Assembly: GCA_934141575.1 (NCBI GenBank) | Contig: CAKPCJ010000002.1 | Coordinates: 3,899 to 67,898, forward strand | Direction of reading: 5' to 3' | DNA: 64,000 nucleotides | DNA from: an uncultured Bacilli bacterium | GTDB lineage: Bacteria; Bacillota_I; Bacilli_A; RF39; UBA660 | In this document: positions 1 to 64,000 of the stretch, piece by piece | How positions within the stretch are numbered: position 1 is the first letter of the stretch | Layout of the letters: every line of letters starts with the position of its first letter | Position numbers and translations under genes: made by a program | The notes under the pieces: model-generated | What the model saw: the letters and a program-made list of their open reading frames with translations, nothing else | Told to the model about the DNA's origin: nothing | Database searches by the model: none

Positions 1-71
1 ACAATGTAAATCCCTTATTCTCCATAATATCACCTAACTTAATTATATCAAAGCAAAAAAACATAATCAAT

Positions 72-98
72 AAAAAAACTAAGTAAAATTTTACTTAG
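72..98 (-). terminator. Rho-independent terminator downstream of rny
   Basis: Perfect 10-bp-stem palindrome ctaagtaaaa/ttttacttag at 79..98 overlaps the rny stop. On the minus strand it is followed by a T-run (the plus-strand A-run at 72..78). Confidence 0.4.
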
Positions 99-1656
99 CT
101 TCTTCCATAGCCCTAGTTTCCCTTATAACAGTTACTTTAACTGTACCAGGATACTGCATTTCCTGTTCAATTTTTGTTTTTATTTCTCTAGCCAATTTAT
201 GTGTTTTTATTTCATCAACTTCATCTGGCTTTACCAAAATTCTAAGTTCACGACCTGCCTGCATAGCAAATGATTTGTCTATTCCATCAAAACTATTAGC
301 AATATCTTCCAATTGTTGTAAACGTTTTATGTAATTTTCTAAAGAGTCATTTCTAGCACCTGGTCTAGAAGCAGATAATATATCGGCAATTTCAACCAAA
401 CTAGCTATAATAGATGTAGGTTCTGTATCACCATGATGAGACGCTATCGAATTAATAACGACTTCATCTTCTTTATATTTTTTAGCAATATCAACGCCTA
501 TTTCCACATGGCTACCTTCCATTTCAAAATCAACTGCTTTACCTATATCATGTAATAATCCAGCACGTTTTGCTAAAGCGACATTTTCACCAATTTCACT
601 AGCCATTATTCCTGCTAAATGTGCAACCTCCATTGAATGTTGTAATGCATTTTGACCATAACTTGTTCTAAAATAAAGCTTTCCAACTATTTCTACTAGT
701 TCAGAATCCATCTTCGTAATTCCAAGTTCATACAAAGCAGATTCACCATATTCCCTTATTTGATTATTTACATCTTTTAATGTTTTATCATAAAGTTCTT
801 CAATTCTAGAAGGATGTATTCTTCCATCTTTAATTAAAGTTTCTACTGTAATTCTAGCTATCTCTCTTCTTAAAGGATCGAAACTAGATAGTACAATTGC
901 TTCTGGTGTATCATCTATTATTAAATCAACACCAGTGACAGCCTCAATAGTCCTAATATTTCTGCCTTCCCTACCAATCAATCTACCTTTCATTTCATCG
1001 TTAGGTAAATTTACAACAGTTACTGCAGTTTCATTTGTAACATCATTAGCGTATTTCTGCATACTAGAAACTAATAAAGATTTTGCTTTCTTATCAGCCT
1101 CTAATTTTGCTTTATTCTCACTTTCTTTAATAAATGATTCTAACTCATAAGAAATTTCATCCTCTGTCTTCTTAAACAACATTTCCTTTGCTTCTTCTGT
1201 AGAAATATGAGAAATATTTTCTAATAGTTCAACTTCTTTTCTTTTCATCTCTCCAATTTTATCTTGTTCTTCTTGGATTTCAATTTGTCTTTCTGACAAT
1301 TTTTTTTCTTTTTCATCTAATAAAGCTTCGCGATTAGATAAATTAATATCACGTCTGTCAATATTATTTTCACGTTGAATAAGTCTTTCTTCAGTATCTT
1401 TTAATTCAAGTTTTTTTTCTTTAAATTCATCTTCACACTGTAATCTATATTTAGTAGCCTCTTCTTTTGCCTCAGCAAGCATATCTTTTTTTATTTTTTC
1501 TGCTTCGCTCGTAGCATTACTTATCATATCTTGTAATTTCTTAATTAGAGACTTCTCCCTTATATGATTAAAAATTATTATAGATAAAATTCCACATACA
1601 AATCCAATCACAACTAACAAAACAGAGAATAATATATCTTCCATATATACCTCCAT
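91..1656 (-). CDS. rny: Ribonuclease Y
   Basis: 521 aa. N-terminal TM helix, long coiled coil, KH domain ([10 protein letters not shown]) and HD domain ([13 protein letters not shown]...LLHDIGK), the canonical RNase Y architecture. It lies downstream of recA, as in Bacilli. Confidence 0.9.
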
Positions 1657-1772
1657 TTAATCAATTATCATGGTTATATCACTATACCCATACAATTCTA
1701 TTGTATAGTTCATAAGAAAATAAGTCAAGGAAAAAATAGTAATTAAAAAATTGCAAAATAAATTGCAATTAT

Positions 1773-2804
1773 CTATTCTTCAACTTTTTCTTTTTTATTA
1801 TCAACCTTTTTAGAAGTTAATCCATAATACTCTCTAACCTTTGCTTCTAATTCATTTTTCAATTTAGTATCTGACTTAAGTAATGCTTTCACATTTTCTT
1901 TACCTTGTCCTAATTTTTCACCATTGTATGAATACCATGCACCTGTTTTATCTATTATTGATGCATTAGCAGCTAAGTCAATTATTTCACTTTCCTTACT
2001 TATTCCCTCACCATAAACTATTTCAACTTCAGCCAATTTAAACGGAGGTGCTACTTTATTTTTAACAACTTTAACATTTGTTTTATTTCCAATTACCTCA
2101 GTACCATTTTTAATTTGTTCGCTTCTTCTAATATCCAATCTTACACTGGCATAATATTTCAATGCTTTTCCACCTGGAGTAGTTTCCGGATTACCAAACA
2201 TAACTCCAACTTTTTCCCTCAACTGATTTATAAATATAACAATTGTATTAGTTTTATTAATAATACCAGATAATTTTCTCAAAGCTTGACTCATTAATCT
2301 AGCTTGTAAACCAACATGGGAATCTCCCATTTCACCTTCAATTTCAGCTTGTGGAACTAAGGCAGCAACTGAATCTATAACAACAATACTAATTGCATTA
2401 CTTCTAACTAAAGCTTCACATATTTCAAGTGCTTGCTCACCAGTATCTGGTTGAGATAAAAGTAAATCATTAAGATTTACGCCCAAGTTTTTAGCATAAA
2501 TTGGGTCAAGTGCATGCTCAGCATCTATAAATGCTGCCTTACCACCAAGTTTTTGAACTTCTGCAATGGCATGTAAGGCAAATGTTGTCTTACCACTTGA
2601 TTCTGGACCATATATTTCAACAATTCTTCCTTTAGGATATCCACCGACTCCCAAAGCAACATCTAACATTAGAGAGCCTGAAGGAACAGTCTCTATTTCA
2701 ACATGAGAATTATCACCTAATTTCATAATTGAACCTTTACCAAATTGCTTTTCTATATTTTGTAGTACTTGTTCTAAAGTTGTATCATTTTCTTTTGACT
2801 TCAT
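1773..2804 (-). CDS. recA: Recombinase RecA
   Basis: 343 aa. Walker [10 protein letters not shown] and the RecA signature regions ([14 protein letters not shown] and others); full length. Confidence 0.95.
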
Positions 2805-2872
2805 ATTTCTTCATCCTTCCTTAACACTAAACCAATTATAAACAACCATTATAAAAAAGTCAATAGTTTTTG

Positions 2873-2886
2873 CAAACAAATGTTTG
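2873..2886. promoter_or_regulatory. Putative LexA/DinR (Cheo-box-like) operator upstream of recA
   Basis: Palindromic arms CAAAC-N4-GTTTG sit about 55 nt upstream of the recA start. The site resembles the Firmicute SOS box GAAC-N4-GTTC, with A replacing G at the outer position. Confidence 0.3.
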
Positions 2887-2938
2887 TTAAAATCTGCATA
2901 TTTATTTTTACAAATATAAAAAAAGAACATAACAGATT

Positions 2939-3577
2939 TTAATCATTTATAACTTCTGCCTGTTCTTTTTTAGAAAATATAATTTTTTTATTCAATGAAT
3001 AATATTTTCCCATTGAATATATTGACAAAACCGTAGCAATTATAATTATAAAGTTCGAAATACTTAATCCAAATAATTCAAAAGGTAAATTTTTGAAAAA
3101 TGTAAATGAAAGACCAACCATCATAAAAGCTGATTTGATTTTTCCACTTATACCAGCCGCTATAACCTTTCCCCTGCTAGCAGCCATCATTCTTATCGCA
3201 TCTACTATTGTATCCCTTGCTATTACGACAACCGCAATAAACGGGCTCACCATCCCATTCGCTGCAAATATAACAAGTACTGAATTAACTAATATTTTAT
3301 CAGCAATGGCATCTAAAAACTTGCCTAAATCAGTAACTAAATGTCTTTTCCTAGCAATTCTTCCATCTACAAAATCCGATAAACAAGCGATTATAAATAG
3401 AACACCAGCTATTATATAACGTAAATCCAATTGAACATTCTTTATTAAATATACCGGAAAGTCTATTCCAACAAAATGGAACGGAAAAGTAAGTAATAAA
3501 ATAATAACAATTGCTATTATTATCCTAGTCAAGCTTATTTTATTAGGCAAGTTCAATATACTCAGCCTCCTTTTCAA
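2939..3577 (-). CDS. pgsA: CDP-diacylglycerol--glycerol-3-phosphate 3-phosphatidyltransferase
   Basis: 212 aa multi-TM protein with the CDP-alcohol phosphatidyltransferase motif DFVDGRIAR...DAIADK. It sits in the pgsA-recA neighbourhood as in Bacilli. Confidence 0.85.
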   Translation of the reverse strand: MKRRLSILNLPNKISLTRIIIAIVIILLLTFPFHFVGIDFPVYLIKNVQLDLRYIIAGVLFIIACLSDFVDGRIARKRHLVTDLGKFLDAIADKILVNSVLVIFAANGMVSPFIAVVVIARDTIVDAIRMMAASRGKVIAAGISGKIKSAFMMVGLSFTFFKNLPFELFGLSISNFIIIIATVLSIYSMGKYYSLNKKIIFSKKEQAEVIND

Positions 3578-4046
3578 AGATATTCATTGAAATTGAATCT
3601 TTAGCATTGTTTTTAACATTTAATTGTTGAACCAAAAAATATATTATGAACAATACCAATATTCCAATAACTAAACAAATCGAAACCATCAAAATAGAAC
3701 TTTTTTTAGTTTTATTAACCTTAGTATATGGAGACACTACCTCATTTTTTCTGTCTTTTTCAGCAACTTTAATTGCCTCTTCTATTTTATCCATAGGGAT
3801 TTTAGAAGTATAATCAAATAAAAATTCATTAAATTCATCTATTATTTCAACTGAATCCAATCCCAAATATTTTGAATATTCTTTTATAAAGTTCTTTAAA
3901 TAAAAAACATCCTTAAAGGATTTGAAATCACCATTTTCTATTTCTTGAAGTTGACTCGGTCTTATTTTAAGGTCCTCAGAAGCTTCTTCAATACTAATAC
4001 CTATTTTTTCTCTAGCTTCTTTTAGGGTTTCACCTATAATTTTCAT
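3543..4046 (-). CDS. XRE-family HTH membrane protein, RodZ/YmfM-like
   Basis: N-terminal HTH (LKEAREKIGISIEEASEDLKIRPSQLQEIENG) and a single TM helix near the C-terminus. It is immediately upstream of pgsA, as ymfM is in B. subtilis. Confidence 0.6.
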   Translation of the reverse strand: MKIIGETLKEAREKIGISIEEASEDLKIRPSQLQEIENGDFKSFKDVFYLKNFIKEYSKYLGLDSVEIIDEFNEFLFDYTSKIPMDKIEEAIKVAEKDRKNEVVSPYTKVNKTKKSSILMVSICLVIGILVLFIIYFLVQQLNVKNNAKDSISMNIFEKEAEYIELA

Positions 4047-4077
4047 AAATCACCTCTAATAAATATATAAAAAATAA

Positions 4078-4426
4078 TATCTTATAAGCCATGTTCTGTA
4101 CCTATAAAGGCGGTAAACATTTATCTATCAATATTGATCTCGTACTCGATTCTTGTTCTCTAATACAAGTTCCCCTACCAATTTTGGGTTTCTCACTCGC
4201 GGGGTTTACCTCGTTCCACTTTTAGAGTTTCCTCCAAACATCGTCACTATGGCACTTTTACATCTCATAAACCATAGACAAATCCTTAGGTTTACAAAAA
4301 GCCGTTAATAATAAATTATTACTCTAGGTTATTTTTTCCCTAGACGCGAACACTACCATCATCACAGACAGTGTGAGCATGGACTTTCCTCTACACATAA
4401 AATGTGCAGCGTTTACCCAGATATTA
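4078..4426 (-). ncRNA. rnpB: RNase P RNA, type B (Firmicute type)
   Basis: The reverse complement carries the universal P4 element GAGGAAAGUCCAUGCUC near the 5' end. It also contains a long block, GUGGAACGAGGUAAACCCCGCGAGUGAGAAACCCAAAAUUGGUAGGGGAAC, almost identical to B. subtilis rnpB. It ends with ...ACAUGGCUUAUAAG like B. subtilis, and lies downstream of gpsB as in B. subtilis. Confidence 0.9.
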
Positions 4427-4427
4427 T

Positions 4428-4760
4428 TTAATCTTCTTGTCCAAAAACAATTTTTTCCAAATGAGATAATCTTCTTAAAATATCTACATTAGTAACCTCT
4501 TTATCACTGCCTTTAACAGCTTCCAATCCTGCTTTTAGATTCCTAATTTGTTTTTTAAGCTCAATTATTTCATTCTGTGCTTCTTGATTTTCCATATATA
4601 ATTCTTTATTGGTTTTTGCAATTTCTTTAATAGATGCTATTATTTCATCCAAATAGCCATCTACTTCTTTCATGTCGTAACCTCTAGTAACTACTGGAAA
4701 TTCATGTTCATACATTTCCTGAATCAAATCAGAAATTTTACCTAAATCCATACGAATCAC
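4428..4760 (-). CDS. gpsB: Cell-cycle protein GpsB (DivIVA-domain)
   Basis: 110 aa with an N-terminal DivIVA domain (FPVVTRGYDMKEVDGYLDEI) and the GpsB C-terminal motif ILRRLSHLEKIVFG. Position is conserved: gpsB-rnpB, with recU-ponA divergent. Confidence 0.8.
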   Translation of the reverse strand: MIRMDLGKISDLIQEMYEHEFPVVTRGYDMKEVDGYLDEIIASIKEIAKTNKELYMENQEAQNEIIELKKQIRNLKAGLEAVKGSDKEVTNVDILRRLSHLEKIVFGQED

Positions 4761-4765
4761 CTCTT

Positions 4766-4776
4766 ATATTATACAA
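4766..4776 (-). promoter_or_regulatory. Putative extended -10 promoter element for gpsB
   Basis: Minus strand reads TGTATAAT (TGnTATAAT) about 20 nt upstream of the RBS AGAGGTGA and the ATG. The -35 element is poor. Confidence 0.3.
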
Positions 4777-5180
4777 CATATTTTCTCAAAAAAACAAGTG
4801 CTTGTCAAATAAAATATTATAGTAAAAAAGGATTGCTAAATTTATAGCAATCCTTACCTCTTTAACGTTTTTTTATTTTTTCTTTATTATATTTATTTTC
4901 AAGTACCTTATATTAACTATATCTTAGATTCATCCACACTAGAAGGTAATACAACAAAAGCCTTTAACTTAACATATCTTACATCATTTATCATCTTTGT
5001 AAACACATTATTTAAATAAATATCTTCAGTCATAATTTCACCCAAAATCATACTAGCACATATCATACATAGCTTTTATGTTTTCGACAAAACTAGCTAA
5101 AACATTCACAATACAAAAAAAAACAAATAATGCGCCAAATGCTATTTATATTTTAACAAATTTTTAGTATAATTATCTAG

Positions 5181-5744
5181 GTGAGTATATTGGGAATTAA
5201 AATGTTTAATTACAAAAGTTTTGGTAATAGAGGTATGGATTTAGAAGGCGATATTAACCTTTCAAATGAATTTTACCTAAAAAATGATATAGCAATAATA
5301 TATAAAAAGCCTACTCCTATACAAGTAACAAAAGTTGAATATCCATCAAGAAGCAACACTATAATTAAAGAAGCATTTTATAAATCGCCATCAACTACAG
5401 ATTACAACGGAGTATACAAAGGAAAATACATAGATTTTGAAGCAAAAGAAACAAACAATAAAACATCATTTCCATTAGGTAATATACATATTCACCAAAT
5501 AAATCATATATCTAACGTAATAAGACATGGTGGAATTGCATTTCTTATTATAAGGTTCAATACTTTAAATGAAATATACTTAATAAAAGGCTCTGATTTT
5601 ATAGAATACATAAAAAATAACAATAGAAAATCTGTTGAATATGAGTACATAAAAGTGAAGGGATACTTAATTAAAGAAAAATATAATCCTAGAATAGACT
5701 ACATAAAAATTGTAGATAAAATTATTGAGGAGGAATCATTATAA
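5181..5744 (+). CDS. recU: Holliday junction resolvase RecU
   Basis: 187 aa. It is directly upstream of, and translationally coupled to, the class A PBP (ATAATGG overlap), the conserved recU-ponA operon. Length and basic N-terminus fit RecU. Confidence 0.8.
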   Translation: MSILGIKMFNYKSFGNRGMDLEGDINLSNEFYLKNDIAIIYKKPTPIQVTKVEYPSRSNTIIKEAFYKSPSTTDYNGVYKGKYIDFEAKETNNKTSFPLGNIHIHQINHISNVIRHGGIAFLIIRFNTLNEIYLIKGSDFIEYIKNNNRKSVEYEYIKVKGYLIKEKYNPRIDYIKIVDKIIEEESL

Positions 5745-8719
5745 TGGCTAGTATTAAGAATAAAATTGATTCTATATTAAAAAAAATAAAAGATAAAAAG
5801 GACAATAGATTAGAAATGAAAAAAAATAAAGCTAAAGCTAAACAAGAAAAAAAACCAAACAGCGAAATAAAATTAAATAAAAAAGGGAAACCAAAAACGC
5901 CTAAAAAACAAATAGCGTTAATAATATTTGATATAATACTCTTTATATGTGTTATATGTGGAATTGGTGGAATTATATTTGCATGTTGGTTTGCAAATTA
6001 CATAGTTAAACATGCACCTGCCCTAGATAAAGACAAATTATTATATAGTGAATCTTCATTGATATACGACTCACAAGGTAATTTGCTTGAAGAATTAGGA
6101 AATGAAAAACGTGATCTAGTTGAATATGACGATTTACCACAAGTTCTAATAGATGCGATTATAGCAACAGAAGATTCAGAATATTTTCAACATAATGGAA
6201 TTAACGTAGCAAGATTTGCAAAGGCATCATTTTGGCAAGTATTAGGCAAAAATGGTGGTGGTGCATCAACAATATCAATGCAAGTTATAAAAAACAACTT
6301 CACAAGTTCAAATTCTAAAGGTTGGGAAGGAATCGTACGTAAATTTACAGATATATATCTTGCAGTATTCAAACTTGAAAAAGAATATACTAAAGAACAA
6401 ATAATGGAATTTTATGTAAACAAACCATTTTTAGGAAGTAACTCATATGGAATGCAGCAAGCTGCAAAAACATATTTTGGAAAAGATGTTAGTGATTTAT
6501 CATTACCAGAAGCTGCTCTATTAGCCGGATTATTCAAAGCACCTGGTTCATATGATCCATATTCTAAACCAGAATCAGCAACAAAACGTAGAGACACAGT
6601 TTTATATCTAATGGTAAGACATGGTTATATTACTCAAGAAGAAGCTGATGCAGCAAAAGCTGTAACAGTTCAATCAATGCTCGTTGGAAAAGATACATCT
6701 GTAAACAAATACTCTGCATTTATTGATACTGCTATTGATGAAGTTATCAAAAAAACAGGACTTGATCCTAGAGATGTACCAATGACTATATACACAACAA
6801 TGATTCCTTCTAAACAAAATCACATAAATTATATTGTAGATGGCGGTGGATATAACTTCCCTGATGAATATGCCCAAACTGGTATTGCAGTAGTCGATGT
6901 TAATACCGGGGCAATAGTAGCTATTGGAGCAGGAAGACATAGAAAAGAAGGAGACTATAACTTCGCAACCCAATCCAAAAGACAAATTGGTTCTAATGCT
7001 AAGCCACTATTTGATTATGGTCCAGCAGTTGAATTTAATAAATGGTCTACTTACCAACCTATACTTGATGAATCATATAGCTACAGTAATGGTAAAAGCA
7101 TCAAAAATGATGATGGTGGATATAAAGGATTACTTACACTAAAACAAGCATTAGGTTTATCAAGAAACATCCCTGCATTAAAAACATTCCAAAGTGTTGA
7201 AAATAGTAATATATATAAATTTGTAACAAGCTTAGGTATAACACCAGAAACAAGTGGTAACTCAACTAGCGTACACGAAGCACACGCAATTGGAGCATTT
7301 ACTGGTAGTAACCCACTTCAATTAGCAGCAGCTTATGCAGCATTTGCAAATGGTGGTTATTACATCGAACCTTATTCAGTAACTAAAATAGTATATAGAG
7401 ATACAAATGAAACTGTTGAATACTCTCCTAAAAAAACTAAAGTAATGGAAGACTATACTGCATTCATGGTAACAAATATGCTTAAATGGTCTACAGAATA
7501 TGGTATGAGTCATCAAGCATCATATATAAGCGGAATTGACATTGCCGCTAAAACTGGTACTACTAACTTTGATGAAGCTACAATAAAAAGATTAAATCTT
7601 AAGAACTCACTTAACGATTTATGGGTAACAGGATATTCTCCAGATTATGCAGTAAGTATGTGGTATGGATATAACGAAGTAACAAGTGAGCACTATAACA
7701 CTACTAAAAACTGGTCAACAAGAAATACATTGTACAAAGCTATAATAAAAGGTATATTTGAAAATAATGGTCATCGTTTCCAAACACCAAACAGCGTAAG
7801 TCTAGTAAGTGTAGAATCTGGCACTGTACCAGCAATGTTACCTAGTGAATACACACCAGGCGATATGATTGTTCAAGAATATTTCATAAAAGGCACAGAG
7901 CCAACTGAAGTTTCACCAAGATTTAAGAAACTTAATAGTGTAACAAATCTAAACGCAAAAATAGAAAATAGAGAAATTAAATTAACATGGGATTACAACC
8001 TACCTGAACAACTTACTGAAAGTTACTTAAGAAGTTACTATAATAACGAGGTATTTAAAGGCTTTGAAGAAAAATACTATAATAAAAGAATTGAAGAAGA
8101 TTCTTGGAAAATAGGAAAAGTAGTATTTAACGTATATTTAAAAGATTCTAGTGGTAACCTAACATTCTTAAAACAAACATCAGATAAAAATTATACTTAT
8201 AAAGTATCTAAAAACACTGCTGATTTAGAATTTGTAGTTAAAACAACTTATACAATACTAACAAACAACGTAAGTGACCCAACTTCAATAAAAATATCTA
8301 CATCAGAAATAGATATTCCAGTATTAACGCTTAGTCTTTCAACAAACAAAGAAACAAATGTTTACGTAGGTAGTAATTACACTTTACCTTCAAAAGCTCC
8401 AGTAATAGTTTTAGACAGTTTAACAGATGTAACAAAAGATTCAAATATAAAAACATCAATAAAAAAAGATGGCACCGACTATAATAGCACTACTCTTGAC
8501 ACAACTACTCCTTGTAAATACACAATAACTTACACAGTTACATACAAAGGTGTTAGCGATTCAATCACGCAAACTATAAAAGTAATAACTAAACCATCAA
8601 ACAGTGGACAATCTAGTAGTTCTTCTAGCTCTTCTAGTAGTAATTCATCATCTAGTAATATCTCATCAAGTTCTACATCTAGTAACAGTTCTAATCCGAA
8701 CATTTCTAGTTCAAATTAA
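5744..8719 (+). CDS. ponA: Class A penicillin-binding protein 1A (transglycosylase/transpeptidase) with C-terminal Ig-like repeats and poly-Ser tail
   Basis: N-terminal TM helix; GT51 motifs (EDSEYFQHNGIN, GASTISMQV); transpeptidase motifs SNAK, SRN and KTGTT; then about 350 aa of beta-rich repeats and a 40-aa Ser-rich tail. Confidence 0.9.
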   Translation: MASIKNKIDSILKKIKDKKDNRLEMKKNKAKAKQEKKPNSEIKLNKKGKPKTPKKQIALIIFDIILFICVICGIGGIIFACWFANYIVKHAPALDKDKLLYSESSLIYDSQGNLLEELGNEKRDLVEYDDLPQVLIDAIIATEDSEYFQHNGINVARFAKASFWQVLGKNGGGASTISMQVIKNNFTSSNSKGWEGIVRKFTDIYLAVFKLEKEYTKEQIMEFYVNKPFLGSNSYGMQQAAKTYFGKDVSDLSLPEAALLAGLFKAPGSYDPYSKPESATKRRDTVLYLMVRHGYITQEEADAAKAVTVQSMLVGKDTSVNKYSAFIDTAIDEVIKKTGLDPRDVPMTIYTTMIPSKQNHINYIVDGGGYNFPDEYAQTGIAVVDVNTGAIVAIGAGRHRKEGDYNFATQSKRQIGSNAKPLFDYGPAVEFNKWSTYQPILDESYSYSNGKSIKNDDGGYKGLLTLKQALGLSRNIPALKTFQSVENSNIYKFVTSLGITPETSGNSTSVHEAHAIGAFTGSNPLQLAAAYAAFANGGYYIEPYSVTKIVYRDTNETVEYSPKKTKVMEDYTAFMVTNMLKWSTEYGMSHQASYISGIDIAAKTGTTNFDEATIKRLNLKNSLNDLWVTGYSPDYAVSMWYGYNEVTSEHYNTTKNWSTRNTLYKAIIKGIFENNGHRFQTPNSVSLVSVESGTVPAMLPSEYTPGDMIVQEYFIKGTEPTEVSPRFKKLNSVTNLNAKIENREIKLTWDYNLPEQLTESYLRSYYNNEVFKGFEEKYYNKRIEEDSWKIGKVVFNVYLKDSSGNLTFLKQTSDKNYTYKVSKNTADLEFVVKTTYTILTNNVSDPTSIKISTSEIDIPVLTLSLSTNKETNVYVGSNYTLPSKAPVIVLDSLTDVTKDSNIKTSIKKDGTDYNSTTLDTTTPCKYTITYTVTYKGVSDSITQTIKVITKPSNSGQSSSSSSSSSSNSSSSNISSSSTSSNSSNPNISSSN
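8597..8716 (+). repeat. Low-complexity Ser-codon repeat encoding the poly-Ser tail of PBP1A
   Basis: Reiterated agt/tct/agc triplets (agtagttcttctagctcttctagtagtaat...) encode SSSSSSSSSSNSSSSNISSSSTSSNSS. Confidence 0.6.
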
Positions 8720-8753
8720 AAGACAATTCATTAAAAAGAATTGTCTTTTTTAT
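8720..8753. terminator. Bidirectional Rho-independent terminator between ponA and holA
   Basis: Hairpin aagacaattc-attaaaaa-gaattgtctt followed by TTTTTT on the plus strand and preceded by an A-run. It lies between convergent ponA and holA. Confidence 0.5.
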
Positions 8754-9685
8754 AAATTCAACAAGTATTGTTCAAATCCTATAAATTTATCAATATCCCC
8801 TGTTTTTATAGATATATCTAAATCAGCTAAAATACTAAGTTGCCTCAATAAATCTTTATCACTAAGGGATTTTGCTTTATTTCTTGCAAATTTTATTCTC
8901 CCTATTTTATATATATTTAATATACTCATTATATCTTTTTCCAAATATCCCATTTTTAAAAGAGTTCTAACTTGATATATAGTCCTAAATTCTTGTGATA
9001 ACATCACAATGATTTGTATAGGCTCAAGTCCCATTTTTATAGATTCTTCATAAATTGAAAACATCTTTTTTTTATCATTATTTATAATACTATCTATGAA
9101 ACTAAAGATATTATCATCAATATTTTCACTAACTAAATCATCTATTATATTTATTGTCAAATCTTCTTCTATCAAACATAATTTATTAATTTCATTTTCT
9201 AATATATCTATATTATAATTAATTCTAGATAAAAAATGGCGTATCAATTCATCAGCTATTAGCTTATTGTTATCACTAAAAAGTCTTTTAGCCCATTTAA
9301 ATATTTGATCTTCATTCATTTCTGTACATTCTATAACTTCAGCAGTATTACTCAATAATGTATTTACTTTTTTCCTACTATCTAGTTTTTCTATATTAAC
9401 AAGCAATACCAAAATAGTTGTTCTAACAGGATTATTCAAATACTCAATTAATTTGTCAATATTATGCTCAATTTTTGATTTAGATGAACCCAAAAATGTG
9501 CAATTATCGCAAACTATATATTTATATTCATCAAACATTGGAAGCTCACGTGCAAAATCCAAAACTTCTTGAATAGAAATACTTTCCAAATCATAATATT
9601 CGCTATCATTATCAGCCAATATTTTTTTTAAATTATAATCAATTAAAAATTTATTTGTTCCATACAGTAAATATATATTTTTCAT
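8750..9685 (-). CDS. holA: DNA polymerase III delta subunit
   Basis: 311 aa; N-terminal MKNIYLLYGTNKFL and overall length and pattern fit HolA/YqeN. Confidence 0.7.
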   Translation of the reverse strand: MKNIYLLYGTNKFLIDYNLKKILADNDSEYYDLESISIQEVLDFARELPMFDEYKYIVCDNCTFLGSSKSKIEHNIDKLIEYLNNPVRTTILVLLVNIEKLDSRKKVNTLLSNTAEVIECTEMNEDQIFKWAKRLFSDNNKLIADELIRHFLSRINYNIDILENEINKLCLIEEDLTINIIDDLVSENIDDNIFSFIDSIINNDKKKMFSIYEESIKMGLEPIQIIVMLSQEFRTIYQVRTLLKMGYLEKDIMSILNIYKIGRIKFARNKAKSLSDKDLLRQLSILADLDISIKTGDIDKFIGFEQYLLNL

Positions 9686-9769
9686 TTATGTACACCACTT
9701 TCAAATTATATTATAATATAAATTTTACATAAATAAAATATAAATATCCATAATAATACTGGTGATTTT

Positions 9770-10273
9770 ATGTATTATATAAATACATTTATAATATATT
9801 CTTTATTAGGTCATTTTTTAGAAATAACTGCACAATCACTCTATTTAAAAAATCCAAATAGTGGAATTCTATTTGGACCTTGGACACCAGTCTATGGTAT
9901 AGGTTGCATAATAATACTCTTAACTTATAAAACCATACTAAAAAAAATGAAGACAAATAAAATACTTGAAATTTTAGTAGCATTTATAGTAGTATCAATA
10001 CTATTATCATTAATTGAATTTTTAGGTGGAATACTAATAGAAAAAATCTTTGGTATAGTATTTTGGGATTATAGTAATCAAAAATTTAATATTGGTAAAT
10101 ACATATCATTAGAAATGACATTATTATGGGGAATAGCAAGCTTACTATTCTACTACATTATAAATCCAATCATATATAAACTTATAATAAAAATTCCAAA
10201 ATTTGTAACCTATTTACTATTTATATTATTTCTCACAGACTTAATATGTACAATTATCTCTAAAATATATTAA
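9770..10273 (+). CDS. Small polytopic membrane protein (PF06541 'putative ABC-transporter type IV'-like family)
   Basis: 167 aa with about 4 TM helices, a Trp/Gly-rich loop and a GPWTPVYG motif. It is convergent with the ABC exporter pair; the stop abuts the ABC stop. Confidence 0.45.
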   Translation: MYYINTFIIYSLLGHFLEITAQSLYLKNPNSGILFGPWTPVYGIGCIIILLTYKTILKKMKTNKILEILVAFIVVSILLSLIEFLGGILIEKIFGIVFWDYSNQKFNIGKYISLEMTLLWGIASLLFYYIINPIIYKLIIKIPKFVTYLLFILFLTDLICTIISKIY

Positions 10274-11986
10274 TTATTTTTGGAGTATCTGATAATATTT
10301 ATTAGTCTCCATTAATTCTGAGTGCATACCTCTTCCAACTAATTTACCATTATCAATTACGATTATATCATCTGCGATCTTCATTAATTGCGGTTTATGA
10401 GTTATCATCAATATAGTGTGATCTTTCTTTAAACCCTTTAATATTTTCATTATATGTTTTGATGTAGCAATATCTAAATTAGAAGTAACTTCATCAAAAA
10501 GCAATATTTCTGACTTTGAAAGTAAAGTTCTAGCAAGCGCTATTAACTGTTTCTGACCACTTGAAATATTTTCAGCATTCTTAGTAAGCTTTGTATTATA
10601 ACCATCAGGCAAACTCATAATAAAATCATGTATTCCTACCCTCTTACAAGCAGCAACTTGATTATCTTTATTAGAATCTACTAAATTCAAATTTTCCCTT
10701 ATGCTCATATCGAATATAAATGGTTTCTGAGTAACAATTGATACATTTGACGAATAAACATCTTGAGAATATTCATAAATGTCAACACCATCTATTGTAA
10801 TATTGCCACTAGTTGCCTTATATAACCTAAGTAATAATCTAAAAATTGTACTTTTACCACTACCGCTTTTACCAACAATAGCTGTTAAAGTATCAGGTGC
10901 AATATCAAAACTAACATTTTTTAATGTCTGTTTATTTTCATATGTGAAATTTACATTATCAAAAGAAATATATCCATATATATCATCATTAGCATTTTTC
11001 CCAAATTCCAACATATTTGAAGTTTTATAATTTAATATTTTAGCTATTCTTCTAATTCTTACTGAATAAGAGCCTAAATCATTTAACTTCTTATACAAAT
11101 TCTTATTTTTAGATACAACCTCATCATAATAACCAATTGATAGAATCAACATAGAAACATCATAATGACCACCTATTATTAAAAATATAGAAAAACAATA
11201 AATAAAGATTTTACCAATTCCAAGCAGCATTGGAAGTATAACGGAAACTATATCGTTATATTTTCTTTTTAAAACATATACAGATTTCCACTCACTTTTA
11301 TAATCCTCTAAATATTCAGTTATGTGAGAATCCATATTAAAAGTTTTTATTTCCGTATTACCATCCATAACTTGACCTAAAAGAGAAGATATTTTATCTT
11401 GAGATTTTCTCTGAAGAGATAGATAATAATCTCTTTTTTTCATATTTTTAGTAACTAAATAAAGATTTAATAAACTTAGTACTATAGTAAATATTCCCAT
11501 AAATATATTTACCTTAAAAAGAATAACAATTGATATTAAAACACTTAATGAATAGTTAAGAGAATCAAATATCAAGTCAGGTATACATTGAACTTTTCCA
11601 ATATCATTAAACGCAGTATTAATTAAAAATGACGTAGAAATATCTTTAGAAAAGTTCTCATCAAAAAAAGTAACTTTTTTCATAACCTTTTGCTGCAAAA
11701 TATTATGTGTATAATTAGCATCCAGTGCATATGCAACGTAATTAAAATGATATGACAAAGTATATATTACAAAACTTAATGTCAAAAATATTAAACTAAG
11801 GAAAGCATTATTATAATCACCAACAGTAACATGCTTAACTATTAATGATGCAAAATATGGTAATAACAAAATAGTAACATTTGATAAAACAGAAGTTATA
11901 TACAAAAATACTAAATATTTTTTTTTATTAGCACCCAAACTAAAATATTCTTTAGCAATATCATAATATCTCTTAAACATTGTCAA
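10274..11986 (-). CDS. ABC exporter, fused permease/ATPase (heterodimer partner with consensus ATPase site)
   Basis: 570 aa. 6-TM domain followed by an NBD with Walker A GKSGSGKST, signature LSSGQKQLIALARTLL, Walker B ILLFDEVTS and H-loop MITHK. Confidence 0.85.
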   Translation of the reverse strand: MTMFKRYYDIAKEYFSLGANKKKYLVFLYITSVLSNVTILLLPYFASLIVKHVTVGDYNNAFLSLIFLTLSFVIYTLSYHFNYVAYALDANYTHNILQQKVMKKVTFFDENFSKDISTSFLINTAFNDIGKVQCIPDLIFDSLNYSLSVLISIVILFKVNIFMGIFTIVLSLLNLYLVTKNMKKRDYYLSLQRKSQDKISSLLGQVMDGNTEIKTFNMDSHITEYLEDYKSEWKSVYVLKRKYNDIVSVILPMLLGIGKIFIYCFSIFLIIGGHYDVSMLILSIGYYDEVVSKNKNLYKKLNDLGSYSVRIRRIAKILNYKTSNMLEFGKNANDDIYGYISFDNVNFTYENKQTLKNVSFDIAPDTLTAIVGKSGSGKSTIFRLLLRLYKATSGNITIDGVDIYEYSQDVYSSNVSIVTQKPFIFDMSIRENLNLVDSNKDNQVAACKRVGIHDFIMSLPDGYNTKLTKNAENISSGQKQLIALARTLLSKSEILLFDEVTSNLDIATSKHIMKILKGLKKDHTILMITHKPQLMKIADDIIVIDNGKLVGRGMHSELMETNKYYQILQK

Positions 11987-13718
11987 ACACTCCTATTCTA
12001 CTTGGTGATTTTCTAGATTGTAACATTTGATATATTTCATTATTTTGCATTAAATCTTTATGTTTACCTTTACCAACTATTTTTCCTTTATTTAAAACAA
12101 CTATTTCATCAGCACATTTCATAAGCTCTGGTTTCTTAGTAACAAGTATTATAGTATGATTTCTCTTTAATTCTTTTAAAATCGAAGGAACAAGTTTAGC
12201 CGTATCAGGATCAAGTGATGTAGTTATATCATCAAAAATAAGAATCTCTGACGTTGATAAAAGAGTTCTAGCAATAGATATAAGTTGCTTTTGACCACCA
12301 GATATATTATTTGCGTTTTCTCTTAATACTGTATCATATTGTTCAGGTAAACTCATTATAAAGTCATGCATTCCCACTTTTTTACAAGCCTCAACCTGAT
12401 GTTCTACATTAGTATCAACAAAATTCAAATTTTCCCTTATACTCATATTAAATATAAATGGTTTTTGATTTACAACAGATACATTTGACGAATATACTTC
12501 TTTAGTATAATCATATATATTTACATCATCTATATAAATATTACCCTCAGTTACCTTATTAACTCTAAGCAAAAGATTACAAAGAACAGTTTTTCCACTT
12601 CCAGCCTCTCCTACAATTGCAACGACTGTATTTTTATTTACTTTAAGATTAATATTTTTCAATATAGCTTTATCTTTATACTTAAATGACACATTTTTAA
12701 ATTCTACAATTCCTTCTATATCATCAGTGTTATTATCGCCATATTCAATATTAGTATTATATTTATAATTTAGTATTTGATTAACTCTGCATACAGCTAT
12801 ATTAACCTCTCTTATTGTAGTTGTAGAAGATATCAAATCATCTAAATATGAAACTAGATTTTCATGATACGCTATTATAAGAACTAAAACATCTATCGTA
12901 GTATTTCCCTTAATCATTGATAAAAGTAATATTATATAAAGAACAATTCTAAAGAAATATGTTATGAACTTTACATCACTATACATTACAGTACAATATT
13001 TTCTTCTTTTTAAATAATTTTTAGAAAATGTTTTCTGAATATAATTAAGTTTATTTTTTAATTTTTCAAATATATTAAATGTTTTTATTTCTTGTAACCC
13101 TGATATAATTTGTCCAAGCAAACTGCTATATTTATCATCACAAGAAACAACTTTCTTCTGATAATGTGCCACTTTTCTATCAGCCCTGTTTCTTACTGAT
13201 ATATAAATAATAGAATATAAAAGCATTATAGATGCAAAATACGGACTATACATAAATACTATAACTAGCACAGCAAGTACTTGGATAATTGTTGTAAACA
13301 ATTCTGATATCTGATCAGCCATATCACCTATATCAACAACATCACTATTAATACTATTCATTATTCTTTCTTTTGAAAATAATCTAGAAAAATTATTATC
13401 AACATTCAAAAGTTTATTTAAAATTTTAGATTGAATTGTTGTATAACAATATCTCATGTTATAACCATATATCTTATAATTAGCAAATAAACTAATATTG
13501 TAAAGAATATATGTTATAAAAAATAAAAACAAGCTTATGTATGACATATATATATCAGCGTTTGTAACATATTTAACAATTAATGATGAAAAATAGGGTA
13601 ACAAAAGATTCAAAGATTTATAAAATACAGCAGTAATTATTGTTATTACTAAATATTTTCTTTTCATCTTTGTTAATTTAAAATAATCTTTTAAAAACTT
13701 ATAATACTCTCTTATCAT
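11973..13718 (-). CDS. ABC exporter, fused permease/ATPase (heterodimer partner with degenerate Walker B)
   Basis: 581 aa. Walker A GEAGSGKT, signature ISGGQKQLISIARTLL, and Walker B ILIFDDITTS where the catalytic Glu is replaced by Asp. It overlaps the downstream ABC gene by 14 nt. Confidence 0.85.
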   Translation of the reverse strand: MIREYYKFLKDYFKLTKMKRKYLVITIITAVFYKSLNLLLPYFSSLIVKYVTNADIYMSYISLFLFFITYILYNISLFANYKIYGYNMRYCYTTIQSKILNKLLNVDNNFSRLFSKERIMNSINSDVVDIGDMADQISELFTTIIQVLAVLVIVFMYSPYFASIMLLYSIIYISVRNRADRKVAHYQKKVVSCDDKYSSLLGQIISGLQEIKTFNIFEKLKNKLNYIQKTFSKNYLKRRKYCTVMYSDVKFITYFFRIVLYIILLLSMIKGNTTIDVLVLIIAYHENLVSYLDDLISSTTTIREVNIAVCRVNQILNYKYNTNIEYGDNNTDDIEGIVEFKNVSFKYKDKAILKNINLKVNKNTVVAIVGEAGSGKTVLCNLLLRVNKVTEGNIYIDDVNIYDYTKEVYSSNVSVVNQKPFIFNMSIRENLNFVDTNVEHQVEACKKVGMHDFIMSLPEQYDTVLRENANNISGGQKQLISIARTLLSTSEILIFDDITTSLDPDTAKLVPSILKELKRNHTIILVTKKPELMKCADEIVVLNKGKIVGKGKHKDLMQNNEIYQMLQSRKSPSRIGVFDNV

Positions 13719-13787
13719 AAAACTCTCCCACTATTATAGCCATTATACCACACAGTTCGACAAAAAAAAATAAAAGACAATCTGCTC

Positions 13788-14756
13788 TTACTTTTTCTTA
13801 TCAAATGTACTATTATATGGATTATCTCTTTCCAATTTAAATTTTTTACCATTTAAAATTGCGGAAACAATCAGATTAGAACATACCTTTTTTCTAAATT
13901 CTTCTACTTTTTCTCTATCATCACACCTTGAAAAAATTTGATACAACTCAACCTGTAGTTTAGTAGATAAAATAAGACCTAACGTTAAATTATTATTATA
14001 ATTACATAATTTATCCGTTTCAGTAATAATTTGAAGTGCCTCTTCATGAGTAGCGTACTTTTCTAATTGCTTTATAACTCCCAAAAGATTAGCATTAAAA
14101 TATAAATGCTGCATATCTTTTGGATCTTCAAAAAAGCACTCCAAAAGCTTTACAATTTTAACAAGTTCATAATATCCACAGACAAGATTATGGTTAAAAT
14201 ACCTAGAAGCAAGCAACTCAGTATATCCTTCATTAATTCCTCTTCCAATTCCATTCCATGAATTATTAACAAACATACAGTGATCAAAACCGACTAATGA
14301 ATATCCATAAACATACGGCAATGAAGAAGCAGCATGTAATAACTCATGAGAAAGAGCATATGAAAAAGAATAATAAATCGAATGATCTGGATTCCTATAA
14401 AAATTAGAAAATTTATCCGATAGCGGAACAGAATCATTAAAGAAACTATTAATCTTAACAACTGCTAAATTCCTTGAGATATTATCAAAATCCTCCTTTG
14501 ATACATTTTTACCAATAACATCTAAAAATTTTCTTATAACCTTTGGCTTATTACAAACACTTAATTTATCACGATTACTATTATTTCTAATAAAATTTAC
14601 AGAATCATCATCAAGTATAAATTCTTCTCTATTTGTTTTATCTAAAGCATAATTTTTTAAGGTATTTTTAATACTGCTAAATAAATCAAGAGATAAAACA
14701 ATTGCCACCCATTCACCAGATTTTAAAATATTTTCAATAATTTCTTGCACAACCAA
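13788..14756 (-). CDS. Cytoplasmic zinc-metallopeptidase-like protein (gluzincin/thermolysin-type HExxH...GxNExxxE motif)
   Basis: 322 aa, no signal peptide. HELLH at about aa 137, followed about 35 aa later by GRGINEGYTELLAS. Compare thermolysin HELTH...GGINEAISD. Confidence 0.5.
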   Translation of the reverse strand: MVVQEIIENILKSGEWVAIVLSLDLFSSIKNTLKNYALDKTNREEFILDDDSVNFIRNNSNRDKLSVCNKPKVIRKFLDVIGKNVSKEDFDNISRNLAVVKINSFFNDSVPLSDKFSNFYRNPDHSIYYSFSYALSHELLHAASSLPYVYGYSLVGFDHCMFVNNSWNGIGRGINEGYTELLASRYFNHNLVCGYYELVKIVKLLECFFEDPKDMQHLYFNANLLGVIKQLEKYATHEEALQIITETDKLCNYNNNLTLGLILSTKLQVELYQIFSRCDDREKVEEFRKKVCSNLIVSAILNGKKFKLERDNPYNSTFDKKK

Positions 14757-14792
14757 TCACCGTAAAAATATTAACATACTTCAAAAAATATT

Positions 14793-15161
14793 TCAACAAA
14801 TATTACATTGTCTCTTTATCCATAAAATTATAATTCCAACAACATAATCTATTTGATTATCTGTTAATTTAATATTTGGACTTATTCCATACCACTTATA
14901 AAGACATCCTCTACAACATGTTGCAGTAGCGTGCTGTGCTATAAAAACAGGATGTCCCTTCATTGGGGTTTGTTTTCCATCGTTTTGAATTATTGCTGGT
15001 GCCAACCTCTTTATTATAAAATCATATGCATGTTTTTCTATCACATCAATTCCTTTTTCTAACACATAATCTTTATACTTTTGTCCTAATTTAAAACTAC
15101 TTCTAAATTTTGATTTAGAAAGTTTTTCTAATTGTTCTTCCATCAAATCTCTCCTATCCAC
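14793..15161 (-). CDS. Small Cys-rich protein, DUF4186-like
   Basis: 122 aa with the motif HPVFIAQHATATCCRGCLYKWYGI and a C-terminal CNIC. The pattern is recalled as characteristic of DUF4186, from memory and unverified. Confidence 0.4.
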   Translation of the reverse strand: MDRRDLMEEQLEKLSKSKFRSSFKLGQKYKDYVLEKGIDVIEKHAYDFIIKRLAPAIIQNDGKQTPMKGHPVFIAQHATATCCRGCLYKWYGISPNIKLTDNQIDYVVGIIILWIKRQCNIC

Positions 15162-15320
15162 ACTTACAATATTAACACAAATATAGTTTAAATTTTTTTG
15201 TTTGCAATTTTATTAAAAAATTGTAACATTTAACAAAGATTATAACATATATTTATTAATAACAAGTATTGTAAAATAATATAGCTATATGCTACAATAC
15301 ACTGCAAAGGAGAAATAACA

Positions 15321-15971
15321 ATGTCAAAAGAAGAAAACGTATTAAATTATTACGTTATGTGTAATAAACTAAAAAATATCATAAGAACAGGATGGAAAAA
15401 ATGGAATGTGCAAAGAGAAAGAATCGAAAGCGTTGCAGAACATGTATATGGCGTTCAAATGCTCGCACTTGCAATGAAATCTGAATACAAATATGATATT
15501 GATATAATGAAAGTAATATTAATGCTATCTATACATGAATTAGGTGAAACCATTATTGGAGATTTAACTTTATTCCAAATAGATAAAAAAGAAAAAGAAA
15601 AAATAGAACATGCAGCTGTTCATAATATTTTAAGTTCTCTATTAGACGGCGAACAAATAGAAAAGCTTTTTATTGAATTTGATGAACAAAAAACAAAAGA
15701 AGCAATTTTTGCATATCAATGCGATAAATTAGAATGCGATTTACAGTGCAAACTATACGATGAAGAAAGTTGTGTAGATTTAACAAAACAACCTGAAAAT
15801 GATATAATTAATAACGAAAAAATTAAAGATTTATTAGAATGCAATAAGTCTTGGTCTAGAATGTGGTTAAAGTTTGGACAACAAATTTACCCATATGATA
15901 ATAATTTTATGGCTGTTTCAAACTATGCACTAAATAATTCAATAGCAAAGATTAAAGTATATAATAAATAG
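15321..15971 (+). CDS. HD-domain phosphohydrolase, YfbR-like 5'-deoxynucleotidase family
   Basis: 216 aa. HD motif ESVAEHVYGVQMLA...HELGETIIGD, typical of the HD_3/YfbR family. Confidence 0.7.
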   Translation: MSKEENVLNYYVMCNKLKNIIRTGWKKWNVQRERIESVAEHVYGVQMLALAMKSEYKYDIDIMKVILMLSIHELGETIIGDLTLFQIDKKEKEKIEHAAVHNILSSLLDGEQIEKLFIEFDEQKTKEAIFAYQCDKLECDLQCKLYDEESCVDLTKQPENDIINNEKIKDLLECNKSWSRMWLKFGQQIYPYDNNFMAVSNYALNNSIAKIKVYNK

Positions 15972-16021
15972 CAGGTTACACTACATAATAAAAACCAATG
16001 AATGAATAATCATTGATTTTT

Positions 16022-16753
16022 TTATCTTCTAAAATAATCTATTGGCTTCCTAACAGATCCTAATTTTTTTGAAAGTTCATGTACAACTTCAGTGTTTTCA
16101 TCAATTTTAATTTCTGATAGTTCAGCTATCTTTTGAACAATATCCAAGTAATACATCTTAAAAGTTTTATAATCTAGCTTGCGAACTATACAATCTAAAC
16201 AAATATCTCTAAATAAAGTTAATAATTCTCTTTTATTATGAGTTTTTAAAACATCCTCAGGTAATTTTGTTAAATTAAAGCAATCAGGATCAATAATAAC
16301 TATAGAATTCTTGCCAAGAATTGCATTCTCACGTTTAACATCATGAACTATTATTGAATGTTTTGTAAATATTTCAAACAATGCTTCAAGTTCTTTAAAA
16401 TTATCAATAAGATAATCAATCTCCATTTCCAAAACATTTACAGAATCATTAGGGTAATACTTCGCTGTATATGCATCAATATGAAACTTAGAAATACTCA
16501 TTTTATAAGTAAAAAGTGTAAGCAATGTCATATCACTATAAACATCATAAAGTTCAACTAAATGGGGATTATCTATACATTTCAATGTGTCAAAAATTGA
16601 CTGTTTTAATCTATATCTAGATTCTGTTTCAAAATAATATTTTTTAAGCATTATATGCCCATCAGTAAATATTTTTCCACAATCACCATGATTTACATAT
16701 ATCATTAAATCCATATCAATTTTTGCTTTTTCACAATTTCTATCATATAACAT
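16022..16753 (-). CDS. Mini protein-kinase-like protein
   Basis: 243 aa. Gly-rich segment NHGDCGKIF with downstream Lys (MLKKYY); catalytic-loop-like IIVHDVKRENAIL (compare HRDLKPENIL); DFG-like VIIDPDCF. Confidence 0.45.
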   Translation of the reverse strand: MLYDRNCEKAKIDMDLMIYVNHGDCGKIFTDGHIMLKKYYFETESRYRLKQSIFDTLKCIDNPHLVELYDVYSDMTLLTLFTYKMSISKFHIDAYTAKYYPNDSVNVLEMEIDYLIDNFKELEALFEIFTKHSIIVHDVKRENAILGKNSIVIIDPDCFNLTKLPEDVLKTHNKRELLTLFRDICLDCIVRKLDYKTFKMYYLDIVQKIAELSEIKIDENTEVVHELSKKLGSVRKPIDYFRR

Positions 16754-16811
16754 AACTACAATTACTCCTTAATAACAAAGTATTATATCACACAATATAT
16801 AAAAAACAACT

Positions 16812-17513
16812 TTAGTTACTAATGTATTTATAATACTTAGATAAAAATGGTAAGCTATTCTCAACAAACGCAATATTTCTTTCAATCATAAACATTAATA
16901 TTTTATTAGCGTTAACAGAATCATTATATTGTAACATCGAAATTTTGCTAGGAGCTATATTAATATTAAAAAAAGTGTGCATATTCCAAGGCTCTTGTTT
17001 AGAGTTATTTACGTTACTATCATATGAATATATATATTTTAATTGATTTCTTGAATACTTTTGATTTTTAACTTCATCTATATCATCATATGAAAAATCC
17101 TTTCCCTCTTCCAAATTTAAAACTAAAAAAACACTATTTTCCAAAATATTTTTTAGTTTTTTTATAGCATAATTTATCTTACTATCTCGTTTTATCCAAT
17201 TTTTAAATATAGTATCAACTACAATTCTTGGAAAACAGGGATTAGTCATGCAAAATATTCCACATCTATATATAAAAGTATTTTTTGGTCTTAAAATAAG
17301 CCACTTAATCCAAGCATCCATCAATATCAATACATTTTTTTCACCAATAGAAAAAAATACCTTTCTACTTTTCTCTATTCCTTTTGAATTTTTACCTATT
17401 CTTGGTTCTAGTCCGTTTCTAAAAATTGATTGTATATTAGAAGAATTTGTATAATGAAAAAATGAAGATTCCAAATCAATTTCACTAACCTGTTTAAATC
17501 TTATTTCATCCAC
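16812..17513 (-). CDS. Hypothetical protein with DarT/ADP-ribosyltransferase-like N-terminal motif
   Basis: 233 aa. The N-terminus FFHYTNSSNIQSIFRNGLEP matches the aromatic-H-aromatic-T...N-L-x-S-I-L-x-x-G-L pattern of DarT (DUF4433) and related H-Y-E ART folds. The rest is unassigned. Confidence 0.3.
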   Translation of the reverse strand: MDEIRFKQVSEIDLESSFFHYTNSSNIQSIFRNGLEPRIGKNSKGIEKSRKVFFSIGEKNVLILMDAWIKWLILRPKNTFIYRCGIFCMTNPCFPRIVVDTIFKNWIKRDSKINYAIKKLKNILENSVFLVLNLEEGKDFSYDDIDEVKNQKYSRNQLKYIYSYDSNVNNSKQEPWNMHTFFNINIAPSKISMLQYNDSVNANKILMFMIERNIAFVENSLPFLSKYYKYISN

Positions 17514-17541
17514 TATACATCACCAATCAACATTATAGCAT

Positions 17542-18201
17542 TTATTTAACTTTTATTGAATCAATAAAATTAGATAAAGTAGAATACGAAATAGTTTTAC
17601 CACAAATATCATTAATAATACTTTGATTTAACATTTTAGTTACTAAATAATCTTCTAACTTCTTTGACAATGGCTTCAATATAAAATCTGGATATATAAG
17701 TTCCAAGATAATATTTAAATACAACCTGAGTACAAACGCTAATCTTTCCTTTTTAGAATCATTAGCGATTTCTGTTGTATAAGTATCTAAATCTACTATT
17801 TTTGCATCGTTGCCACTAACAAGAATACCATCAATATTAAAATCCATGGGATAAATTTCATTATTAGTTAGCTCTTCTAAATTTTTTAATACTAATTTTA
17901 TAATACTAATTTTAGTTTTATTCGATAATTCAGTTAAACTAGACAAAGTTTTATATTCTTCAAAATAAGGAATTTGTACACCAGCAAGCTTATCATTTTC
18001 CAAAATAATGCCAGTTGGTAACACAGTACCTTTAAGATTACGTTGTTTTGAAGTCAAGCATAATAAATGATATATACTACTTACATTATTGGTATTATAT
18101 AACTTATATAAGTCATTACCAACTATATAAAGTTTAGATTCAGAGCCACAAAAATCATGTTTCTTTAAATCAAAATTTTCATTTAATTGAATAAAATTCA
18201 T
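17542..18201 (-). CDS. Hypothetical kinase-like protein (paralogue-like to 16022..16753)
   Basis: 219 aa. Gly-rich CGSESKLYIVG and a Lys in LYKLY; catalytic-loop-like YPMDFNIDGILV and IVDLD (compare HGDLHPGNIL...DFG). Weak. Confidence 0.3.
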   Translation of the reverse strand: MNFIQLNENFDLKKHDFCGSESKLYIVGNDLYKLYNTNNVSSIYHLLCLTSKQRNLKGTVLPTGIILENDKLAGVQIPYFEEYKTLSSLTELSNKTKISIIKLVLKNLEELTNNEIYPMDFNIDGILVSGNDAKIVDLDTYTTEIANDSKKERLAFVLRLYLNIILELIYPDFILKPLSKKLEDYLVTKMLNQSIINDICGKTISYSTLSNFIDSIKVK

Positions 18202-18263
18202 AATAAAACCCCTTACAAAAATTTGTAGAGGTTATACTAACACTTTAAAATAAATATGTCAAA

Positions 18264-18629
18264 TTAAACATTTTCAAACAATAATCTAATTTGCTCACTA
18301 TCATCATTAAAACTAATTAACTCTTCTTTTTCAACTTCTACTATATATTTAATAAAATACTTATCATTTACATGATAATAGTACAACTTATCGTACATAC
18401 TATCAAAGTTTGCACAAGATGAAGTTATTTCTTCAATATCATAAACTTTTCCTATATTATCCAATTTTTGCAAATAATCTCTATTAGGAATCTCACTACT
18501 ATTACCATTACTATCAAAAACTAAAAAATATCTCTTGTATTTGCTGCCATCGATTTTATACTGTAAAAATTTTTCGTTAAATATATACTCATCAATAATA
18601 GAATATTTGTAATTCTTTTCATATATCAT
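18264..18629 (-). CDS. Hypothetical protein
   Basis: 121 aa ORF, first gene of the four-gene minus-strand string next to tRNA-Leu. No recognisable motif. Confidence 0.35.
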   Translation of the reverse strand: MIYEKNYKYSIIDEYIFNEKFLQYKIDGSKYKRYFLVFDSNGNSSEIPNRDYLQKLDNIGKVYDIEEITSSCANFDSMYDKLYYYHVNDKYFIKYIVEVEKEELISFNDDSEQIRLLFENV

Positions 18630-18719
18630 ATAATATTCATCACCATCTAACTAAACAAAAAGCTAACTACAACTAGTTAGCATTTATAAGTAAGCCTAAA
18701 AATAAGCATTAAACCATAA

Positions 18720-18804
18720 TGGTGCCCATAGTCGGACTCGAACCGACATGAATTTCTTCGCACGATTTTGAGTCGTGTGCGTCTACCAATTCCGCCATAC
18801 GGGC
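18720..18804 (-). tRNA. tRNA-Leu (anticodon CAA)
   Basis: Reverse complement: GCCCGTATGGCGGAATTGGTAGACGCACACGACTCAAAATCGTGCGAAGAAATTCATGTCGGTTCGAGTCCGACTATGGGCACCA. Cloverleaf with anticodon loop CUCAAAA, long variable arm, GGTTCGAGTCC T-arm and encoded CCA. Confidence 0.9.
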
Positions 18805-18845
18805 ATATAGACATTATAACATAAGATATTATAAATTGCTATACT

Positions 18846-19427
18846 TTATTGAACGATTTCCTCAATTTCTTCTTTATACTTAGTATCAAATATAGAACTT
18901 TCAACAGCTTCACTAACAACATTATCAAATTTTGGAAGTTCATCTTTACTTGCCAAATTAAAATAATCCAAGAATTTATCTGTTGTTTTATAAAGGTTTG
19001 GTCTTCCAGGAAGTTCAGATTTACCAGCTTCGCATATCAACCCTTTAAGTACCAATTTTCTAACTAACTGGCTACTACTAACTCCCCTTATTTGATCAAC
19101 TTCTATCCTAGTAACTGGTTCATTATACGCTATCACTGCTAATGTCTCAAGCGCTGCCTGTGATAAAGTATTACTTGTTGCCTCTACTAGTTTCTTATAA
19201 TATGAAGCATATTCTTTTTTTGTAACAAGTTTATATTTATTTCCTAAAAACACTAAACTTATACCTCTATTTTCATTATTATAATCTTTAGAAAGTTCAT
19301 CTATAATTTCTGTAACAATATCATCAGAAACATCTAAAACTTCACATATTTCTTCTTTTGATAATCCCTCATCGCCAACTATAAATAAAAGTCCTTCCAA
19401 AATTGGCTTAAACTTCATTATTACCAC
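18846..19427 (-). CDS. scpB: Segregation and condensation protein B
   Basis: 193 aa. N-terminal ILEGLLFIVGDEGLSKEEI winged helix and overall ScpB pattern; downstream of, and overlapping, scpA. Confidence 0.9.
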   Translation of the reverse strand: MVIMKFKPILEGLLFIVGDEGLSKEEICEVLDVSDDIVTEIIDELSKDYNNENRGISLVFLGNKYKLVTKKEYASYYKKLVEATSNTLSQAALETLAVIAYNEPVTRIEVDQIRGVSSSQLVRKLVLKGLICEAGKSELPGRPNLYKTTDKFLDYFNLASKDELPKFDNVVSEAVESSIFDTKYKEEIEEIVQ

Positions 19428-20148
19428 CCTTTTTCAAAATTAGTATTTGATCAAAATTTGCATCCTGTTTTATTTCCAAACTAGATTCTTTAGCCATCTC
19501 AAGTATAGTTAAAAATGTTACTACAACATAATCCTTAGTCATAATATCAAAAAGTTCATCAAAATAAACCCTTTTCTTTTTTTCTAAGATACTTGCTACT
19601 TGTTTTTTTCTCTCAACTACAGATATTTCTTTTTTAGATATATACGTATTAAGAGGCCTATTTAATTGTTTCTTGTTAAGTAATTCTTGAAAAGCCTGAA
19701 TTAATATATTAACATCTTTGCTATTTTCAGGATCTATTATTTCATCTTCAATATATTCTTTCATATCATCCGGTTGCTTAGTAAATATAAAGCTTCTAGT
19801 TAGTTCTAAATCTCTAAATTTTGTACTCATCTCTTTATACTGTTTATATTCGACTAATCTTTTTATCAATTGTTCTTTGGGATCTTCTATATACTCATCA
19901 TTATCATCAACTGCCGTTTGTTTTGGAAGCAACGATCTTGATTTCATTTCTATTAGCTCAGCTGCCATAACTAAATAAGTAGATGCTATTGTTAAATTTA
20001 ACTCTTGCATTTTTTCAATGTAATCCATATACTGAGTTACAACTCTTTCTATTGATATGTCATAAATATCTATGTCATCTTGTTTTATTAAATGAAGTAA
20101 CAAATCAAGAGGCCCCTCAAATTCATCTATCTTAACAGTATAATCCAT
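19408..20148 (-). CDS. scpA: Segregation and condensation protein A
   Basis: 246 aa. N-terminal FEGPLDLLLHLIKQDDIDIYDISI is the kleisin ScpA signature. Confidence 0.9.
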   Translation of the reverse strand: MDYTVKIDEFEGPLDLLLHLIKQDDIDIYDISIERVVTQYMDYIEKMQELNLTIASTYLVMAAELIEMKSRSLLPKQTAVDDNDEYIEDPKEQLIKRLVEYKQYKEMSTKFRDLELTRSFIFTKQPDDMKEYIEDEIIDPENSKDVNILIQAFQELLNKKQLNRPLNTYISKKEISVVERKKQVASILEKKKRVYFDELFDIMTKDYVVVTFLTILEMAKESSLEIKQDANFDQILILKKGGNNEV

Positions 20149-20202
20149 ATAAATACCTCAAATCTACATATAATTATATCAAAAAATACCACTTAAATGG
20201 TA

Positions 20203-21231
20203 TTATTTTTTAAAGTTATCAAAAATTTTATTTATATCTGGAAAAAAACTTATAAGTAAAATTAATAGTGCAAAAAATATTATCATTCCTACCATTTCAT
20301 ATGTTTTCCTGCTAGAATTTTGTTTCTTTATATTTGCATCTATTTCATCTTGTCTATTATATATAGGTATTGCTCCCCTTCCAGTATCAAAATCTACATT
20401 CGTACTCAAATTCTGATTAGTAAGATTATCAGAATTAGAATTTTGTCCTATATTTATTTCTTGCTTTTTATCAAGACCACTTGGCATGTCTTCGCTACTG
20501 TTTTTCATATCATCAAAAATAAATCTAGTAACCACTGTTTCAGTTGGAGTTTTTCCATCATTAAAGGTGTCGACATTGTTAGTATCATATTGCATCATTC
20601 CAGCTGTATTATATGTTTCAGGTACCTCTGGTTCTTCAACATTTTCCTGAACTTTTTCCTTTTCAACATTTTCATCAGCATTATACTCCATCATACCTTC
20701 ACTATCAAATTCTGTTTTTTCTGGAATATAATCACTCTTATTATTTGGATCGTATGGAGATATAACATAATCACCATCAGTTTGTAAATCATTATGAAGC
20801 ATCGGATCATAATCCATAAAATCATCACTATACGTAACTTCCTTTGGTACCTCCACTTTAGTTTCAACAGGATTTTTCTCTTTATTTACCTCTGGAGTTG
20901 CAGTTTTTAAGGCTTCTTCATAACTTTCTGACTTCTCATCATCATACATATAAGCTAAAGTATTATCAACATTATTATTTACTTGTTCTCTATTAGAAGT
21001 ACTATATACAGGAGTACCATAATTTTCAACTTGATTTCTATTTGAAGAACTATAAACCAACCTACTACCATCCGGATTAATATATTGATTATCTTGCTGT
21101 ATAAATTGATCTCTATTGGAATTAGTATAAACAGGTGTTCCATAATTATTATTTTCTACATTATTTTTTGATGACACATCCTTAAAATCATCATCATCCA
21201 ACATCTCAAAATCATCATTCATGGTGCACAC
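20203..21231 (-). CDS. Tail-anchored acidic repeat protein (unknown function)
   Basis: 342 aa, very acidic. Two copies of NYGTPVY(T/S)(N/T)SNR(D/E)Q, and a single C-terminal TM helix (MVGMIIFFALLILLISFF) about 15 aa from the end. Confidence 0.45.
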   Translation of the reverse strand: MCTMNDDFEMLDDDDFKDVSSKNNVENNNYGTPVYTNSNRDQFIQQDNQYINPDGSRLVYSSSNRNQVENYGTPVYSTSNREQVNNNVDNTLAYMYDDEKSESYEEALKTATPEVNKEKNPVETKVEVPKEVTYSDDFMDYDPMLHNDLQTDGDYVISPYDPNNKSDYIPEKTEFDSEGMMEYNADENVEKEKVQENVEEPEVPETYNTAGMMQYDTNNVDTFNDGKTPTETVVTRFIFDDMKNSSEDMPSGLDKKQEINIGQNSNSDNLTNQNLSTNVDFDTGRGAIPIYNRQDEIDANIKKQNSSRKTYEMVGMIIFFALLILLISFFPDINKIFDNFKK

Positions 21232-21319
21232 CTCCTAGTATTAATTATTATAACACAAAATAATAAATTTTACTTGATTTTTTTGCTATTTATTTTAAAA
21301 TTATATTAGGTGATTATTT

Positions 21320-21628
21320 TTGAAACAATTTAATATGGTGGATGAAGAATTTATATGTGAAAAATGTGGAGAAAAAATAAACAAACTAAATTACACTGCA
21401 AGAGACCATTGTAATAAATGTTTATACTCTAAACATGTAGATATCAATCCTGGTGATAGAGCAAATTCGTGTAAAGGTCTTCTTAAACCAATAGGAATAG
21501 AAAAATTTAAAGATACATATAAAATAATATACAAATGTGAAAAATGTGGTCAATTGCATAAAAATATTGTTGCTTCCGACGATAATTTTGACTTAATAAT
21601 AGATTTATCTGTAAATAAAAACTTCTAG
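21320..21628 (+). CDS. RNHCP-domain zinc-ribbon protein
   Basis: 102 aa with four CxxC pairs (CEKCGEK, ARDHCNKC, CEKCGQ); the ARDHC motif corresponds to the RNHCP signature. Confidence 0.55.
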   Translation: MKQFNMVDEEFICEKCGEKINKLNYTARDHCNKCLYSKHVDINPGDRANSCKGLLKPIGIEKFKDTYKIIYKCEKCGQLHKNIVASDDNFDLIIDLSVNKNF

Positions 21629-21634
21629 TCTAAA

Positions 21635-22498
21635 CTAGGAGCTTTTTATTGGATTTATATGAATAATAACATATTTAATTTTCAATTCACTTTTACTTTT
21701 TAGTTTGTCTTCAACTTGATGTGCTATAGAATGCGCATCTATTAAAGAAGTATCTTCATTAACCGATATTTGAATTTTTGCCTCATTATAGCTACCGAAT
21801 TTTATAATATCAATATTATCAATTAATTTTACACCAGAAACACTCTTAATAATATTCTTTACATCACTTAAATAATTTTCATCAGCCTCTACTTCGCCTA
21901 AAATTAAATTAATATTCAATCTAAGTATAGATATACCTGTTTTTATAATAAATAACCCTATCAATATAGTGGAAATCATATCTGTATATTTAAAAATTGA
22001 TATTTTATCTGAAAATTGAATTAACAATGACGAAATTAAAACCACTATAGAAGATATAACATCCATGGAACTTTCTTTGCCGCTAGATATTAATATTTGA
22101 TTATTCATTTTTCCACCCATTACGCATAAATATTTTGCAATGAAAAATTTAACAACTATCGTTACTATAGAAGCATAAACAACTATAATACTTGGTATTT
22201 CATTAGACCCACTATTGAAAACAAGTGCTAATCCGAGTACTAATATAACTATACCAATTATTATACTAGTTACATATTCAAGCCTTCCATGACCATATGG
22301 ATGCTCCTTATCAGCAGGTTTATCAGACAACTTTGAACCGACCATAGCAACAACATCGGTAGCCAAATCAGATAAAGAATGCACGCCATCTGCTAAAAGA
22401 GCATTTGACTTTCCAATAAAACCTATAATAAATTTAATAAATACTAAAACTGTATTAACAATAAAACTTTTAAGTAATACAGTAGTAACCTTATTCAA
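21635..22498 (-). CDS. Cation diffusion facilitator family transporter (CzcD-like)
   Basis: 287 aa. 6 TM helices, the ADGVHSLSD motif in TM2, a His-rich loop (HPYGHGR) and a C-terminal cytoplasmic domain. Confidence 0.85.
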   Translation of the reverse strand: MNKVTTVLLKSFIVNTVLVFIKFIIGFIGKSNALLADGVHSLSDLATDVVAMVGSKLSDKPADKEHPYGHGRLEYVTSIIIGIVILVLGLALVFNSGSNEIPSIIVVYASIVTIVVKFFIAKYLCVMGGKMNNQILISSGKESSMDVISSIVVLISSLLIQFSDKISIFKYTDMISTILIGLFIIKTGISILRLNINLILGEVEADENYLSDVKNIIKSVSGVKLIDNIDIIKFGSYNEAKIQISVNEDTSLIDAHSIAHQVEDKLKSKSELKIKYVIIHINPIKSS

Positions 22499-22510
22499 TA
22501 TACCACATCC

Positions 22511-25084
22511 CTATTTTAATTCATACCAATTATTACCACTATCAATTTCAACAACCAATGGTACAGAAAGTTTATAAGTATTTTCCATAGTTTCCTTTAC
22601 TATTTTTTCAATTTCTTCTCTTTCTTCATTAACAACATTAAACATGAGCTCATCATGTATTTGGATAATCATTTTACTTTTTAACCCTTTTTCTTTTATT
22701 TTCTGATAAATTTCTATCATAGCCTTTTTTATTATATCTGCACTTGTTCCTTGAATAGGAGTATTCAATGCCATTCTCTCGCCACTGCTTCTTATCATAT
22801 AATTAGTATTTTTAAGTTCATCTATTACTCTTCTCCTGCCCATTAAAGTAGTCACTGTAAATGTTTCATACGCCTTTTTTATAACCTTATCCATGTATTC
22901 TTTAACACCAGGGTATTCTTCAAAATACTTATTCATAAATTTTTTAGCATTAGCGGGCGAAATGCCTATATCCTCTGACAATCCAAAAGCACTTATACCA
23001 TATATTATGCCAAAGTTTACTGCTTTAGCATGTCTTCGCATATCTTTTGTAACAGCTTCTATTGGTACATCAAAGATATCAGAAGCAGTTTTAGTATGTA
23101 TATCTATTCCGTTAATAAATGCACTTTTAAGTTCATCAACTCCAGAATAATGAGCGAGTATTCTAAGTTCAATCTGAGAATAATCACTAGTTATAAATAT
23201 ACTATTATCTTCAGGAATAAAGCACTTTCTAACTAACCTACCAACCTCATATCTAATAGGAATATTTTGAAGATTAGGTTCACTAGAAGAAAGACGACCT
23301 GTTCTAGTAAGTGTTTGATTGAATATAGTATGAATTTTTCCATCTTCCATTATATAAGGTTTTAATCCAACAATATAAGTCCCATATAATTTAGTAAGCA
23401 TTCTATATTCAATAATTTTAGGTATAATTGGATGTTTATCGATCATCTTGGCTAAAACATCTGCATTTGTTGAATATCCACTCTTGGTTTTTTTACTACT
23501 TGGAAGGGACAATTTTTCAAATAAAACTTCACCTAATTGTTTAGGAGATGAAATATTAAACTTTGTACCTGCCAAATCATAAATTTCATCTGAAATCATT
23601 TCTATTTTTACTTCAAATTCTTCTTTCATTTTATCCAAAGTATCAATATTTACCCTAATTCCAGTACTTTCCATATCCTCTAACACATATGTTAACGGAA
23701 GCTCTAAATCAGTATATAAATAACACATATTCTCATTATTTAATTTATTCTTCAACTTGTCATTTGTTTCATACAAAAACAAACACTTTTTAACACTAGA
23801 ATTTATAAATTTATCCTCATCATGTAATACATTTTCATTAAAATCAATATTATACTCAAATTGGTTTGCTAAATAAGCAACATCATCTTTCAAATTATAA
23901 TTAAGTAAATAAGCCTCAATCATAATATCATCTACATCTTTAAGTTCTATGTTAAATCTTCTCAAAATGCTTAACATTTTTTTTAAATCATATGTTACTT
24001 TAAAATATTGTTTATATTTATCAACAACCTTACCAACTAAACTTTTATCAACATAGTAAAATTTACTACCATCATAAATACTCATTCCAACTATATTTGC
24101 AAAATGATAATTTATATTGTCTAGCTCTATCAAAAATGCTGAATCACTATCTATTGATATATCACTTAAATCATTAACACGAATTAAATTTATATTTTTT
24201 TCTTCTACTTTATTTGATTCATATTTTTTTACAAAAGAAAAAAATTCTAATTCTTTATACTTTTCTATTAATTCATCACTTACTATATTTTCATATTTTA
24301 AATCCTCTAAAGTAAAATCAAGTGGAACCTCTCTATATATAGTAACCAATTCTTTACTAATCATTGCATCTTCTTTACCTAACAATAATTTTTCTTTTGT
24401 TTTACCACCAATGCTATCTATATTATCATAAATATTTTCAACAGTTTTATACTCGCTCAAAAGCTTTAAAGCTCCCTTTTCGCCTATCCCATTTACACCC
24501 TTTATATTATCTGAGGAATCTCCTGCAATCGCTTTTAGATCAATCATGTTAATTGGTTCAATACCATATATTTCATAAAATTTATCACGATTCATCATAA
24601 TGCAATCATTTTGCTTTAAATGTTTTACAACTATTTTATCAGAAATAAGTTGCAATAAATCTTTATCACTACTAACTATAGTTCCAATGTAATCATTGCT
24701 TTTATCTATCCATGAAGAAAGTGTACCAATTATATCATCCGCCTCATAATTGTCTATTTCAAACCATTTAATCTTCATTAAAGTTAATAGCTCTTTAACA
24801 ATTTTAAACTGTTGTTTAAGATCATCTGGAGTTTCTATTCTTCCACCCTTATAAAAATCATATTTAGCATGCCTAAAAGTTTTTCCCTTATCAAACGCTA
24901 TCAACATATATTCTGGTTTATCTTCTTGAATTATTTTATTTATCATATTTATAAAACCATAAAGTGCATTTGTAGGAATGCCCTTAGAATTTTTCATTAT
25001 GTTTCCAGAATACATAGTTGCGTAATAGCTTCTGAACATTAAATTATTTCCATCTATTAAAACTACTTTCTTCATAATCATCAC
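22511..25084 (-). CDS. polA: DNA polymerase I
   Basis: 857 aa. 5'-3' exonuclease N-terminus (DGNNLMFRSYYA); polymerase motif A (DYSQIELR), motif B (RRHAKAVNFGIIYG) and motif C (QIHDELMF). Confidence 0.95.
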   Translation of the reverse strand: MMIMKKVVLIDGNNLMFRSYYATMYSGNIMKNSKGIPTNALYGFINMINKIIQEDKPEYMLIAFDKGKTFRHAKYDFYKGGRIETPDDLKQQFKIVKELLTLMKIKWFEIDNYEADDIIGTLSSWIDKSNDYIGTIVSSDKDLLQLISDKIVVKHLKQNDCIMMNRDKFYEIYGIEPINMIDLKAIAGDSSDNIKGVNGIGEKGALKLLSEYKTVENIYDNIDSIGGKTKEKLLLGKEDAMISKELVTIYREVPLDFTLEDLKYENIVSDELIEKYKELEFFSFVKKYESNKVEEKNINLIRVNDLSDISIDSDSAFLIELDNINYHFANIVGMSIYDGSKFYYVDKSLVGKVVDKYKQYFKVTYDLKKMLSILRRFNIELKDVDDIMIEAYLLNYNLKDDVAYLANQFEYNIDFNENVLHDEDKFINSSVKKCLFLYETNDKLKNKLNNENMCYLYTDLELPLTYVLEDMESTGIRVNIDTLDKMKEEFEVKIEMISDEIYDLAGTKFNISSPKQLGEVLFEKLSLPSSKKTKSGYSTNADVLAKMIDKHPIIPKIIEYRMLTKLYGTYIVGLKPYIMEDGKIHTIFNQTLTRTGRLSSSEPNLQNIPIRYEVGRLVRKCFIPEDNSIFITSDYSQIELRILAHYSGVDELKSAFINGIDIHTKTASDIFDVPIEAVTKDMRRHAKAVNFGIIYGISAFGLSEDIGISPANAKKFMNKYFEEYPGVKEYMDKVIKKAYETFTVTTLMGRRRVIDELKNTNYMIRSSGERMALNTPIQGTSADIIKKAMIEIYQKIKEKGLKSKMIIQIHDELMFNVVNEEREEIEKIVKETMENTYKLSVPLVVEIDSGNNWYELK

Positions 25085-25329
25085 CCAATATAATAACTAT
25101 AACATAAAAATAAAAAGAAGAAAATATTCTTCTTTATCTATATAAACACTTATCACGTGTCCCTATATATTATGATAATTAAAATTATTTGTTACCTATA
25201 TTTTAACTGCTTTATTTCTCACTATTTAAATAATTTACATAACCATTAATTTTCTAAATTTTAAAACCTAAAATTTCTATTATTGGTATCTTTAAACACT
25301 CCAATATATCTTTTATTAATACAATTATT

Positions 25330-28300
25330 TTACTTATGAACGCCATTATAATCAATCAATTTGACATTATTTATATAAGTATTTAATACTTGTACCATTT
25401 TATTATAGCCATCCTCACTCATATTACTAGAAACAAAATTATCATGAGGATATTTTCCTCTTCTACTAGCTAAATGATTTTCACCAAAATCCCATATATA
25501 ATAACTATCTTTAAATTCTGAAAAATTTTTCCCAACGGACATTTTGATAAAGTCTGTTGCAGCATCAACAAATGAACCACCATTCTGCAGAATCCAATTT
25601 TCAATTCCAACTCCACCAAGGCCTCCTTGAGGAGTTTCTCCACGATTAGGTTTATATACCCCAGCTTGTTTTAAAACTTCTTTTGCAAGAAGAATATTCG
25701 CAACAACATATTTATACTTTTTAGGATCTATTTTTTTAATTGTAGAAAGCCTATCCTGTAATGCCATATCAGTTGAATATGAAACTTTATCTGTTTTTTT
25801 ATCAAATGTTATATCTATATCAACTATAGTCTCTGCATCAATTTCAACATTTTTTAATCTAAAATCACCATCAGCAGTTAATTCTGAAGAACCATCTTTT
25901 CCAAAATTTTTAAGCATTTTTTTCTTAAGTTGTTCAACTTTACATGAATCAGATAATATTGATTTATCTAATCTCATCATAAAGTCAAAATCGCCATCAC
26001 CAAGTTTATTTGTCCCTCTTCCAGTAGAACCTGTGTCAATTAATTCGACAATTCCTTCTGTTAAATCGCCATCCATATAAGTCTTCAATTGTAAATCAAG
26101 TTCACCAAGAGATTTTTTTATAACCGCAGTAATTTTTTCTCTTTTTTCATGAATTTCATAACCATACTTTTCTACTTGATCCGCAAAATGTTGTGTATCC
26201 TCTGTTATCAAATTATTTGAAAAAACATAATTATTTTCACCATAATATGATAACCCAGACATTTTTTTCCTCAATTTATCATAATCATTTGGAGTAAATA
26301 TGATTTTACCATTTTTATCAGCAACCGGAATATAAAAACCATTCATTGCAATCTCAAGTCCAACCCTAGAATCATAATCTTCCATAACTACATAATTAAT
26401 TTCACTTGATGCAAATCCTGTTCTAATTCCATAATGATCTTTACCAACCACTCCAGTATAAAATACTTCCATTTTAGTCATATCCTTTTTTGCATCAAAT
26501 GTCCTATTACTATCTCTAGTAATCATAAATCTATCATCATTTTTTAATACGAACCATATTGGCCCGTAAGAATTTGCAGCAGTAGAATTTATTTTATCAG
26601 ATATTGTACTATCATTTGTTATAATCATTGACACATCAGTATCTAGCGGTGTAAAATCACTACCTGCGCTAGCACCAAGATATTCTTTTGAAATACTACC
26701 ATTTTGTAAGATATCTTTTAAATAATTAACACTTCCAATACCTTTAATGAAATCCCCTCGCTCTAAAATCATATCATAACCTGCTGCATTTCTATTTTTT
26801 TCATCAGCCGTTGTAATTTTTTTATAAATATATTTCTTTGCTTGACTTAATGTATTGATTCCAGCAAATCCACAAAACATCCTAATAACTCTATCACCTA
26901 AGTTATAATCCAGCGTTCCGTTTGGCGACATTTTTTTTGAAAGTTCTAATAAATCGTCCATAACACTCCCAGTTAATTTAACCTCTTCAACCATTTTCTT
27001 GGCTTGTAAAGTATTATTATATAAAGTTGCTAAATGTCTACTAAAAATAAGGAGTTCATCTTTTTCCACTTGATCAAGTTCATCATACTGAATTTGTCCT
27101 TTTCTTATACTCTCGTATAATTTCGATGCAAAATCAATATTATTTAAATAATCATTAACCGACCTATTATTTGAGCCAAAGGAACACTTAATTAAATCTG
27201 AAAAAATTACTATATTTTTCCCCATTAATGTTGATGATTTCAAAACAGGTGAAATCATAGAATTATCAAAGTTAAATCCTTCAAAATTAGGATGTAATAT
27301 ATCAAAGCAAGAATATATTTTTCCTACTGTAGGAATATTATTTTTAACAAAGAGTGACTCAATTTTATCAAATGTCTCAAAGGGATTGTCAGACTTTAAT
27401 ATTTGAGGAGCAAGTTCTTTTCTAAATGTAAATATTTCACTTGAGTTAGACGTTAAAAGCTTTGATAATATATCCGATGCATATTGTACTTTTTTAGTAT
27501 CTATATCATTACCACACTCTAATACATATTCTCTAAAAGCGTCTTTTAGTTCAACATCTGGAATTTTTAAAAATTCAGTAACGCCCTTAAATTTGCCACT
27601 ATTAATAATATTTTTGAATTGTTTTAATATTTCACTAAAATTTGATTTTTCAGAAAAAACAAGCTCACTTGATAAAGACCTAGGGAAGAGAAAACATGAT
27701 TTATCAAAAATAATTTCTAACGCGTTTGAATTATCAGTGATAAATTTAATAGTAGTATTAAAATCCGAATTTTCACTTATAAAATGATACAAATTTTCAC
27801 TCTCTAAATAGGAATCTGATTTTCTTATTTCAATATTTCTACTCTTAAAACAAGATTCTAAATTCTTGCCATTTAAATATTCAATATATTCAGGATGTTT
27901 CACAAGTAATTGAGGTGTAATTGATTTCGTATAAAATGCTTTTTTTAATTCTTCTGGAGATTGATCCGATATAAATAATTCGGGATTTTTTATCCTAAAA
28001 GCCCCAGTTATATCTCTATAATCAGGACATTTATCCGCAAAAGTAGAATCGCTAGGTCCATACACTATCATTCGTCTAATGGCCTCATAAAACTCATCTT
28101 TTGTATATGGCTTGTAAGAGCCAAGATTGTTTTCGCTATAAATTTCCTTGGTAATTATACTAGTTCTTGTATCCGGATTATTCGTTGCATAATGAAGATA
28201 TAATGAATACATATTTTTTAGCATTTCATAATTATTTTTAGTAAAAAAATGTCCACATTCATCATCAAATTCAATAACGTTTTTTAAACCATACTCACTT

Positions 28301-29235
28301 AAAAAAGATAATACATTTCTATTTTTTAAAATTGAAAATGGGATTGAAATATCTAATAAATGAAATTCTGACAAATTCAAATATTTTAATTCACTAAGTA
28401 TTTTATTTGTCACCATCTCATCTGAATTTTTTGTTAAATATTCTTCAATAGATGAATATTTAAAAAGTTGATTATACTGTTCATTTGTCAAACTTGAGTT
28501 ATTAAATTCTTGATCAATCGTATCTAAAATCGAGTCTGTCACTTTCTTTATGACTTTTTTTCTTTCAAATTCACTCTTTGAATTATTTATTTCACTTATA
28601 AATGTATAAATATTCGTTTTTAAAAGTATCAATTCTGCAATGCTATCAAATTCACCCATAAACTGCTTTAACTGATTATCACTAATTCCAAATTCATTAT
28701 TACGATCTCTAATCAAACAATAACTTAAATCCTTGTCCTTGTATAAATCCCAATTAAAAATCAACTCTTTAAGAGAAAGCTCCCCATGATTAAATTTCCA
28801 TTTTTGACTACGCAAATCATCAGAATCGCCTTCTAAAATAGGTAATATTCTATCCTTGTAAAACTCTTTCATACTTGATGAATAATCACTAGGTTTCATT
28901 TGATCTTTGATCATTTCATACAAAGTCTCATTTAAATTCTGAATATTTTCGTCAAAACTCATTATAATCTTTTTTAAATCATTTTCACCATTATAAATAC
29001 CATAATCTAGCAATTCCCAATCTAACTGTTTTGCTTTTTCCAACCCAAACTTTTTCACTATTTGTCTATCTCTAACATCTAAACAGGTTATTGGAATCTT
29101 ATCATCTAATTTATATTCTATAAACTCACTAAATAAAAGTGTACAATTATAAACTTTAAATAAAATATCTTTCGGAAGATCTAGTTTTTTACGAAATATT
29201 TGAGTTCTTTGATACTTATACCTCACTACTATCAC
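25330..29235 (-). CDS. Large cytoplasmic hypothetical protein with C-terminal Pol-beta-superfamily nucleotidyltransferase domain
   Basis: 1301 aa, no signal peptide, TM helix or Walker motifs. About aa 1040-1060 reads ELIDTGSTGRGTNKLGDGDFDFMM, which fits hG[GS]-x9-DhD. A third acidic beta-strand, VEIDAETIVDIDITF, lies about 50 aa later, followed by a helical segment with GGLGGVGIENWILQNGG. The first 1000 aa or so are unassigned. Confidence 0.5.
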   Translation of the reverse strand: MIVVRYKYQRTQIFRKKLDLPKDILFKVYNCTLLFSEFIEYKLDDKIPITCLDVRDRQIVKKFGLEKAKQLDWELLDYGIYNGENDLKKIIMSFDENIQNLNETLYEMIKDQMKPSDYSSSMKEFYKDRILPILEGDSDDLRSQKWKFNHGELSLKELIFNWDLYKDKDLSYCLIRDRNNEFGISDNQLKQFMGEFDSIAELILLKTNIYTFISEINNSKSEFERKKVIKKVTDSILDTIDQEFNNSSLTNEQYNQLFKYSSIEEYLTKNSDEMVTNKILSELKYLNLSEFHLLDISIPFSILKNRNVLSFLSEYGLKNVIEFDDECGHFFTKNNYEMLKNMYSLYLHYATNNPDTRTSIITKEIYSENNLGSYKPYTKDEFYEAIRRMIVYGPSDSTFADKCPDYRDITGAFRIKNPELFISDQSPEELKKAFYTKSITPQLLVKHPEYIEYLNGKNLESCFKSRNIEIRKSDSYLESENLYHFISENSDFNTTIKFITDNSNALEIIFDKSCFLFPRSLSSELVFSEKSNFSEILKQFKNIINSGKFKGVTEFLKIPDVELKDAFREYVLECGNDIDTKKVQYASDILSKLLTSNSSEIFTFRKELAPQILKSDNPFETFDKIESLFVKNNIPTVGKIYSCFDILHPNFEGFNFDNSMISPVLKSSTLMGKNIVIFSDLIKCSFGSNNRSVNDYLNNIDFASKLYESIRKGQIQYDELDQVEKDELLIFSRHLATLYNNTLQAKKMVEEVKLTGSVMDDLLELSKKMSPNGTLDYNLGDRVIRMFCGFAGINTLSQAKKYIYKKITTADEKNRNAAGYDMILERGDFIKGIGSVNYLKDILQNGSISKEYLGASAGSDFTPLDTDVSMIITNDSTISDKINSTAANSYGPIWFVLKNDDRFMITRDSNRTFDAKKDMTKMEVFYTGVVGKDHYGIRTGFASSEINYVVMEDYDSRVGLEIAMNGFYIPVADKNGKIIFTPNDYDKLRKKMSGLSYYGENNYVFSNNLITEDTQHFADQVEKYGYEIHEKREKITAVIKKSLGELDLQLKTYMDGDLTEGIVELIDTGSTGRGTNKLGDGDFDFMMRLDKSILSDSCKVEQLKKKMLKNFGKDGSSELTADGDFRLKNVEIDAETIVDIDITFDKKTDKVSYSTDMALQDRLSTIKKIDPKKYKYVVANILLAKEVLKQAGVYKPNRGETPQGGLGGVGIENWILQNGGSFVDAATDFIKMSVGKNFSEFKDSYYIWDFGENHLASRRGKYPHDNFVSSNMSEDGYNKMVQVLNTYINNVKLIDYNGVHK

Positions 29236-29367
29236 CTACAACTATTTTATCACATTTATAACTTATAATCCAAATATATAAAAATTAACTGGTTAATAAA
29301 AAAACTACCAATAATTATATTGATAGCCTTTTAAACATTAAATCATTCTTTCATATATTTATGAAAT

Positions 29368-29718
29368 TTAAATATTCATTTCATAAAAATTAAAATCAAA
29401 AGAACTTCTAATTATCTTATATTTTTCGTGTTCTAATATTCTTAACATCTGAGTATTATTTTTCTCTATTTCTAAAGAAATTACATTTATATTTAACTTT
29501 CTAAACTCATTAATAAGTAAATTAAATGCCTCTTTACCATAATTATTTCCTCTATATTCTGGTTTAATATAAATATACATCATATTATTACCTTTTTTTG
29601 ATATAGCTGATATACCAATCATTGCATTATTTAAAAGTATTTCATAATAAAAATCATATTCTACATGTCTTTCTAAAAATATGCTTGAAACACTATTATT
29701 ACTTTTTAATGTTACCAT
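29368..29718 (-). CDS. GNAT family N-acetyltransferase (small)
   Basis: 116 aa. Acetyl-CoA binding motif IKPEYRGNNYGKEAFNLLINEF. Overlaps the upstream ORF by 20 nt. Confidence 0.55.
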   Translation of the reverse strand: MVTLKSNNSVSSIFLERHVEYDFYYEILLNNAMIGISAISKKGNNMMYIYIKPEYRGNNYGKEAFNLLINEFRKLNINVISLEIEKNNTQMLRILEHEKYKIIRSSFDFNFYEMNI

Positions 29719-30679
29719 CTTTTTCTCCCTCCATTGTAAAGTTAAAATCTAATATATCTTTAAAATATGATTGCATAAATTCATTAAAAGATTTATATTT
29801 TAAAGTTTGTTCTTTTAATTGGTCAATTGCATTTGCTGTAAATCTATTTGACTTTAAAATCATATTTTTCGTAAATAATATTAATTCTTCATCAGAAAGA
29901 ATTGTAGATTCACCCTTAAAGTTTTTCAAAACAGAACGCCCAGTTTTACTATAATTACTATCATATTCATTTCCCAAATGAACATAGCTATTTAGATATT
30001 GTTCCATTCTTTCACTAGTTTCATATATTCGTTTAGTTTGATCAAAGCAAATATATTTATGTAAACAATACACCGTCTCACCCTTAAAATTCGTAGTCTT
30101 TTCAACTTTAGTATAAAATTCATCCATACAACTTATTGGTTGAAACATATTAATCAAATATTTGCAATATGTTTTTATAAAATCAATTTTTGTGGTTTTA
30201 ACTGGTATTGTATATCTTTTTTGCAATTCATCTTTTTCTTCATCACTATTACACCTGCATTTTGCAGATAAATACAATAATCTCATTACCATAAAACGGT
30301 GCATACCATTAGTGAACACCAAGTATTTATTTGTATCAAATTCGATCAAACCCATTGGTTCTTCCCTGAAACTTCTCTGTAAGCCATTAATAACATTAGC
30401 ATCATCATATTCAAGCATGCTTATAGCTCTAGAATGATAACCATCTCCGCCTTCACAAAAAAATGAATCTAACGCATAAGGAAAAAACTTTGGAATACTA
30501 TTTGAAATAGAATATATTCCTATCATATTTTCTACAGACACATCTTCATTAATTGATTCGCCCTGTATTTCATATTTACTTATTATTTCGTTTACACTTC
30601 TTCCATCATATATATTTTCATCAATTTGAGATATATCTATAGAATTTTTTTCAATAAATTTTTTATTACAATCATTCAT
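29699..30679 (-). CDS. Hypothetical protein with ParB/Srx-like (DGQHR/DGQQR-type) motif
   Basis: 326 aa. The segment KYLVFTNGMHRFMVMRLLYL resembles the hhh-x-DG-x-HR-h-x-A motif of the ParB/sulfiredoxin-fold nuclease-NTPase domains (DndB DGQHR, DUF262 DGQQR). Otherwise unassigned. Confidence 0.35.
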   Translation of the reverse strand: MNDCNKKFIEKNSIDISQIDENIYDGRSVNEIISKYEIQGESINEDVSVENMIGIYSISNSIPKFFPYALDSFFCEGGDGYHSRAISMLEYDDANVINGLQRSFREEPMGLIEFDTNKYLVFTNGMHRFMVMRLLYLSAKCRCNSDEEKDELQKRYTIPVKTTKIDFIKTYCKYLINMFQPISCMDEFYTKVEKTTNFKGETVYCLHKYICFDQTKRIYETSERMEQYLNSYVHLGNEYDSNYSKTGRSVLKNFKGESTILSDEELILFTKNMILKSNRFTANAIDQLKEQTLKYKSFNEFMQSYFKDILDFNFTMEGEKDGNIKK

Positions 30680-30722
30680 ATTATCACGCCCTACAAATAA
30701 ATTATATCATATGATTAATATT

Positions 30723-30959
30723 TTAAATTATTAACTTTAGTGCCTTCCCATTAATTATTTTTTTATTCTCAAAATACATTTTTTTTGCTAGATAATACTG
30801 CTGTTCATCTAGGTAAGTATCCACACCAAATTTTGTTTTATCAGTTCTTACAAAGTCAAATTTTTCCATTATCATCCAAGAATCTTGATTTACAATTGCT
30901 TCCTCTGTTTTAATCTCATCGATTCCGCATTCGTTTCTATTTCTTTCTATGGTACGCAA
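30723..30959 (-). CDS. Small hypothetical protein
   Basis: 78 aa ORF overlapping the comEC stop by 13 nt; no motifs. Confidence 0.3.
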   Translation of the reverse strand: MRTIERNRNECGIDEIKTEEAIVNQDSWMIMEKFDFVRTDKTKFGVDTYLDEQQYYLAKKMYFENKKIINGKALKLII

Positions 30960-33028
30960 GTTTCAATTTCTATTTTATTATTTTTAATTTTGAACACAAC
31001 ACTACCATGCTTGTCTGTTCTAAATATTGTTGAATCCTCTAAACTATTTAAAACTTCTTTATTTGGATGACCATATCTATTATTTTTACCAACACTAATA
31101 ATGGAATAATTTGGACTTATTTCATTAATAAACTCCTTACTACTACTTGTTTTACTTCCGTGATGTCCTATCTTTAATACATCTATATTATTTAGATTGT
31201 ATTTATTTAGAATATCTTTCTCTTTATCTATTCCTGCATCACCCATAAAAAGAAATTTATAATTATTATAATTAAAATAAATTACATTAGAATTATCATT
31301 TTCATTATCATACTCTTTTGTATTTAAAAACTCTAATTTATAATTGTCAATAGTTATCTCTTTAATGCATGAATAATATTTTATCTTCTTTTTATCTAAT
31401 ATTTTAATTAGTTCTTTTTCTAAGTCGTTATACTCTCCACAATTAAATATCACTTTCCCTACTTTAAAATTATTAACTAAGTTAATAGCTTCTCCCATAT
31501 GATCATAATCACCATGCGAAATTATTAAATAATCCAAATTTTTAATTCCCAATCTATTCAAAGATGGAATAATTAATTGGGTAGCTAAACTGTAATTACT
31601 ACAACCAAGTTCACTATCACAATAATTTATCTTTCCACCTGTATCTATAAGTATATTTAAAGAATTATGTGGAAAACTTATAAGTGCAGAATCTCCTTGG
31701 CCTACATCAAAATAATATACACAATATTTATTATTAAAATAAATGATATTATAATGAATTATTAAAATAGAAATGAATAAAAATATAAACTTTTTATTCT
31801 TATAAAATAAAAGTAAAAGTACATAATATAAAATTATAATCATAATGTTAGGTTTAGCAAAACTTAATCTAAATAAAGAAAATGAATTAATAAAATTCGT
31901 CATAAACGAAAATATATTAAATAACGCATATAACAAAAAATCAAATACCGGAAAAACAAATGTAATAATACACAAAGGAAATAGTATATAAGATACAAAT
32001 GGAACAAATAATACGTTAGCAAATATACTTATAAGATTTATTTCACCAAAATAATATACCATTATTGGAATTGTTGATATGTATGAAATAAAAGATACCA
32101 AAAACAAACTTTTAATTTTATTTTTACTAGCAATAAACTTTGAAAATAATACTAAGAAAAAACACACAATTATTGAAATTTGCAATCCCATATTGTATAA
32201 ATTCATTGGATTAATTATTAATAAAATTATATAAACAATTACAACAATCTCTATATTAGAAAATAGATTCTTTTTCTTATTAAATCTCAAAAATAACGCA
32301 AAAAGGCACGCTCTCAAGGCAGTAACTGAAAAATTTATAAGAAATAAATAAAATAACATAAACAATACTATAAATATATTTTTAAAAATTTTATTAGTTT
32401 TATTTAAAAATTTAGAAAGTAATAATATGATAAGGCTTATATGCATACCAGATATAGAAAATAAATGCGCTATTCCAATTTTTCTATAGCTATTCATATC
32501 GTTATCCAATATATATGAAGCATCACCTAATATAAATGAAAATATATAACTACTAGAATACTTAAACGAATTTATTCTATTAACAACTTTTTGTTTTAAT
32601 AAATATAGTATATTCGTATTATTCTTTATTTTTTTGAATGACTGCATTTTAAATATATAATATATACCGTTATTTTTTAAATATTTTCTATAATTAAACA
32701 TATTAAAGTTTGTGCTATCAGATGGAATAGAAAATTTACCATAAATTTCTAAATAATCCCCTAATTTTATCTCATTAAACATATTATTTTTTTCTAGGTT
32801 TGTATTTATATAATAATTAACTAATACTTTTTCCTTAGCTCTTAAATTTATTGTAAGTTTTGAATTATCCAAACTAATTTTTGTAACATAACCTCTTATT
32901 ACCTCTTCATTACCCTTATATAATGATGTACTAAAAAAAATATTATTCATGATAATGCTTATTAATAAAACACCTAATAAAACCAAAAAAACTATTATCT
33001 TAAATAGAAATATATTCCTTAATTGCAT
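30947..33028 (-). CDS. comEC: DNA internalization competence protein ComEC/Rec2
   Basis: 693 aa polytopic membrane protein with an N-terminal OB/DUF4131-like region. The C-terminal metallo-beta-lactamase domain has LIISHGDYDHMG and DAG...GHHGSKTSS. Confidence 0.9.
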   Translation of the reverse strand: MQLRNIFLFKIIVFLVLLGVLLISIIMNNIFFSTSLYKGNEEVIRGYVTKISLDNSKLTINLRAKEKVLVNYYINTNLEKNNMFNEIKLGDYLEIYGKFSIPSDSTNFNMFNYRKYLKNNGIYYIFKMQSFKKIKNNTNILYLLKQKVVNRINSFKYSSSYIFSFILGDASYILDNDMNSYRKIGIAHLFSISGMHISLIILLLSKFLNKTNKIFKNIFIVLFMLFYLFLINFSVTALRACLFALFLRFNKKKNLFSNIEIVVIVYIILLIINPMNLYNMGLQISIIVCFFLVLFSKFIASKNKIKSLFLVSFISYISTIPIMVYYFGEINLISIFANVLFVPFVSYILFPLCIITFVFPVFDFLLYALFNIFSFMTNFINSFSLFRLSFAKPNIMIIILYYVLLLLFYKNKKFIFLFISILIIHYNIIYFNNKYCVYYFDVGQGDSALISFPHNSLNILIDTGGKINYCDSELGCSNYSLATQLIIPSLNRLGIKNLDYLIISHGDYDHMGEAINLVNNFKVGKVIFNCGEYNDLEKELIKILDKKKIKYYSCIKEITIDNYKLEFLNTKEYDNENDNSNVIYFNYNNYKFLFMGDAGIDKEKDILNKYNLNNIDVLKIGHHGSKTSSSKEFINEISPNYSIISVGKNNRYGHPNKEVLNSLEDSTIFRTDKHGSVVFKIKNNKIEIETCVP

Positions 33029-33641
33029 TAAATAAAGATTCCCCTATTCCCTTTACATTCATAATATCTTCTATTTTTTCAAATTGTTTTGAGTTTCTAT
33101 ATTCAATTATAGACTTTGCTTTGGATTCTCCTATACCAGGAATTGTTATAAGTTCTTCCAAAGTAGCTTTATTTAATGAAACTAAATTATTATCTGTTAC
33201 GTCTTTTAAACAAGCATCATTTACAACCTTTGGACATTCACATTTTTCTTCAACCACAACGATATTTTTTTCTTTAAACTGATTTATTTCATCGTTAGTA
33301 TAAATTATTATGCTCATTTCATCAGATATTTTCTTACTCAAATTTATATATCTAGTATTTGCAGAATCGGTAAACCCACCTGCAATAGAAACAACATCAA
33401 TTACTCTAGAATTTGACTTCATCTTATAAACTCCAGGATTTACAACCGCACCTTTTATTTCAACTGTATATGTATCCTCTACAATTGTAATATTATTTGA
33501 AGCTACATCTTCAACTTCAACTTTATCATTAACCTCAGCATTATTAGAGCTAAAATAGTATACTCCTGCAAATAAACAAAGTGATAATAAAACACAAGAA
33601 ATTAATATAATCTTATTTTTATATAATTTTAAATATTTCAT
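33000..33641 (-). CDS. comEA: Competence protein ComEA (SLBB + helix-hairpin-helix DNA-binding)
   Basis: 213 aa. N-terminal TM helix, SLBB domain (VEIKGAVVNPGVYKM...VIDVVSIAGGF) and tandem HhH (LNKATLEELITIPGIGESKAKSIIEYR...IMNVKGIGESLFNAIKEY). Confidence 0.85.
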   Translation of the reverse strand: MKYLKLYKNKIILISCVLLSLCLFAGVYYFSSNNAEVNDKVEVEDVASNNITIVEDTYTVEIKGAVVNPGVYKMKSNSRVIDVVSIAGGFTDSANTRYINLSKKISDEMSIIIYTNDEINQFKEKNIVVVEEKCECPKVVNDACLKDVTDNNLVSLNKATLEELITIPGIGESKAKSIIEYRNSKQFEKIEDIMNVKGIGESLFNAIKEYISI

Positions 33642-33672
33642 AAAAAAATAACCTCCTCAAAGAGATTATTCT

Positions 33673-34872
33673 TTATACATTTCCATTTTCCTTCCTTAAT
33701 ATTTTTCTTTTTGCATCATAGTTTTCTATACATACTCTTTGTACAAGTGATAACGCAATAACCAAAGTAAGAGCCGAACTACCACCATAACTTAAAAATG
33801 GTAATGGAACACCTGTCATTGGAAAAAGTCCAAATACTCCACCAAGATTTACTACAATATGTGAAAAAATATAGATAGCTACGCCATACGCTATTACAGA
33901 ATTTCTCAAATTAGAAGCATTTCTAGCAATCTTTAAAATTCTATACAAAATTAAAATATAAATTGCCATTACTATTAAAAATGCAATACACCCTAGTTCT
34001 TCAACAACTATAACCATAATAAAATCATTATGAGGTTCAGGAAGATATAAATATTTTTGTGTGCTTTTTCCAAATCCACTTCCAAATACCCCACCATTAT
34101 TCATAGCAATAAAACCATTGCATAATTGATAACCAGTTGATTCAGTGTATCTACTGCAAGGATCCTTAAAGTTTAGACGATCTAACTGAGTTTGTGAAAG
34201 AATTTTATCTTTTAAATTAAATCCAAATAATAAAATAACACCTATTGCTATTATGGCACACGCTATACCACTTATCACTATTTTTTTAAACCTATCAATA
34301 GGTAATGCAATAAAAACCATAGCAACTATACTAGCAATTATAATAGCAGTTCCTAAATCTGGTTGTAAAAATACCAAGCCAAAAACCAAAATTGCTATAA
34401 AAATAGGAACTAAAACTGCAATCCAACTTTCCTTGCACTTTAATCTATATTTTTCATAATAAGCACCAAAAAACATTATAAGAACAACTTTAGCAAATTC
34501 ACTAGGCTGTATAGAATAAAAACCTAAATCTATCCAACTTTTAGCACCCCTTGTAGAATCTCCAAATACAGGCAAGTATGTTAATGTTAAAAGTAATAAT
34601 CCACCTACTACAACAGAAATAAAATAATAATATCTACTAGGAATCTTTATAAGCAAAATAAAAATAAAAAACGATATAAACAGTGTAACAGCTTGCTTAG
34701 TAAGATATGAAAAAGGATTTTTTCCTTTCATTGATAAACTTACGTTTGAAGCTGAGAATATCATTAAAAGTCCAAAAATGAATAAAATAACTGTAAATAT
34801 TAAAATAATTTTATCTATCTTCTTAAAATCTTCCTTTAATTTAAGAGATTTCATTTTTGCCATTGTACTCAA
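33673..34872 (-). CDS. SEDS family peptidoglycan glycosyltransferase (FtsW/RodA/SpoVE)
   Basis: 399 aa. 10-TM SEDS pattern, including PSEFAKV, the large extracytoplasmic loop and the C-terminal GGSS motif. Confidence 0.9.
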   Translation of the reverse strand: MSTMAKMKSLKLKEDFKKIDKIILIFTVILFIFGLLMIFSASNVSLSMKGKNPFSYLTKQAVTLFISFFIFILLIKIPSRYYYFISVVVGGLLLLTLTYLPVFGDSTRGAKSWIDLGFYSIQPSEFAKVVLIMFFGAYYEKYRLKCKESWIAVLVPIFIAILVFGLVFLQPDLGTAIIIASIVAMVFIALPIDRFKKIVISGIACAIIAIGVILLFGFNLKDKILSQTQLDRLNFKDPCSRYTESTGYQLCNGFIAMNNGGVFGSGFGKSTQKYLYLPEPHNDFIMVIVVEELGCIAFLIVMAIYILILYRILKIARNASNLRNSVIAYGVAIYIFSHIVVNLGGVFGLFPMTGVPLPFLSYGGSSALTLVIALSLVQRVCIENYDAKRKILRKENGNV

Positions 34873-34988
34873 ATCCTCTCTTATACTATAATACCATAAA
34901 TATTACAACTTTTTTTAATTTAATAGACTTTTGCAATGTCAAAACGTAAAGTACTTTAATATATTATAAATGAAAAGGAGGTAGAAAT

Positions 34989-35174
34989 ATGTACTCTTAT
35001 GGTTATACTGGAGGATACGGATACAACAGCGGATGTTGCCAACAAAATCCTTGCTGTGGTGGAGGATACTCTTATCCTAGCTATGGATACGGTTACGGTT
35101 GGGGAAGCGGAGCTGCTATTATAATAGTATTATTTATTCTATTAGTAATTGTTATCGGAGCTAGAATAGCTTAA
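34989..35174 (+). CDS. Gly/Tyr/Cys-rich small membrane protein, YjcZ-family-like
   Basis: 61 aa. YGYTGGYGYNSGCCQQNPCCGGGYSYPSYGYGYGWG followed by a hydrophobic C-terminal helix AAIIIVLFILLVIVIG. Matches the architecture of Bacillus YjcZ-family sporulation proteins. Confidence 0.5.
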   Translation: MYSYGYTGGYGYNSGCCQQNPCCGGGYSYPSYGYGYGWGSGAAIIIVLFILLVIVIGARIA

Positions 35175-35182
35175 TAACATCG

Positions 35183-35206
35183 GAGAGTTTAAAAACTCTC
35201 CTTTTA
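35183..35206 (+). terminator. Rho-independent terminator after the YjcZ-like gene
   Basis: ggagagttt-aaaa-actctcc hairpin followed by TTTTAT. Confidence 0.55.
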
Positions 35207-35208
35207 TA

Positions 35209-35238
35209 TTGGAATTTTACATAAAACAGTGATATAAT
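35209..35238 (+). promoter_or_regulatory. Putative sigma-A promoter of def
   Basis: TTGGAA - 18 nt - TATAAT (TGaTATAAT, extended -10-like) about 25 nt upstream of the def RBS AGAGGTG. Confidence 0.4.
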
Positions 35239-35264
35239 ATACATTATTCAAGAGGTGTTGTAAA

Positions 35265-35822
35265 ATGTTAAGAACAAAAGATATATTAGATGAAAAAGAT
35301 AAAAGATTAAGAAAAATATCTACTGATGTAACTTTTCCAATAAAACAAGAATATAAAGATATGATTAATAATATGATTGAATACTTAAGAAATAGTCAAA
35401 TAGACGAATTAGCTCAAAAATATGATTTAAGACCAGGAATGGGAATGGCTGCCCCACAATTAGGAATAAATAAAAGATTCTTTGTTGTTGTTGCCGAAAA
35501 AGAAGTAGATGGAAAACAAGATTTTGATACATATATAATATTTAACCCAGTGATAACTAGCCACTCTGAAGAATTAATATATGCTGGAGAAGGCGAAGGA
35601 TGTCTTTCAATAAATAGGGAAACTGAAGGAATAGTTCCTAGATATGCAAGAACAACTATCGAAGGATATGACATGGACGGAAATAAAATAAAATATAGAG
35701 GTAGAGAGGAAATTTCAATAGCCTTTCAACACGAAATAGATCACTTGGATGGAATTTTATTTATAGATAAGATTGATAAGAAAAATCCATTTAAGGATGC
35801 TGATAAAATGAGAGAAATATAA
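35265..35822 (+). CDS. def: Peptide deformylase
   Basis: 185 aa with the three PDF motifs GMGMAAPQLG, EGCLS and HEIDHLDG. Confidence 0.9.
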   Translation: MLRTKDILDEKDKRLRKISTDVTFPIKQEYKDMINNMIEYLRNSQIDELAQKYDLRPGMGMAAPQLGINKRFFVVVAEKEVDGKQDFDTYIIFNPVITSHSEELIYAGEGEGCLSINRETEGIVPRYARTTIEGYDMDGNKIKYRGREEISIAFQHEIDHLDGILFIDKIDKKNPFKDADKMREI

Positions 35823-35844
35823 TTGTTATATTTCTTTTTTTATG

Positions 35845-35869
35845 TCAAAAAAGCCTAGTTTACTAGGCC
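35845..35869 (-). terminator. Putative terminator at the smc stop (minus strand)
   Basis: gcctagt-tt-actaggc hairpin followed on the minus strand by TTTTTT; it overlaps the smc stop codon. Confidence 0.35.
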
Positions 35870-38805
35870 TTAACATCTTCTAACTTAACACTAACAAGTT
35901 TACTAACACCAGATTCTTGCATTGTTATTCCATATAAACAATCAGCATACTCCATTGTTTTCTTCTTATGCGTTATAACTATAAACTGAGTTTTATTTCT
36001 AAATATTGATAAGTATCTACCAAAATTATCAACATTAACTTCATCAAGAGCAGCCTCTACTTCATCAAGTATACAAAATGGAACAGGTCTTACTCTTAAG
36101 ATAGCAAACAACAATGAAATAGCAGTAAGGGTTTTTTCACCACCAGAAAGTAATGAAATAGATTTCAAATTCTTACCAGCAGGACAAGCACTAATCTCAA
36201 TACCAGTTTCTAATATATTAGTTTCATCACTTAATTTAAGATTAGCATCTCCCCCATTAAACAATTGCCTAAACACAAGTTTAAATTCTTCATTTATTTC
36301 TTTAAATGTAGTAGTAAATTTTTCATTCATTATATTGTCCATTTCATCAATAATTTCTAATAATACATTTTCTGCATTTACTAAATCATCTCGTTGTTTA
36401 TTTAAAAATTCATATCTTTCACTGACTCTCTCAAATTCTTCAATTGAACCAGTATTAACCTCACCTATATTATTTATTATATTTCTAAGAGACGCTACTT
36501 GTTTCTTTGCTTCTTTTACATCAATCTCTAACTTATAATTTTCTTTTGCTTTATCAAATGTCATGCTATATTCCTCAGTTAAAGTGTTAAGCAAATTGTC
36601 AAGTTTTACATCTAATCTATTAACATTTATCTCCAAATTATGGGATTCTTCATTTATTTTTACCAATTTACTATTGTTCAATTTAATATTGCTTTCTATA
36701 TCAAGTATATTATCATTTAGCATTTCTTTATTTTTGTTAAATGACTCTAACCTAGACATTAGTTCTATTTTTTCTTGCTCTTTAGACTTCAATAGTTCTA
36801 TTATTTTTATTTCTTCATTCTCCATTGTATTATTAGCTAAACTATTAAAACTCGAAATTTCCTTTTTAATAGACTCAAGCTTTGATTTCTCATTATTTAA
36901 TAAACTAGATTTATATTTAACTTCTTCATTTAATCTCGCAATGTCAAGAATAATATCGTTTATAGAATTTGATAAAGATTGTTGTGTTTTGTTAAATTCA
37001 TCTAGCTCTTTATTACTCTTTTCTAATTTTTCTTCAAAGGTAAAAATATTTCTCTTAAGTTCATCTATTTCATATTTTTCACTATTCATTGTTGATTTCT
37101 TTACACTACCACCTGTAATAGAACCACCAACATTTACAACTTCGCCATCTTTTGTGACTATTCTATACTTTTTATCAACCATAGAACTAATCCTATTGGC
37201 AGTATCAATATCATTAACAACTATTACATTTCCTAATAAGTTTAATATAATATTTCTATACTTAGAATCACAAGTAACTAAATCTGATGCTAATCCTATA
37301 TAATTACTATCATTTTTAATCTTTTCTTTACTATTAACATCAATAAATTTAGGCATTATAACTTCTATTGGATAAAAAGTTGCTCTTCCTAAATTATTAT
37401 TCTTTAAATAATTAACCCCATCCTTAGCATCTTCTTTTGTATCAACAACAATTACATTTTGATTAGCACCAAGGGCAATATCAAGAGCAATATCAAAACC
37501 TTCCTTAACATCAATCAAACTAGAAACAACACCATGAGTTCTAATTTTAGGATTATTTATAACAGACTTTACACTTCTTGGCAAATTATTGCCATTTTCA
37601 AGTTCAGTTTCTAGTAAAGAAATTCTTTTTTTGCTAGAAAATATTTTTTCTTCATAACTCTCTATATCAGAAGTTAAACTATGCCTTTTGACGTTTAAAT
37701 CTTTTAACTGAGCCCCTAAAGAATTATTTTTCTTAACTGTATCTTCCAAATAAGATTTTTTTAACTCGAGTTCACTATTCATCTTATTAACACTTGTTTC
37801 AAGTTCAAGTTGTTGCTCACTTAAAGAAACTAATTTCTTAGATATTTCATCACTATTACTATCATTTTTAATTCTTTCCCTAGCAAGATTTTTCTCACCA
37901 TTTAATCTTTCAACTTCCGCAGTAGCAGACATCAAAAAGCTCTGAGTTTGATTTATTTTAGACTCCACTTCCTGAAGCAATACTTTTTCGCTTTCTAATG
38001 TAGCTTCTAAATTGCTGACTGTAGTAGACAAATCAATACTCTCTTTACCAAGTTCTTCTATTCTATTTTTTGAAGTTTGATATTCATAATTAAATTGTTC
38101 TATATCATTTGCAATAACTGATATTTCTATTTGCTCTAACTCTCTTTTTTTAGTTAAATAAAGCAAAGCTTTTTCACTTTGAATTTTAAGTGGTTCAAGA
38201 TTTGATTCTATTTCACCTAATATGTCATTAACACGAGTCATATTATCATGTGTCCTACCAAGTTTTTTAATTGCTTCTTCTTTTCTTTTCTTATATTTCA
38301 ATACCCCGGCAGCCTCTTCAAAAATAACTCTTCTATCCTCTGGTTTATCACTCAATATTTTAGTTATTTCACCCTGAGAAATAATATTAAAAGCTTCTTT
38401 ACTAGAACCACTATCTATAAATAAATCTGTAATATCTTTTAATCTACATTTCTCACCATTTAAATAGTATTCGTTTTCACCACTTCTAAATATTCTCCTT
38501 TTTATAGAAACTTCAGAATAATCTATTGGCAAATGCCTATCAGTATTATCAAACACTAATGTTACACTAGCATGATTTTGGCTATTTCTAGATTTGCTGC
38601 CTGAAAATATAACATCACTCATTAAACCTTCACCACGTAAAGACTTAATAGATTGTTCACCAAGTACCCATCTAACTGCATCTACAACATTACTTTTACC
38701 ACTACCATTTGGTCCAACTATACCATTTATTCCAGAACTAAGTTCCAAAGAAATTTTATCTGCAAAAGATTTAAAACCAACCGCTCGTATTTCTTTTAAA
38801 TACAT
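35863..38805 (-). CDS. smc: Chromosome segregation protein SMC (short form)
   Basis: 980 aa. N-terminal Walker A GPNGSGKSN, long coiled coils, the hinge (about aa 420-540), and the C-terminal signature LSGGEKTLTAISLLFA with Walker B FCILDEVEAALD. Immediately downstream of rnc, as is conserved. Confidence 0.9.
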   Translation of the reverse strand: MYLKEIRAVGFKSFADKISLELSSGINGIVGPNGSGKSNVVDAVRWVLGEQSIKSLRGEGLMSDVIFSGSKSRNSQNHASVTLVFDNTDRHLPIDYSEVSIKRRIFRSGENEYYLNGEKCRLKDITDLFIDSGSSKEAFNIISQGEITKILSDKPEDRRVIFEEAAGVLKYKKRKEEAIKKLGRTHDNMTRVNDILGEIESNLEPLKIQSEKALLYLTKKRELEQIEISVIANDIEQFNYEYQTSKNRIEELGKESIDLSTTVSNLEATLESEKVLLQEVESKINQTQSFLMSATAEVERLNGEKNLARERIKNDSNSDEISKKLVSLSEQQLELETSVNKMNSELELKKSYLEDTVKKNNSLGAQLKDLNVKRHSLTSDIESYEEKIFSSKKRISLLETELENGNNLPRSVKSVINNPKIRTHGVVSSLIDVKEGFDIALDIALGANQNVIVVDTKEDAKDGVNYLKNNNLGRATFYPIEVIMPKFIDVNSKEKIKNDSNYIGLASDLVTCDSKYRNIILNLLGNVIVVNDIDTANRISSMVDKKYRIVTKDGEVVNVGGSITGGSVKKSTMNSEKYEIDELKRNIFTFEEKLEKSNKELDEFNKTQQSLSNSINDIILDIARLNEEVKYKSSLLNNEKSKLESIKKEISSFNSLANNTMENEEIKIIELLKSKEQEKIELMSRLESFNKNKEMLNDNILDIESNIKLNNSKLVKINEESHNLEINVNRLDVKLDNLLNTLTEEYSMTFDKAKENYKLEIDVKEAKKQVASLRNIINNIGEVNTGSIEEFERVSERYEFLNKQRDDLVNAENVLLEIIDEMDNIMNEKFTTTFKEINEEFKLVFRQLFNGGDANLKLSDETNILETGIEISACPAGKNLKSISLLSGGEKTLTAISLLFAILRVRPVPFCILDEVEAALDEVNVDNFGRYLSIFRNKTQFIVITHKKKTMEYADCLYGITMQESGVSKLVSVKLEDVKA

Positions 38806-38820
38806 CTAAACCACCACTCT

Positions 38821-39495
38821 TTAAATTTTTACATATTTAGCAAGAGCGTCTTTAGCAGCAAGCTGCTCTGCTTCCTTTTTAGTGCCTGCTACACCGTGCC
38901 CAAAAACAATACCGTCAATTAATAAATCATATTCAAATACTTTATTATGAGCTGGTCCTTCTTCTTTAACAAGTTTATATTCTAATATATTATGAGTAGT
39001 TTGAATAGTTTCTTGAAGTATTGATTTGTAATCTTTAAAAAAGTCAGCATCACTATCTAAAAATGGAACAACAATATCTAATACAAATTTTTTCGCCCTA
39101 TCAAACCCTTGATCCAAATATATAGCTGCAACAAATGATTCAAATATATCAGCTACTATTGCTTTTTTATGTTTTCCACCTGTTTCAAGTTCACCCTTAC
39201 CAAGCATTAAATACTCACCTAATCCAAGTTTATTTGAATACTCAAAAAGAGCATTTTCACATACAAAGCTTGCACGTAATTTAGTCATTTGTCCTTCCTG
39301 TAAATGCTTAGCATTATACAAATAATCAGACACTATTAAATCTAACAAAGCATCTCCTAAAAATTCAAGTCTCTCATAATCTTCCTTAACATGTCCTTCA
39401 TTTTTATATGAAGAATGTACAAATGCCTGTTTATAAATTTCAATATCGTTAGGTACTATATTTAAATCATCTAATATTTTCATTTTCTTCACCAA
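38821..39495 (-). CDS. rnc: Ribonuclease III
   Basis: 224 aa. RNase III signature ERLEFLGDALLDL and a C-terminal dsRBD. Confidence 0.9.
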   Translation of the reverse strand: MVKKMKILDDLNIVPNDIEIYKQAFVHSSYKNEGHVKEDYERLEFLGDALLDLIVSDYLYNAKHLQEGQMTKLRASFVCENALFEYSNKLGLGEYLMLGKGELETGGKHKKAIVADIFESFVAAIYLDQGFDRAKKFVLDIVVPFLDSDADFFKDYKSILQETIQTTHNILEYKLVKEEGPAHNKVFEYDLLIDGIVFGHGVAGTKKEAEQLAAKDALAKYVKI

Positions 39496-39574
39496 GATAA
39501 TTATACATTAATTTAGTAAACATGTAAATTTACTTTTATTAAAAATTATTGTATTATATATTATAGGTGGTTAA

Positions 39575-39793
39575 ATGAAATACTTCTGTTTAGGACTGAT
39601 AAAGTTATACCAACTTATACCAGGGCCATGGCACAATTACTGTAGGCACATACCAAGTTGCTCTAACTATGCGCTTGACGCTATTAAAGAATATGGTTTA
39701 ATAACTGGTGGTTTTATGAGTATAAAAAGAATACTTCGTTGTAATCCATTTAATTGTTGCGGAATTGATCCAGTAAAGAAGAAAGAGGGATAA
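39575..39793 (+). CDS. yidD: Membrane protein insertion efficiency factor YidD
   Basis: 72 aa; YQ..S....C(R/K)..PSCS.Y pattern (CRHIPSCSNYALDAIKEYG). Confidence 0.85.
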   Translation: MKYFCLGLIKLYQLIPGPWHNYCRHIPSCSNYALDAIKEYGLITGGFMSIKRILRCNPFNCCGIDPVKKKEG

Positions 39794-39794
39794 A

Positions 39795-40652
39795 ATGAAA
39801 AAAATACTTTTATTAATCGTGTGTTGTTTAATGTTAACTGGATGCTTCAATAAAGATAGCATGGAAGATATAGATATATATGTAGCATATTATCCAATAG
39901 AATATATAACAACGGTGTTATATGAAAATCATTCTACTATTCACAGTATATATCCAGATGAAGCTAACATTTATACATTTACTTTAACTGATAAGCAAAT
40001 TGAAAATTATAGTAAGAGTGATTTATTTATATATGATGGTCAAGGCAGTCAAAGAGAATACGCTGTTAAAATGCTAGAAAATAATAAAAAAATTAAAATA
40101 ATAGATTCTAGCAAAGGTGTAACATACGATGATACTATCGAGTCTCTTTGGTTAAATCCAGGAAATATGCTTATGGTGTGTCAAAACATCAAAAAAGGAT
40201 TTGAGGAATACATAACAAACCCATATCTTCTAAAAGAAGTTGAAGAAAACTATGAAGAACTAAAACTTAAAATATCAGAATTAGATGTTGAACTTAAATC
40301 AATAACAGAAAATAGTTCTAATAAAACTATAGTAGTTTCTAACGACGTATTCAAATTCTTATCTAAATATAATTTTAATGTTATTTCATTAGAAGAAAAT
40401 GAAAACCTAACAACAAAAACTATTGATGATGTTAAAAAAATGATAAAAGATGGAACTATAAAATACATATATTTAACTGAAGGCGAAGAAAAAAGCGAAA
40501 CTATAAAAAATATAATAACTGAAACAAATGTTAACACATTAACATTAAATACAATATCAACAATAACTTCAAAACAAAGACAAGAAAACGAAAATTATTT
40601 AACGATAATGAATGAAAATATACAAGCATTAAAAAAGGGATTAATCAATTAA
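39795..40652 (+). CDS. Lipoprotein with ZnuA/TroA-like (cluster A-I SBP) fold lacking metal-ligand histidines
   Basis: Lipobox LTGC. It aligns block by block with the ZnuA pattern: YPDEANIYTF..SDLFIYDGQG, WLNPGNM, VVSNDVFKFL, IKYIYLTEGEE..TLTLNTI. All three His ligand positions are substituted. Translationally coupled to yidD (1 nt gap). Confidence 0.45.
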   Translation: MKKILLLIVCCLMLTGCFNKDSMEDIDIYVAYYPIEYITTVLYENHSTIHSIYPDEANIYTFTLTDKQIENYSKSDLFIYDGQGSQREYAVKMLENNKKIKIIDSSKGVTYDDTIESLWLNPGNMLMVCQNIKKGFEEYITNPYLLKEVEENYEELKLKISELDVELKSITENSSNKTIVVSNDVFKFLSKYNFNVISLEENENLTTKTIDDVKKMIKDGTIKYIYLTEGEEKSETIKNIITETNVNTLTLNTISTITSKQRQENENYLTIMNENIQALKKGLIN

Positions 40653-40661
40653 TCTCTTTTT

Positions 40662-41720
40662 TTAATCTATCATTAATAACTTCAAAAAATCCAAAACCAT
40701 ATCTTTAGTATCAGAGTCTATATCCTTAGTAGATGTTATTAGTTTTAATGCGCCCTTTATTTTTGCAGATTTAAGTTCAACTAAATCATTAATGCCTGCT
40801 TTTCTAAATATATCAAACAAAGATTTTGTAAATTTTTCTCGTTTGTCATAATCATACTTTTTTATCCAAGCCAAAAAGTTTTCCTCATATCGTTGACTAT
40901 TTTTGCTTAAATTACAAGTTATAAAATGTCCACCATAACACGCCCAAGAAGTACCATCATGTTGGAGTATTCCTTTTGCCTTGCTTTCGACAACAATATA
41001 ATTAGTATCATGCATTAAAACCAAACCAACTATACTTTCCTTAGGTACAAAAGCTTTAATTCTATCCTTAATTTCTTTATAATTTTGAGATTCAAATTCA
41101 GACTTTCTAAGACCTGGACCATCATTATTATAAATACACCTTATTTTTTTCCTAATATTTGGCTTACAATACATTGAAGATACAACTGCTAGATTTCCAC
41201 CTTTAGAATGCCCTCCAACAAGTATATTTTTATCAGTAAATTTAACAACAGAATTCAAATAATCAATAGCTTGCTTTTGTGACAATGTAGGAAACATATA
41301 TGATAATTTCATATCCTCTTCCCAACCACTAATACTACTATCTGTACCTTCATATGAAATATAAATAGTATTATTATCTAACTTACAACATAATGCACCA
41401 AATTGACTGTTTTCATCAACATTGTAAGCGTAATTGTAAAGTCTCATATTACCAAATCTAACACTATTTTGCATTAATTTTAAAAGTTCAATTGCTTTCC
41501 TTATTGCCATTATATTAAGAGATATTTCATCATCAGAATACTTGCTGAAAAAGAGTCTTGCAGCATCATTAACAGTAATAGATGAGGTATTTTTAGGAAC
41601 TATACCATCAAAATTAATATATGATAAAAACGATAAGATTACATTATCAACTTCATTAAATTTTTCATCATCAAATGAATATTTTCTATAATGTTTTAAA
41701 TATGTTTTAACATCTTCCAT
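40662..41720 (-). CDS. Alpha/beta-hydrolase, DUF2974 (Mbeg1-like) lipase-class-3-like protein
   Basis: 352 aa. YEGTDSSISGWEED oxyanion region and the nucleophile elbow VGGHSKGGNLA. Confidence 0.6.
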   Translation of the reverse strand: MEDVKTYLKHYRKYSFDDEKFNEVDNVILSFLSYINFDGIVPKNTSSITVNDAARLFFSKYSDDEISLNIMAIRKAIELLKLMQNSVRFGNMRLYNYAYNVDENSQFGALCCKLDNNTIYISYEGTDSSISGWEEDMKLSYMFPTLSQKQAIDYLNSVVKFTDKNILVGGHSKGGNLAVVSSMYCKPNIRKKIRCIYNNDGPGLRKSEFESQNYKEIKDRIKAFVPKESIVGLVLMHDTNYIVVESKAKGILQHDGTSWACYGGHFITCNLSKNSQRYEENFLAWIKKYDYDKREKFTKSLFDIFRKAGINDLVELKSAKIKGALKLITSTKDIDSDTKDMVLDFLKLLMID

Positions 41721-41731
41721 ATCATCACCAC

Positions 41732-42148
41732 CTAATTTACAATTTCATAAGGCCAGTCAACTATTCCTCCAAAACTATACACATTACTATAACCAAGACT
41801 TGCAAGTTTTTTAGCAGCCTCTTGTGCTCTAGCTCCGCTTCTACAATATAGTAAAATTTTCTTGTTCTTATCAGAAACAATATTCTCAATCTTATACTGA
41901 ATAGAATCAACCGGAATATTAATAGCATTCTCAATATAACCAGTATTATACTCATTTTTACTTCTAACATCTATAATAACAACATCTTCATTTTCTATAA
42001 TATCATGCGCACTGACAGCATCGATAATACTATAATCTTGAACCGAAGTATTATTAGAATCTGCACTATTTGAATCGTTATTTGCATTATTACTATAACA
42101 ACCAACTACTAAAAAGAAACATATAAAAATAGCAATTAATTTTTTCAC
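41732..42148 (-). CDS. Rhodanese-domain lipoprotein (sulfurtransferase)
   Basis: 138 aa. Lipobox VVGC and an active-site Cys loop, LYCRSGARAQ. Confidence 0.75.
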   Translation of the reverse strand: MKKLIAIFICFFLVVGCYSNNANNDSNSADSNNTSVQDYSIIDAVSAHDIIENEDVVIIDVRSKNEYNTGYIENAINIPVDSIQYKIENIVSDKNKKILLYCRSGARAQEAAKKLASLGYSNVYSFGGIVDWPYEIVN

Positions 42149-42192
42149 ATTATCACCTAATTTAATTATACATTAAAAACTTATTTAGGCAA

Positions 42193-42217
42193 TAAAAAAA
42201 CCGTATTTAAACGGTTA
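42193..42217 (-). terminator. Rho-independent terminator downstream of tRNA-Ser
   Basis: aaccgtttaaatacggtt hairpin followed by TTTTTTT, read on the minus strand. Confidence 0.55.
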
Positions 42218-42226
42218 ATTTACATA

Positions 42227-42319
42227 TGGCGGAGCAGGAGAGATTTGAACTCTCGCACCAGTTTAACCCGGTCTACACCCTTAGCAGGGGCGCCTCTTCA
42301 GCCTCTTGAGTACTACTCC
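42227..42319 (-). tRNA. tRNA-Ser (anticodon GCU)
   Basis: Reverse complement: GGAGTAGTACTCAAGAGGCTGAAGAGGCGCCCCTGCTAAGGGTGTAGACCGGGTTAAACTGGTGCGAGAGTTCAAATCTCTCCTGCTCCGCCA. Long variable arm, anticodon loop CUGCUAA and encoded CCA. Confidence 0.9.
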
Positions 42320-42387
42320 ACAAGCTACATAAAACATTTTACATTATATAGAATTTAAAGTCAATAAAAAAAGCAATTAAATTAACA

Positions 42388-43689
42388 TTAATTACTTTTT
42401 TCAGAAGGTTTGATAACAACAGATGATACATTTGAAAAATCAATAGATTTAATAATATTCATAAATTCTTCATAATCCAATTCTTTTATTCGTTTTATTT
42501 GATCATGAATATAATCATCATAATTCATAACGTTTGCTACTATCATTTCATTAATACTAACTATTTTATCAAACGATGAAATATAAGCTGAAATCATAAC
42601 CTTCTTTCTTCTCTCAAAATCTTCTTCTGTTATATCTAGTGAGTTTATTTTTCCTTTTGCCATATTTATTATTTCATCAGGATTACTTGATTCTAAAAAC
42701 AAACATGGTAAATAATGAGAATCAGAATTCATTATCTCAAAACCAGAGTCAGTTAATATCTTTTTATTTCTAGCCTCTGAAACAAACAAAGAAGTTGAGC
42801 CAAATAATACTTCCAATAATATGCTTAAATATCTATTTAATTTAAATTTGTCCTTTAAATCTATTTTCTTTTTGCTTATCTTAAAAGCTAATGCTATTTT
42901 AGATTCACTAATAGATTTTGTAAGTTCAACTTTTTCCTTAACTACTGAATCTGGTTCCTCAAAATTTTTAACAACTATTTTATCAATTTTTTTATAATTT
43001 TTCTTTTCTTGATTTTCTCTAATAATACTAACAAGCTCTTCGGGATTAAATCTACCAGTTGCTACTATAAACATATTAGAAGGATTATAAAAAGTATTAT
43101 AACAATCCATTAATTCATCCTTTGTTATTTTCATTATATCTTCTACTTCACCAGCAATTGGGTTCCTCATGTTATTTTCTTTAAATGCTGCTGCTAAAAT
43201 ACCTTCGTATAAATTCCAAAATGGATCATCTTTATACATGTTTATTTCTTGCTCAATTATACCTTTTTCCTTTTCAATATTCTCTTCAGTTAAATAAATG
43301 GATTGAACATAATCTAATAAATAATTAACATTTTCCTTTAAATGCCCTGGTCCAATATAAAGATATGTTGTTTTATTAAATGTAGTTGAAGCATTACATG
43401 AAGCACCATTTTTTGAATAAAAATCAAATGGATCTACACCATCTTCCATCTCAAAAACTTTATGTTCAAGGAAATGCGCTATTCCATTATGAACTTTTAC
43501 CATTTTATTTTTTTCTATAGGTATAAATTCAGTATTAATAGAACCAAATCTAGTTGTAAAAGTAACATAAGTTTCAGTAAAATCATTTTTTGGCAACATA
43601 TAAATTTCTAAACCATTATCTAATTTTTCCTTATAAAAAGTTTCTCCAACTTCAGAAATTTTGATTTTTTCCAAGATTCTCACCTCCAC
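42388..43689 (-). CDS. M16 family zinc peptidase (catalytic subunit, HxxEH)
   Basis: 433 aa with the inverted zinc motif GIAHFLEHKVFE (HxxEH) of pitrilysin/M16B. Confidence 0.8.
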   Translation of the reverse strand: MEVRILEKIKISEVGETFYKEKLDNGLEIYMLPKNDFTETYVTFTTRFGSINTEFIPIEKNKMVKVHNGIAHFLEHKVFEMEDGVDPFDFYSKNGASCNASTTFNKTTYLYIGPGHLKENVNYLLDYVQSIYLTEENIEKEKGIIEQEINMYKDDPFWNLYEGILAAAFKENNMRNPIAGEVEDIMKITKDELMDCYNTFYNPSNMFIVATGRFNPEELVSIIRENQEKKNYKKIDKIVVKNFEEPDSVVKEKVELTKSISESKIALAFKISKKKIDLKDKFKLNRYLSILLEVLFGSTSLFVSEARNKKILTDSGFEIMNSDSHYLPCLFLESSNPDEIINMAKGKINSLDITEEDFERRKKVMISAYISSFDKIVSINEMIVANVMNYDDYIHDQIKRIKELDYEEFMNIIKSIDFSNVSSVVIKPSEKSN

Positions 43690-44935
43690 TTAAAAGATAA
43701 ATTGTGTCAATTTTGATTTTTTTACTTACTTTAATTATATCTTCTCTCGTTACCTCATTATACTTTTTCCTTCTTACATCTAATGGATCAAGCTCAGTTA
43801 CTTCAGTACAAAAATAAGTATTCATAATTCTAGTTGGAGAATCATATATAGAATCTAATGAACAATTAATATTATTTTTTGCAATTTCAATTTCCTCATC
43901 AGTAAACGTACCCTTAGTCATATCTTTCATACACATTTTGATTGAATCAACCACATTATTTAACTTATCTTTATCTATACCTGAAACAATAGTAAACAGA
44001 TTATCAATTCTAGTATAAGATGAATTAACATAATAACAAAGTGATTTCTTTTCCCTTATTTCCTTGAAAAACTTAGAATCGCAACCTTCACCTAAAATCA
44101 TATTGTAAATTACCATAACATACTTAGATTCAAATTCAGTCAAATTATTAAGTTTACATCCTATTGCTAATTTTGCTTGAGTTATATCATCAAATTCAAT
44201 AATTTTTTGTGGAACTGATTTAGAACCACTTTGAATACATATAAGTTCCTTTTTAGGTTTTTTTAACGTGTTAACTTTAAACTTTTCTCTAAACATTTCT
44301 GTAATCTTATTAAAATCTATATCCCCAAGTACGAATATATCAATTAAATTCTGATTTAACATCATTTCATAATACTCGTATAATGACGAAGGAGTTATGG
44401 CTTCAAGATCATCCATATACCCAATTCCTCTTAATGAAATAGGGCTATTTGAATCCATAATCTCAAGCATTCTCATAACACTATATTTTCCCTTATTTTC
44501 TTTAATAGATTTTATTTGAGATTCCATAGTATTTTTTATTATATTAAAAGACTTTTCATCAAACTTTTTATTTTTAGCATTAGGTTTAAATAAGATCTCC
44601 ATAAAAAAGTCAAAAGCTTTTGAAAATGAACCCTTTTCAGTATATTTTTCATTAAGAGATACCATTTGATAAGAAGAATTTATATAATTTCCTAATCTCG
44701 TATTTGTAGAACTTACATTTAAATCGTAATTTTTCTCTGCTTCTATAGCTAAACTCCTATTGTCAGGAAAGTTTTTAGTAGAATCAAGAAGTATATCTGA
44801 TAAAAAATTCAAATTAGTTATATCACTTTTTTCTATAGGTTTTCTAAAATTTATTTTAACAAATATTCTTTTAAAATTACTTGTTTTAATCATATGTAAA
44901 TTATACGCATGCATATCAACCTTTTTATACTCCAT
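43652..44935 (-). CDS. M16 family peptidase-like protein (non-catalytic partner)
   Basis: 427 aa with M16-like length and composition but no HxxEH motif. It is overlapping and co-oriented with the catalytic M16, a YmfF/YmfH-type pair. Confidence 0.6.
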   Translation of the reverse strand: MEYKKVDMHAYNLHMIKTSNFKRIFVKINFRKPIEKSDITNLNFLSDILLDSTKNFPDNRSLAIEAEKNYDLNVSSTNTRLGNYINSSYQMVSLNEKYTEKGSFSKAFDFFMEILFKPNAKNKKFDEKSFNIIKNTMESQIKSIKENKGKYSVMRMLEIMDSNSPISLRGIGYMDDLEAITPSSLYEYYEMMLNQNLIDIFVLGDIDFNKITEMFREKFKVNTLKKPKKELICIQSGSKSVPQKIIEFDDITQAKLAIGCKLNNLTEFESKYVMVIYNMILGEGCDSKFFKEIREKKSLCYYVNSSYTRIDNLFTIVSGIDKDKLNNVVDSIKMCMKDMTKGTFTDEEIEIAKNNINCSLDSIYDSPTRIMNTYFCTEVTELDPLDVRRKKYNEVTREDIIKVSKKIKIDTIYLLSGGENLGKNQNF

Positions 44936-44981
44936 AATTACCTCCTCTTCTATTTGATTATTATTGCCAAAATCTATAAAA

Positions 44982-45704
44982 TTATAATTTTAAAGTAGAT
45001 TCTAATGCCAAAGAAATCATGGAATTCAATGATTTTTCTCTTTGTTCAGCACTCAATTGCTCTTTTCTATAATGAGAATCAACAACTGTAGCTAAACATG
45101 CACATTTTTTATTTAACATTTTAGCTAAGTAGAAAAGACCAAACGATTCCATCTCAGCACCTATTATATTTGCCTCTTTTGGTAATCTTCCCAATAATTG
45201 ATTTATATCTGTTACATACCAATCAAAACAATCACTCGATAATATATTTCCACGTACACACTTGATTTCCTTTTCAATAGCAGTTTTTTCTATAATATCG
45301 GTAACTTCTTTAGTAGAAGAAGCCATCTTACAATTATCATTATTTAAAGTGTAAGCAAAATTACTTTCAGTATAACTATTATCAACAAGTATTACATCTA
45401 ATAATTCCAAATCTGGACTATATCCGCCACAAGATCCTATCCTTATAATACATTCTACATCATAAAACTTATATAATTCATAAGCATATATTCCTATACT
45501 AGGAATTCCCATACCATGAGCCATTACAGTTATTTCTTTACCTTTATAATATCCTGTATACGCCAACATATTTCTAACAGAATTTACTTCTCTAGCATCA
45601 GTTAAAAAATCTGTTGCTATTTTTTTTGCCCTAAGTGGATCACCTGGCATTAATACTATTTTTGCAATATCCCCCTTATTTGCTTGATTATGTGCAGTTG
45701 CCAT
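44982..45704 (-). CDS. deoD: Purine nucleoside phosphorylase, DeoD-type
   Basis: 240 aa. PNP/UDP family 1 motifs GDPLRAK, AHGMGIPS and RIGSCGG. Confidence 0.8.
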   Translation of the reverse strand: MATAHNQANKGDIAKIVLMPGDPLRAKKIATDFLTDAREVNSVRNMLAYTGYYKGKEITVMAHGMGIPSIGIYAYELYKFYDVECIIRIGSCGGYSPDLELLDVILVDNSYTESNFAYTLNNDNCKMASSTKEVTDIIEKTAIEKEIKCVRGNILSSDCFDWYVTDINQLLGRLPKEANIIGAEMESFGLFYLAKMLNKKCACLATVVDSHYRKEQLSAEQREKSLNSMISLALESTLKL

Positions 45705-45805
45705 AAACTATTCCTCCATTCTTAGTTTAATTATAACATTTAAAAAATTTTATATAAATAGTTTGCGCATTTTAGTTTACATAATTCAAAAAAGAATAGA
45801 CAACT

Positions 45806-46015
45806 CTATTCTAAAATATTATTATACATTTCAAATGTTTCTTTCAATCCAAGTACATTCCATACTACAAAAAGCAATATTACAATAAGTAGAATCATAA
45901 CTACAAAATAAATTATTTGATGCAATATTCTTTTCCTAGATATGTCCTTATTAGCATCTATTACTGCCTGATATACTATTCTATAATTAGGATCATCTTT
46001 ATAATCTTTATCCAT
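45806..46015 (-). CDS. Small single-TM hypothetical protein
   Basis: 69 aa with a central hydrophobic helix IIYFVVMILLIVILLFVVW. Directly downstream of the 397-aa unknown (2 nt gap). Confidence 0.3.
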   Translation of the reverse strand: MDKDYKDDPNYRIVYQAVIDANKDISRKRILHQIIYFVVMILLIVILLFVVWNVLGLKETFEMYNNILE

Positions 46016-46017
46016 AA

Positions 46018-47211
46018 TTAATAGAAGAAATCTGCAAGGCTAGTAGTAACCTTAGGTTCTAATTTACTATTTGATTTTTCCTCAATACTAGCTACGTTTT
46101 CAACTAATATTTGTTTTTCTTTTTCGTATGAAATATCATGAACTGTTTTTTTCTTTTGTTCAATTTCACTAATTATAGAATTAAATCTTGGATCATTTTC
46201 GGAAATACTATACTGAGAAAAAACTATATTTTTAACATCATCAAAAACTCTTTCAGTATTAATAACATCATATTTATCAGAAAAATCTAGTACTTTATTT
46301 TCAGTCTTTTTATTGCCACTTAGTTTTACAGAATCATCACTAGCAACTTGTTTTGTTATCGAAACAATCTCTGGAACAAAGTCTGAATTAACAAGTTGAT
46401 AAAATTGATCTATATCACCAGTAAATGTAGGCAATATTTGTGCAACAAACTTAGAATATAAATTATGCACTTCATCTAAATTTAAATTTTGAAAACCATT
46501 TACTTTTCCAACAATATTTCTAGTTAAATCAATAAATTCTTTATAAAACATAGATGTAAATTCTTGAATACTTTTATTTTTAGAATCATTATTTAAATTA
46601 ATTTGTTCAGGAATAATATTATCTAAACTGTCTATTCTTGAAGCAGCACGTTCTTTAGAAACAGCATAGTCATACACTTCTTCTTTCAACCTTTGAATAG
46701 CATTGCTATTCATATTTCTATATCCCATTATATCTTCTTCAAATTTGCCCTGAAATCTGAGAACTATACCTCTAACTTCATCCATAACATCATCTGATAC
46801 ATATCCATCAAGTTTTCTTTGAATAACTGGATAAACTTCATATAATAAATCGGTTATATTATTATCATAACTCCTCAATGACGAATTTTCTTCTTCAAAT
46901 TTACGACTAACTTGATTACTTTCAATATCCCCATCAATTGCAGCATTGCCAATAACATTTAAACGTGTAACAGTATCTTCTAAACCAACCTGGTATTTCC
47001 TGCGCATATTATTTATATAATCAATTTGTTCCATAACAATTGGTTCTATTTGACGTTCATTAATACCAATGCGATTATCCTGAAATTCCGTTACTATAGC
47101 ATCTATCAAATTAATAGCCGTACTTCTAACAAGATTGGATTCCTCGTAAAAATTTTCTAATAACGTATTCCCACATTTTCTAATAATTTCCTTAATATCA
47201 TCATCACTCAT
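46018..47211 (-). CDS. Hypothetical acidic protein
   Basis: 397 aa, helical and acidic, no recognisable motif. Downstream of ftsK. Confidence 0.4.
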   Translation of the reverse strand: MSDDDIKEIIRKCGNTLLENFYEESNLVRSTAINLIDAIVTEFQDNRIGINERQIEPIVMEQIDYINNMRRKYQVGLEDTVTRLNVIGNAAIDGDIESNQVSRKFEEENSSLRSYDNNITDLLYEVYPVIQRKLDGYVSDDVMDEVRGIVLRFQGKFEEDIMGYRNMNSNAIQRLKEEVYDYAVSKERAASRIDSLDNIIPEQINLNNDSKNKSIQEFTSMFYKEFIDLTRNIVGKVNGFQNLNLDEVHNLYSKFVAQILPTFTGDIDQFYQLVNSDFVPEIVSITKQVASDDSVKLSGNKKTENKVLDFSDKYDVINTERVFDDVKNIVFSQYSISENDPRFNSIISEIEQKKKTVHDISYEKEKQILVENVASIEEKSNSKLEPKVTTSLADFFY

Positions 47212-47311
47212 AATATTCCTCCTATGCTAGTTTTAGTATAACATTATTATATAAAAAACTAAGAAATTTAAAATAGAATTTACATATTATTTACAAAAAA
47301 AAGACAATAAA

Positions 47312-49630
47312 TTAATTACTGTCTTCATTCTTTTCTACTTTAACCAATACTTCTCTAGGCTTAGACCCATTAGGTGGTCCTATAATGCCTCTTTCTTCAA
47401 GTAAATCAATCGCTCTAGCAGCACGATTATAACCTATGCGATACTTTCTTTGCAATAGCGAAGCACTTACCTTTCCAGTGTCAACAACAAATTTTACCAT
47501 ATCATTATAAAAAGGTTCATCATATTCATCCTTTTCTTCTCTAGAAGCTGTGCCTTCAAGTATCTCTGTTGATTTATTTGAATTGCCTAATGTCATATCA
47601 TATTGAACTTTTTGTTGACCACTTACATAATCAATTATATTTTTAATTTCATCATCAGTTATATATGCTCCTTGTATACGAGTTGGAGCATTTTCACCCA
47701 TAGGTAAATATAACATATCTCCTTTGCCAAGTAATCTCTCAGCACCAACCGAATCCAAGATTGTACGTGAATCTATTCCACTAGCCACAGCAAACGCAAT
47801 ACGTGAAGGAATATTTGACTTAATTACACCCGTAATTACATCTGTAGATGGTCTTTGAGTAGCAATAATCAAATGAATTCCTGCAGCACGTGCCATTTGA
47901 GTTATTCTCAATATAGAATCTTCTACTTCTTTAGCAGCAACCAACATCAAATCTGCTAATTCATCGATTATAACGACTATATATGGAAGTTTCTTAAGTT
48001 TTTCACCATCTGGCAAAACTGAATTTGTTTTTTCAACATAAGCATTATATGTTTCTATATTTTTAGTACCAGACTCAGAAAACATATCATATCTTTCTTC
48101 CATTTTTCCAACGATATCTTTAAGCACAATTGCAGCTCTCTTAGGATCAGTTACAACAGGTGCCAATAAATGTGGAACGCCATTATAACCACTAAGTTCT
48201 ACTTTTTTAGGATCAACCATTACTAATTTTACTTCATCTGGTTTGGTTCTCATAAGAATTGAACAAATAATTCCATTTATACATACACTTTTACCACTAC
48301 CAGTAGAACCAGCGACTAAAAGGTGAGGAGTTTTATTTATCTTACAATATTTAGCATCACCCATTATATTTTTTCCAAGAGAAACCAATAATTTTTCTGA
48401 ATCATCTGTTTTTGGTATAGATTCAATCATTTCTCTAAATGAAACAGACTGTACAACTTTGTTTGGTATTTCTATACCTATTGTACTTTTTCCAGGGATT
48501 GGAGCCTCTATTCTTACATCTTTAGCAGCAAGTGCTAAAGCAATCTCCCTATAAATTCCCAAAATCTTACTTACTTTTGTACCAGACTTTAACTCAACCT
48601 CGTATTGAGCAACTGTTGGACCCTCATGAACAGCAACTACTTTTCCCTCTAATCCAAAATCCCTCAAAACTTTTTCAAGGGCATTAACAGTATTTACAAT
48701 TCCTGCCTTATTAGTAGATTTTTCTTTTTTCTTAACAGGATTTAATATTGATAAAGGTGGTAATTTATAACCCGGGTTTGTAATTTCTTCAACATTTTCC
48801 ATAGTAACTTCACGAACTGGTTCAATTTCCTTACTTTCTTTAATTATAGGTTCTTCTACCTTTTTTGTTTCTTTTACATTAGACTGTAACAATTCATCAA
48901 CACTAGATATAACTACCCTATTATCTGGTTTAACATCATCATCTGACAAATTTTCAATCAATGTTGGTTTAGAATGCACTGTTGAAGTAATACTTTCCTC
49001 TTCATCATTAATTTTAATTTTTCTTTCACTTGTACTTTCTCTTTTCTTAGGTTTTAATTTTAATAAAATATTTTTAAAAGAATCAACTAATGAAATATCA
49101 AATAATAACACTATACCAACAATTATAAGAGCACCAATTACTATTTTCATTCCCAACATTCCAAGCAAACTATTAAATAGAGCTGCAAAAACAGCACCTA
49201 TCATACCACCGCCTAAGTTATTCATTGCATTAACAGTTTTCAATGAAAAAACAGCAGTAATATTATCCAAGGTTTTAGTAATAATTTCAACACCATTATG
49301 TCTAGTAGCATATCCAATATGTGCATAAGATAAAAGTGCAATAGAAATTATATAAAAGCCTACAAACCTAGATGACAAAAAATTAGGTATACCACGTTTT
49401 GCAATTATATAAACACCTAATAATAAGGTAAGCAATAAAAACACCATATAAAAATTACCTATCAAAAAACAAGAAAATTTTTGAAGTAATGTTCCTAAAA
49501 AGCCATCAGTTATCAATCCTATTAATGACAAAACAACAAGTAGTAACCCGTAAAGTTCATTAGTATAACTAGCTTTCTTCTTTCCTGTATCTTTTTGTGT
49601 TTTCTTTTTTGGCATAAGTCTTTCACCCAC
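47312..49630 (-). CDS. ftsK: DNA translocase FtsK/SpoIIIE
   Basis: 772 aa. N-terminal 4-TM domain and a linker; motor domain with Walker A GSTGSGKSV and Walker B VVIIDELADL; C-terminal gamma winged helix (RIGYNRAARAIDLLEERGIIG). Confidence 0.9.
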   Translation of the reverse strand: MGERLMPKKKTQKDTGKKKASYTNELYGLLLVVLSLIGLITDGFLGTLLQKFSCFLIGNFYMVFLLLTLLLGVYIIAKRGIPNFLSSRFVGFYIISIALLSYAHIGYATRHNGVEIITKTLDNITAVFSLKTVNAMNNLGGGMIGAVFAALFNSLLGMLGMKIVIGALIIVGIVLLFDISLVDSFKNILLKLKPKKRESTSERKIKINDEEESITSTVHSKPTLIENLSDDDVKPDNRVVISSVDELLQSNVKETKKVEEPIIKESKEIEPVREVTMENVEEITNPGYKLPPLSILNPVKKKEKSTNKAGIVNTVNALEKVLRDFGLEGKVVAVHEGPTVAQYEVELKSGTKVSKILGIYREIALALAAKDVRIEAPIPGKSTIGIEIPNKVVQSVSFREMIESIPKTDDSEKLLVSLGKNIMGDAKYCKINKTPHLLVAGSTGSGKSVCINGIICSILMRTKPDEVKLVMVDPKKVELSGYNGVPHLLAPVVTDPKRAAIVLKDIVGKMEERYDMFSESGTKNIETYNAYVEKTNSVLPDGEKLKKLPYIVVIIDELADLMLVAAKEVEDSILRITQMARAAGIHLIIATQRPSTDVITGVIKSNIPSRIAFAVASGIDSRTILDSVGAERLLGKGDMLYLPMGENAPTRIQGAYITDDEIKNIIDYVSGQQKVQYDMTLGNSNKSTEILEGTASREEKDEYDEPFYNDMVKFVVDTGKVSASLLQRKYRIGYNRAARAIDLLEERGIIGPPNGSKPREVLVKVEKNEDSN

Positions 49631-49724
49631 TCTATTATAACACGAAAGGACTTTACATTAAACAAAAACTTACTATTCATTAGCACATTTCATATATAAA
49701 CATATAATTAAATAAGGAGGAATT

Positions 49725-50030
49725 ATGAAAAAAGATAGAGATATGATGTATTACGGTGTAAGTGGTTATGCACAAGGGCCAACACCATTAATGGGAACAA
49801 TGCAACCAATGCAATATCAACAACCAGTACAATATCAACAACAAATTCCAAATACTAATTATACGCCACAAAATGATTTAGAAAATAGACTATCAAGAAT
49901 AGAAAGACAAATAAGAAGATTGGACAATAGAATAAGTAGATTAGAAAATCCATACCCAGATAGTACTGGTTACCAAACTACAGATACCACTGAAAATATA
50001 TACAAAAGTGATAATATGTACATGATGTAA
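49725..50030 (+). CDS. Gln-rich small coiled-coil protein (spore-coat-like composition)
   Basis: 101 aa. Q/Y/P-rich N-terminus (MQPMQYQQPVQYQQQIP) and a heptad coiled coil (LENRLSRIERQIRRLDNRISRLE). Good RBS AGGAGG. Confidence 0.4.
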   Translation: MKKDRDMMYYGVSGYAQGPTPLMGTMQPMQYQQPVQYQQQIPNTNYTPQNDLENRLSRIERQIRRLDNRISRLENPYPDSTGYQTTDTTENIYKSDNMYMM

Positions 50031-50044
50031 AGACCATTAGGTCT

Positions 50045-50233
50045 TTATTTTTTATACATAATTAATGCAGAAAAACAATATATTTGTTCTTCTGAAAACA
50101 TCGAAACAGCAACATTAAACTTAATATCTATAACTTCTCCCTCAAAATCTTCTAAGAATTCATTTATAGCAGATTCCAAATCTTTTTCGTGATCACAATC
50201 TATTACCTTAACTTTCATAAAAAAATCACCCAT
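50045..50233 (-). CDS. Cse60-family small protein
   Basis: 62 aa. KVIDCDHEKDLESAINEFLEDF...IDIKFNV...EQIYCFSALIMYKK closely parallels B. subtilis Cse60 (...EQIYCFSALIVY). Confidence 0.55.
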   Translation of the reverse strand: MGDFFMKVKVIDCDHEKDLESAINEFLEDFEGEVIDIKFNVAVSMFSEEQIYCFSALIMYKK

Positions 50234-50270
50234 ATAGATTATTACACTATATAGGTGACAATTTTGTCGA

Positions 50271-52082
50271 TTACTCTACTGTAACGCTCTTTGCCAAATT
50301 ACGTGGTTTATCAACATCCAAATTTTTAATTTTTGTAACATGATAAGCTAGTAATTGAAGTGGTAAAACAGAAATAATTGGCATAAACATATCTAAAGTA
50401 TTAGGAATAATATATGATATATCTGCACAATCCAAATCTTTATTCTCCCTAGAAAGAACAACTGTATACGCACCTCTAGATTTTACTTCCTTAACATTAC
50501 TTATCATTTTATCAAATAAATTATCATTAGTACAAACGCAAATTACTGGTGTACCGCTTTCTATCAACGCTATTGGTCCATGTTTTAACTCTCCAGCGGC
50601 AAATGCTTCAGCATGAATATATGATATTTCTTTCAATTTAAGAGCAGCTTCCATAGCAGTTATATAATCAAAAGATCTTCCCAAGAAAAATACATCTTTT
50701 GAATTACTTATTATTTTAGCAATATTTTTGATAGAATCACAATCTTTAAGAACTTTTCTCATATTACTACTTATATTTAAAATTTCTGATTTTATATTCT
50801 CTTGTGTTTCTAAATCAATAGTATTTAATTGTTCTGCAAAATAAAGTGCTAATACATAAAAAATAGCTAATTGAGAAGTATAAGCCTTAGTAGATGCAAC
50901 TGCTATTTCTGGACCAGCATATGTATAAATAACATCATCTGCTTCCCTAGTTATACTACTGCCTAAAACATTTGTAATAGCAAGTGTTCTAGCACCTAAA
51001 CTCTTACAAAGTTTTAAAGCGCTAAGTGTATCTGCTGTTTCACCAGATTGACTTACAAAAATGCATAGACTTGATTTAGTAACTAGTGGTTCTTGATATC
51101 TAAATTCACTGGCAAGATATGTACTAGCAGGAATATGAGCCAAATTTTCAATTAATCTAGCACCTACCATACCAGCATGAGCTGCAGTACCACAAGCTAC
51201 AATAAATATATTTTTTATCTTTGATGCATCAATATTAACATCGCCTAATGATATTTTTTCGCCTAATTTTACTTTAGAACCTATTGTTCTATCTATTGAA
51301 GAAGGTTGTTCAAAAATTTCCTTCAACATAAAATCATCGTAACCTTCCTTAGAAGCCGAATCTAAATCCCAGTTAACATGAGTAACTTCTTTTTTTATAA
51401 CATTTCCATCATAATCAGTTATAACTACATCATCTGGTGTAAGAATTGCCATTTCATTATCATTTAAAAAATAAACATCCCTAGTTCTACTAAGTAAAGC
51501 TGGTATATCTGAAACAATATACTTTTCATCATCTTTTACACCAATTACTAATGGGCTATCTTTTCTAATTGCCACAAGTTTATCAGGTTCATTACTGCAA
51601 ATCACACCTAATGCATAACTACCTTCTAAATCCTTAACTGCCTTTCTACAAGCTTCAACTATATCTCCATCATAGTAATAATCTATCAAGTGAACAATTA
51701 CTTCTGTATCAGTTTCAGACAAGAATTTATATCCGCCCTCTTCTAATGAATTTCTCAATTTAACATAGTTTTCAATTATACCATTGTGTACAATTGAAAT
51801 CGTATTTTTCATATTATTATGTGGATGAGAATTAACATCTGATGGCACACCATGAGTTGCCCATCTAGTATGCCCAATTCCAACACTGCCATCAATATCA
51901 TTATCTTTTAGCAATTCTTTTAAAACTGCTATTTTACCTTTTGTTTTACAAGTTTCTATTTTTCCATTTGATACAACTGAAATACCAGCTGAATCATACC
52001 CTCTATATTCTAACATTGTAAGACCATCAACTAAAAATTGTTTAGCTTTGTTCTTACCAACATAACCTACTATACCGCACAT
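50271..52082 (-). CDS. glmS: Glutamine--fructose-6-phosphate aminotransferase (isomerizing)
   Basis: N-terminal MCGIVGY (Cys nucleophile after iMet) plus full-length GATase-2 and tandem SIS domains. The ORF track starts 4 codons upstream (MEENM). The downstream ATG is preferred because GGAGG lies 5 nt upstream of it and the mature N-terminus must be Cys. Confidence 0.93.
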   Translation of the reverse strand: MCGIVGYVGKNKAKQFLVDGLTMLEYRGYDSAGISVVSNGKIETCKTKGKIAVLKELLKDNDIDGSVGIGHTRWATHGVPSDVNSHPHNNMKNTISIVHNGIIENYVKLRNSLEEGGYKFLSETDTEVIVHLIDYYYDGDIVEACRKAVKDLEGSYALGVICSNEPDKLVAIRKDSPLVIGVKDDEKYIVSDIPALLSRTRDVYFLNDNEMAILTPDDVVITDYDGNVIKKEVTHVNWDLDSASKEGYDDFMLKEIFEQPSSIDRTIGSKVKLGEKISLGDVNIDASKIKNIFIVACGTAAHAGMVGARLIENLAHIPASTYLASEFRYQEPLVTKSSLCIFVSQSGETADTLSALKLCKSLGARTLAITNVLGSSITREADDVIYTYAGPEIAVASTKAYTSQLAIFYVLALYFAEQLNTIDLETQENIKSEILNISSNMRKVLKDCDSIKNIAKIISNSKDVFFLGRSFDYITAMEAALKLKEISYIHAEAFAAGELKHGPIALIESGTPVICVCTNDNLFDKMISNVKEVKSRGAYTVVLSRENKDLDCADISYIIPNTLDMFMPIISVLPLQLLAYHVTKIKNLDVDKPRNLAKSVTVE

Positions 52083-52099
52083 ATTTTCCTCCATATTTA

Positions 52100-52235
52100 C
52101 GCATCATTCTATAATTTGTCCTAAAAATTACTTTTTAGATTTGCATAGAACTTACAAGGACATGCAAGCCTTAGGAACATCCGCCGAAAATTCGATAATT
52201 CCTTCCTCGTCAACTCAAAGAGTTCGGGCGCTATA
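52100..52235 (-). promoter_or_regulatory. glmS ribozyme (GlcN6P-responsive self-cleaving riboswitch) in the glmS 5' UTR
   Basis: Minus strand reads AGCGCCCGAACU...GUUGACGAGGAAGGAAUUAUCGAAUUUUCGGCGGAUGUUCCUAAGGCUUGCAUGUCC... This matches the B. subtilis glmS ribozyme core (AGCGCCCGAACU, GACGAGGA, UUAUCGAAUUUUCGGCGGAUG) almost base for base. Confidence 0.85.
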
Positions 52236-52371
52236 ACTATTACCAAAACTATTTCTTATGCACTCACCTCCTATGATATACACCATATTATATACATATG
52301 TTTATATCATGTTTACATTATATCAAAAAAATATAATAAAAAAAACGGTTTTTTTAACCGTTTACAAATAT

Positions 52372-53256
52372 TTATTTTTTTTCTATCATCTCAGAAATAA
52401 CTGTACTAGTTGTTGCCAAATTTTGAATATCAGAAGGTATTATTATTTTAGTTGCATTACCATTAGCAACCTTTTCTAAAGCCTCATAACTTTTCAACTT
52501 AAGAACGGCATCATTAACACCAGCATTCTTTAATAACTCTAATCCCTTAGCAGTTGCTTCTTGAATCTTCAATATAGCTTCAGCCTCGCCTTCTGCTTCT
52601 TTAATTTGTGCTTGTTTCTTAGCTTCTGCTACTAGTATAGCGCTTTCCTTTTCCCCTTCTGCCATAAGAATAGCTGCTGTTTTTTCACCCTCTGCTTGTA
52701 ATATTTTTTCACGTCTTTCACGTTCAGCACGCATTTGTTTTTCCATAGCATCTTGTATATCCTTAGGTGGAATAATATTTTTAACTTCTACACGATTTAT
52801 TTTTATTCCCCATGGATCTGTCGCAGAATCCAAAATTTCACACATTTTTGTATTTATAAGGTCCCTTGAAGTTAATGTTTCATCAAGCTCCAATTCACCT
52901 ATAATATTACGTAAAGTAGTTGCTGTTAAATTCTCAATAGCGTTTATTGGATATTCAACTCCATATGTATATAGCTTAGGATCCGTTATCTGAAAATAAA
53001 CAACTGTATCTATTTGCATAGTAACATTATCTTTAGTAATAACTGACTGCGGTGCAAAATCCTGAACCTTTTCTTTTAATGACACTTTATTTGCTACTCT
53101 ATCTATAAATGGTATCTTTATATGTAATCCATTCTGCCATGTTTGATGGTAGCTTCCTAACCTCTCAACAACATTACTCTGTGCTTGTGGTACTATTCTA
53201 ACATTTGCTATTATCAAAACTATTAAAATTATTCCCAAAATTATAAATATTTCCAT
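52372..53256 (-). CDS. SPFH/band-7 (stomatin/prohibitin-like) membrane protein
   Basis: 294 aa. N-terminal TM helix, SPFH domain and a C-terminal Ala/Glu-rich coiled coil (EAEGEAEAILKIQEA). Paired with an upstream NfeD gene. Confidence 0.85.
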   Translation of the reverse strand: MEIFIILGIILIVLIIANVRIVPQAQSNVVERLGSYHQTWQNGLHIKIPFIDRVANKVSLKEKVQDFAPQSVITKDNVTMQIDTVVYFQITDPKLYTYGVEYPINAIENLTATTLRNIIGELELDETLTSRDLINTKMCEILDSATDPWGIKINRVEVKNIIPPKDIQDAMEKQMRAERERREKILQAEGEKTAAILMAEGEKESAILVAEAKKQAQIKEAEGEAEAILKIQEATAKGLELLKNAGVNDAVLKLKSYEALEKVANGNATKIIIPSDIQNLATTSTVISEMIEKK

Positions 53257-53258
53257 AC

Positions 53259-53684
53259 TTACTCATCCCTTCTTTTAACTACTAACTTTACACCTTCAAT
53301 TGCTAATATTTCAACCTTTTCACCAACACTTATAGGTGAATCAGAAATAGCAGTCCAAATCTTACCTGCAATTTTAACTTTTCCTCTTTTATCTTCTGAT
53401 ATATCCGAAGTAACAATGCCAATTTGTCCTACCACACTATCAAGATTTGTTTTAACACTTTTTACCTTCAGAATATCTTTAATAAAACTTCTTGTAAATA
53501 TTAATGTAAGTAATGTAGTAATAATAAATATAACTGTTTGTATCATAACACTACTTACAAATATAGATGATACAAGCGCCACTAATGCTCCAAGAGCAAT
53601 CCATATTGTCACTAAATTAAGTGTAAGTGCTTCAACTGCTAAACTTATTATTAAAATTATCGTCCATATAATTTGTGATTCCAT
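53259..53684 (-). CDS. NfeD-family membrane protein (partner of SPFH protein)
   Basis: 141 aa. Two N-terminal TM helices and a C-terminal OB-fold-like segment (VGQIGIVTSDISEDKRGKVKIAGKIWTA). A 2-nt gap precedes the SPFH gene. Confidence 0.7.
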   Translation of the reverse strand: MESQIIWTIILIISLAVEALTLNLVTIWIALGALVALVSSIFVSSVMIQTVIFIITTLLTLIFTRSFIKDILKVKSVKTNLDSVVGQIGIVTSDISEDKRGKVKIAGKIWTAISDSPISVGEKVEILAIEGVKLVVKRRDE

Positions 53685-53736
53685 AGATAACCTCCCAAAT
53701 TAATTATACTATATTTGAAGCATTAATTAAACACAA

Positions 53737-54243
53737 TTAATATTCTTTTATGGAAATAAGCGTTTTCTTAAGTTTAGATTCAAATTTCTTAATTTTACTT
53801 TCATCAGAGCACTCAATATTAATAATAAACAAAGAATCATCCTCAAATTCATATGCTAAGCCAAGCATATACGTAACAGTTTCATTATCATAATATTTTA
53901 ACTTTTTTAAAACAGTATACAGCTTTCTGCCATTTAATTTTTCTTCTTTAGAAGATATAACTTCGCTTATGCAATCATAAAAAACGTAATCTCTTAATTT
54001 ACCTTTAACAATTTCATAAGGATAACTATAAACAGCTAAAGATGAATCAATAATATCATCATGAGTTAATTTAGCGTAATTATCATTATCCACATATTCT
54101 ATTTCCTTAGGTAACATAAATGTATATTTATCAAATTTTCTCCTTGTATATGACAAATTAACAAATGAATTAAAAGCCAATATAGATGATATAATAATAA
54201 TAACTATTATTGGTATAATAACTTTTTTCATTAAAACCTCCAC
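53737..54243 (-). CDS. N-terminally anchored hypothetical protein
   Basis: 168 aa with a signal-anchor helix and no motifs; third gene of a three-gene string. Confidence 0.35.
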   Translation of the reverse strand: MEVLMKKVIIPIIVIIIISSILAFNSFVNLSYTRRKFDKYTFMLPKEIEYVDNDNYAKLTHDDIIDSSLAVYSYPYEIVKGKLRDYVFYDCISEVISSKEEKLNGRKLYTVLKKLKYYDNETVTYMLGLAYEFEDDSLFIINIECSDESKIKKFESKLKKTLISIKEY

Positions 54244-54737
54244 TATTTAATTTTAACACTAGAATCAACGTCTCTTATTATGGAACTATCATAAGATTTT
54301 TCATAGCTAATATAAGATATAATCACTATCTTTTTCTTATCATACCTTATCAAAATTTCTACTATTTTGTCATCAAAAACATTTTTTGAATATGATGTAC
54401 TATCATCAATATCAAACTCTATTTCCTTGTAACCTTTTAATTTACTCAACACCTGATAATCAATACTTCTAGAAAGAGTTTCCAATGAATATTCATCATT
54501 TGATGGTATTTTTTCAAGCAAAATAACATCAACAGTACTAGTACCATAATTAAACCTAAACTTAGAATCAAATTCACCATATTTTTTATTCTTCAAAATT
54601 AACTTTTTAGGTACATTCATTGATATATAACTATTTTCTATTTTACTTACATACCTATTATTATAAATATTAAAAAGCAAAATAGTAAAATTAACAACAA
54701 GTAATAATGATATAACAATTAGTTTTATTTTTTTCAT
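54243..54737 (-). CDS. N-terminally anchored hypothetical protein
   Basis: 164 aa with a signal-anchor helix. Its start overlaps the upstream gene's stop. Confidence 0.35.
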   Translation of the reverse strand: MKKIKLIVISLLLVVNFTILLFNIYNNRYVSKIENSYISMNVPKKLILKNKKYGEFDSKFRFNYGTSTVDVILLEKIPSNDEYSLETLSRSIDYQVLSKLKGYKEIEFDIDDSTSYSKNVFDDKIVEILIRYDKKKIVIISYISYEKSYDSSIIRDVDSSVKIK

Positions 54738-54740
54738 AAG

Positions 54741-56054
54741 TTATCTAATCTCCATTCTATTAGGTTTAACTAAATAAGAACTTAGTTTATCTTTATCCTT
54801 TAACTTTTCAAGATTAGAAAATGGATTAGAAAGTGAAAGTGTACTAGTAGATATTAATATACTAGAATTTTGCATTATCTTCGTATTAACACCAATAACA
54901 TTACCACTACTACCTATAAGTGGCCCCCCTCTACTTTCACGTCCCAAAGGAAGAGCAATTTTAAATGAATATGACTTGCCAACTAATGTTTCTATATAGC
55001 TACCAATGTATATACCATCGTACGAAAGAGCAACTACATCATCAAAATCTCCAAAATATGGCAAAGATTGAATTTGAAGAGGAGTTCCAGTCTTTTGCAC
55101 CGTTTTAATTAGTGCAATATTATCATCACGAGAAAAAGATAATAATCCCTCATATGTATATAATTTATCATCATTAGAGAAAATTTTGTACTTACACCTT
55201 TGAAATATCCCAGAATCAAAAATATCAAAAGTTGTAACTATCACATTTGTATCTATAAAAAAGCCAGTAACTGTGTCAATAAGAGAATCTTCTTTATATA
55301 CTTCTATTTTAACAATACTTTTTATACTATTATTGTATATTTCATTAGCAAAAAAGTTAGAAATTTTTGGATTTTTATCAAAAAAAGAAACATTAAACCT
55401 TTTAATAAAATTATTATCATTATAATCGTTCAATTCACTCTCAGTATAATACACTATATTTTGTATTTTCAACATACCACTTGATAACTCATTTACAACT
55501 TTATACTCGATATACGCAATTTGATTACTCTCTTTAACCTTTAATATCAAATAATAATTTTTAAAATAATAATAAACCTTTACATCTTGAATTTGTTCCA
55601 AACTAATATTTTGAGAATTTAACGCAAACTTTAAACTCAATATATTATTTGTGGTACTGTTATACTTAAAATTAAGACCTGGGTCTTGATAATCAGAAAC
55701 CGAAAATACATTGAAGTTTTTTCTAACAATGTACTTATTTTTAAATCTGTCATTTGTTACTTTTTTATCATAAAAAGCCTCAGTAACTTCTCTAGAAAAG
55801 TCAATTAATATTTTTTCGTAATCACTACTTCTTGAATATTCACTTTTCTCGTTGCCAAGTGTATAATTCTTATTAACATACTTTTCTAACATACTATAAT
55901 CATAATCCGTCATATATGATCCAATATCTATTTCATTATTTAAATACATATTTTTTCTAAAAAAAATAAACAGATTAATAAAAAATAAAACTGCAACAAT
56001 TATAATACCAATAATAATAAACCTATCTAAAGACTTTTTGTTCACCATATACAC
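54741..56054 (-). CDS. Membrane-anchored protein with C-terminal trypsin-like (S1) domain, apparently degenerate
   Basis: 437 aa with an N-terminal TM helix. C-terminal DDNIALIKT (Asp region) and GRESRGGPLIGSSGNVIGVNT (GDSGGP-like). The usual TNxHV His region reads TNVIVT, with no His. Confidence 0.45.
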   Translation of the reverse strand: MYMVNKKSLDRFIIIGIIIVAVLFFINLFIFFRKNMYLNNEIDIGSYMTDYDYSMLEKYVNKNYTLGNEKSEYSRSSDYEKILIDFSREVTEAFYDKKVTNDRFKNKYIVRKNFNVFSVSDYQDPGLNFKYNSTTNNILSLKFALNSQNISLEQIQDVKVYYYFKNYYLILKVKESNQIAYIEYKVVNELSSGMLKIQNIVYYTESELNDYNDNNFIKRFNVSFFDKNPKISNFFANEIYNNSIKSIVKIEVYKEDSLIDTVTGFFIDTNVIVTTFDIFDSGIFQRCKYKIFSNDDKLYTYEGLLSFSRDDNIALIKTVQKTGTPLQIQSLPYFGDFDDVVALSYDGIYIGSYIETLVGKSYSFKIALPLGRESRGGPLIGSSGNVIGVNTKIMQNSSILISTSTLSLSNPFSNLEKLKDKDKLSSYLVKPNRMEIR

Positions 56055-56125
56055 CTCATATTTTATATTATAACATACTATTTACAATTATTTATGATAT
56101 AATTGTTTAGTAATTCGGAGGAAGT

Positions 56126-56842
56126 ATGAAAAATAAAAAACCAATTATAGGTATCGTGGGGTACATTGAAAAAATAAATGAAAAAACATATATAACAGTA
56201 GATGAATTTTTTAGAGAAAGCATTATAATCAGTGGTGGCATTCCAATTCTTATTTTACCAACACAGCACTTGTATTATGACACTAGTATTGCGCCTAGCA
56301 AAATAGCCAGGTTAACAGAAGAAGAAAAAAAAGACATAGAAACAATTGTAGATTTATGTGATGGAATACTCTTCCCAGGAGGAAATTATTGGTACCAATT
56401 CAGTGAATATATTTTTGATTTAGCTAATGAAAAAAACAAAAGTATATTGGGAATATGTATTGGAATGCAATTAATGGTAGGAGCTATAAATAGAAAGTAT
56501 GGAGACGGAACATACAAAAATATAAAAAACGAAACCAAAATAGATCACTTAAACATACCAAGCGATCAATACGTTCACTCTGTTATATTTAAGGACAATA
56601 CTAAAATTGAAAAAATATTTGATTGTAAAGAAATAAAAGTCAATAGTAGACATGGATATCACATAGGAAATGTAAACGAATATACAATAAGCGGATATTC
56701 CGAAGATGGAATCCCTGAATCAATAGAATTACCTAACAAAGAATTTGTAATAGGTGTTCAGTGGCATCCAGAAAGATTAATACACAAAGATGAAAACAGT
56801 AAGAAAATTTTTAAAGAATTTGTAGATTCATGCAAGAATTAA
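56126..56842 (+). CDS. Class I glutamine amidotransferase-like peptidase C26 (gamma-glutamyl hydrolase family)
   Basis: 238 aa. Nucleophile elbow GICIGMQLM and a His region VQWHPE. Confidence 0.8.
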   Translation: MKNKKPIIGIVGYIEKINEKTYITVDEFFRESIIISGGIPILILPTQHLYYDTSIAPSKIARLTEEEKKDIETIVDLCDGILFPGGNYWYQFSEYIFDLANEKNKSILGICIGMQLMVGAINRKYGDGTYKNIKNETKIDHLNIPSDQYVHSVIFKDNTKIEKIFDCKEIKVNSRHGYHIGNVNEYTISGYSEDGIPESIELPNKEFVIGVQWHPERLIHKDENSKKIFKEFVDSCKN

Positions 56843-56942
56843 CAAAAAAAAGAAACCAATCATGGTTTCAAAATATCATGGTTAGATTCCATTTACACAG
56901 AATTTCTTACACCCTCAAGAAAATTGCAAAAGTAATTTTCTT

Positions 56943-57554
56943 TTATTTATGCCTCTTCTTCAAAATTAAAACTATTAATCCAAAAATGATTAAAAACACA
57001 GGAATAACTATAAAATAGTATTTTTTATTATTTGTTTCAACAACAACGTCATTAATAACCTTATTGTCATACTCTTCAACCATTTTTTTAAATTGATCGT
57101 AAGAAATATTACCAACATTATAAGTAATATCACATAAATCAATTTTTTTATTGGAACATACTTCAGAGTTATAATATTTATTATAATAAGGAATTGTAAT
57201 AAAGCGAACATAATTAAATTTGCTAGCACATGGATTATTACTAAAAACTGCAACTTCTATTCTATATTTTTTATTTGGGGATAATCCATCAATAAGTTGA
57301 TTACCAGTATACGTTTTATTATTTAAATAAATTACAAAATCATCTGTAACATTAGAAATAAAAATACCATATTCATCTTCTGATTTTTCACCTATATATT
57401 TAGTTTCAAAAGATATAAGAGAAGCAAACTTTTTCAACCTACTTAACTCCCTATTATCGCATTCAAGTGCATTAACCTTAGTAATTAAAATTATAGAGCA
57501 AAACACAACAGCAATCACTTTTTTCATATTAATAAATCGTCTCCAATATAGCAT
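56943..57554 (-). CDS. Secreted, C-terminally anchored hypothetical protein
   Basis: 203 aa. Signal peptide ending KVNA, a Cys-containing ectodomain and a C-terminal TM helix plus KKRHK stop-transfer. Confidence 0.35.
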   Translation of the reverse strand: MLYWRRFINMKKVIAVVFCSIILITKVNALECDNRELSRLKKFASLISFETKYIGEKSEDEYGIFISNVTDDFVIYLNNKTYTGNQLIDGLSPNKKYRIEVAVFSNNPCASKFNYVRFITIPYYNKYYNSEVCSNKKIDLCDITYNVGNISYDQFKKMVEEYDNKVINDVVVETNNKKYYFIVIPVFLIIFGLIVLILKKRHK

Positions 57555-57936
57555 CTATTTTATTAAATATTGCAAAATCATTTTCACTTGAATCATTTGT
57601 AAAACCATAAGTACCTGATGAAGTAGTAACTGACAAACTTACCTTTGGTGGCATTTCAATAACATCAATTATATCTATTTGAACATCTCCACTAGAAGAC
57701 GAAGTACTCCACCTTCTAATAAAACTATCAACAAATTTTTCACGTACAATCCTAAATTCACCATGATATCTATAATAATCAACATCAACAGCATCCAACA
57801 TAGATGCTTCTGTAACTTCTTTAAGTAAATAGTAGTCATTTTGATCATTAGTAGTTATATTAATAAACAAAAATATAAAACCTATCCCAATTATTCCAGC
57901 AACTACAAAACTAACAGCCCACATACTTTCTTTCAA
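57529..57936 (-). CDS. N-terminally anchored small hypothetical protein
   Basis: 135 aa with N-terminal TM helix MWAVSFVVAGIIGIGFIFLF and a Ser-rich segment. Confidence 0.35.
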   Translation of the reverse strand: MKESMWAVSFVVAGIIGIGFIFLFINITTNDQNDYYLLKEVTEASMLDAVDVDYYRYHGEFRIVREKFVDSFIRRWSTSSSSGDVQIDIIDVIEMPPKVSLSVTTSSGTYGFTNDSSENDFAIFNKIDAILETIY

Positions 57937-60149
57937 TCAAGCACCTTCTTTCTTGTTCTAGTATAAGAATTAAACCCATTTAACAATAATTCTTTATTTC
58001 TATTAATAATAACATCTTTATTGGCAGTAATCTTAGCTCCTAAATCTGTTAAAGTGCTTAGCCCAGCATAATTCAAACCACCTATACTCCACAAATAATC
58101 GTGATCAGTACCCCAACTATATACACCATTTACAGACGGAGCATAATCAAATTTTAAACTCCAACCTGTATAATTTGCTATAGAAGTATTCTTTTTAATT
58201 TTATTCATTGCTTCTCTAGTAAGTTCAATATGATACATAACTTTATTACTAGAGTTATTTATGTAATTTTTAATAATAGTTGAATCAAATTTCCAATTAC
58301 TTCTAGGTTGTCTTCCAGGAAATGGACTATCAGTATTTACTATTCTAAAATCCAAAAGTTCACTCCAATGATACGGAGGTGGTGTTGGTGGATCAGGATT
58401 ATCAGGATCACTACTAGAATCTCTAACATATAAATTACACATACGTTTTCCAAATTTATCACTTTCTGGATTTTCACTATAAATAATATAATTATAATCA
58501 CCCGTAGTTGTACTAATAGGAACCAACTTACCAATTATATTTTCAAATCTTCCAGAAAAATTAATATAATTATCTACTAATTCATACCTTCCAGTTTCAG
58601 CAACAGTATAGCTACTATAAGAAGATAAGAAATATGTACTCCATGTTTGAACCCACGAAACAGAGCAATTATAAACTATATTATTCATTGTACCATGAGG
58701 AGCATCAGGAGGACATGTAACTGTTGCACTTGAGACGCATCCACATTCTCCATCACCACCACTTGTTGAAACAGAACATACAGCGTTAGCATTTTTATGC
58801 TGAGCTTTATATGCTGTAACATATGAAGCCGCTAGACTACTAGAATTATCTGTAAATGTACCCAAAGAACAATATGATCCACCACCGACAGTAAAATTAT
58901 CTGTACCAGACATACTCTGTGTAGAAACCATATAAGCATTTAATGCAACAGAACCATCTTCCAAAGTTATTGTTTGATATGTTTTATTATTTGAATCAAT
59001 ATATAAGCTTGTATCACCTAATTCAGTTATTAATTTTTCTGAAATACTTGGTTTTTCAACCTCACTATACCCTCCTATAAGATCAGGATTACGTATAATT
59101 CCAGGTTGTAGTTTTGGTGCACTAATTCCAGAATAATTGTACTCATCACTTTCATGAACATACTTCATTACAGCCTTTGTAGAATCATTAATATCTTCAG
59201 TAAGAATAACACGATCTGGATGAACATTCCACTTTACATCAATGCTTGGAGAATATGATGATGAACCAGAACCAGGCAGCGAGCTTTCACTACAGGCCAT
59301 CCAATAAGCATCTCCAGTAAGAAACTGAATAAATTTACAACTATATGATGAAATATAAGAACAAAACATTTTCGCCTTATATGTAAAACTAGTTTTGTAA
59401 GGCCCACCAGGATATGTAGTTTTTTTCTCTATAGGACCATATTCCTGAATATAAGAACATCCCGTTGACATATTACCTATTGAATCTTTTGAATAGTAGC
59501 CACCAATTTGATTAGAAGCTGCACACAAAGGAGTGTTTTCTGTAAAATAAACATTATTTATATCATATTTATAATCTTCTATATTTGAATCATAATTATT
59601 TTTCTTATTTTCTTCTAACTCAAGTTTAGTACAAAGTGCATCCCTTCTTGCCTGTTTTGAAACATCAGGCATAGTATATTTTTCCTTATCTTTACATAGT
59701 TCAGAAAATGAAATAACATTACTCTCACTACAAGATTTTATATAATCCTGTGAATAATCGTTAAAAAAGTTAAAGTCCTTTGTAGTACACGTTTCATAAG
59801 TAACATCAAAAGAATTAGAACCATTATCATAAATTATAGCATAACCATTATCTGACAGCCTTTTACATATGTCATCTGCCCTACCCTTAGATGCAGAATT
59901 AGTAATAGAAGATGTATTTTTGCATAAATTACTTAAGCTATTATCAGCCTCAGCACTACAATCATATATTAGTTTAGTAGAATCATAATTATCAAAAAAA
60001 GTATAACCATCTTTTAAACACATACTAGCAGTTAATGAAACACCAGTTATTTTTCCAAATTTAACTGCATAAGTTTTACTTATACAAAAAAAATTAAGTA
60101 GCATAATAAATAACATAAAACAAAAATATTTTTTCAATAAAATCACCAA
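57933..60149 (-). CDS. Large secreted Cys-rich hypothetical protein
   Basis: 738 aa with a signal peptide, more than 30 Cys, and a Pro-rich linker SSDPDNPDPPTPPPY. No recognisable catalytic motif. It is 1 nt downstream of the IspH-IDS fusion gene. Confidence 0.4.
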   Translation of the reverse strand: MVILLKKYFCFMLFIMLLNFFCISKTYAVKFGKITGVSLTASMCLKDGYTFFDNYDSTKLIYDCSAEADNSLSNLCKNTSSITNSASKGRADDICKRLSDNGYAIIYDNGSNSFDVTYETCTTKDFNFFNDYSQDYIKSCSESNVISFSELCKDKEKYTMPDVSKQARRDALCTKLELEENKKNNYDSNIEDYKYDINNVYFTENTPLCAASNQIGGYYSKDSIGNMSTGCSYIQEYGPIEKKTTYPGGPYKTSFTYKAKMFCSYISSYSCKFIQFLTGDAYWMACSESSLPGSGSSSYSPSIDVKWNVHPDRVILTEDINDSTKAVMKYVHESDEYNYSGISAPKLQPGIIRNPDLIGGYSEVEKPSISEKLITELGDTSLYIDSNNKTYQTITLEDGSVALNAYMVSTQSMSGTDNFTVGGGSYCSLGTFTDNSSSLAASYVTAYKAQHKNANAVCSVSTSGGDGECGCVSSATVTCPPDAPHGTMNNIVYNCSVSWVQTWSTYFLSSYSSYTVAETGRYELVDNYINFSGRFENIIGKLVPISTTTGDYNYIIYSENPESDKFGKRMCNLYVRDSSSDPDNPDPPTPPPYHWSELLDFRIVNTDSPFPGRQPRSNWKFDSTIIKNYINNSSNKVMYHIELTREAMNKIKKNTSIANYTGWSLKFDYAPSVNGVYSWGTDHDYLWSIGGLNYAGLSTLTDLGAKITANKDVIINRNKELLLNGFNSYTRTRKKVLD

Positions 60150-60150
60150 C

Positions 60151-62034
60151 TTATTTATTTCTATATTTTAAATAAATAGCAAAACCATTTAGTATACTTA
60201 TAAAATTAGAATCTAGTTCCAACTTGTCCAATGATTCAATGGACAAATCAAATAGTTTTTCTTGAATCCTAGTAGCGTATTCATAAGCACCTGATTCTAT
60301 AAAAATGTTTTTAACATTAGTTAAAGCATCAACAGTCAAATTACTTTTCCCATAATATTTTAGTAATTCTGGTAAATATTCTCTTGCACTATCATAAATA
60401 TATGAAAATAAGATCGTTTGTTTAAACTCAGATACATCAGTAGAAACAGATTTATCAGAAGAATTTCCATATATTCCAAGGATATCATCCTTTATTTGAA
60501 AAGCAATACCCAAATTACTAAGTAATTCATCAAAGGAATCATCACATTTACCAGCTAAACACATTCCCAAGTGAAATGGGCCAATTACAGAATAATAAGC
60601 AGTTTTAAGTTTATATATTTCAAATATGTTTTTTTCTAAATCAGAAAACTTATCAAAATATTTAACCCTAAATGGCAATTCAACATCCAATATTTCGCCC
60701 CTTATAGTATTAATAACTATGTTATTATACTCATTTATAACAGATAATAAATTTTTGTTACTATTATAATTATCAAGTATTATTTTATTAACGAGATAGA
60801 AACCCAAATCTCCAATACAAATTCCCATTGAATTAGAAAAATCTTTCTTTTGGTTTTTATTTAAAAAATTATATTTTTCAGAATACTTAACAGGTATTGT
60901 ATCTTTTCCACGTCTTTTATTAGAGTCATCTATTATATCATCATGAATTAAAATAGAAGTTTGAAATAGTTCATATGCACTAGCTAACGCTAAATAGTTA
61001 TCATCATTACCACCATAAATTCGATATGCAAGGGATATAAGATACGCTCTAATATACTTGCCATCTGAATTCATTCTAACCAATTCAGAAATAGCGTTAT
61101 TTAAAATATCATTAGAATTATTCTCTAACATCTCCAAATTATACTTTTTTTGATTTTCCATGCATTTTGTTTTAACAGAATTATAATCTATATAAAACTC
61201 AATAACATTTTTGTATTCCTCTAACTCATGCTTCATAGTAGAAGCCCCAGCAGTTATACCAATATTTGTATCATTTGTAATATTATGTGTTGATAAAAAT
61301 TCAAATAATTCTTCAATACTAGAAATTAAATAACTACAGCAATAAGATGAACAAACATTTAGTAACTCTCTAGTATTAGAACTATTTTTACCCCCAATAA
61401 CTATCATAAAATCGGATTCTTTTGCAACATCAATTGAAGCCTTTTGAATAGAAGAACTAGCACCACAAATACTATTTACAAATTCTATATTTTTATCACT
61501 AAACTTTTTGCACAAATCATTATAAAGCCATAATGCTTTATTTCCGTTAAATGTTGTCTGGCATATAATAAAAATATTATTATTATCAATATTCAAAGTT
61601 TTAATATCATCTTGATCTTCAACTATATATGCCGAATCACAACACCATCCATTAGTACCCACAACCTCCGGATGATTTTTTTTACCTATTATAATTATAG
61701 AGTACCCTGACTTATATTTTTCATAAACCTGATCATGTATTTTAACTACTTTTTTACAGGTTGCATCATAATATTCAATATTATTACTATTTAAATAATC
61801 GTATGTTTCTTTCTTTTCACCATGTGCTCTTATAACAACACACCTACCATTAACTGATGACAAATCATCAATACACGAAATACCTTGTTTTTCTAATAAA
61901 TTTATTACATTTTTATTGTGCAAAATTTCTTTATAAACACATACATTTTTCCCTTGCTTAACTAAATTTAAAGCAAGATCAATTGCATTCTTTGAACCAG
62001 CACAAGTTCCACATACTTTAGAAACTCTTATCAT
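60151..62034 (-). CDS. ispH: Fusion protein: 4-hydroxy-3-methylbut-2-enyl diphosphate reductase (IspH/LytB) + trans-polyprenyl diphosphate synthase
   Basis: The N-terminal 300 aa or so carry the IspH blocks CGTCAGS (Cys1), DATC (Cys2), HPEVVGT, NSICGASSS (Cys3) and GGKNSSNTREL. The C-terminal 330 aa or so carry FARM LIHDDIIDDSNKRRG and SARM-like FQIKDDILGIYG. Start is chosen at MIRVSK (GGTGA RBS) rather than the track's upstream MMQ. Confidence 0.65.
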   Translation of the reverse strand: MIRVSKVCGTCAGSKNAIDLALNLVKQGKNVCVYKEILHNKNVINLLEKQGISCIDDLSSVNGRCVVIRAHGEKKETYDYLNSNNIEYYDATCKKVVKIHDQVYEKYKSGYSIIIIGKKNHPEVVGTNGWCCDSAYIVEDQDDIKTLNIDNNNIFIICQTTFNGNKALWLYNDLCKKFSDKNIEFVNSICGASSSIQKASIDVAKESDFMIVIGGKNSSNTRELLNVCSSYCCSYLISSIEELFEFLSTHNITNDTNIGITAGASTMKHELEEYKNVIEFYIDYNSVKTKCMENQKKYNLEMLENNSNDILNNAISELVRMNSDGKYIRAYLISLAYRIYGGNDDNYLALASAYELFQTSILIHDDIIDDSNKRRGKDTIPVKYSEKYNFLNKNQKKDFSNSMGICIGDLGFYLVNKIILDNYNSNKNLLSVINEYNNIVINTIRGEILDVELPFRVKYFDKFSDLEKNIFEIYKLKTAYYSVIGPFHLGMCLAGKCDDSFDELLSNLGIAFQIKDDILGIYGNSSDKSVSTDVSEFKQTILFSYIYDSAREYLPELLKYYGKSNLTVDALTNVKNIFIESGAYEYATRIQEKLFDLSIESLDKLELDSNFISILNGFAIYLKYRNK

Positions 62035-62147
62035 CTTATCACCCACATACACTAAGAATATTATATCATATAAACTTTTTAATTGCATCATTTAAGCAAT
62101 TTGGAATATAATATATTTGTATTTACTTCAAGGGGGAAAAAATAACA

Positions 62148-62888
62148 ATGCTAGAAAGAGAGATTTTAAACAATTTAGATTGTTTTATAATAGTAAAAGA
62201 CAAAGATGAAAAAATTATATACTACAACAAAGATTTAGCTTTAAAATTATCACTACAAGTTAAAAAAGACAATGAATTAGAATACAATGGAAAACATTAC
62301 AAAACATCAACAATTAAATTAGACAGTAACTTAACAATAGAAATGTATACTGATATAACAAAATATAAAGAAAACATAGAATATTATTCAAATAAATTAA
62401 AAAAGGATCAATTGACTAATCTTTACAACAGACATGTTTTAAATAATGCCTTTAAAAATATGTTAGAAAATAATATACCATTTTCCATAATATTATGTGA
62501 CATAGATTATTTCAAAAAAATAAATGATAAATATGGTCATATAGAAGGCGACAATGCTCTAAAATATATAAGTGAAATTCTTAGATCTTCTACTAGAAAA
62601 ACTGATTACATTATAAGATATGGTGGTGAAGAATTTCTAATAATATTACCATATTGCAATAAAGAAGTAGCTGAAGAAATAGCTAATAATATAAAACAAA
62701 AACTAAATAATAACGTATTTACGCTTTCAAATAATAGTAAATCAATAAAAATAACAATGACCTTTGGCATAACAGAACTTAATGAAAATAAAAACATCAC
62801 CAGTCTAATAAAAGAAGCTGATGATGCATTATATCAAGGTAAAACATCAGGAAGAAATAAAGTAAAAGTTTACAGCAATAAGAACTAG
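62148..62888 (+). CDS. Diguanylate cyclase (GGDEF domain) with short N-terminal sensor region
   Basis: 246 aa; active-site RYGGEEFLIILP (GGEEF) and the upstream DxLT-type motif QLTNLYNR. Confidence 0.8.
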   Translation: MLEREILNNLDCFIIVKDKDEKIIYYNKDLALKLSLQVKKDNELEYNGKHYKTSTIKLDSNLTIEMYTDITKYKENIEYYSNKLKKDQLTNLYNRHVLNNAFKNMLENNIPFSIILCDIDYFKKINDKYGHIEGDNALKYISEILRSSTRKTDYIIRYGGEEFLIILPYCNKEVAEEIANNIKQKLNNNVFTLSNNSKSIKITMTFGITELNENKNITSLIKEADDALYQGKTSGRNKVKVYSNKN

Positions 62889-63661
62889 TTTTTATTGCTT
62901 ATTTTTTCTTTTGTTCCTAACATCAATATAAGTATTAAACCTATAATCCAAATAAAAGTACTTATAATAGATATATTGCATTCCTTAGTAATAGAGCCAT
63001 CCAAAACAGATACTACATTATCAGTAAGTGAAGATGGTATAAAATATTTTATTTTAGAAAACATATTTAACATTAAAATACCAAAATAAAATGAAAAATT
63101 AAGTACCATACTTTGTGTAGTAGACTTACTAAAATTAGAAATAAAATTAATCATTATAACAAAAAATACTATAAATAAATACAAAGAAATCAGACTATAA
63201 AACCAATGCGTTGGAAATGCAGCTTTAAACAAAATATAAGTTGTAACAAGAAATACAATTATAGATAAAAAATATGATATGGTAACAACAATTAATTGTG
63301 CTACAACATGTGATAAGATAAATTCCCTTTTATTAATTCCATTCATTTTTAAAACTAGATATGTACCACTAGTTTTTTCTTTTATAATACTAGATGCAAA
63401 CATAATAATAAGAATAAATATAAACATTTCAGCCAAATTGCCATTTAATTGCACATAAGAATCTATATAAGTTGCAGTGCCTAACAATGCTGATAACTCT
63501 CCTAAATCTTCACCAAACAATTTTAATAACTCTTGAACTATTTTAGCCGATATTGGACTCACAATAGCAAATCCTATTAATACAAGAAATATAATCAGAA
63601 ATTTTTTAGCCCTAAATATTGAGGTTAAATCTTTTTTTAATAAACACTTAATTTTTTTCAT
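62885..63661 (-). CDS. ABC-2 family transporter permease
   Basis: 258 aa, 6 TM helices. Co-transcribed with an upstream ABC ATPase (14-nt overlap). Confidence 0.6.
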   Translation of the reverse strand: MKKIKCLLKKDLTSIFRAKKFLIIFLVLIGFAIVSPISAKIVQELLKLFGEDLGELSALLGTATYIDSYVQLNGNLAEMFIFILIIMFASSIIKEKTSGTYLVLKMNGINKREFILSHVVAQLIVVTISYFLSIIVFLVTTYILFKAAFPTHWFYSLISLYLFIVFFVIMINFISNFSKSTTQSMVLNFSFYFGILMLNMFSKIKYFIPSSLTDNVVSVLDGSITKECNISIISTFIWIIGLILILMLGTKEKISNKN

Positions 63662-64000
63662 TTTTGCTTACCTCCGATACAAATATATCTTCTAATCCCT
63701 GTTTCTTTATATCTATTGAATTAACACATATTTTACTTTTTAAAAGAATATCAAATATAATTAATTGTTCATTTTTTATATCATCAGACTCTATTTCAAC
63801 CAAATTTGAATTAACTTCTATTTCTTTACCATATTTTTTCTTAAATTTATCTAAATCTTCACCATTCATAAATTCAATAATTAACTTATTTGTAGATATA
63901 GATATCTCATTAACTTTTTTATCTAGCAATATTTTTCCACCATCAATTATTATTATTTGATCACATATTCTCTCAGCATCACTTAATATATGTGAAGAAA
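63648..64000 (-). CDS. ABC transporter ATP-binding protein (C-terminal part; gene continues beyond window end)
   Basis: The minus-strand frame stays open past 64000 and reads ...SDAERICDQIIIIDGGKILLDKKVNE... (H-loop/D-loop region of an ABC ATPase), followed by a C-terminal accessory domain. Confidence 0.6.
   Translation of the reverse strand, partial: SSHILSDAERICDQIIIIDGGKILLDKKVNEISISTNKLIIEFMNGEDLDKFKKKYGKEIEVNSNLVEIESDDIKNEQLIIFDILLKSKICVNSIDIKKQGLEDIFVSEVSKNEKN

Follow-up and report, generated by a model that had tools for sequence, protein, structure and literature searches.

A conserved asymmetric ABC exporter and an unannotated HExxH protein family at one locus of an uncultured gut Bacilli lineage: probably two independent units

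The window analysed here is a stretch of 64,000 nucleotides from an uncultured Bacilli bacterium (GCA_934141575.1, contig CAKPCJ010000002.1, positions 3,899 to 67,898). According to the ORF list, four genes follow each other on its minus strand, in the order DUF4186 protein, a protein with the motifs HExxH and NEGYTE (HExxH protein hereafter), ABC_A and ABC_B. All four ORFs that the initial annotation had placed on this strand are present where it put them. The features of the locus are as follows.

9770 to 10273, plus strand: neighbouring convergent gene for a PF06541 (CmpB-like) membrane protein (PF06541, E 5.5e-35)
10274 to 11980, minus strand: ABC_B, TMD-NBD half-transporter with a consensus ATP site (PF00664 and PF00005), probably 568 aa
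10490 to 10507, minus strand: Walker B ILLFDE of ABC_B, catalytic Glu present (motif reading)
11973 to 13718, minus strand: ABC_A, TMD-NBD half-transporter of 581 aa with a degenerate ATP site (PF00664 and PF00005)
12228 to 12245, minus strand: Walker B ILIFDD of ABC_A, D497 in place of the catalytic Glu (motif reading)
13742 to 13750, minus strand: TGGTATAAT, resembling an extended -10 promoter and placed 32 nt before the ATG of ABC_A (sequence reading)
13758 to 13801, minus strand: A/U-rich stem-loop over the HExxH stop codon and a T9 run (RNAfold)
13788 to 14750, minus strand: HExxH protein, member of an unannotated gluzincin-like family, probable start GTG 14750, 320 aa
14217 to 14234, minus strand: NEGYTE motif (N175-E180), at the start of helix 172-186 of the structure model
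14334 to 14348, minus strand: HELLH motif (H137, E138, H141), on helix 132-143 of the model
14793 to 15143, minus strand: DUF4186 (YneG-like) small Cys-containing protein, probable start ATG 15143, 116 aa
15239 to 15247, minus strand: TGTTATAAT, resembling an extended -10 promoter, ahead of the DUF4186 gene (consensus match only; conserved in L079)

Start codons were corrected by comparison with the closest relative, the locus L079. The mechanical ORF of the DUF4186 gene reaches GTG 15161 and that of the HExxH gene TTG 14756, whereas translation probably starts at ATG 15143 and GTG 14750, respectively. The lengths of 122 and 322 aa reported earlier are those of the mechanical ORFs, probably to be replaced by 116 and 320 aa. 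For ABC_B, ATG 11980 is the probable start. The two ABC genes do overlap, as had been noted, but probably by 8 nt rather than the 14 nt first given. The same 8-nt overlap is found in all orthologous pairs, which at about 60% identity always encode proteins of 580 and 568 aa. The PF06541 gene abuts the other end, as was also noticed before, its last nucleotide (10273) adjoining the ABC_B stop (10274). It is kept beside the ABC pair in L079 and in a second relative, L088, only; next to ABC pairs of about 60% identity it was absent from the orthologous loci examined.

The identity proposed for the DUF4186 protein is corroborated by a match to PF13811 (E 2.5e-48, 163 bits versus a cut-off of 25) spanning positions 2-109 of the 109 of the model. 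It shares 93% identity with its 116-aa homologue in L079, with a dN/dS of 0.07; the L088 copy is truncated. The Escherichia coli member of this family, YneG, is an orphan protein (PMC9283627), and the likeness to it consists in the PF13811 match over the full length, with the conserved GKQTP...CCRGC region as part of it. However, while yneG sits in the yneI(sad)-yneH(glsB)-yneG operon (PMC9283627), the DUF4186 gene of the window precedes an unrelated gene, and in the 78 HExxH loci checked elsewhere no DUF4186 gene adjoins the HExxH gene.

The asymmetric ABC heterodimer with one degenerate ATP site that had been recognized from the two Walker B motifs is confirmed. ABC_A carries the Walker A motif GEAGSGKT, the Walker B motif ILIFDD and the signature ISGGQ, and TKK replaces the His at its H-loop position, a feature that goes beyond what had been observed earlier. 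ABC_B carries GKSGSGKS, ILLFDE and ITHK together with the deviant signature ISSGQ. The Asp-Asp of ABC_A is found in 117 of 120 orthologues and a Lys at the H-loop position in 115 of the same 120. The locus thus combines what characterizes heterodimeric exporters: adjacent, co-oriented TMD-NBD genes, one NBD without the Glu and the His, and a partner with a non-consensus signature. It resembles in this the class of TM287/288, BmrCD, LmrCD and EfrCD, where two TMD-NBD genes are likewise adjacent and overlapping, one subunit has an Asp for the Walker B Glu and a non-His H-loop, and the other has a deviant signature. The bacterial relatives of the exporter with a known structure include TM287 and TM288 (E about 1e-54). 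Compared with this class, the two subunits are unusually alike (40% identity) and make up an orthogroup of their own, tightly conserved among uncultured gut Bacilli. No curated NCBIfam equivalog reaches its cut-off for ABC_A or ABC_B. We infer that both form an ABCB-type (type IV fold) heterodimeric exporter working like BmrCD or TM287/288. The consensus site, built from the Walker A and B motifs of ABC_B (with Glu499 and the His) and the ISGGQ of ABC_A, would hydrolyse ATP and drive the switch from inward to outward. The degenerate site, built from the ABC_A Walker A, Asp497 and Lys528 and the ISSGQ of ABC_B, would bind ATP and hold or regulate NBD dimerisation. This clean and strongly conserved one-degenerate-site heterodimer in uncultured gut Bacilli is a comparative data point rather than new biology.

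The ABC pair is widely conserved. More than 1,500 homologues were found at E <= 1e-60, and the best 120 share 58-98% identity and measure 580-616 aa, nearly all of them 580-581. Orthologous pairs occupy at least five unrelated contexts, flanked by xseB, a gene for a 673-aa protein, a divergent AAA_21 gene, an HD gene or a gene for a 293-aa protein. Between the window and L079 the pair is 96-97% identical (neighbouring genes, 80-95%), with a dN/dS of 0.07-0.08. A sequence as strongly conserved as this suggests a core physiological role in export more than that of an exporter dedicated to peptides. In a profile search of the orthologous loci, the HExxH gene was found beside the ABC pair in L079 only. 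L088 is a syntenic relative with the same CmpB-holA-PBP neighbourhood and an ABC_A 75% identical to ours, and it has no HExxH gene.

Two elements lie between the HExxH gene and the ABC pair. The stem-loop over the HExxH stop codon has a predicted dG of -23.3 kcal/mol (RNAfold; z -5.9, none of 200 shuffled sequences being as stable). It was not detected by a scan for GC-rich terminators, and may be a terminator-like boundary before the ABC genes. The element TGGTATAAT is followed by the RBS GGGAGAG before ABC_A, and of nine orthologous ABC loci seven have TGnTAnAAT at -28 to -36, whatever the upstream genes. Further upstream, TGTTATAAT is the probable promoter of a DUF4186-HExxH transcript. The initial annotation had itself named a separate promoter or terminator and a lack of co-conservation as observations that would count against its operon, and this is largely what was found. 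On the other hand, the four genes all run in the same direction and are closely spaced, and read-through across them is possible.

According to that initial annotation, the small Cys-containing protein, the putative zinc peptidase and the ABC heterodimer would form a single operon that matures and exports a peptide, or confers resistance or immunity to one. The spacing of the four genes (36-69 nt) and the retention of their arrangement in L079 fit this idea, as does a second HExxH subfamily that adjoins an ABC heterodimer in 13 genomes. The transporters also belong to the same superfamily as the C39 exporters of the bacteriocin, NHLP and SunT type. Among the NCBIfam models, NHLP bacteriocin export scores best with either subunit and bacteriocin_ABC gives a match as well, but all these scores are far below the cut-offs (245 bits versus 853). 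Unlike C39 peptide exporters, the pair has no C39 domain, the alignments with TIGR03796 and TIGR01193 starting only at model positions 146-150 or so, and neither a precursor gene nor a conserved accessory gene accompanies it. The search for a short precursor ORF that had been suggested returned no candidate, but only two short ORFs: one of 25 aa with a TTG start, located in the divergent promoter region, and one of 45 aa whose start lies within the HExxH gene and whose end overlaps that of ABC_A's start. Moreover, in the orthologue contexts examined other than L079 the pair recurs without the peptidase, most HExxH paralogues have no exporter nearby, and TGGTATAAT and the stem-loop stand between the two gene pairs; in the 13 genomes, too, the genes have a terminator and a promoter between them. 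A maturation, export or immunity operon is thus highly improbable, and co-occurrence of peptidase and ABC pair, which had been suggested as a check, was not seen across orthologous loci other than L079.

The interval probably consists of two independent units, a conserved exporter and a DUF4186/HExxH gene pair, that are neighbours in this species-level lineage only. We consider the ABC pair and the HExxH gene independent because the latter is missing near ABC orthologues except in L079 and its paralogues are found at seven or more positions. The ABC exporter would be transcribed from its own extended -10 promoter, and the DUF4186 gene would be followed 36-42 nt later by the HExxH gene, both being probably co-transcribed. 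The HExxH and DUF4186 genes have only recently come to lie beside this two-gene pump, which itself is widely conserved, and the locus amounts to an unremarkable set of neighbouring genes, with an uncharacterised family of peptidase-like proteins among them. Seen in a single genome, adjacent genes running in the same direction were misleading, and the apparent operon did not survive comparison with other loci.

The main gain is the recognition of this HExxH...NEGYTE family, for which a model of its own and biochemical work would be worthwhile. Across 31 aligned homologues, the residues E138, H141, G156, E176-G-Y-T-E180, Y195 and E206 do not vary, and at least 90% of the sequences have H137. Because of this conservation, HELLH and NEGYTE can be regarded as a family signature and not as a chance occurrence. 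In the structure model, which is confident, the HExxH lies on the active-site helix and a Glu on a downstream helix, as in the gluzincin clan MA(E), and a gluzincin-like fold resemblance is suggested. His137 and His141 on the former helix and Glu176 on the next one would bind zinc, with Glu138 as the catalytic (general) base. Since sequence comparison connects the protein with no peptidase family, enzymatic activity as a zinc metallopeptidase is something that we infer.

Of the thermolysin-like motif reported earlier, the gluzincin-type HExxH...E can be retained and the assignment to thermolysin cannot. The M4 motif is an HExxH with, about 20 residues later, the Glu of GxxNEAxSD, and the His-to-Glu spacing is 19 residues in thermolysin and 18-19 in M1 and M4. 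Here the motif is NEGYTE, the Glu comes 34 residues after the second His, and family M4 was rejected, PF01447 and PF02868 being unmatched. With gluzincins in general (M1, M4, M9, M30 and M61) it shares a helix that bears the HExxH and, on a following helix, an invariant Glu that is part of an N-E-G motif; the '...NEGF/A...' motif of M1 and the NEAxSD of thermolysin resemble this N-E-G motif. The HExxH protein differs from them by its longer spacing, by a beta-hairpin inserted between HELLH and the Glu helix, and by its small size (about 320 aa) with neither signal peptide nor propeptide and a predicted cytoplasmic-face location. No sequence-level match to the M1, M4, M9, M30 or M61 families was found, the only Pfam match at E <= 0.1 is a noise match to DUF7951, and the family has no Pfam or NCBIfam model.

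No signal peptide was detected in the HExxH protein. In many homologues a K/R-rich stretch comes after a hydrophobic N-terminal helix, an arrangement that implies an N-out/C-in topology; in the window protein this helix is weakly hydrophobic (Kyte-Doolittle 1.15). A cytoplasmic location is plausible, and the catalytic domain would face the cytoplasm, tethered to the membrane by the N-terminal helix in many paralogues. Such a tether could, by analogy with BlaR1/MecR1 or ImmA, belong to a regulatory protease that cleaves a repressor or regulator and thereby controls its neighbours, the exporter included, and the locus of the 13 genomes opens with a MarR-type repressor gene. However, the unit in the window has no HTH or repressor gene, the M56 and M78 models are unmatched, and the family has no sensor domain and adjoins many unrelated housekeeping genes. 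This role is extremely unlikely.

The family is lineage-restricted and unannotated, in contrast to the ubiquitous housekeeping family that the initial annotation had considered as a counter-possibility. A profile search returned 2,049 clusters (about 2,000 at 50% identity), and all 135 relatives found in a scan of species genomes are gut Bacilli-type MAGs. Each genome has 2-4 paralogues, tandem duplicates among them, scattered over at least seven unrelated syntenic positions. The HExxH gene is also the fastest-evolving one of its neighbourhood (80% amino acid identity with L079 versus 90-97% for its neighbours; dN/dS 0.24, indicating purifying selection, versus 0.07-0.20). This multiplicity and divergence could mean that the family is not a housekeeping peptidase but a rapidly diversifying conflict or defence factor, directed against phages or competitors, or a non-catalytic zincin-like scaffold; in either case its adjacency to the exporter would be incidental. 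We regard this as rather unlikely: neither PADLOC nor PHROG gave a match, the paralogues keep stable syntenic positions among core genes and not in islands, every segment has a dN/dS well below 1, and the invariant catalytic residues suggest that activity is probably retained.

The second, distant HExxH subfamily lies directly downstream of a different, MarR-regulated ABC heterodimer, again upstream of holA. In these 13 genomes a canonical terminator with compensatory changes and a promoter are found between the ABC genes and the HExxH gene. It is very unlikely that the family consists of undescribed zinc peptidases of one uncultured gut Bacilli lineage, tethered at the cytoplasmic face and functionally tied to asymmetric ABC heterodimers despite separate promoters. 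The repeated adjacency, in the window and in the MarR-ABC-ABC-HExxH group, would then reflect a role at the exporter, such as in quality control, regulation or the trimming of substrates. Adjacency of HExxH genes to an ABC exporter has in any case arisen or persisted twice.

The window has a G+C content of about 26%. The ORF list and Pfam bear out the layout described in the initial annotation, with four minus-strand ORFs and a convergent PF06541 gene:

15161 to 10274, minus strand, ORFs of 122, 322, 581 and 570 aa (ORF list)
15143 (ATG), minus strand, suggested start of the DUF4186 gene, 116 aa
13788..14750, minus strand, HExxH protein, suggested start GTG 14750, 320 aa
11973..13718, minus strand, ABC_A, TMD-NBD half-transporter
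10274..11980, minus strand, ABC_B, TMD-NBD half-transporter, suggested start ATG 11980, 568 aa
ending at 10273, plus strand, convergent 167-aa gene, PF06541 (Pfam), immediately adjoining the stop codon of the last ORF

According to Pfam, the small protein belongs to DUF4186 (PF13811, E 2.5e-48) and each of the two large proteins carries ABC_membrane and ABC_tran. The shorter DUF4186, HExxH and ABC_B genes are suggested by comparison with L079, the locus of the nearest relative. The overlap of the two ABC genes, given previously as 14 nt, does exist but would measure 8 nt after correction of the ABC_B start, the value also seen in most orthologous pairs examined. Beyond the PF06541 gene lie holA and the gene for a class A PBP (5744..8719, plus strand; transglycosylase and transpeptidase; 991 aa), which has a long C-terminal Ser/Asn-rich low-complexity tail (...SGQSSSSSSSSSSNSSSSNISSSSTSSNSSNPNISSSN). 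At 16022..18201 (minus strand), genes encoding proteins of 243, 233 and 219 aa stand in a row and are kept in L079 with 89–91% identity. These proteins have no match in Pfam, NCBIfam, PHROG or PADLOC. By eye, the 243-aa protein presents a protein-kinase-like catalytic-loop motif (IVHDVKRENAIL...IIDPD); paralogy between it and the 219-aa protein is not detectable (BLASTP E 1.3).

ABC_A and ABC_B share 40% identity. The Walker A of ABC_A is GEAGSGKT, its Walker B is ILIFDD with Asp in the catalytic Glu position, its H-loop position reads TKK with Lys for His, and its signature, ISGGQ, is canonical; the corresponding stretches of ABC_B are GKSGSGKS, ILLFDE, THK and a deviant ISSGQ. The NBD dimer is head-to-tail, as established from TM287/288 and BmrCD, and therefore the deviant elements all fall in one composite site and the consensus elements all in the other. 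This is the defining pattern of heterodimers with one degenerate site. The asymmetry proposed initially is correct, and the H-loop and signature evidence strengthens it. Among the best 120 ABC_A homologues (58–98% identity, 580–616 aa, nearly all 580–581), Asp-Asp is found in 117 and the H-loop Lys in 115; judged from these motifs, the asymmetry is a property of the family. At E <= 1e-60, homologues of ABC_A number more than 1,500. Among solved sequences, the nearest belong to ABCB1-type proteins, TM287 and TM288 appearing among the bacterial ones, and neither subunit matches an NCBIfam equivalog at its cut-off. The alignments of ABC_A and ABC_B with the models of bacteriocin and NHLP exporters start past the N-terminal peptidase domain of those models.

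The initial annotation had read DUF4186, the zinc peptidase and the ABC pair as one unit for maturation and export or for immunity. This functional interpretation fails by the refuting conditions that the initial annotation itself named, as there is no co-conservation and the exporter has a separate promoter-like element. The 69-nt spacer before ABC_A holds TGGTATAAT, 32 nt 5' of the ATG, and TGnTAnAAT occurs at −28 to −36 in seven of nine orthologous loci, whatever gene lies upstream. The HExxH stop codon and a T9 run are predicted to form a stable A/U-rich stem-loop (−23.3 kcal/mol, z −5.9), which a GC-biased terminator scan did not detect. An element, TGTTATAAT, is present upstream of DUF4186 and kept in L079, and the DUF4186-HExxH spacer of 36–42 nt contains an RBS; DUF4186 and HExxH probably share a transcript. 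All promoter, stem-loop and RBS calls are predictions. The octamer TTGTCGAA at 13756..13763, immediately 5' of the extended −10 of ABC_A, is the same in L079 and in the syntenic relative L088; the position is occupied by ATGTCGAA in L086 and by the reverse complement, TTCGACAA, in L089, two further related loci. The octamer may be an operator, as its distance from the −10 is too short for a −35 box. Considered as a window-wide regulatory motif, TTGTCGAA is uninformative (4 copies versus 0.95 expected). A search for Rfam cis-regulatory RNAs in 8–19 kb returned only a tRNA. Short precursor ORFs were looked for in 14757..14792, 15162..15320 and 13719..13787, and none is credible. For DUF4186, the literature yielded only a mention of the E. 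coli member YneG, which counts as an orphan and belongs to the sad-glsB operon (PMC9283627; PMC11502571).

The absence of co-conservation is evident from the exporter side, for which eight ABC_A homologues were viewed in their contigs. The pair consists of proteins of 580 and 568 aa with an 8-nt overlap in most of these contexts, the exceptions being L086 and L087, where the second subunit has 569 aa, and L090 and L091, with an apparently split second gene. The gene upstream of the pair varies: xseB, a phage-derived segment, a 673-aa protein, an HD-domain gene, a 293-aa protein or a divergently transcribed AAA_21 gene. The proposed linkage of peptidase and exporter is not conserved, as an HMM of the HExxH family found no member at any of the examined orthologous ABC loci, including L088. 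L088 has an ABC_A of 75% identity and shares the CmpB-holA-PBP synteny of the window; the HExxH gene is absent and only residues 51–118 of DUF4186 are present, directly upstream of ABC_A. From L088 and the other contexts, the adjacency is therefore limited to the species of the window and one relative (80% identity). That L088 (1932..3383) carries this C-terminal half of DUF4186 preceded by a 392-aa protein suggests gene turnover just upstream of the conserved ABC pair. The 392-aa protein lacks both a Pfam domain and HExxH. Another upstream protein, the 673-aa one of L083 (4963..6984), lies 17 nt before the orthologous pair; it has no Pfam domain and, by eye only, a Fic-like stretch (...FRSGNKRTAKSLFN...) near its C-terminus. 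The idea of variable accessory genes before the orthologous pairs (proteins of 673, 293 and 392 aa) was rejected: these proteins have no common motif, HExxH occurs in none, and they have no motif in common with the HExxH protein.

On the peptidase side, clustering of neighbouring ORFs gave at least seven distinct conserved positions for HExxH genes, among them beside infB/nusA and a metallophosphoesterase and in front of suf genes, and no partner gene common to all positions was found. DUF4186 never adjoins HExxH genes in the 78 loci. An enrichment of ABC ATPases near the paralogues is not convincing (ABC-NBD about 5% of neighbouring ORFs, 41/825), because the cases of adjacency reduce to a small number of synteny groups, SufC among them. 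Full-length ABC exporters adjoin HExxH in only one other synteny group, of 13 species-level genomes (L035, L037, L039, L040, L042, L045, L048, L049, L050, L053, L058, L059 and L061), and in one looser case. The order in this group is MarR, ABC (586 aa), ABC (about 775 aa, with a long insertion), HExxH, a 132-aa protein, response regulator, histidine kinase, a 152-aa protein and holA, the MarR-ABC-ABC-HExxH locus being exemplified by L040 4924..14624. Here as in the window, holA has both an ABC heterodimer and an HExxH gene upstream of it, but in swapped order and with non-orthologous ABC pairs, that of the 13 genomes being of a different subfamily and only 25–34% identical to the window's. Their ABC2-HExxH spacer contains a canonical intrinsic terminator whose stem differs between genomes by compensatory changes, followed in most loci by a promoter-like element with −35 and extended −10. 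It is this second, independent adjacency that leaves some room for a functional tie between the HExxH protein and the exporter, which we hold to be very improbable. The best-supported reading is that the exporter is a core, self-contained asymmetric ABC pair, located by chance downstream of DUF4186 and HExxH in this lineage.

The HExxH gene, for its part, is best regarded as one of the paralogues that make up a gluzincin-like family which lacks annotation, is restricted to a lineage and evolves fast. Pfam, NCBIfam, PHROGs and PADLOC gave no match to the protein. Only 59 relatives, in which no Pfam domain was detected, came from a word-indexed search; a full profile search against 1.84 billion representatives returned 2,049 clusters with E <= 1e-3, or 913 with E <= 1e-30, most being 300–370 aa long, and ten longer family members scanned with Pfam also gave no domain. 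In a 31-sequence alignment, E138, H141, G156, E176-G-Y-T-E180, Y195 and E206 are invariant and H137 nearly so. The AlphaFold2 model is confident (pLDDT 83.6, pTM 0.83; above 90 across the catalytic core) and places HExxH on helix 132–143, followed by a three-stranded beta insertion and by NEGYTE at the opening of helix 172–186. Of the "thermolysin-motif" label, the gluzincin-like HExxH...Glu pattern stands, but with a His-to-Glu spacing of 34 residues the protein is not an M4 member and belongs to a family without assignment. Foldseek against PDB and BFVD viral structures gave nothing at E <= 0.001, and a PDB sequence-profile search nothing significant, a marginal match to chlorovirus capsid protein P4 (E 0.019) being taken as noise. 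The literature, searched in general terms for a family of such membrane-anchored gluzincins, gave nothing specific. In many homologues a hydrophobic helix at the N-terminus is followed by a K/R-rich stretch, from which an N-out/C-in tether and a cytoplasmic-face position of the catalytic domain are predicted; in the window protein this helix is only weakly hydrophobic.

Compared with L079, the HExxH gene is the fastest-evolving locally, with 80.3% amino-acid identity (window 13788..14750 versus L079 10001..10963), while the ABC genes are 96–97% identical and those other neighbours for which both measures were taken 90–95%. It is under purifying selection (dN/dS 0.24) and has the highest dS of the neighbourhood, 0.46, versus 0.15–0.23 for the ABC genes and holA; that of DUF4186 is also high (0.39). 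A weaker constraint on codons could explain this, or else a history of recombination particular to the DUF4186-HExxH segment. A one-genome-per-species scan found 135 relatives in the 78 loci, all in MAGs of gut Bacilli, Firmicutes or "Tenericutes". Genomes of about 1.3–1.5 Mb typically have 2–4 copies, with three each in assemblies CALVIE01, CALVIJ01, CALVXV01, CALVRA01 and CAWVFK01, and tandem pairs are frequent (L004, L008, L009, L012, L017, L018 and L026); a lineage-specific expansion of paralogues is therefore indicated. Three contigs with a gene of this Bacilli-restricted family (L001, L005 and L020) bear the name 'uncultured Muribaculaceae bacterium'; the most likely cause is that these MAGs were wrongly binned or labelled.

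Follow-up and report, generated by a model that had tools for sequence, protein, structure and literature searches.

IspH fused to a trans-isoprenyl diphosphate synthase in uncultured gut Bacilli: a predicted bifunctional enzyme beside a probable pilus-type gene cassette

The window (the whole 64-kb stretch of DNA analysed here) encodes one polypeptide in which a complete IspH is fused to a complete trans-isoprenyl diphosphate synthase (IDS), and this fusion is conserved among uncultured gut Bacilli. With good confidence, the gene specifies a bifunctional housekeeping IspH-IDS enzyme, and the three genes downstream of it constitute a separate pilus-type cassette. Coordinates of all features are given in Table 1.

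Table 1. Features of the fusion locus (positions in the window)
Feature	Position	Strand	Detail or basis
Fusion gene IspH + IDS	60151..62034	minus	627 codons plus stop
Shine-Dalgarno GGTGAT, fusion gene start	62038..62043	minus	Read from sequence
Putative extended -10-like promoter element TGATATAAT	62060..62068	minus	Inside the spurious 19-codon extension; inferred from sequence
IspH (LytB) domain, residues 1-277	61204..62034	minus	Pfam + NCBIfam
[4Fe-4S] cysteines C11, C93, C190	62002-62004, 61756-61758, 61465-61467	minus	IspH domain
Predicted continuous connecting helix, residues 268-302, KHELEEYKNVIEFYIDYNSVKTKCMENQKKYNLEM	61129..61233	minus	AlphaFold2 + DSSP
IDS domain, residues 303-627	60154..61128	minus	PF00348
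FARM DDIID, residues 365-369	60928-60942	minus	IDS domain
Second Asp-rich motif DDILG; extended DDILGIYGN	60475-60489; 60463-60489	minus	IDS domain
Large secreted orphan protein	57933..60137	minus	734 aa from TTG 60137 (738 aa from TTG 60149)
DUF5411 protein	57529..57936	minus	135 aa; PF17424, E 4.2e-43
Small protein	56943..57527	minus	194 aa from ATG 57527; start 1 nt after DUF5411 stop
Terminator-like hairpin GAAACCATGATTGGTTTC then T8	56842..56869	minus	After fourth gene

Pfam analysis of the maximal open reading frame (646 aa) identified two domains: LYTB at aa 21-296 (PF02401, E 7.8e-70; score 235.6 bits, cut-off 24.5) and polyprenyl_synt at aa 333-592 (PF00348, E 7e-38; score 130.7 bits, cut-off 27). 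The IspH half also exceeded the curated cut-off of TIGR00216 ispH_lytB (216.5 against 187.85). Direct reading of the sequence revealed no internal stop across the 627 codons, between the domains or elsewhere, and the earlier note had rightly described an IspH/trans-IDS fusion in one frame: it is a single ORF with both Pfam domains and intact active sites. The N-terminal extension of 19 codons in the maximal ORF is spurious. The ATG at 62034, which the earlier note gave as the end coordinate, is the true start because the GGTGAT lies 5' of it and the homologs start at the corresponding Met. No good -35 was seen for the -10-like element located in the extension, and a promoter consensus scan of this AT-rich DNA yielded 54 sites versus 51.6 expected, which is no excess over chance. 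In public annotation, "hypothetical protein" was the sole source-given name seen for the fusion proteins.

In order to assess the two active sites, conservation was counted in an alignment of 51 fusion sequences. The cluster cysteines of the IspH half, found where the earlier note had placed them, correspond to C12, C96 and C197 of E. coli IspH and are kept in 50/51 (C11, one gap), 51/51 (C93) and 51/51 (C190) sequences. Residues H39, H71, H121, E123, T161, S218, N220 and S265 are invariant in 51/51; they correspond to the substrate-binding and proton-relay residues H41, H74, H124, E126, T167, S225, N227 and S269 of the E. coli enzyme. Sequence alignment matched this half to Aquifex IspH (Protein Data Bank entry: 3dnf; E 6e-36) as well as to E. 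coli chains, and Foldseek superposed the corresponding part of the AlphaFold2 model on 3dnf with a TM of 0.84 and on E. coli IspH with a TM of about 0.75. The model thus has the trefoil of three alpha/beta domains, and the N-terminus of the fusion is a complete IspH (HMBPP reductase, EC 1.17.7.4) that is predicted to be active.

In the IDS half, the IPP-binding residues K326/R329, the aspartates D365/D366/D369, R374/R375, K477, D516/D517 and K528 are invariant in the 51 fusion sequences. The FARM is of the DDxxD type and is followed by RRG, DDIID and R374/R375 being present in 51/51. The canonical second motif DDxxD is absent; it reads DDILG with an invariant Gly. The last position of the extended motif varies among the 51 sequences (31 D, 11 N, 9 S), and the window protein carries N there (DDILGIYGN). 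Both motifs lie at the positions reported in the earlier note, which had suspected that replacement of the last Asp by Gly might cost activity. We rejected the idea that DDILG inactivates the domain: Rv2173 of M. tuberculosis, which is active, carries DDVLGVFGD as its second motif (SARM; PMC12035560) and the C. glutamicum GGPPS 3lk5 carries DDLLGVFGD. Therefore the canonical DDxxD does not define the Rv2173/IdsA-like subfamily; DDILG is its normal second motif, and the DDxxG form is common to the fusion, Rv2173 and 3lk5. The closest solved relatives by sequence and Foldseek are 3lk5/3qqv and 8f8f, and the AlphaFold2 model of this half gave TM values of 0.84-0.85 to 3qqv and 8f8k.

The pocket that should determine chain length has Ser/Ala at -5 and Ile/Val at -4. 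Position -8 is always Phe, and residue 412, which aligns with Gln132 of Rv2173, is Phe or Tyr. With the three-floor model cited in PMC12035560, these residues predict a short product of C15-C20, about C20; the same chain-length rules gave inconsistent answers for Rv2173 (PMC12035560). A product longer than C15, as proposed before, is plausible with Ser/Ala at -5. A long-chain product (C30 or longer) was rejected in view of two aromatics one layer deeper in the pocket.

The AlphaFold2 model of the fusion, built from an alignment of Bacilli sequences only, reached a pLDDT of 91.5 and a pTM of 0.86, the latter being an indirect gauge of inter-domain confidence. DSSP assigned to this model a 35-residue helix (268-302) in which the last IspH helix runs into the first IDS helix. 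The predicted architecture is rigid, with the two domains held in a fixed orientation by this single helix. IDS enzymes are homodimers, and the expected particle would therefore be an IDS dimer bearing two IspH modules. Stand-alone homologs of 407-425 aa were compared by hhalign to see whether they retain a vestigial IspH tail; their extension was collinear with the last ~45 IspH residues, but the match is weak (probability 3.6%, P 0.012).

The three downstream genes follow the fusion gene with junctions of 13 nt, an overlap and 1 nt, each gene of the four having an RBS; that of the large gene, TGGTGA, comes directly after the fusion stop codon. No site comparable to the terminal hairpin was found between the four genes, and they are probably co-transcribed from the same promoter in the window species. 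The likely starts TTG 60137 and ATG 57527 lie 3' of the maximal-ORF starts, as indicated by where the RBSs lie, by the N-termini of homologs and by gene calls made independently; the 738 aa previously given for the large protein hold for a start at TTG 60149, and 734 aa is the likely length. The large protein has a signal peptide, 22 Cys and PTPPP at residue 584. Its relatives are scarce: a word-indexed search returned one cluster, and exhaustive HMMER searching returned four among 1.8 billion representative proteins. It is 27% identical to a 502-aa protein at the same position in locus L087. The DUF5411 protein, whose start overlaps the stop codon of the large gene, has an N-terminal membrane helix, no Cys and 584 homologous clusters; its model shows a long N-terminal helix and a small sheet with a weak fold match to pilins. 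The small protein has a signal peptide, a C-terminal membrane anchor and 5 Cys (4 in the mature part), is 40% identical to its L087 counterpart and is also called as 194 aa in same-species contigs. Weak homologs of it occur in Tad-type clusters (E 9e-07 and 7.5e-06). The earlier note was right about the PTPPP linker, about a signal peptide on the large protein and about gene junctions that are tight or overlap. Its count of more than 30 Cys in the large protein was too high, and its term "three Cys-rich proteins" is therefore inaccurate, given counts of 22, 0 and 5 and a Cys content that is the same in the cytosolic fusion (2.9%) as in the large protein (3.0%).

The IspH-IDS architecture occurs in more than 120 protein clusters of uncultured gut Bacilli at 46-61% identity; in the scan of genome contigs, the fusion loci were found with an alignment as query and none with a single protein. 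Since the sequences are metagenome assemblies, we considered whether the fusion could be an artefact caused by a frameshift in sequencing, by mis-assembly or by reading through two genes. No support for this was found. The 627 codons run without a stop, an identical fusion protein is present on at least nine contigs from different samples, and the more than 120 diverged clusters hold the same frame together with a conserved linker helix. A frameshift or assembly artefact was rejected because of the identical ORFs on independent contigs and the conservation of the architecture, and its probability is negligible. A different question is whether the C-terminal domain is not a housekeeping IDS but a specialised prenyltransferase, a terpene-forming enzyme or a silent prenyl diphosphate sensor regulating IspH. 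No NCBIfam IDS equivalog reached its cut-off (best scores 108/450, 94/600 and 89/500 bits), the best match being the family 2 encapsulin cargo polyprenyl transferase with 108 bits versus 450. The second motif is non-canonical with D/N/S at its extended position, and in locus L081 the fusion is followed 3' by CYTH, a faint FAD/lycopene-cyclase-like gene, UbiA and HAD genes, a hint that some lineages have a dedicated lipid pathway. However, all diphosphate- and metal-binding residues are invariant (K326/R329, FARM, RRG, K477, D516/D517 and K528), the nearest solved relatives are bona fide elongating synthases (TM 0.84-0.85), and the neighbourhood is of the housekeeping type in most fusion loci. 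We therefore regard such a specialised role as improbable and retain the housekeeping IDS.

Finally, the fusion and the downstream trio might form one system supplying prenyl diphosphate locally for an envelope process, such as lipid-linked assembly or prenylation of a surface structure, much as the earlier note had suggested in coupling isoprenoid supply to an envelope function. The four genes are indeed tightly packed with their own RBSs and a single terminal hairpin, and the trio stands beside the fusion in the same order in the window species, including same-species contigs, and in L087. Against this, locus L086, as closely related as L087 and with the same ABC transporter and GATase flanks, has no trio. 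The trio is also missing from every more distant fusion locus that was examined (L081, L082, L084 and L088), where other neighbours are found. In three distant Bacilli MAGs (L090-L092) the large-protein/DUF5411 pair opens Tad-type clusters, directly before RcpC-like and T2SSE ATPase genes and together with platform protein genes; gene calling over 18 kb there gave no fusion gene. Neither Pfam nor NCBIfam detected a prenyl-chemistry-related domain in any trio protein. Such coupling is improbable, and the trio is more probably a separate, variable pilus-type surface cassette than an isoprenoid partner.

For the fusion as a housekeeping enzyme, the following mechanism is proposed. The N-terminal IspH would use its [4Fe-4S] cluster to convert HMBPP into a mixture of IPP and DMAPP, and the C-terminal IDS would condense both, coming from the same polypeptide, to an allylic diphosphate of C15-C20; the most likely product is GGPP, formed by way of FPP. 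This product would be directed to undecaprenyl phosphate for the cell wall and to any further prenyl acceptors. Genes for a class A PBP and for FtsW/RodA are present in the window; the organism therefore makes peptidoglycan and requires a polyprenyl carrier. From these data we infer both activities, the product length, a role as the main short-chain IDS and a kinetic advantage by proximity or 1:1 co-expression; true substrate channelling does not follow from the fusion per se. No second LYTB or IDS gene was found within the 64-kb window or 10 kb beyond. In L084, uppS lies 1.4 kb from the fusion. No ispA follows xseA-xseB in that locus, which is a hint only. Linkage of ispH to this IDS subtype recurs outside the Bacilli: a Spirochaetota MAG encodes IspH fused to an IDS of the same DDILG type, and in Omnitrophota and Planctomycetia the gene for such an IDS adjoins or overlaps ispH with the gene order reversed. 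A more speculative reading, which we consider rather unlikely in its entirety, is that a whole clade of gut Bacilli with small genomes has the fusion as its only IspH and its only short-chain IDS; there, a rigid (IspH-IDS)2 particle would pass IPP and DMAPP, in roughly the ratio in which they are made, straight into elongation, and isomerase and a free C5 pool would be unneeded. If this were true, the gene neighbourhood seen in Omnitrophota and Planctomycetia and the Spirochaetota fusion, which looks independent, would point to a general physical IspH-IDS complex in bacteria that is so far unrecognised.

IspH, a target for anti-infectives, is an oxygen-sensitive bottleneck enzyme in the MEP pathway. 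To our knowledge, the handover of its mixed IPP/DMAPP output to downstream enzymes is poorly understood. A conserved fusion to the first consuming enzyme provides a "Rosetta stone" argument for physical cooperation of IspH and IDS, and the argument is stronger because the same IDS subtype adjoins ispH in unrelated phyla. Metabolic engineers already make artificial fusions to drive C5 units towards FPP or GGPP, and the natural fusion offers a ready-made, evolution-tested design for such work. The finding would also correct the "hypothetical protein" annotation and removes a misleading lead, as the secreted neighbours are more probably pilus-type surface parts than partners in isoprenoid metabolism.

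An IspH-IDS fusion was not described in the literature searched, including surveys of MEP-pathway diversity and the 2015 catalogue of IspH fusions (PMC4746011), in line with the earlier note, which knew of no such description. The partners listed in that catalogue are RPS1, UbiA, CMP kinase, helicase, FBP and UDP, with no IDS among them (PMC4746011). The fusion resembles the IspH-UbiA "Rosetta stone" fusion of sulfate-reducing bacteria in joining an N-terminal IspH to a later isoprenoid enzyme in many species of anaerobes (PMC4746011), and IspH-UbiA was proposed to raise local IPP, DMAPP or prenyl diphosphate for its partner (Rao et al. 2015, PMC4746011). However, UbiA is a membrane-embedded aromatic prenyltransferase that does not use IspH products directly, whereas the partner in the window is a soluble trans-IDS and the immediate consumer of IPP and DMAPP. 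With IspH-RPS1 of Clostridia and other Firmicutes (NF000907, Rao et al. 2015) it shares a partner C-terminal to IspH and an occurrence in gut anaerobes, and the IspH half scored best against NF000907 (241 bits over model positions 3-308; cut-off 624). Unlike IspH-RPS1, it lacks S1 repeats and has a metabolically linked partner, whereas the role of RPS1 is unclear; neither an S1 or UbiA Pfam match nor a hydrophobic 19-mer was found in the fusion protein.

The IDS half resembles the actinobacterial enzymes Rv2173 and C. glutamicum GGPPS 3lk5/3qqv (E 1.6e-22 and 6.3e-17; identity about 20-30%) in a FARM without insertion (DDxxD), the same long post-FARM insert and, apart from the variable last position, the extended second motif DDxLGxxGD. 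Those enzymes stand alone, and Rv2173 has a Trp at -5 (C10-C15 product) in contrast to Ser/Ala in the fusion family. As a natural fusion within one isoprenoid pathway, the protein is comparable to IspDF, the only MEP-pathway fusion mentioned in two reviews (PMC10663253, PMC13001223), and to the prenyltransferase/terpene synthase "assembly-line" enzymes. IspDF, however, joins non-consecutive MEP steps, and in the fungal fusions an IDS is coupled to a cyclase; none of them links the final MEP enzyme with the first enzyme of elongation, as the fusion described here does. Its downstream trio resembles the Tad/Flp-type (CpaF-dependent) pilus clusters of Gram-positive gut bacteria (PMC9523054) in combining DUF5411 with a very large secreted protein encoded upstream. 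It differs from them in that T2SSE ATPase, platform and RcpC/CpaB genes are absent around the window DUF5411 gene (64 kb and 10 kb beyond) and in that the pilin fold match is weak.

The minus-strand gene was contained in a maximal ORF of 646 codons (62091 to 60151 of the window), in which Pfam predicted two enzymatic domains, LYTB (aa 21-296, E 7.8e-70) and polyprenyl_synt (aa 333-592, E 7e-38). Its score against the NCBIfam equivalog TIGR00216 (ispH_lytB) was 216.5, exceeding the curated cut-off of 187.85. The sequence context indicates ATG 62034 as the real start, in accordance with the end coordinate in the earlier note: a Shine-Dalgarno-like element lies upstream and the corresponding start Met is the N-terminus in almost all homologs. 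The fusion protein would thus comprise 627 aa, whose numbering is used for all its residues, and no stop codon interrupts it.

The core observation of the earlier note, IspH fused to a trans-isoprenyl diphosphate synthase (IDS), was confirmed. A word-indexed protein search revealed at least 120 clusters with 46-61% identity to the fusion; the members listed were 571-656 aa long and all contained both Pfam domains. Moreover, nine or more contigs of different samples encoded the maximal product of 646 aa in identical form, and the gene order of the fusion locus matched in two independent assemblies. An assembly artefact was rejected because of this identical product and the presence of both domains in the clusters. 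The genome records with close relatives come from MAGs of uncultured Bacilli or 'Tenericutes' recovered from the gut of rabbits, mice and humans, and the only name given to the fusion proteins in the sources is 'hypothetical protein [Bacilli bacterium]'. The fusion is conserved and predicted to be a bifunctional enzyme.

Conservation was counted across 51 aligned fusion proteins. In the IspH half, which aligned to solved IspH chains, the cluster ligands C11, C93, and C190 were invariant (C11 was a gap in one sequence), as were H39, H71, H121, E123, T161, S218, N220, and S265, which correspond to the substrate-binding and proton-relay positions of E. coli IspH. The invariant residues of the synthase half were G325-K326-R329, D365/D366/D369 of the first Asp-rich motif, R374/R375, K477, D516/D517, K528, D533, and K538. 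This comparative analysis indicates two intact active sites that are maintained by selection. The AlphaFold2 model built on the 51-sequence alignment reached a mean pLDDT of 91.5 and a pTM of 0.86, which for a two-domain protein of 627 residues points to a confident relative orientation of the domains. According to DSSP, a single unbroken helix (residues 268-302) joins the last helix of IspH with the first one of the synthase, and the model thus predicts no flexible linker between the halves. Foldseek placed the IspH half on Aquifex IspH 3dnf (TM 0.84) and the synthase half on C. glutamicum GGPPS 3qqv (TM 0.84) and Rv2173 8f8k (TM 0.85); no PDB entry found in this search spanned more than half of the model.

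The earlier note had regarded the second Asp-rich motif, KDDILG without its last Asp, as a possible defect. The closest solved relative of the C-terminal domain is C. glutamicum GGPPS 3lk5 (E 1.6e-22), followed by M. tuberculosis Rv2173 (8f8f, E 6.3e-17), and these short-chain synthases read DDLLGVFGD and DDVLGVFGD at this position. Rv2173 with its DDVLGVFGD motif is active and binds three metals (PMC12035560). Since both enzymes share the Gly and Gly520 is invariant among the 51 fusion proteins, DDxxG is a trait of the subfamily and not a lesion, with the caveat that the last position of the extended motif varies (Asp, Asn and Ser in 31, 11 and 9 of 51 sequences; the window protein has Asn). 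In order to estimate product length, the "three floors" pocket residues of Rv2173 (PMC12035560) were transferred to the fusion via HMMER alignment. Under this model, the combination of an open floor 1 with an aromatic floor 2 predicts a product of about C20; Y481 is the conserved counterpart of Rv2173 Y198, described as closing the pocket at its base (PMC12035560). The prediction supports the proposal of a product longer than C15 and speaks against a synthase of the medium- or long-chain type. None of the NCBIfam product-class models reached its own cut-off with the fusion.

Linkage of ispH and a synthase gene was also found in other lineages. A Spirochaetota MAG contains a single 677-aa ORF with both domains (28% identity over the full length; motif FQIRDDILG). 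In two Omnitrophota and two Planctomycetia MAGs the synthase gene lies directly upstream of ispH, adjacent or overlapping, and the encoded synthases share the motif FQIKDDILG/IIG; in a woesearchaeote the downstream synthase gene is overlapped by ispH and the second motif is the canonical DDIID. Such a mixture of fused and closely adjacent genes in different lineages matches the classical Rosetta-stone pattern and supports functional coupling of IspH and the synthase.

Stand-alone homologs of the synthase half (407-425 aa, 43-49% identity) occur in some uncultured Bacilli MAGs. Their N-terminal extension of 70-90 aa aligns collinearly, with weak support, to the last ~45 IspH residues and the linker helix (hhalign P 0.012, probability 3.6%). 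They may be fusions which secondarily lost IspH, in which case these lineages would also have lost the MEP pathway. At fusion locus L081 (9915-14941; fusion 53% identical), the genes downstream of the fusion on its strand are a CYTH-domain gene, a gene with faint FAD-binding/lycopene-cyclase-like matches, a UbiA prenyltransferase gene and a 711-aa HAD-family gene, possibly a dedicated prenyl-lipid pathway supplied by the fusion. At fusion locus L084 (11263-11979, 15808-17887; 1.09-Mb scaffold), uppS is located 1.4 kb from the fusion, and a nearby xseA-xseB pair is directly followed by a SpoIVB-like peptidase gene. In Bacillus subtilis this pair is followed by ispA and dxs; the gene order at L084 is a hint that the fusion may have replaced canonical ispA.

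Downstream of the fusion, the 1-nt and overlapping junctions described before are present. Because the junctions are tight and no hairpin comparable to the terminal one lies between the four genes, the fusion and the three following genes are likely co-transcribed in the window species. The description of these as three Cys-rich proteins was not borne out: the large protein contains 22 Cys instead of more than 30, a fraction equal to that of the fusion enzyme, and the DUF5411 protein contains none. Nor did the idea of an operon coupling isoprenoid supply to an envelope function find support. At locus L087, the fusion (58% identical) is succeeded by the genes of a 502-aa protein, DUF5411 and a 202-aa protein, and then by GATase. 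At L086 (fusion also 58%) the flanking genes are likewise an ABC transporter (upstream) and GATase (downstream), and the trio is wholly missing; at fusion loci of more distant relatives the next genes are CYTH/UbiA/HAD or lipase/TraB genes, or there is none on the same strand. These absences break the functional link to the fusion. Between the window and L087 the trio members diverge at very unequal rates (DUF5411 61%, small protein 40%, large protein 27% identity); for the large protein, a search of 1.8 billion representative proteins yielded no more than four relatives. The gene of a 246-aa GGDEF diguanylate cyclase (62148-62888, plus strand) lies divergently between that of the ABC-2 transporter and the fusion. 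Contigs of the same species also contain it, but L086 and L087 lack it at this position, and it is thus a second lineage-specific insertion.

In three other Bacilli MAGs the order is a 957-1391-aa orphan, DUF5411, RcpC-like, T2SSE ATPase, two genes of ~260-300 aa and several small genes, with weak homologs of the small protein just upstream. This layout corresponds to a putative Tad/Flp-type pilus locus. A published survey likewise places DUF5411 of gut Clostridia in systems predicted to depend on CpaF (PMC9523054). Pfam matches in the Bacilli clusters were confined to the RcpC-like and T2SSE ATPase genes; about ten more conserved genes, including that of the 957-1391-aa protein, are unannotated.

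The window is otherwise ordinary chromosome of a walled Bacillota organism (RecA, RNase Y, class A PBP, FtsW/RodA, PolA, SMC, ScpAB, FtsK, ComEA/ComEC, GlmS), and the glmS ribozyme and class B RNase P RNA fit this origin. Three membrane-anchored proteins of 437, 164, and 168 aa (53737-56054, minus strand), kept in L086, had no significant Pfam family. On visual inspection, the C-terminal region of the 437-aa protein is trypsin-like; as ESRGGPL appears to replace the usual GNSGGPL, the protein may lack the catalytic Ser. Its L081 relative gave a weak Trypsin_2 match. The sizeable ORFs without Pfam family, among which a 1301-aa ORF adjoins a 326-aa ORF, had no homolog in the related loci searched.

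Coordinates and positions of features in the window, the fusion protein and related loci
Feature	Position	Strand	Remark
Extended -10-like TGATATAAT	62068-62060	minus	read from sequence
Shine-Dalgarno-like GGTGAT	62043-62038	minus	precedes ATG 62034
Fusion stop TAA	60153-60151	minus	TGGTGA immediately after
Large-gene start TTG	60137	minus	product begins MKKYFCF
Large-gene stop / DUF5411 start			overlapping
Third-gene start ATG	57527	minus	1 nt past DUF5411 stop
Hairpin and T8 tail	56869-56842	minus	after third trio gene
glmS ribozyme	52096-52243	minus	directly upstream of glmS (50271-52094)
Class B RNase P RNA	4080-4424	minus	
ORFs without Pfam family	25330-29235 (-), 29699-30679 (-), 13788-14756, 16022-18201, 20203-21231, 46018-47211		
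Pocket floor 1	S360, I361, L449		S360: S 38, A 13 of 51
Pocket floor 2	F357, F412, R/K445		F357 invariant; F412: F 37, Y 8 of 51
Pocket floor 3	A353, N416, I441		
Stand-alone synthase-half homologs	L007:7905-9179, L004:1174-2448, L002:7854-9092, L005:5581-6801		uncultured Bacilli MAGs
Putative Tad-type pilus clusters	L090:9422-13093, L091:9455-13412, L092:9457-13429		uncultured gut Bacilli

The earlier note knew of no described fusion of this kind, and none was found in the searchable full texts, which mostly exclude subscription journals; the pair of LYTB and polyprenyl_synt is already contained in precomputed Pfam annotations. A survey of every IspH in InterPro listed IspH-RPS1 (447 examples), IspH-UbiA (47) and single cases with CMP kinase, helicase, FBP, and UDP partners, and no trans-IDS partner (Rao et al., 2015; PMC4746011). 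IspDF is the sole fusion named in two papers on the diversity of the MEP pathway in bacteria, one a comparative-genomics study and the other a review (PMC10663253, PMC13001223). Both halves are well-known enzymes with the chemistry that would be predicted; most likely, HMBPP would be converted to a C15-C20 prenyl diphosphate on one rigid fusion polypeptide. The IspH-IDS fusion adds a new domain combination to a known class, the natural fusions of isoprenoid-pathway enzymes, and its nearest precedent is IspH-UbiA.
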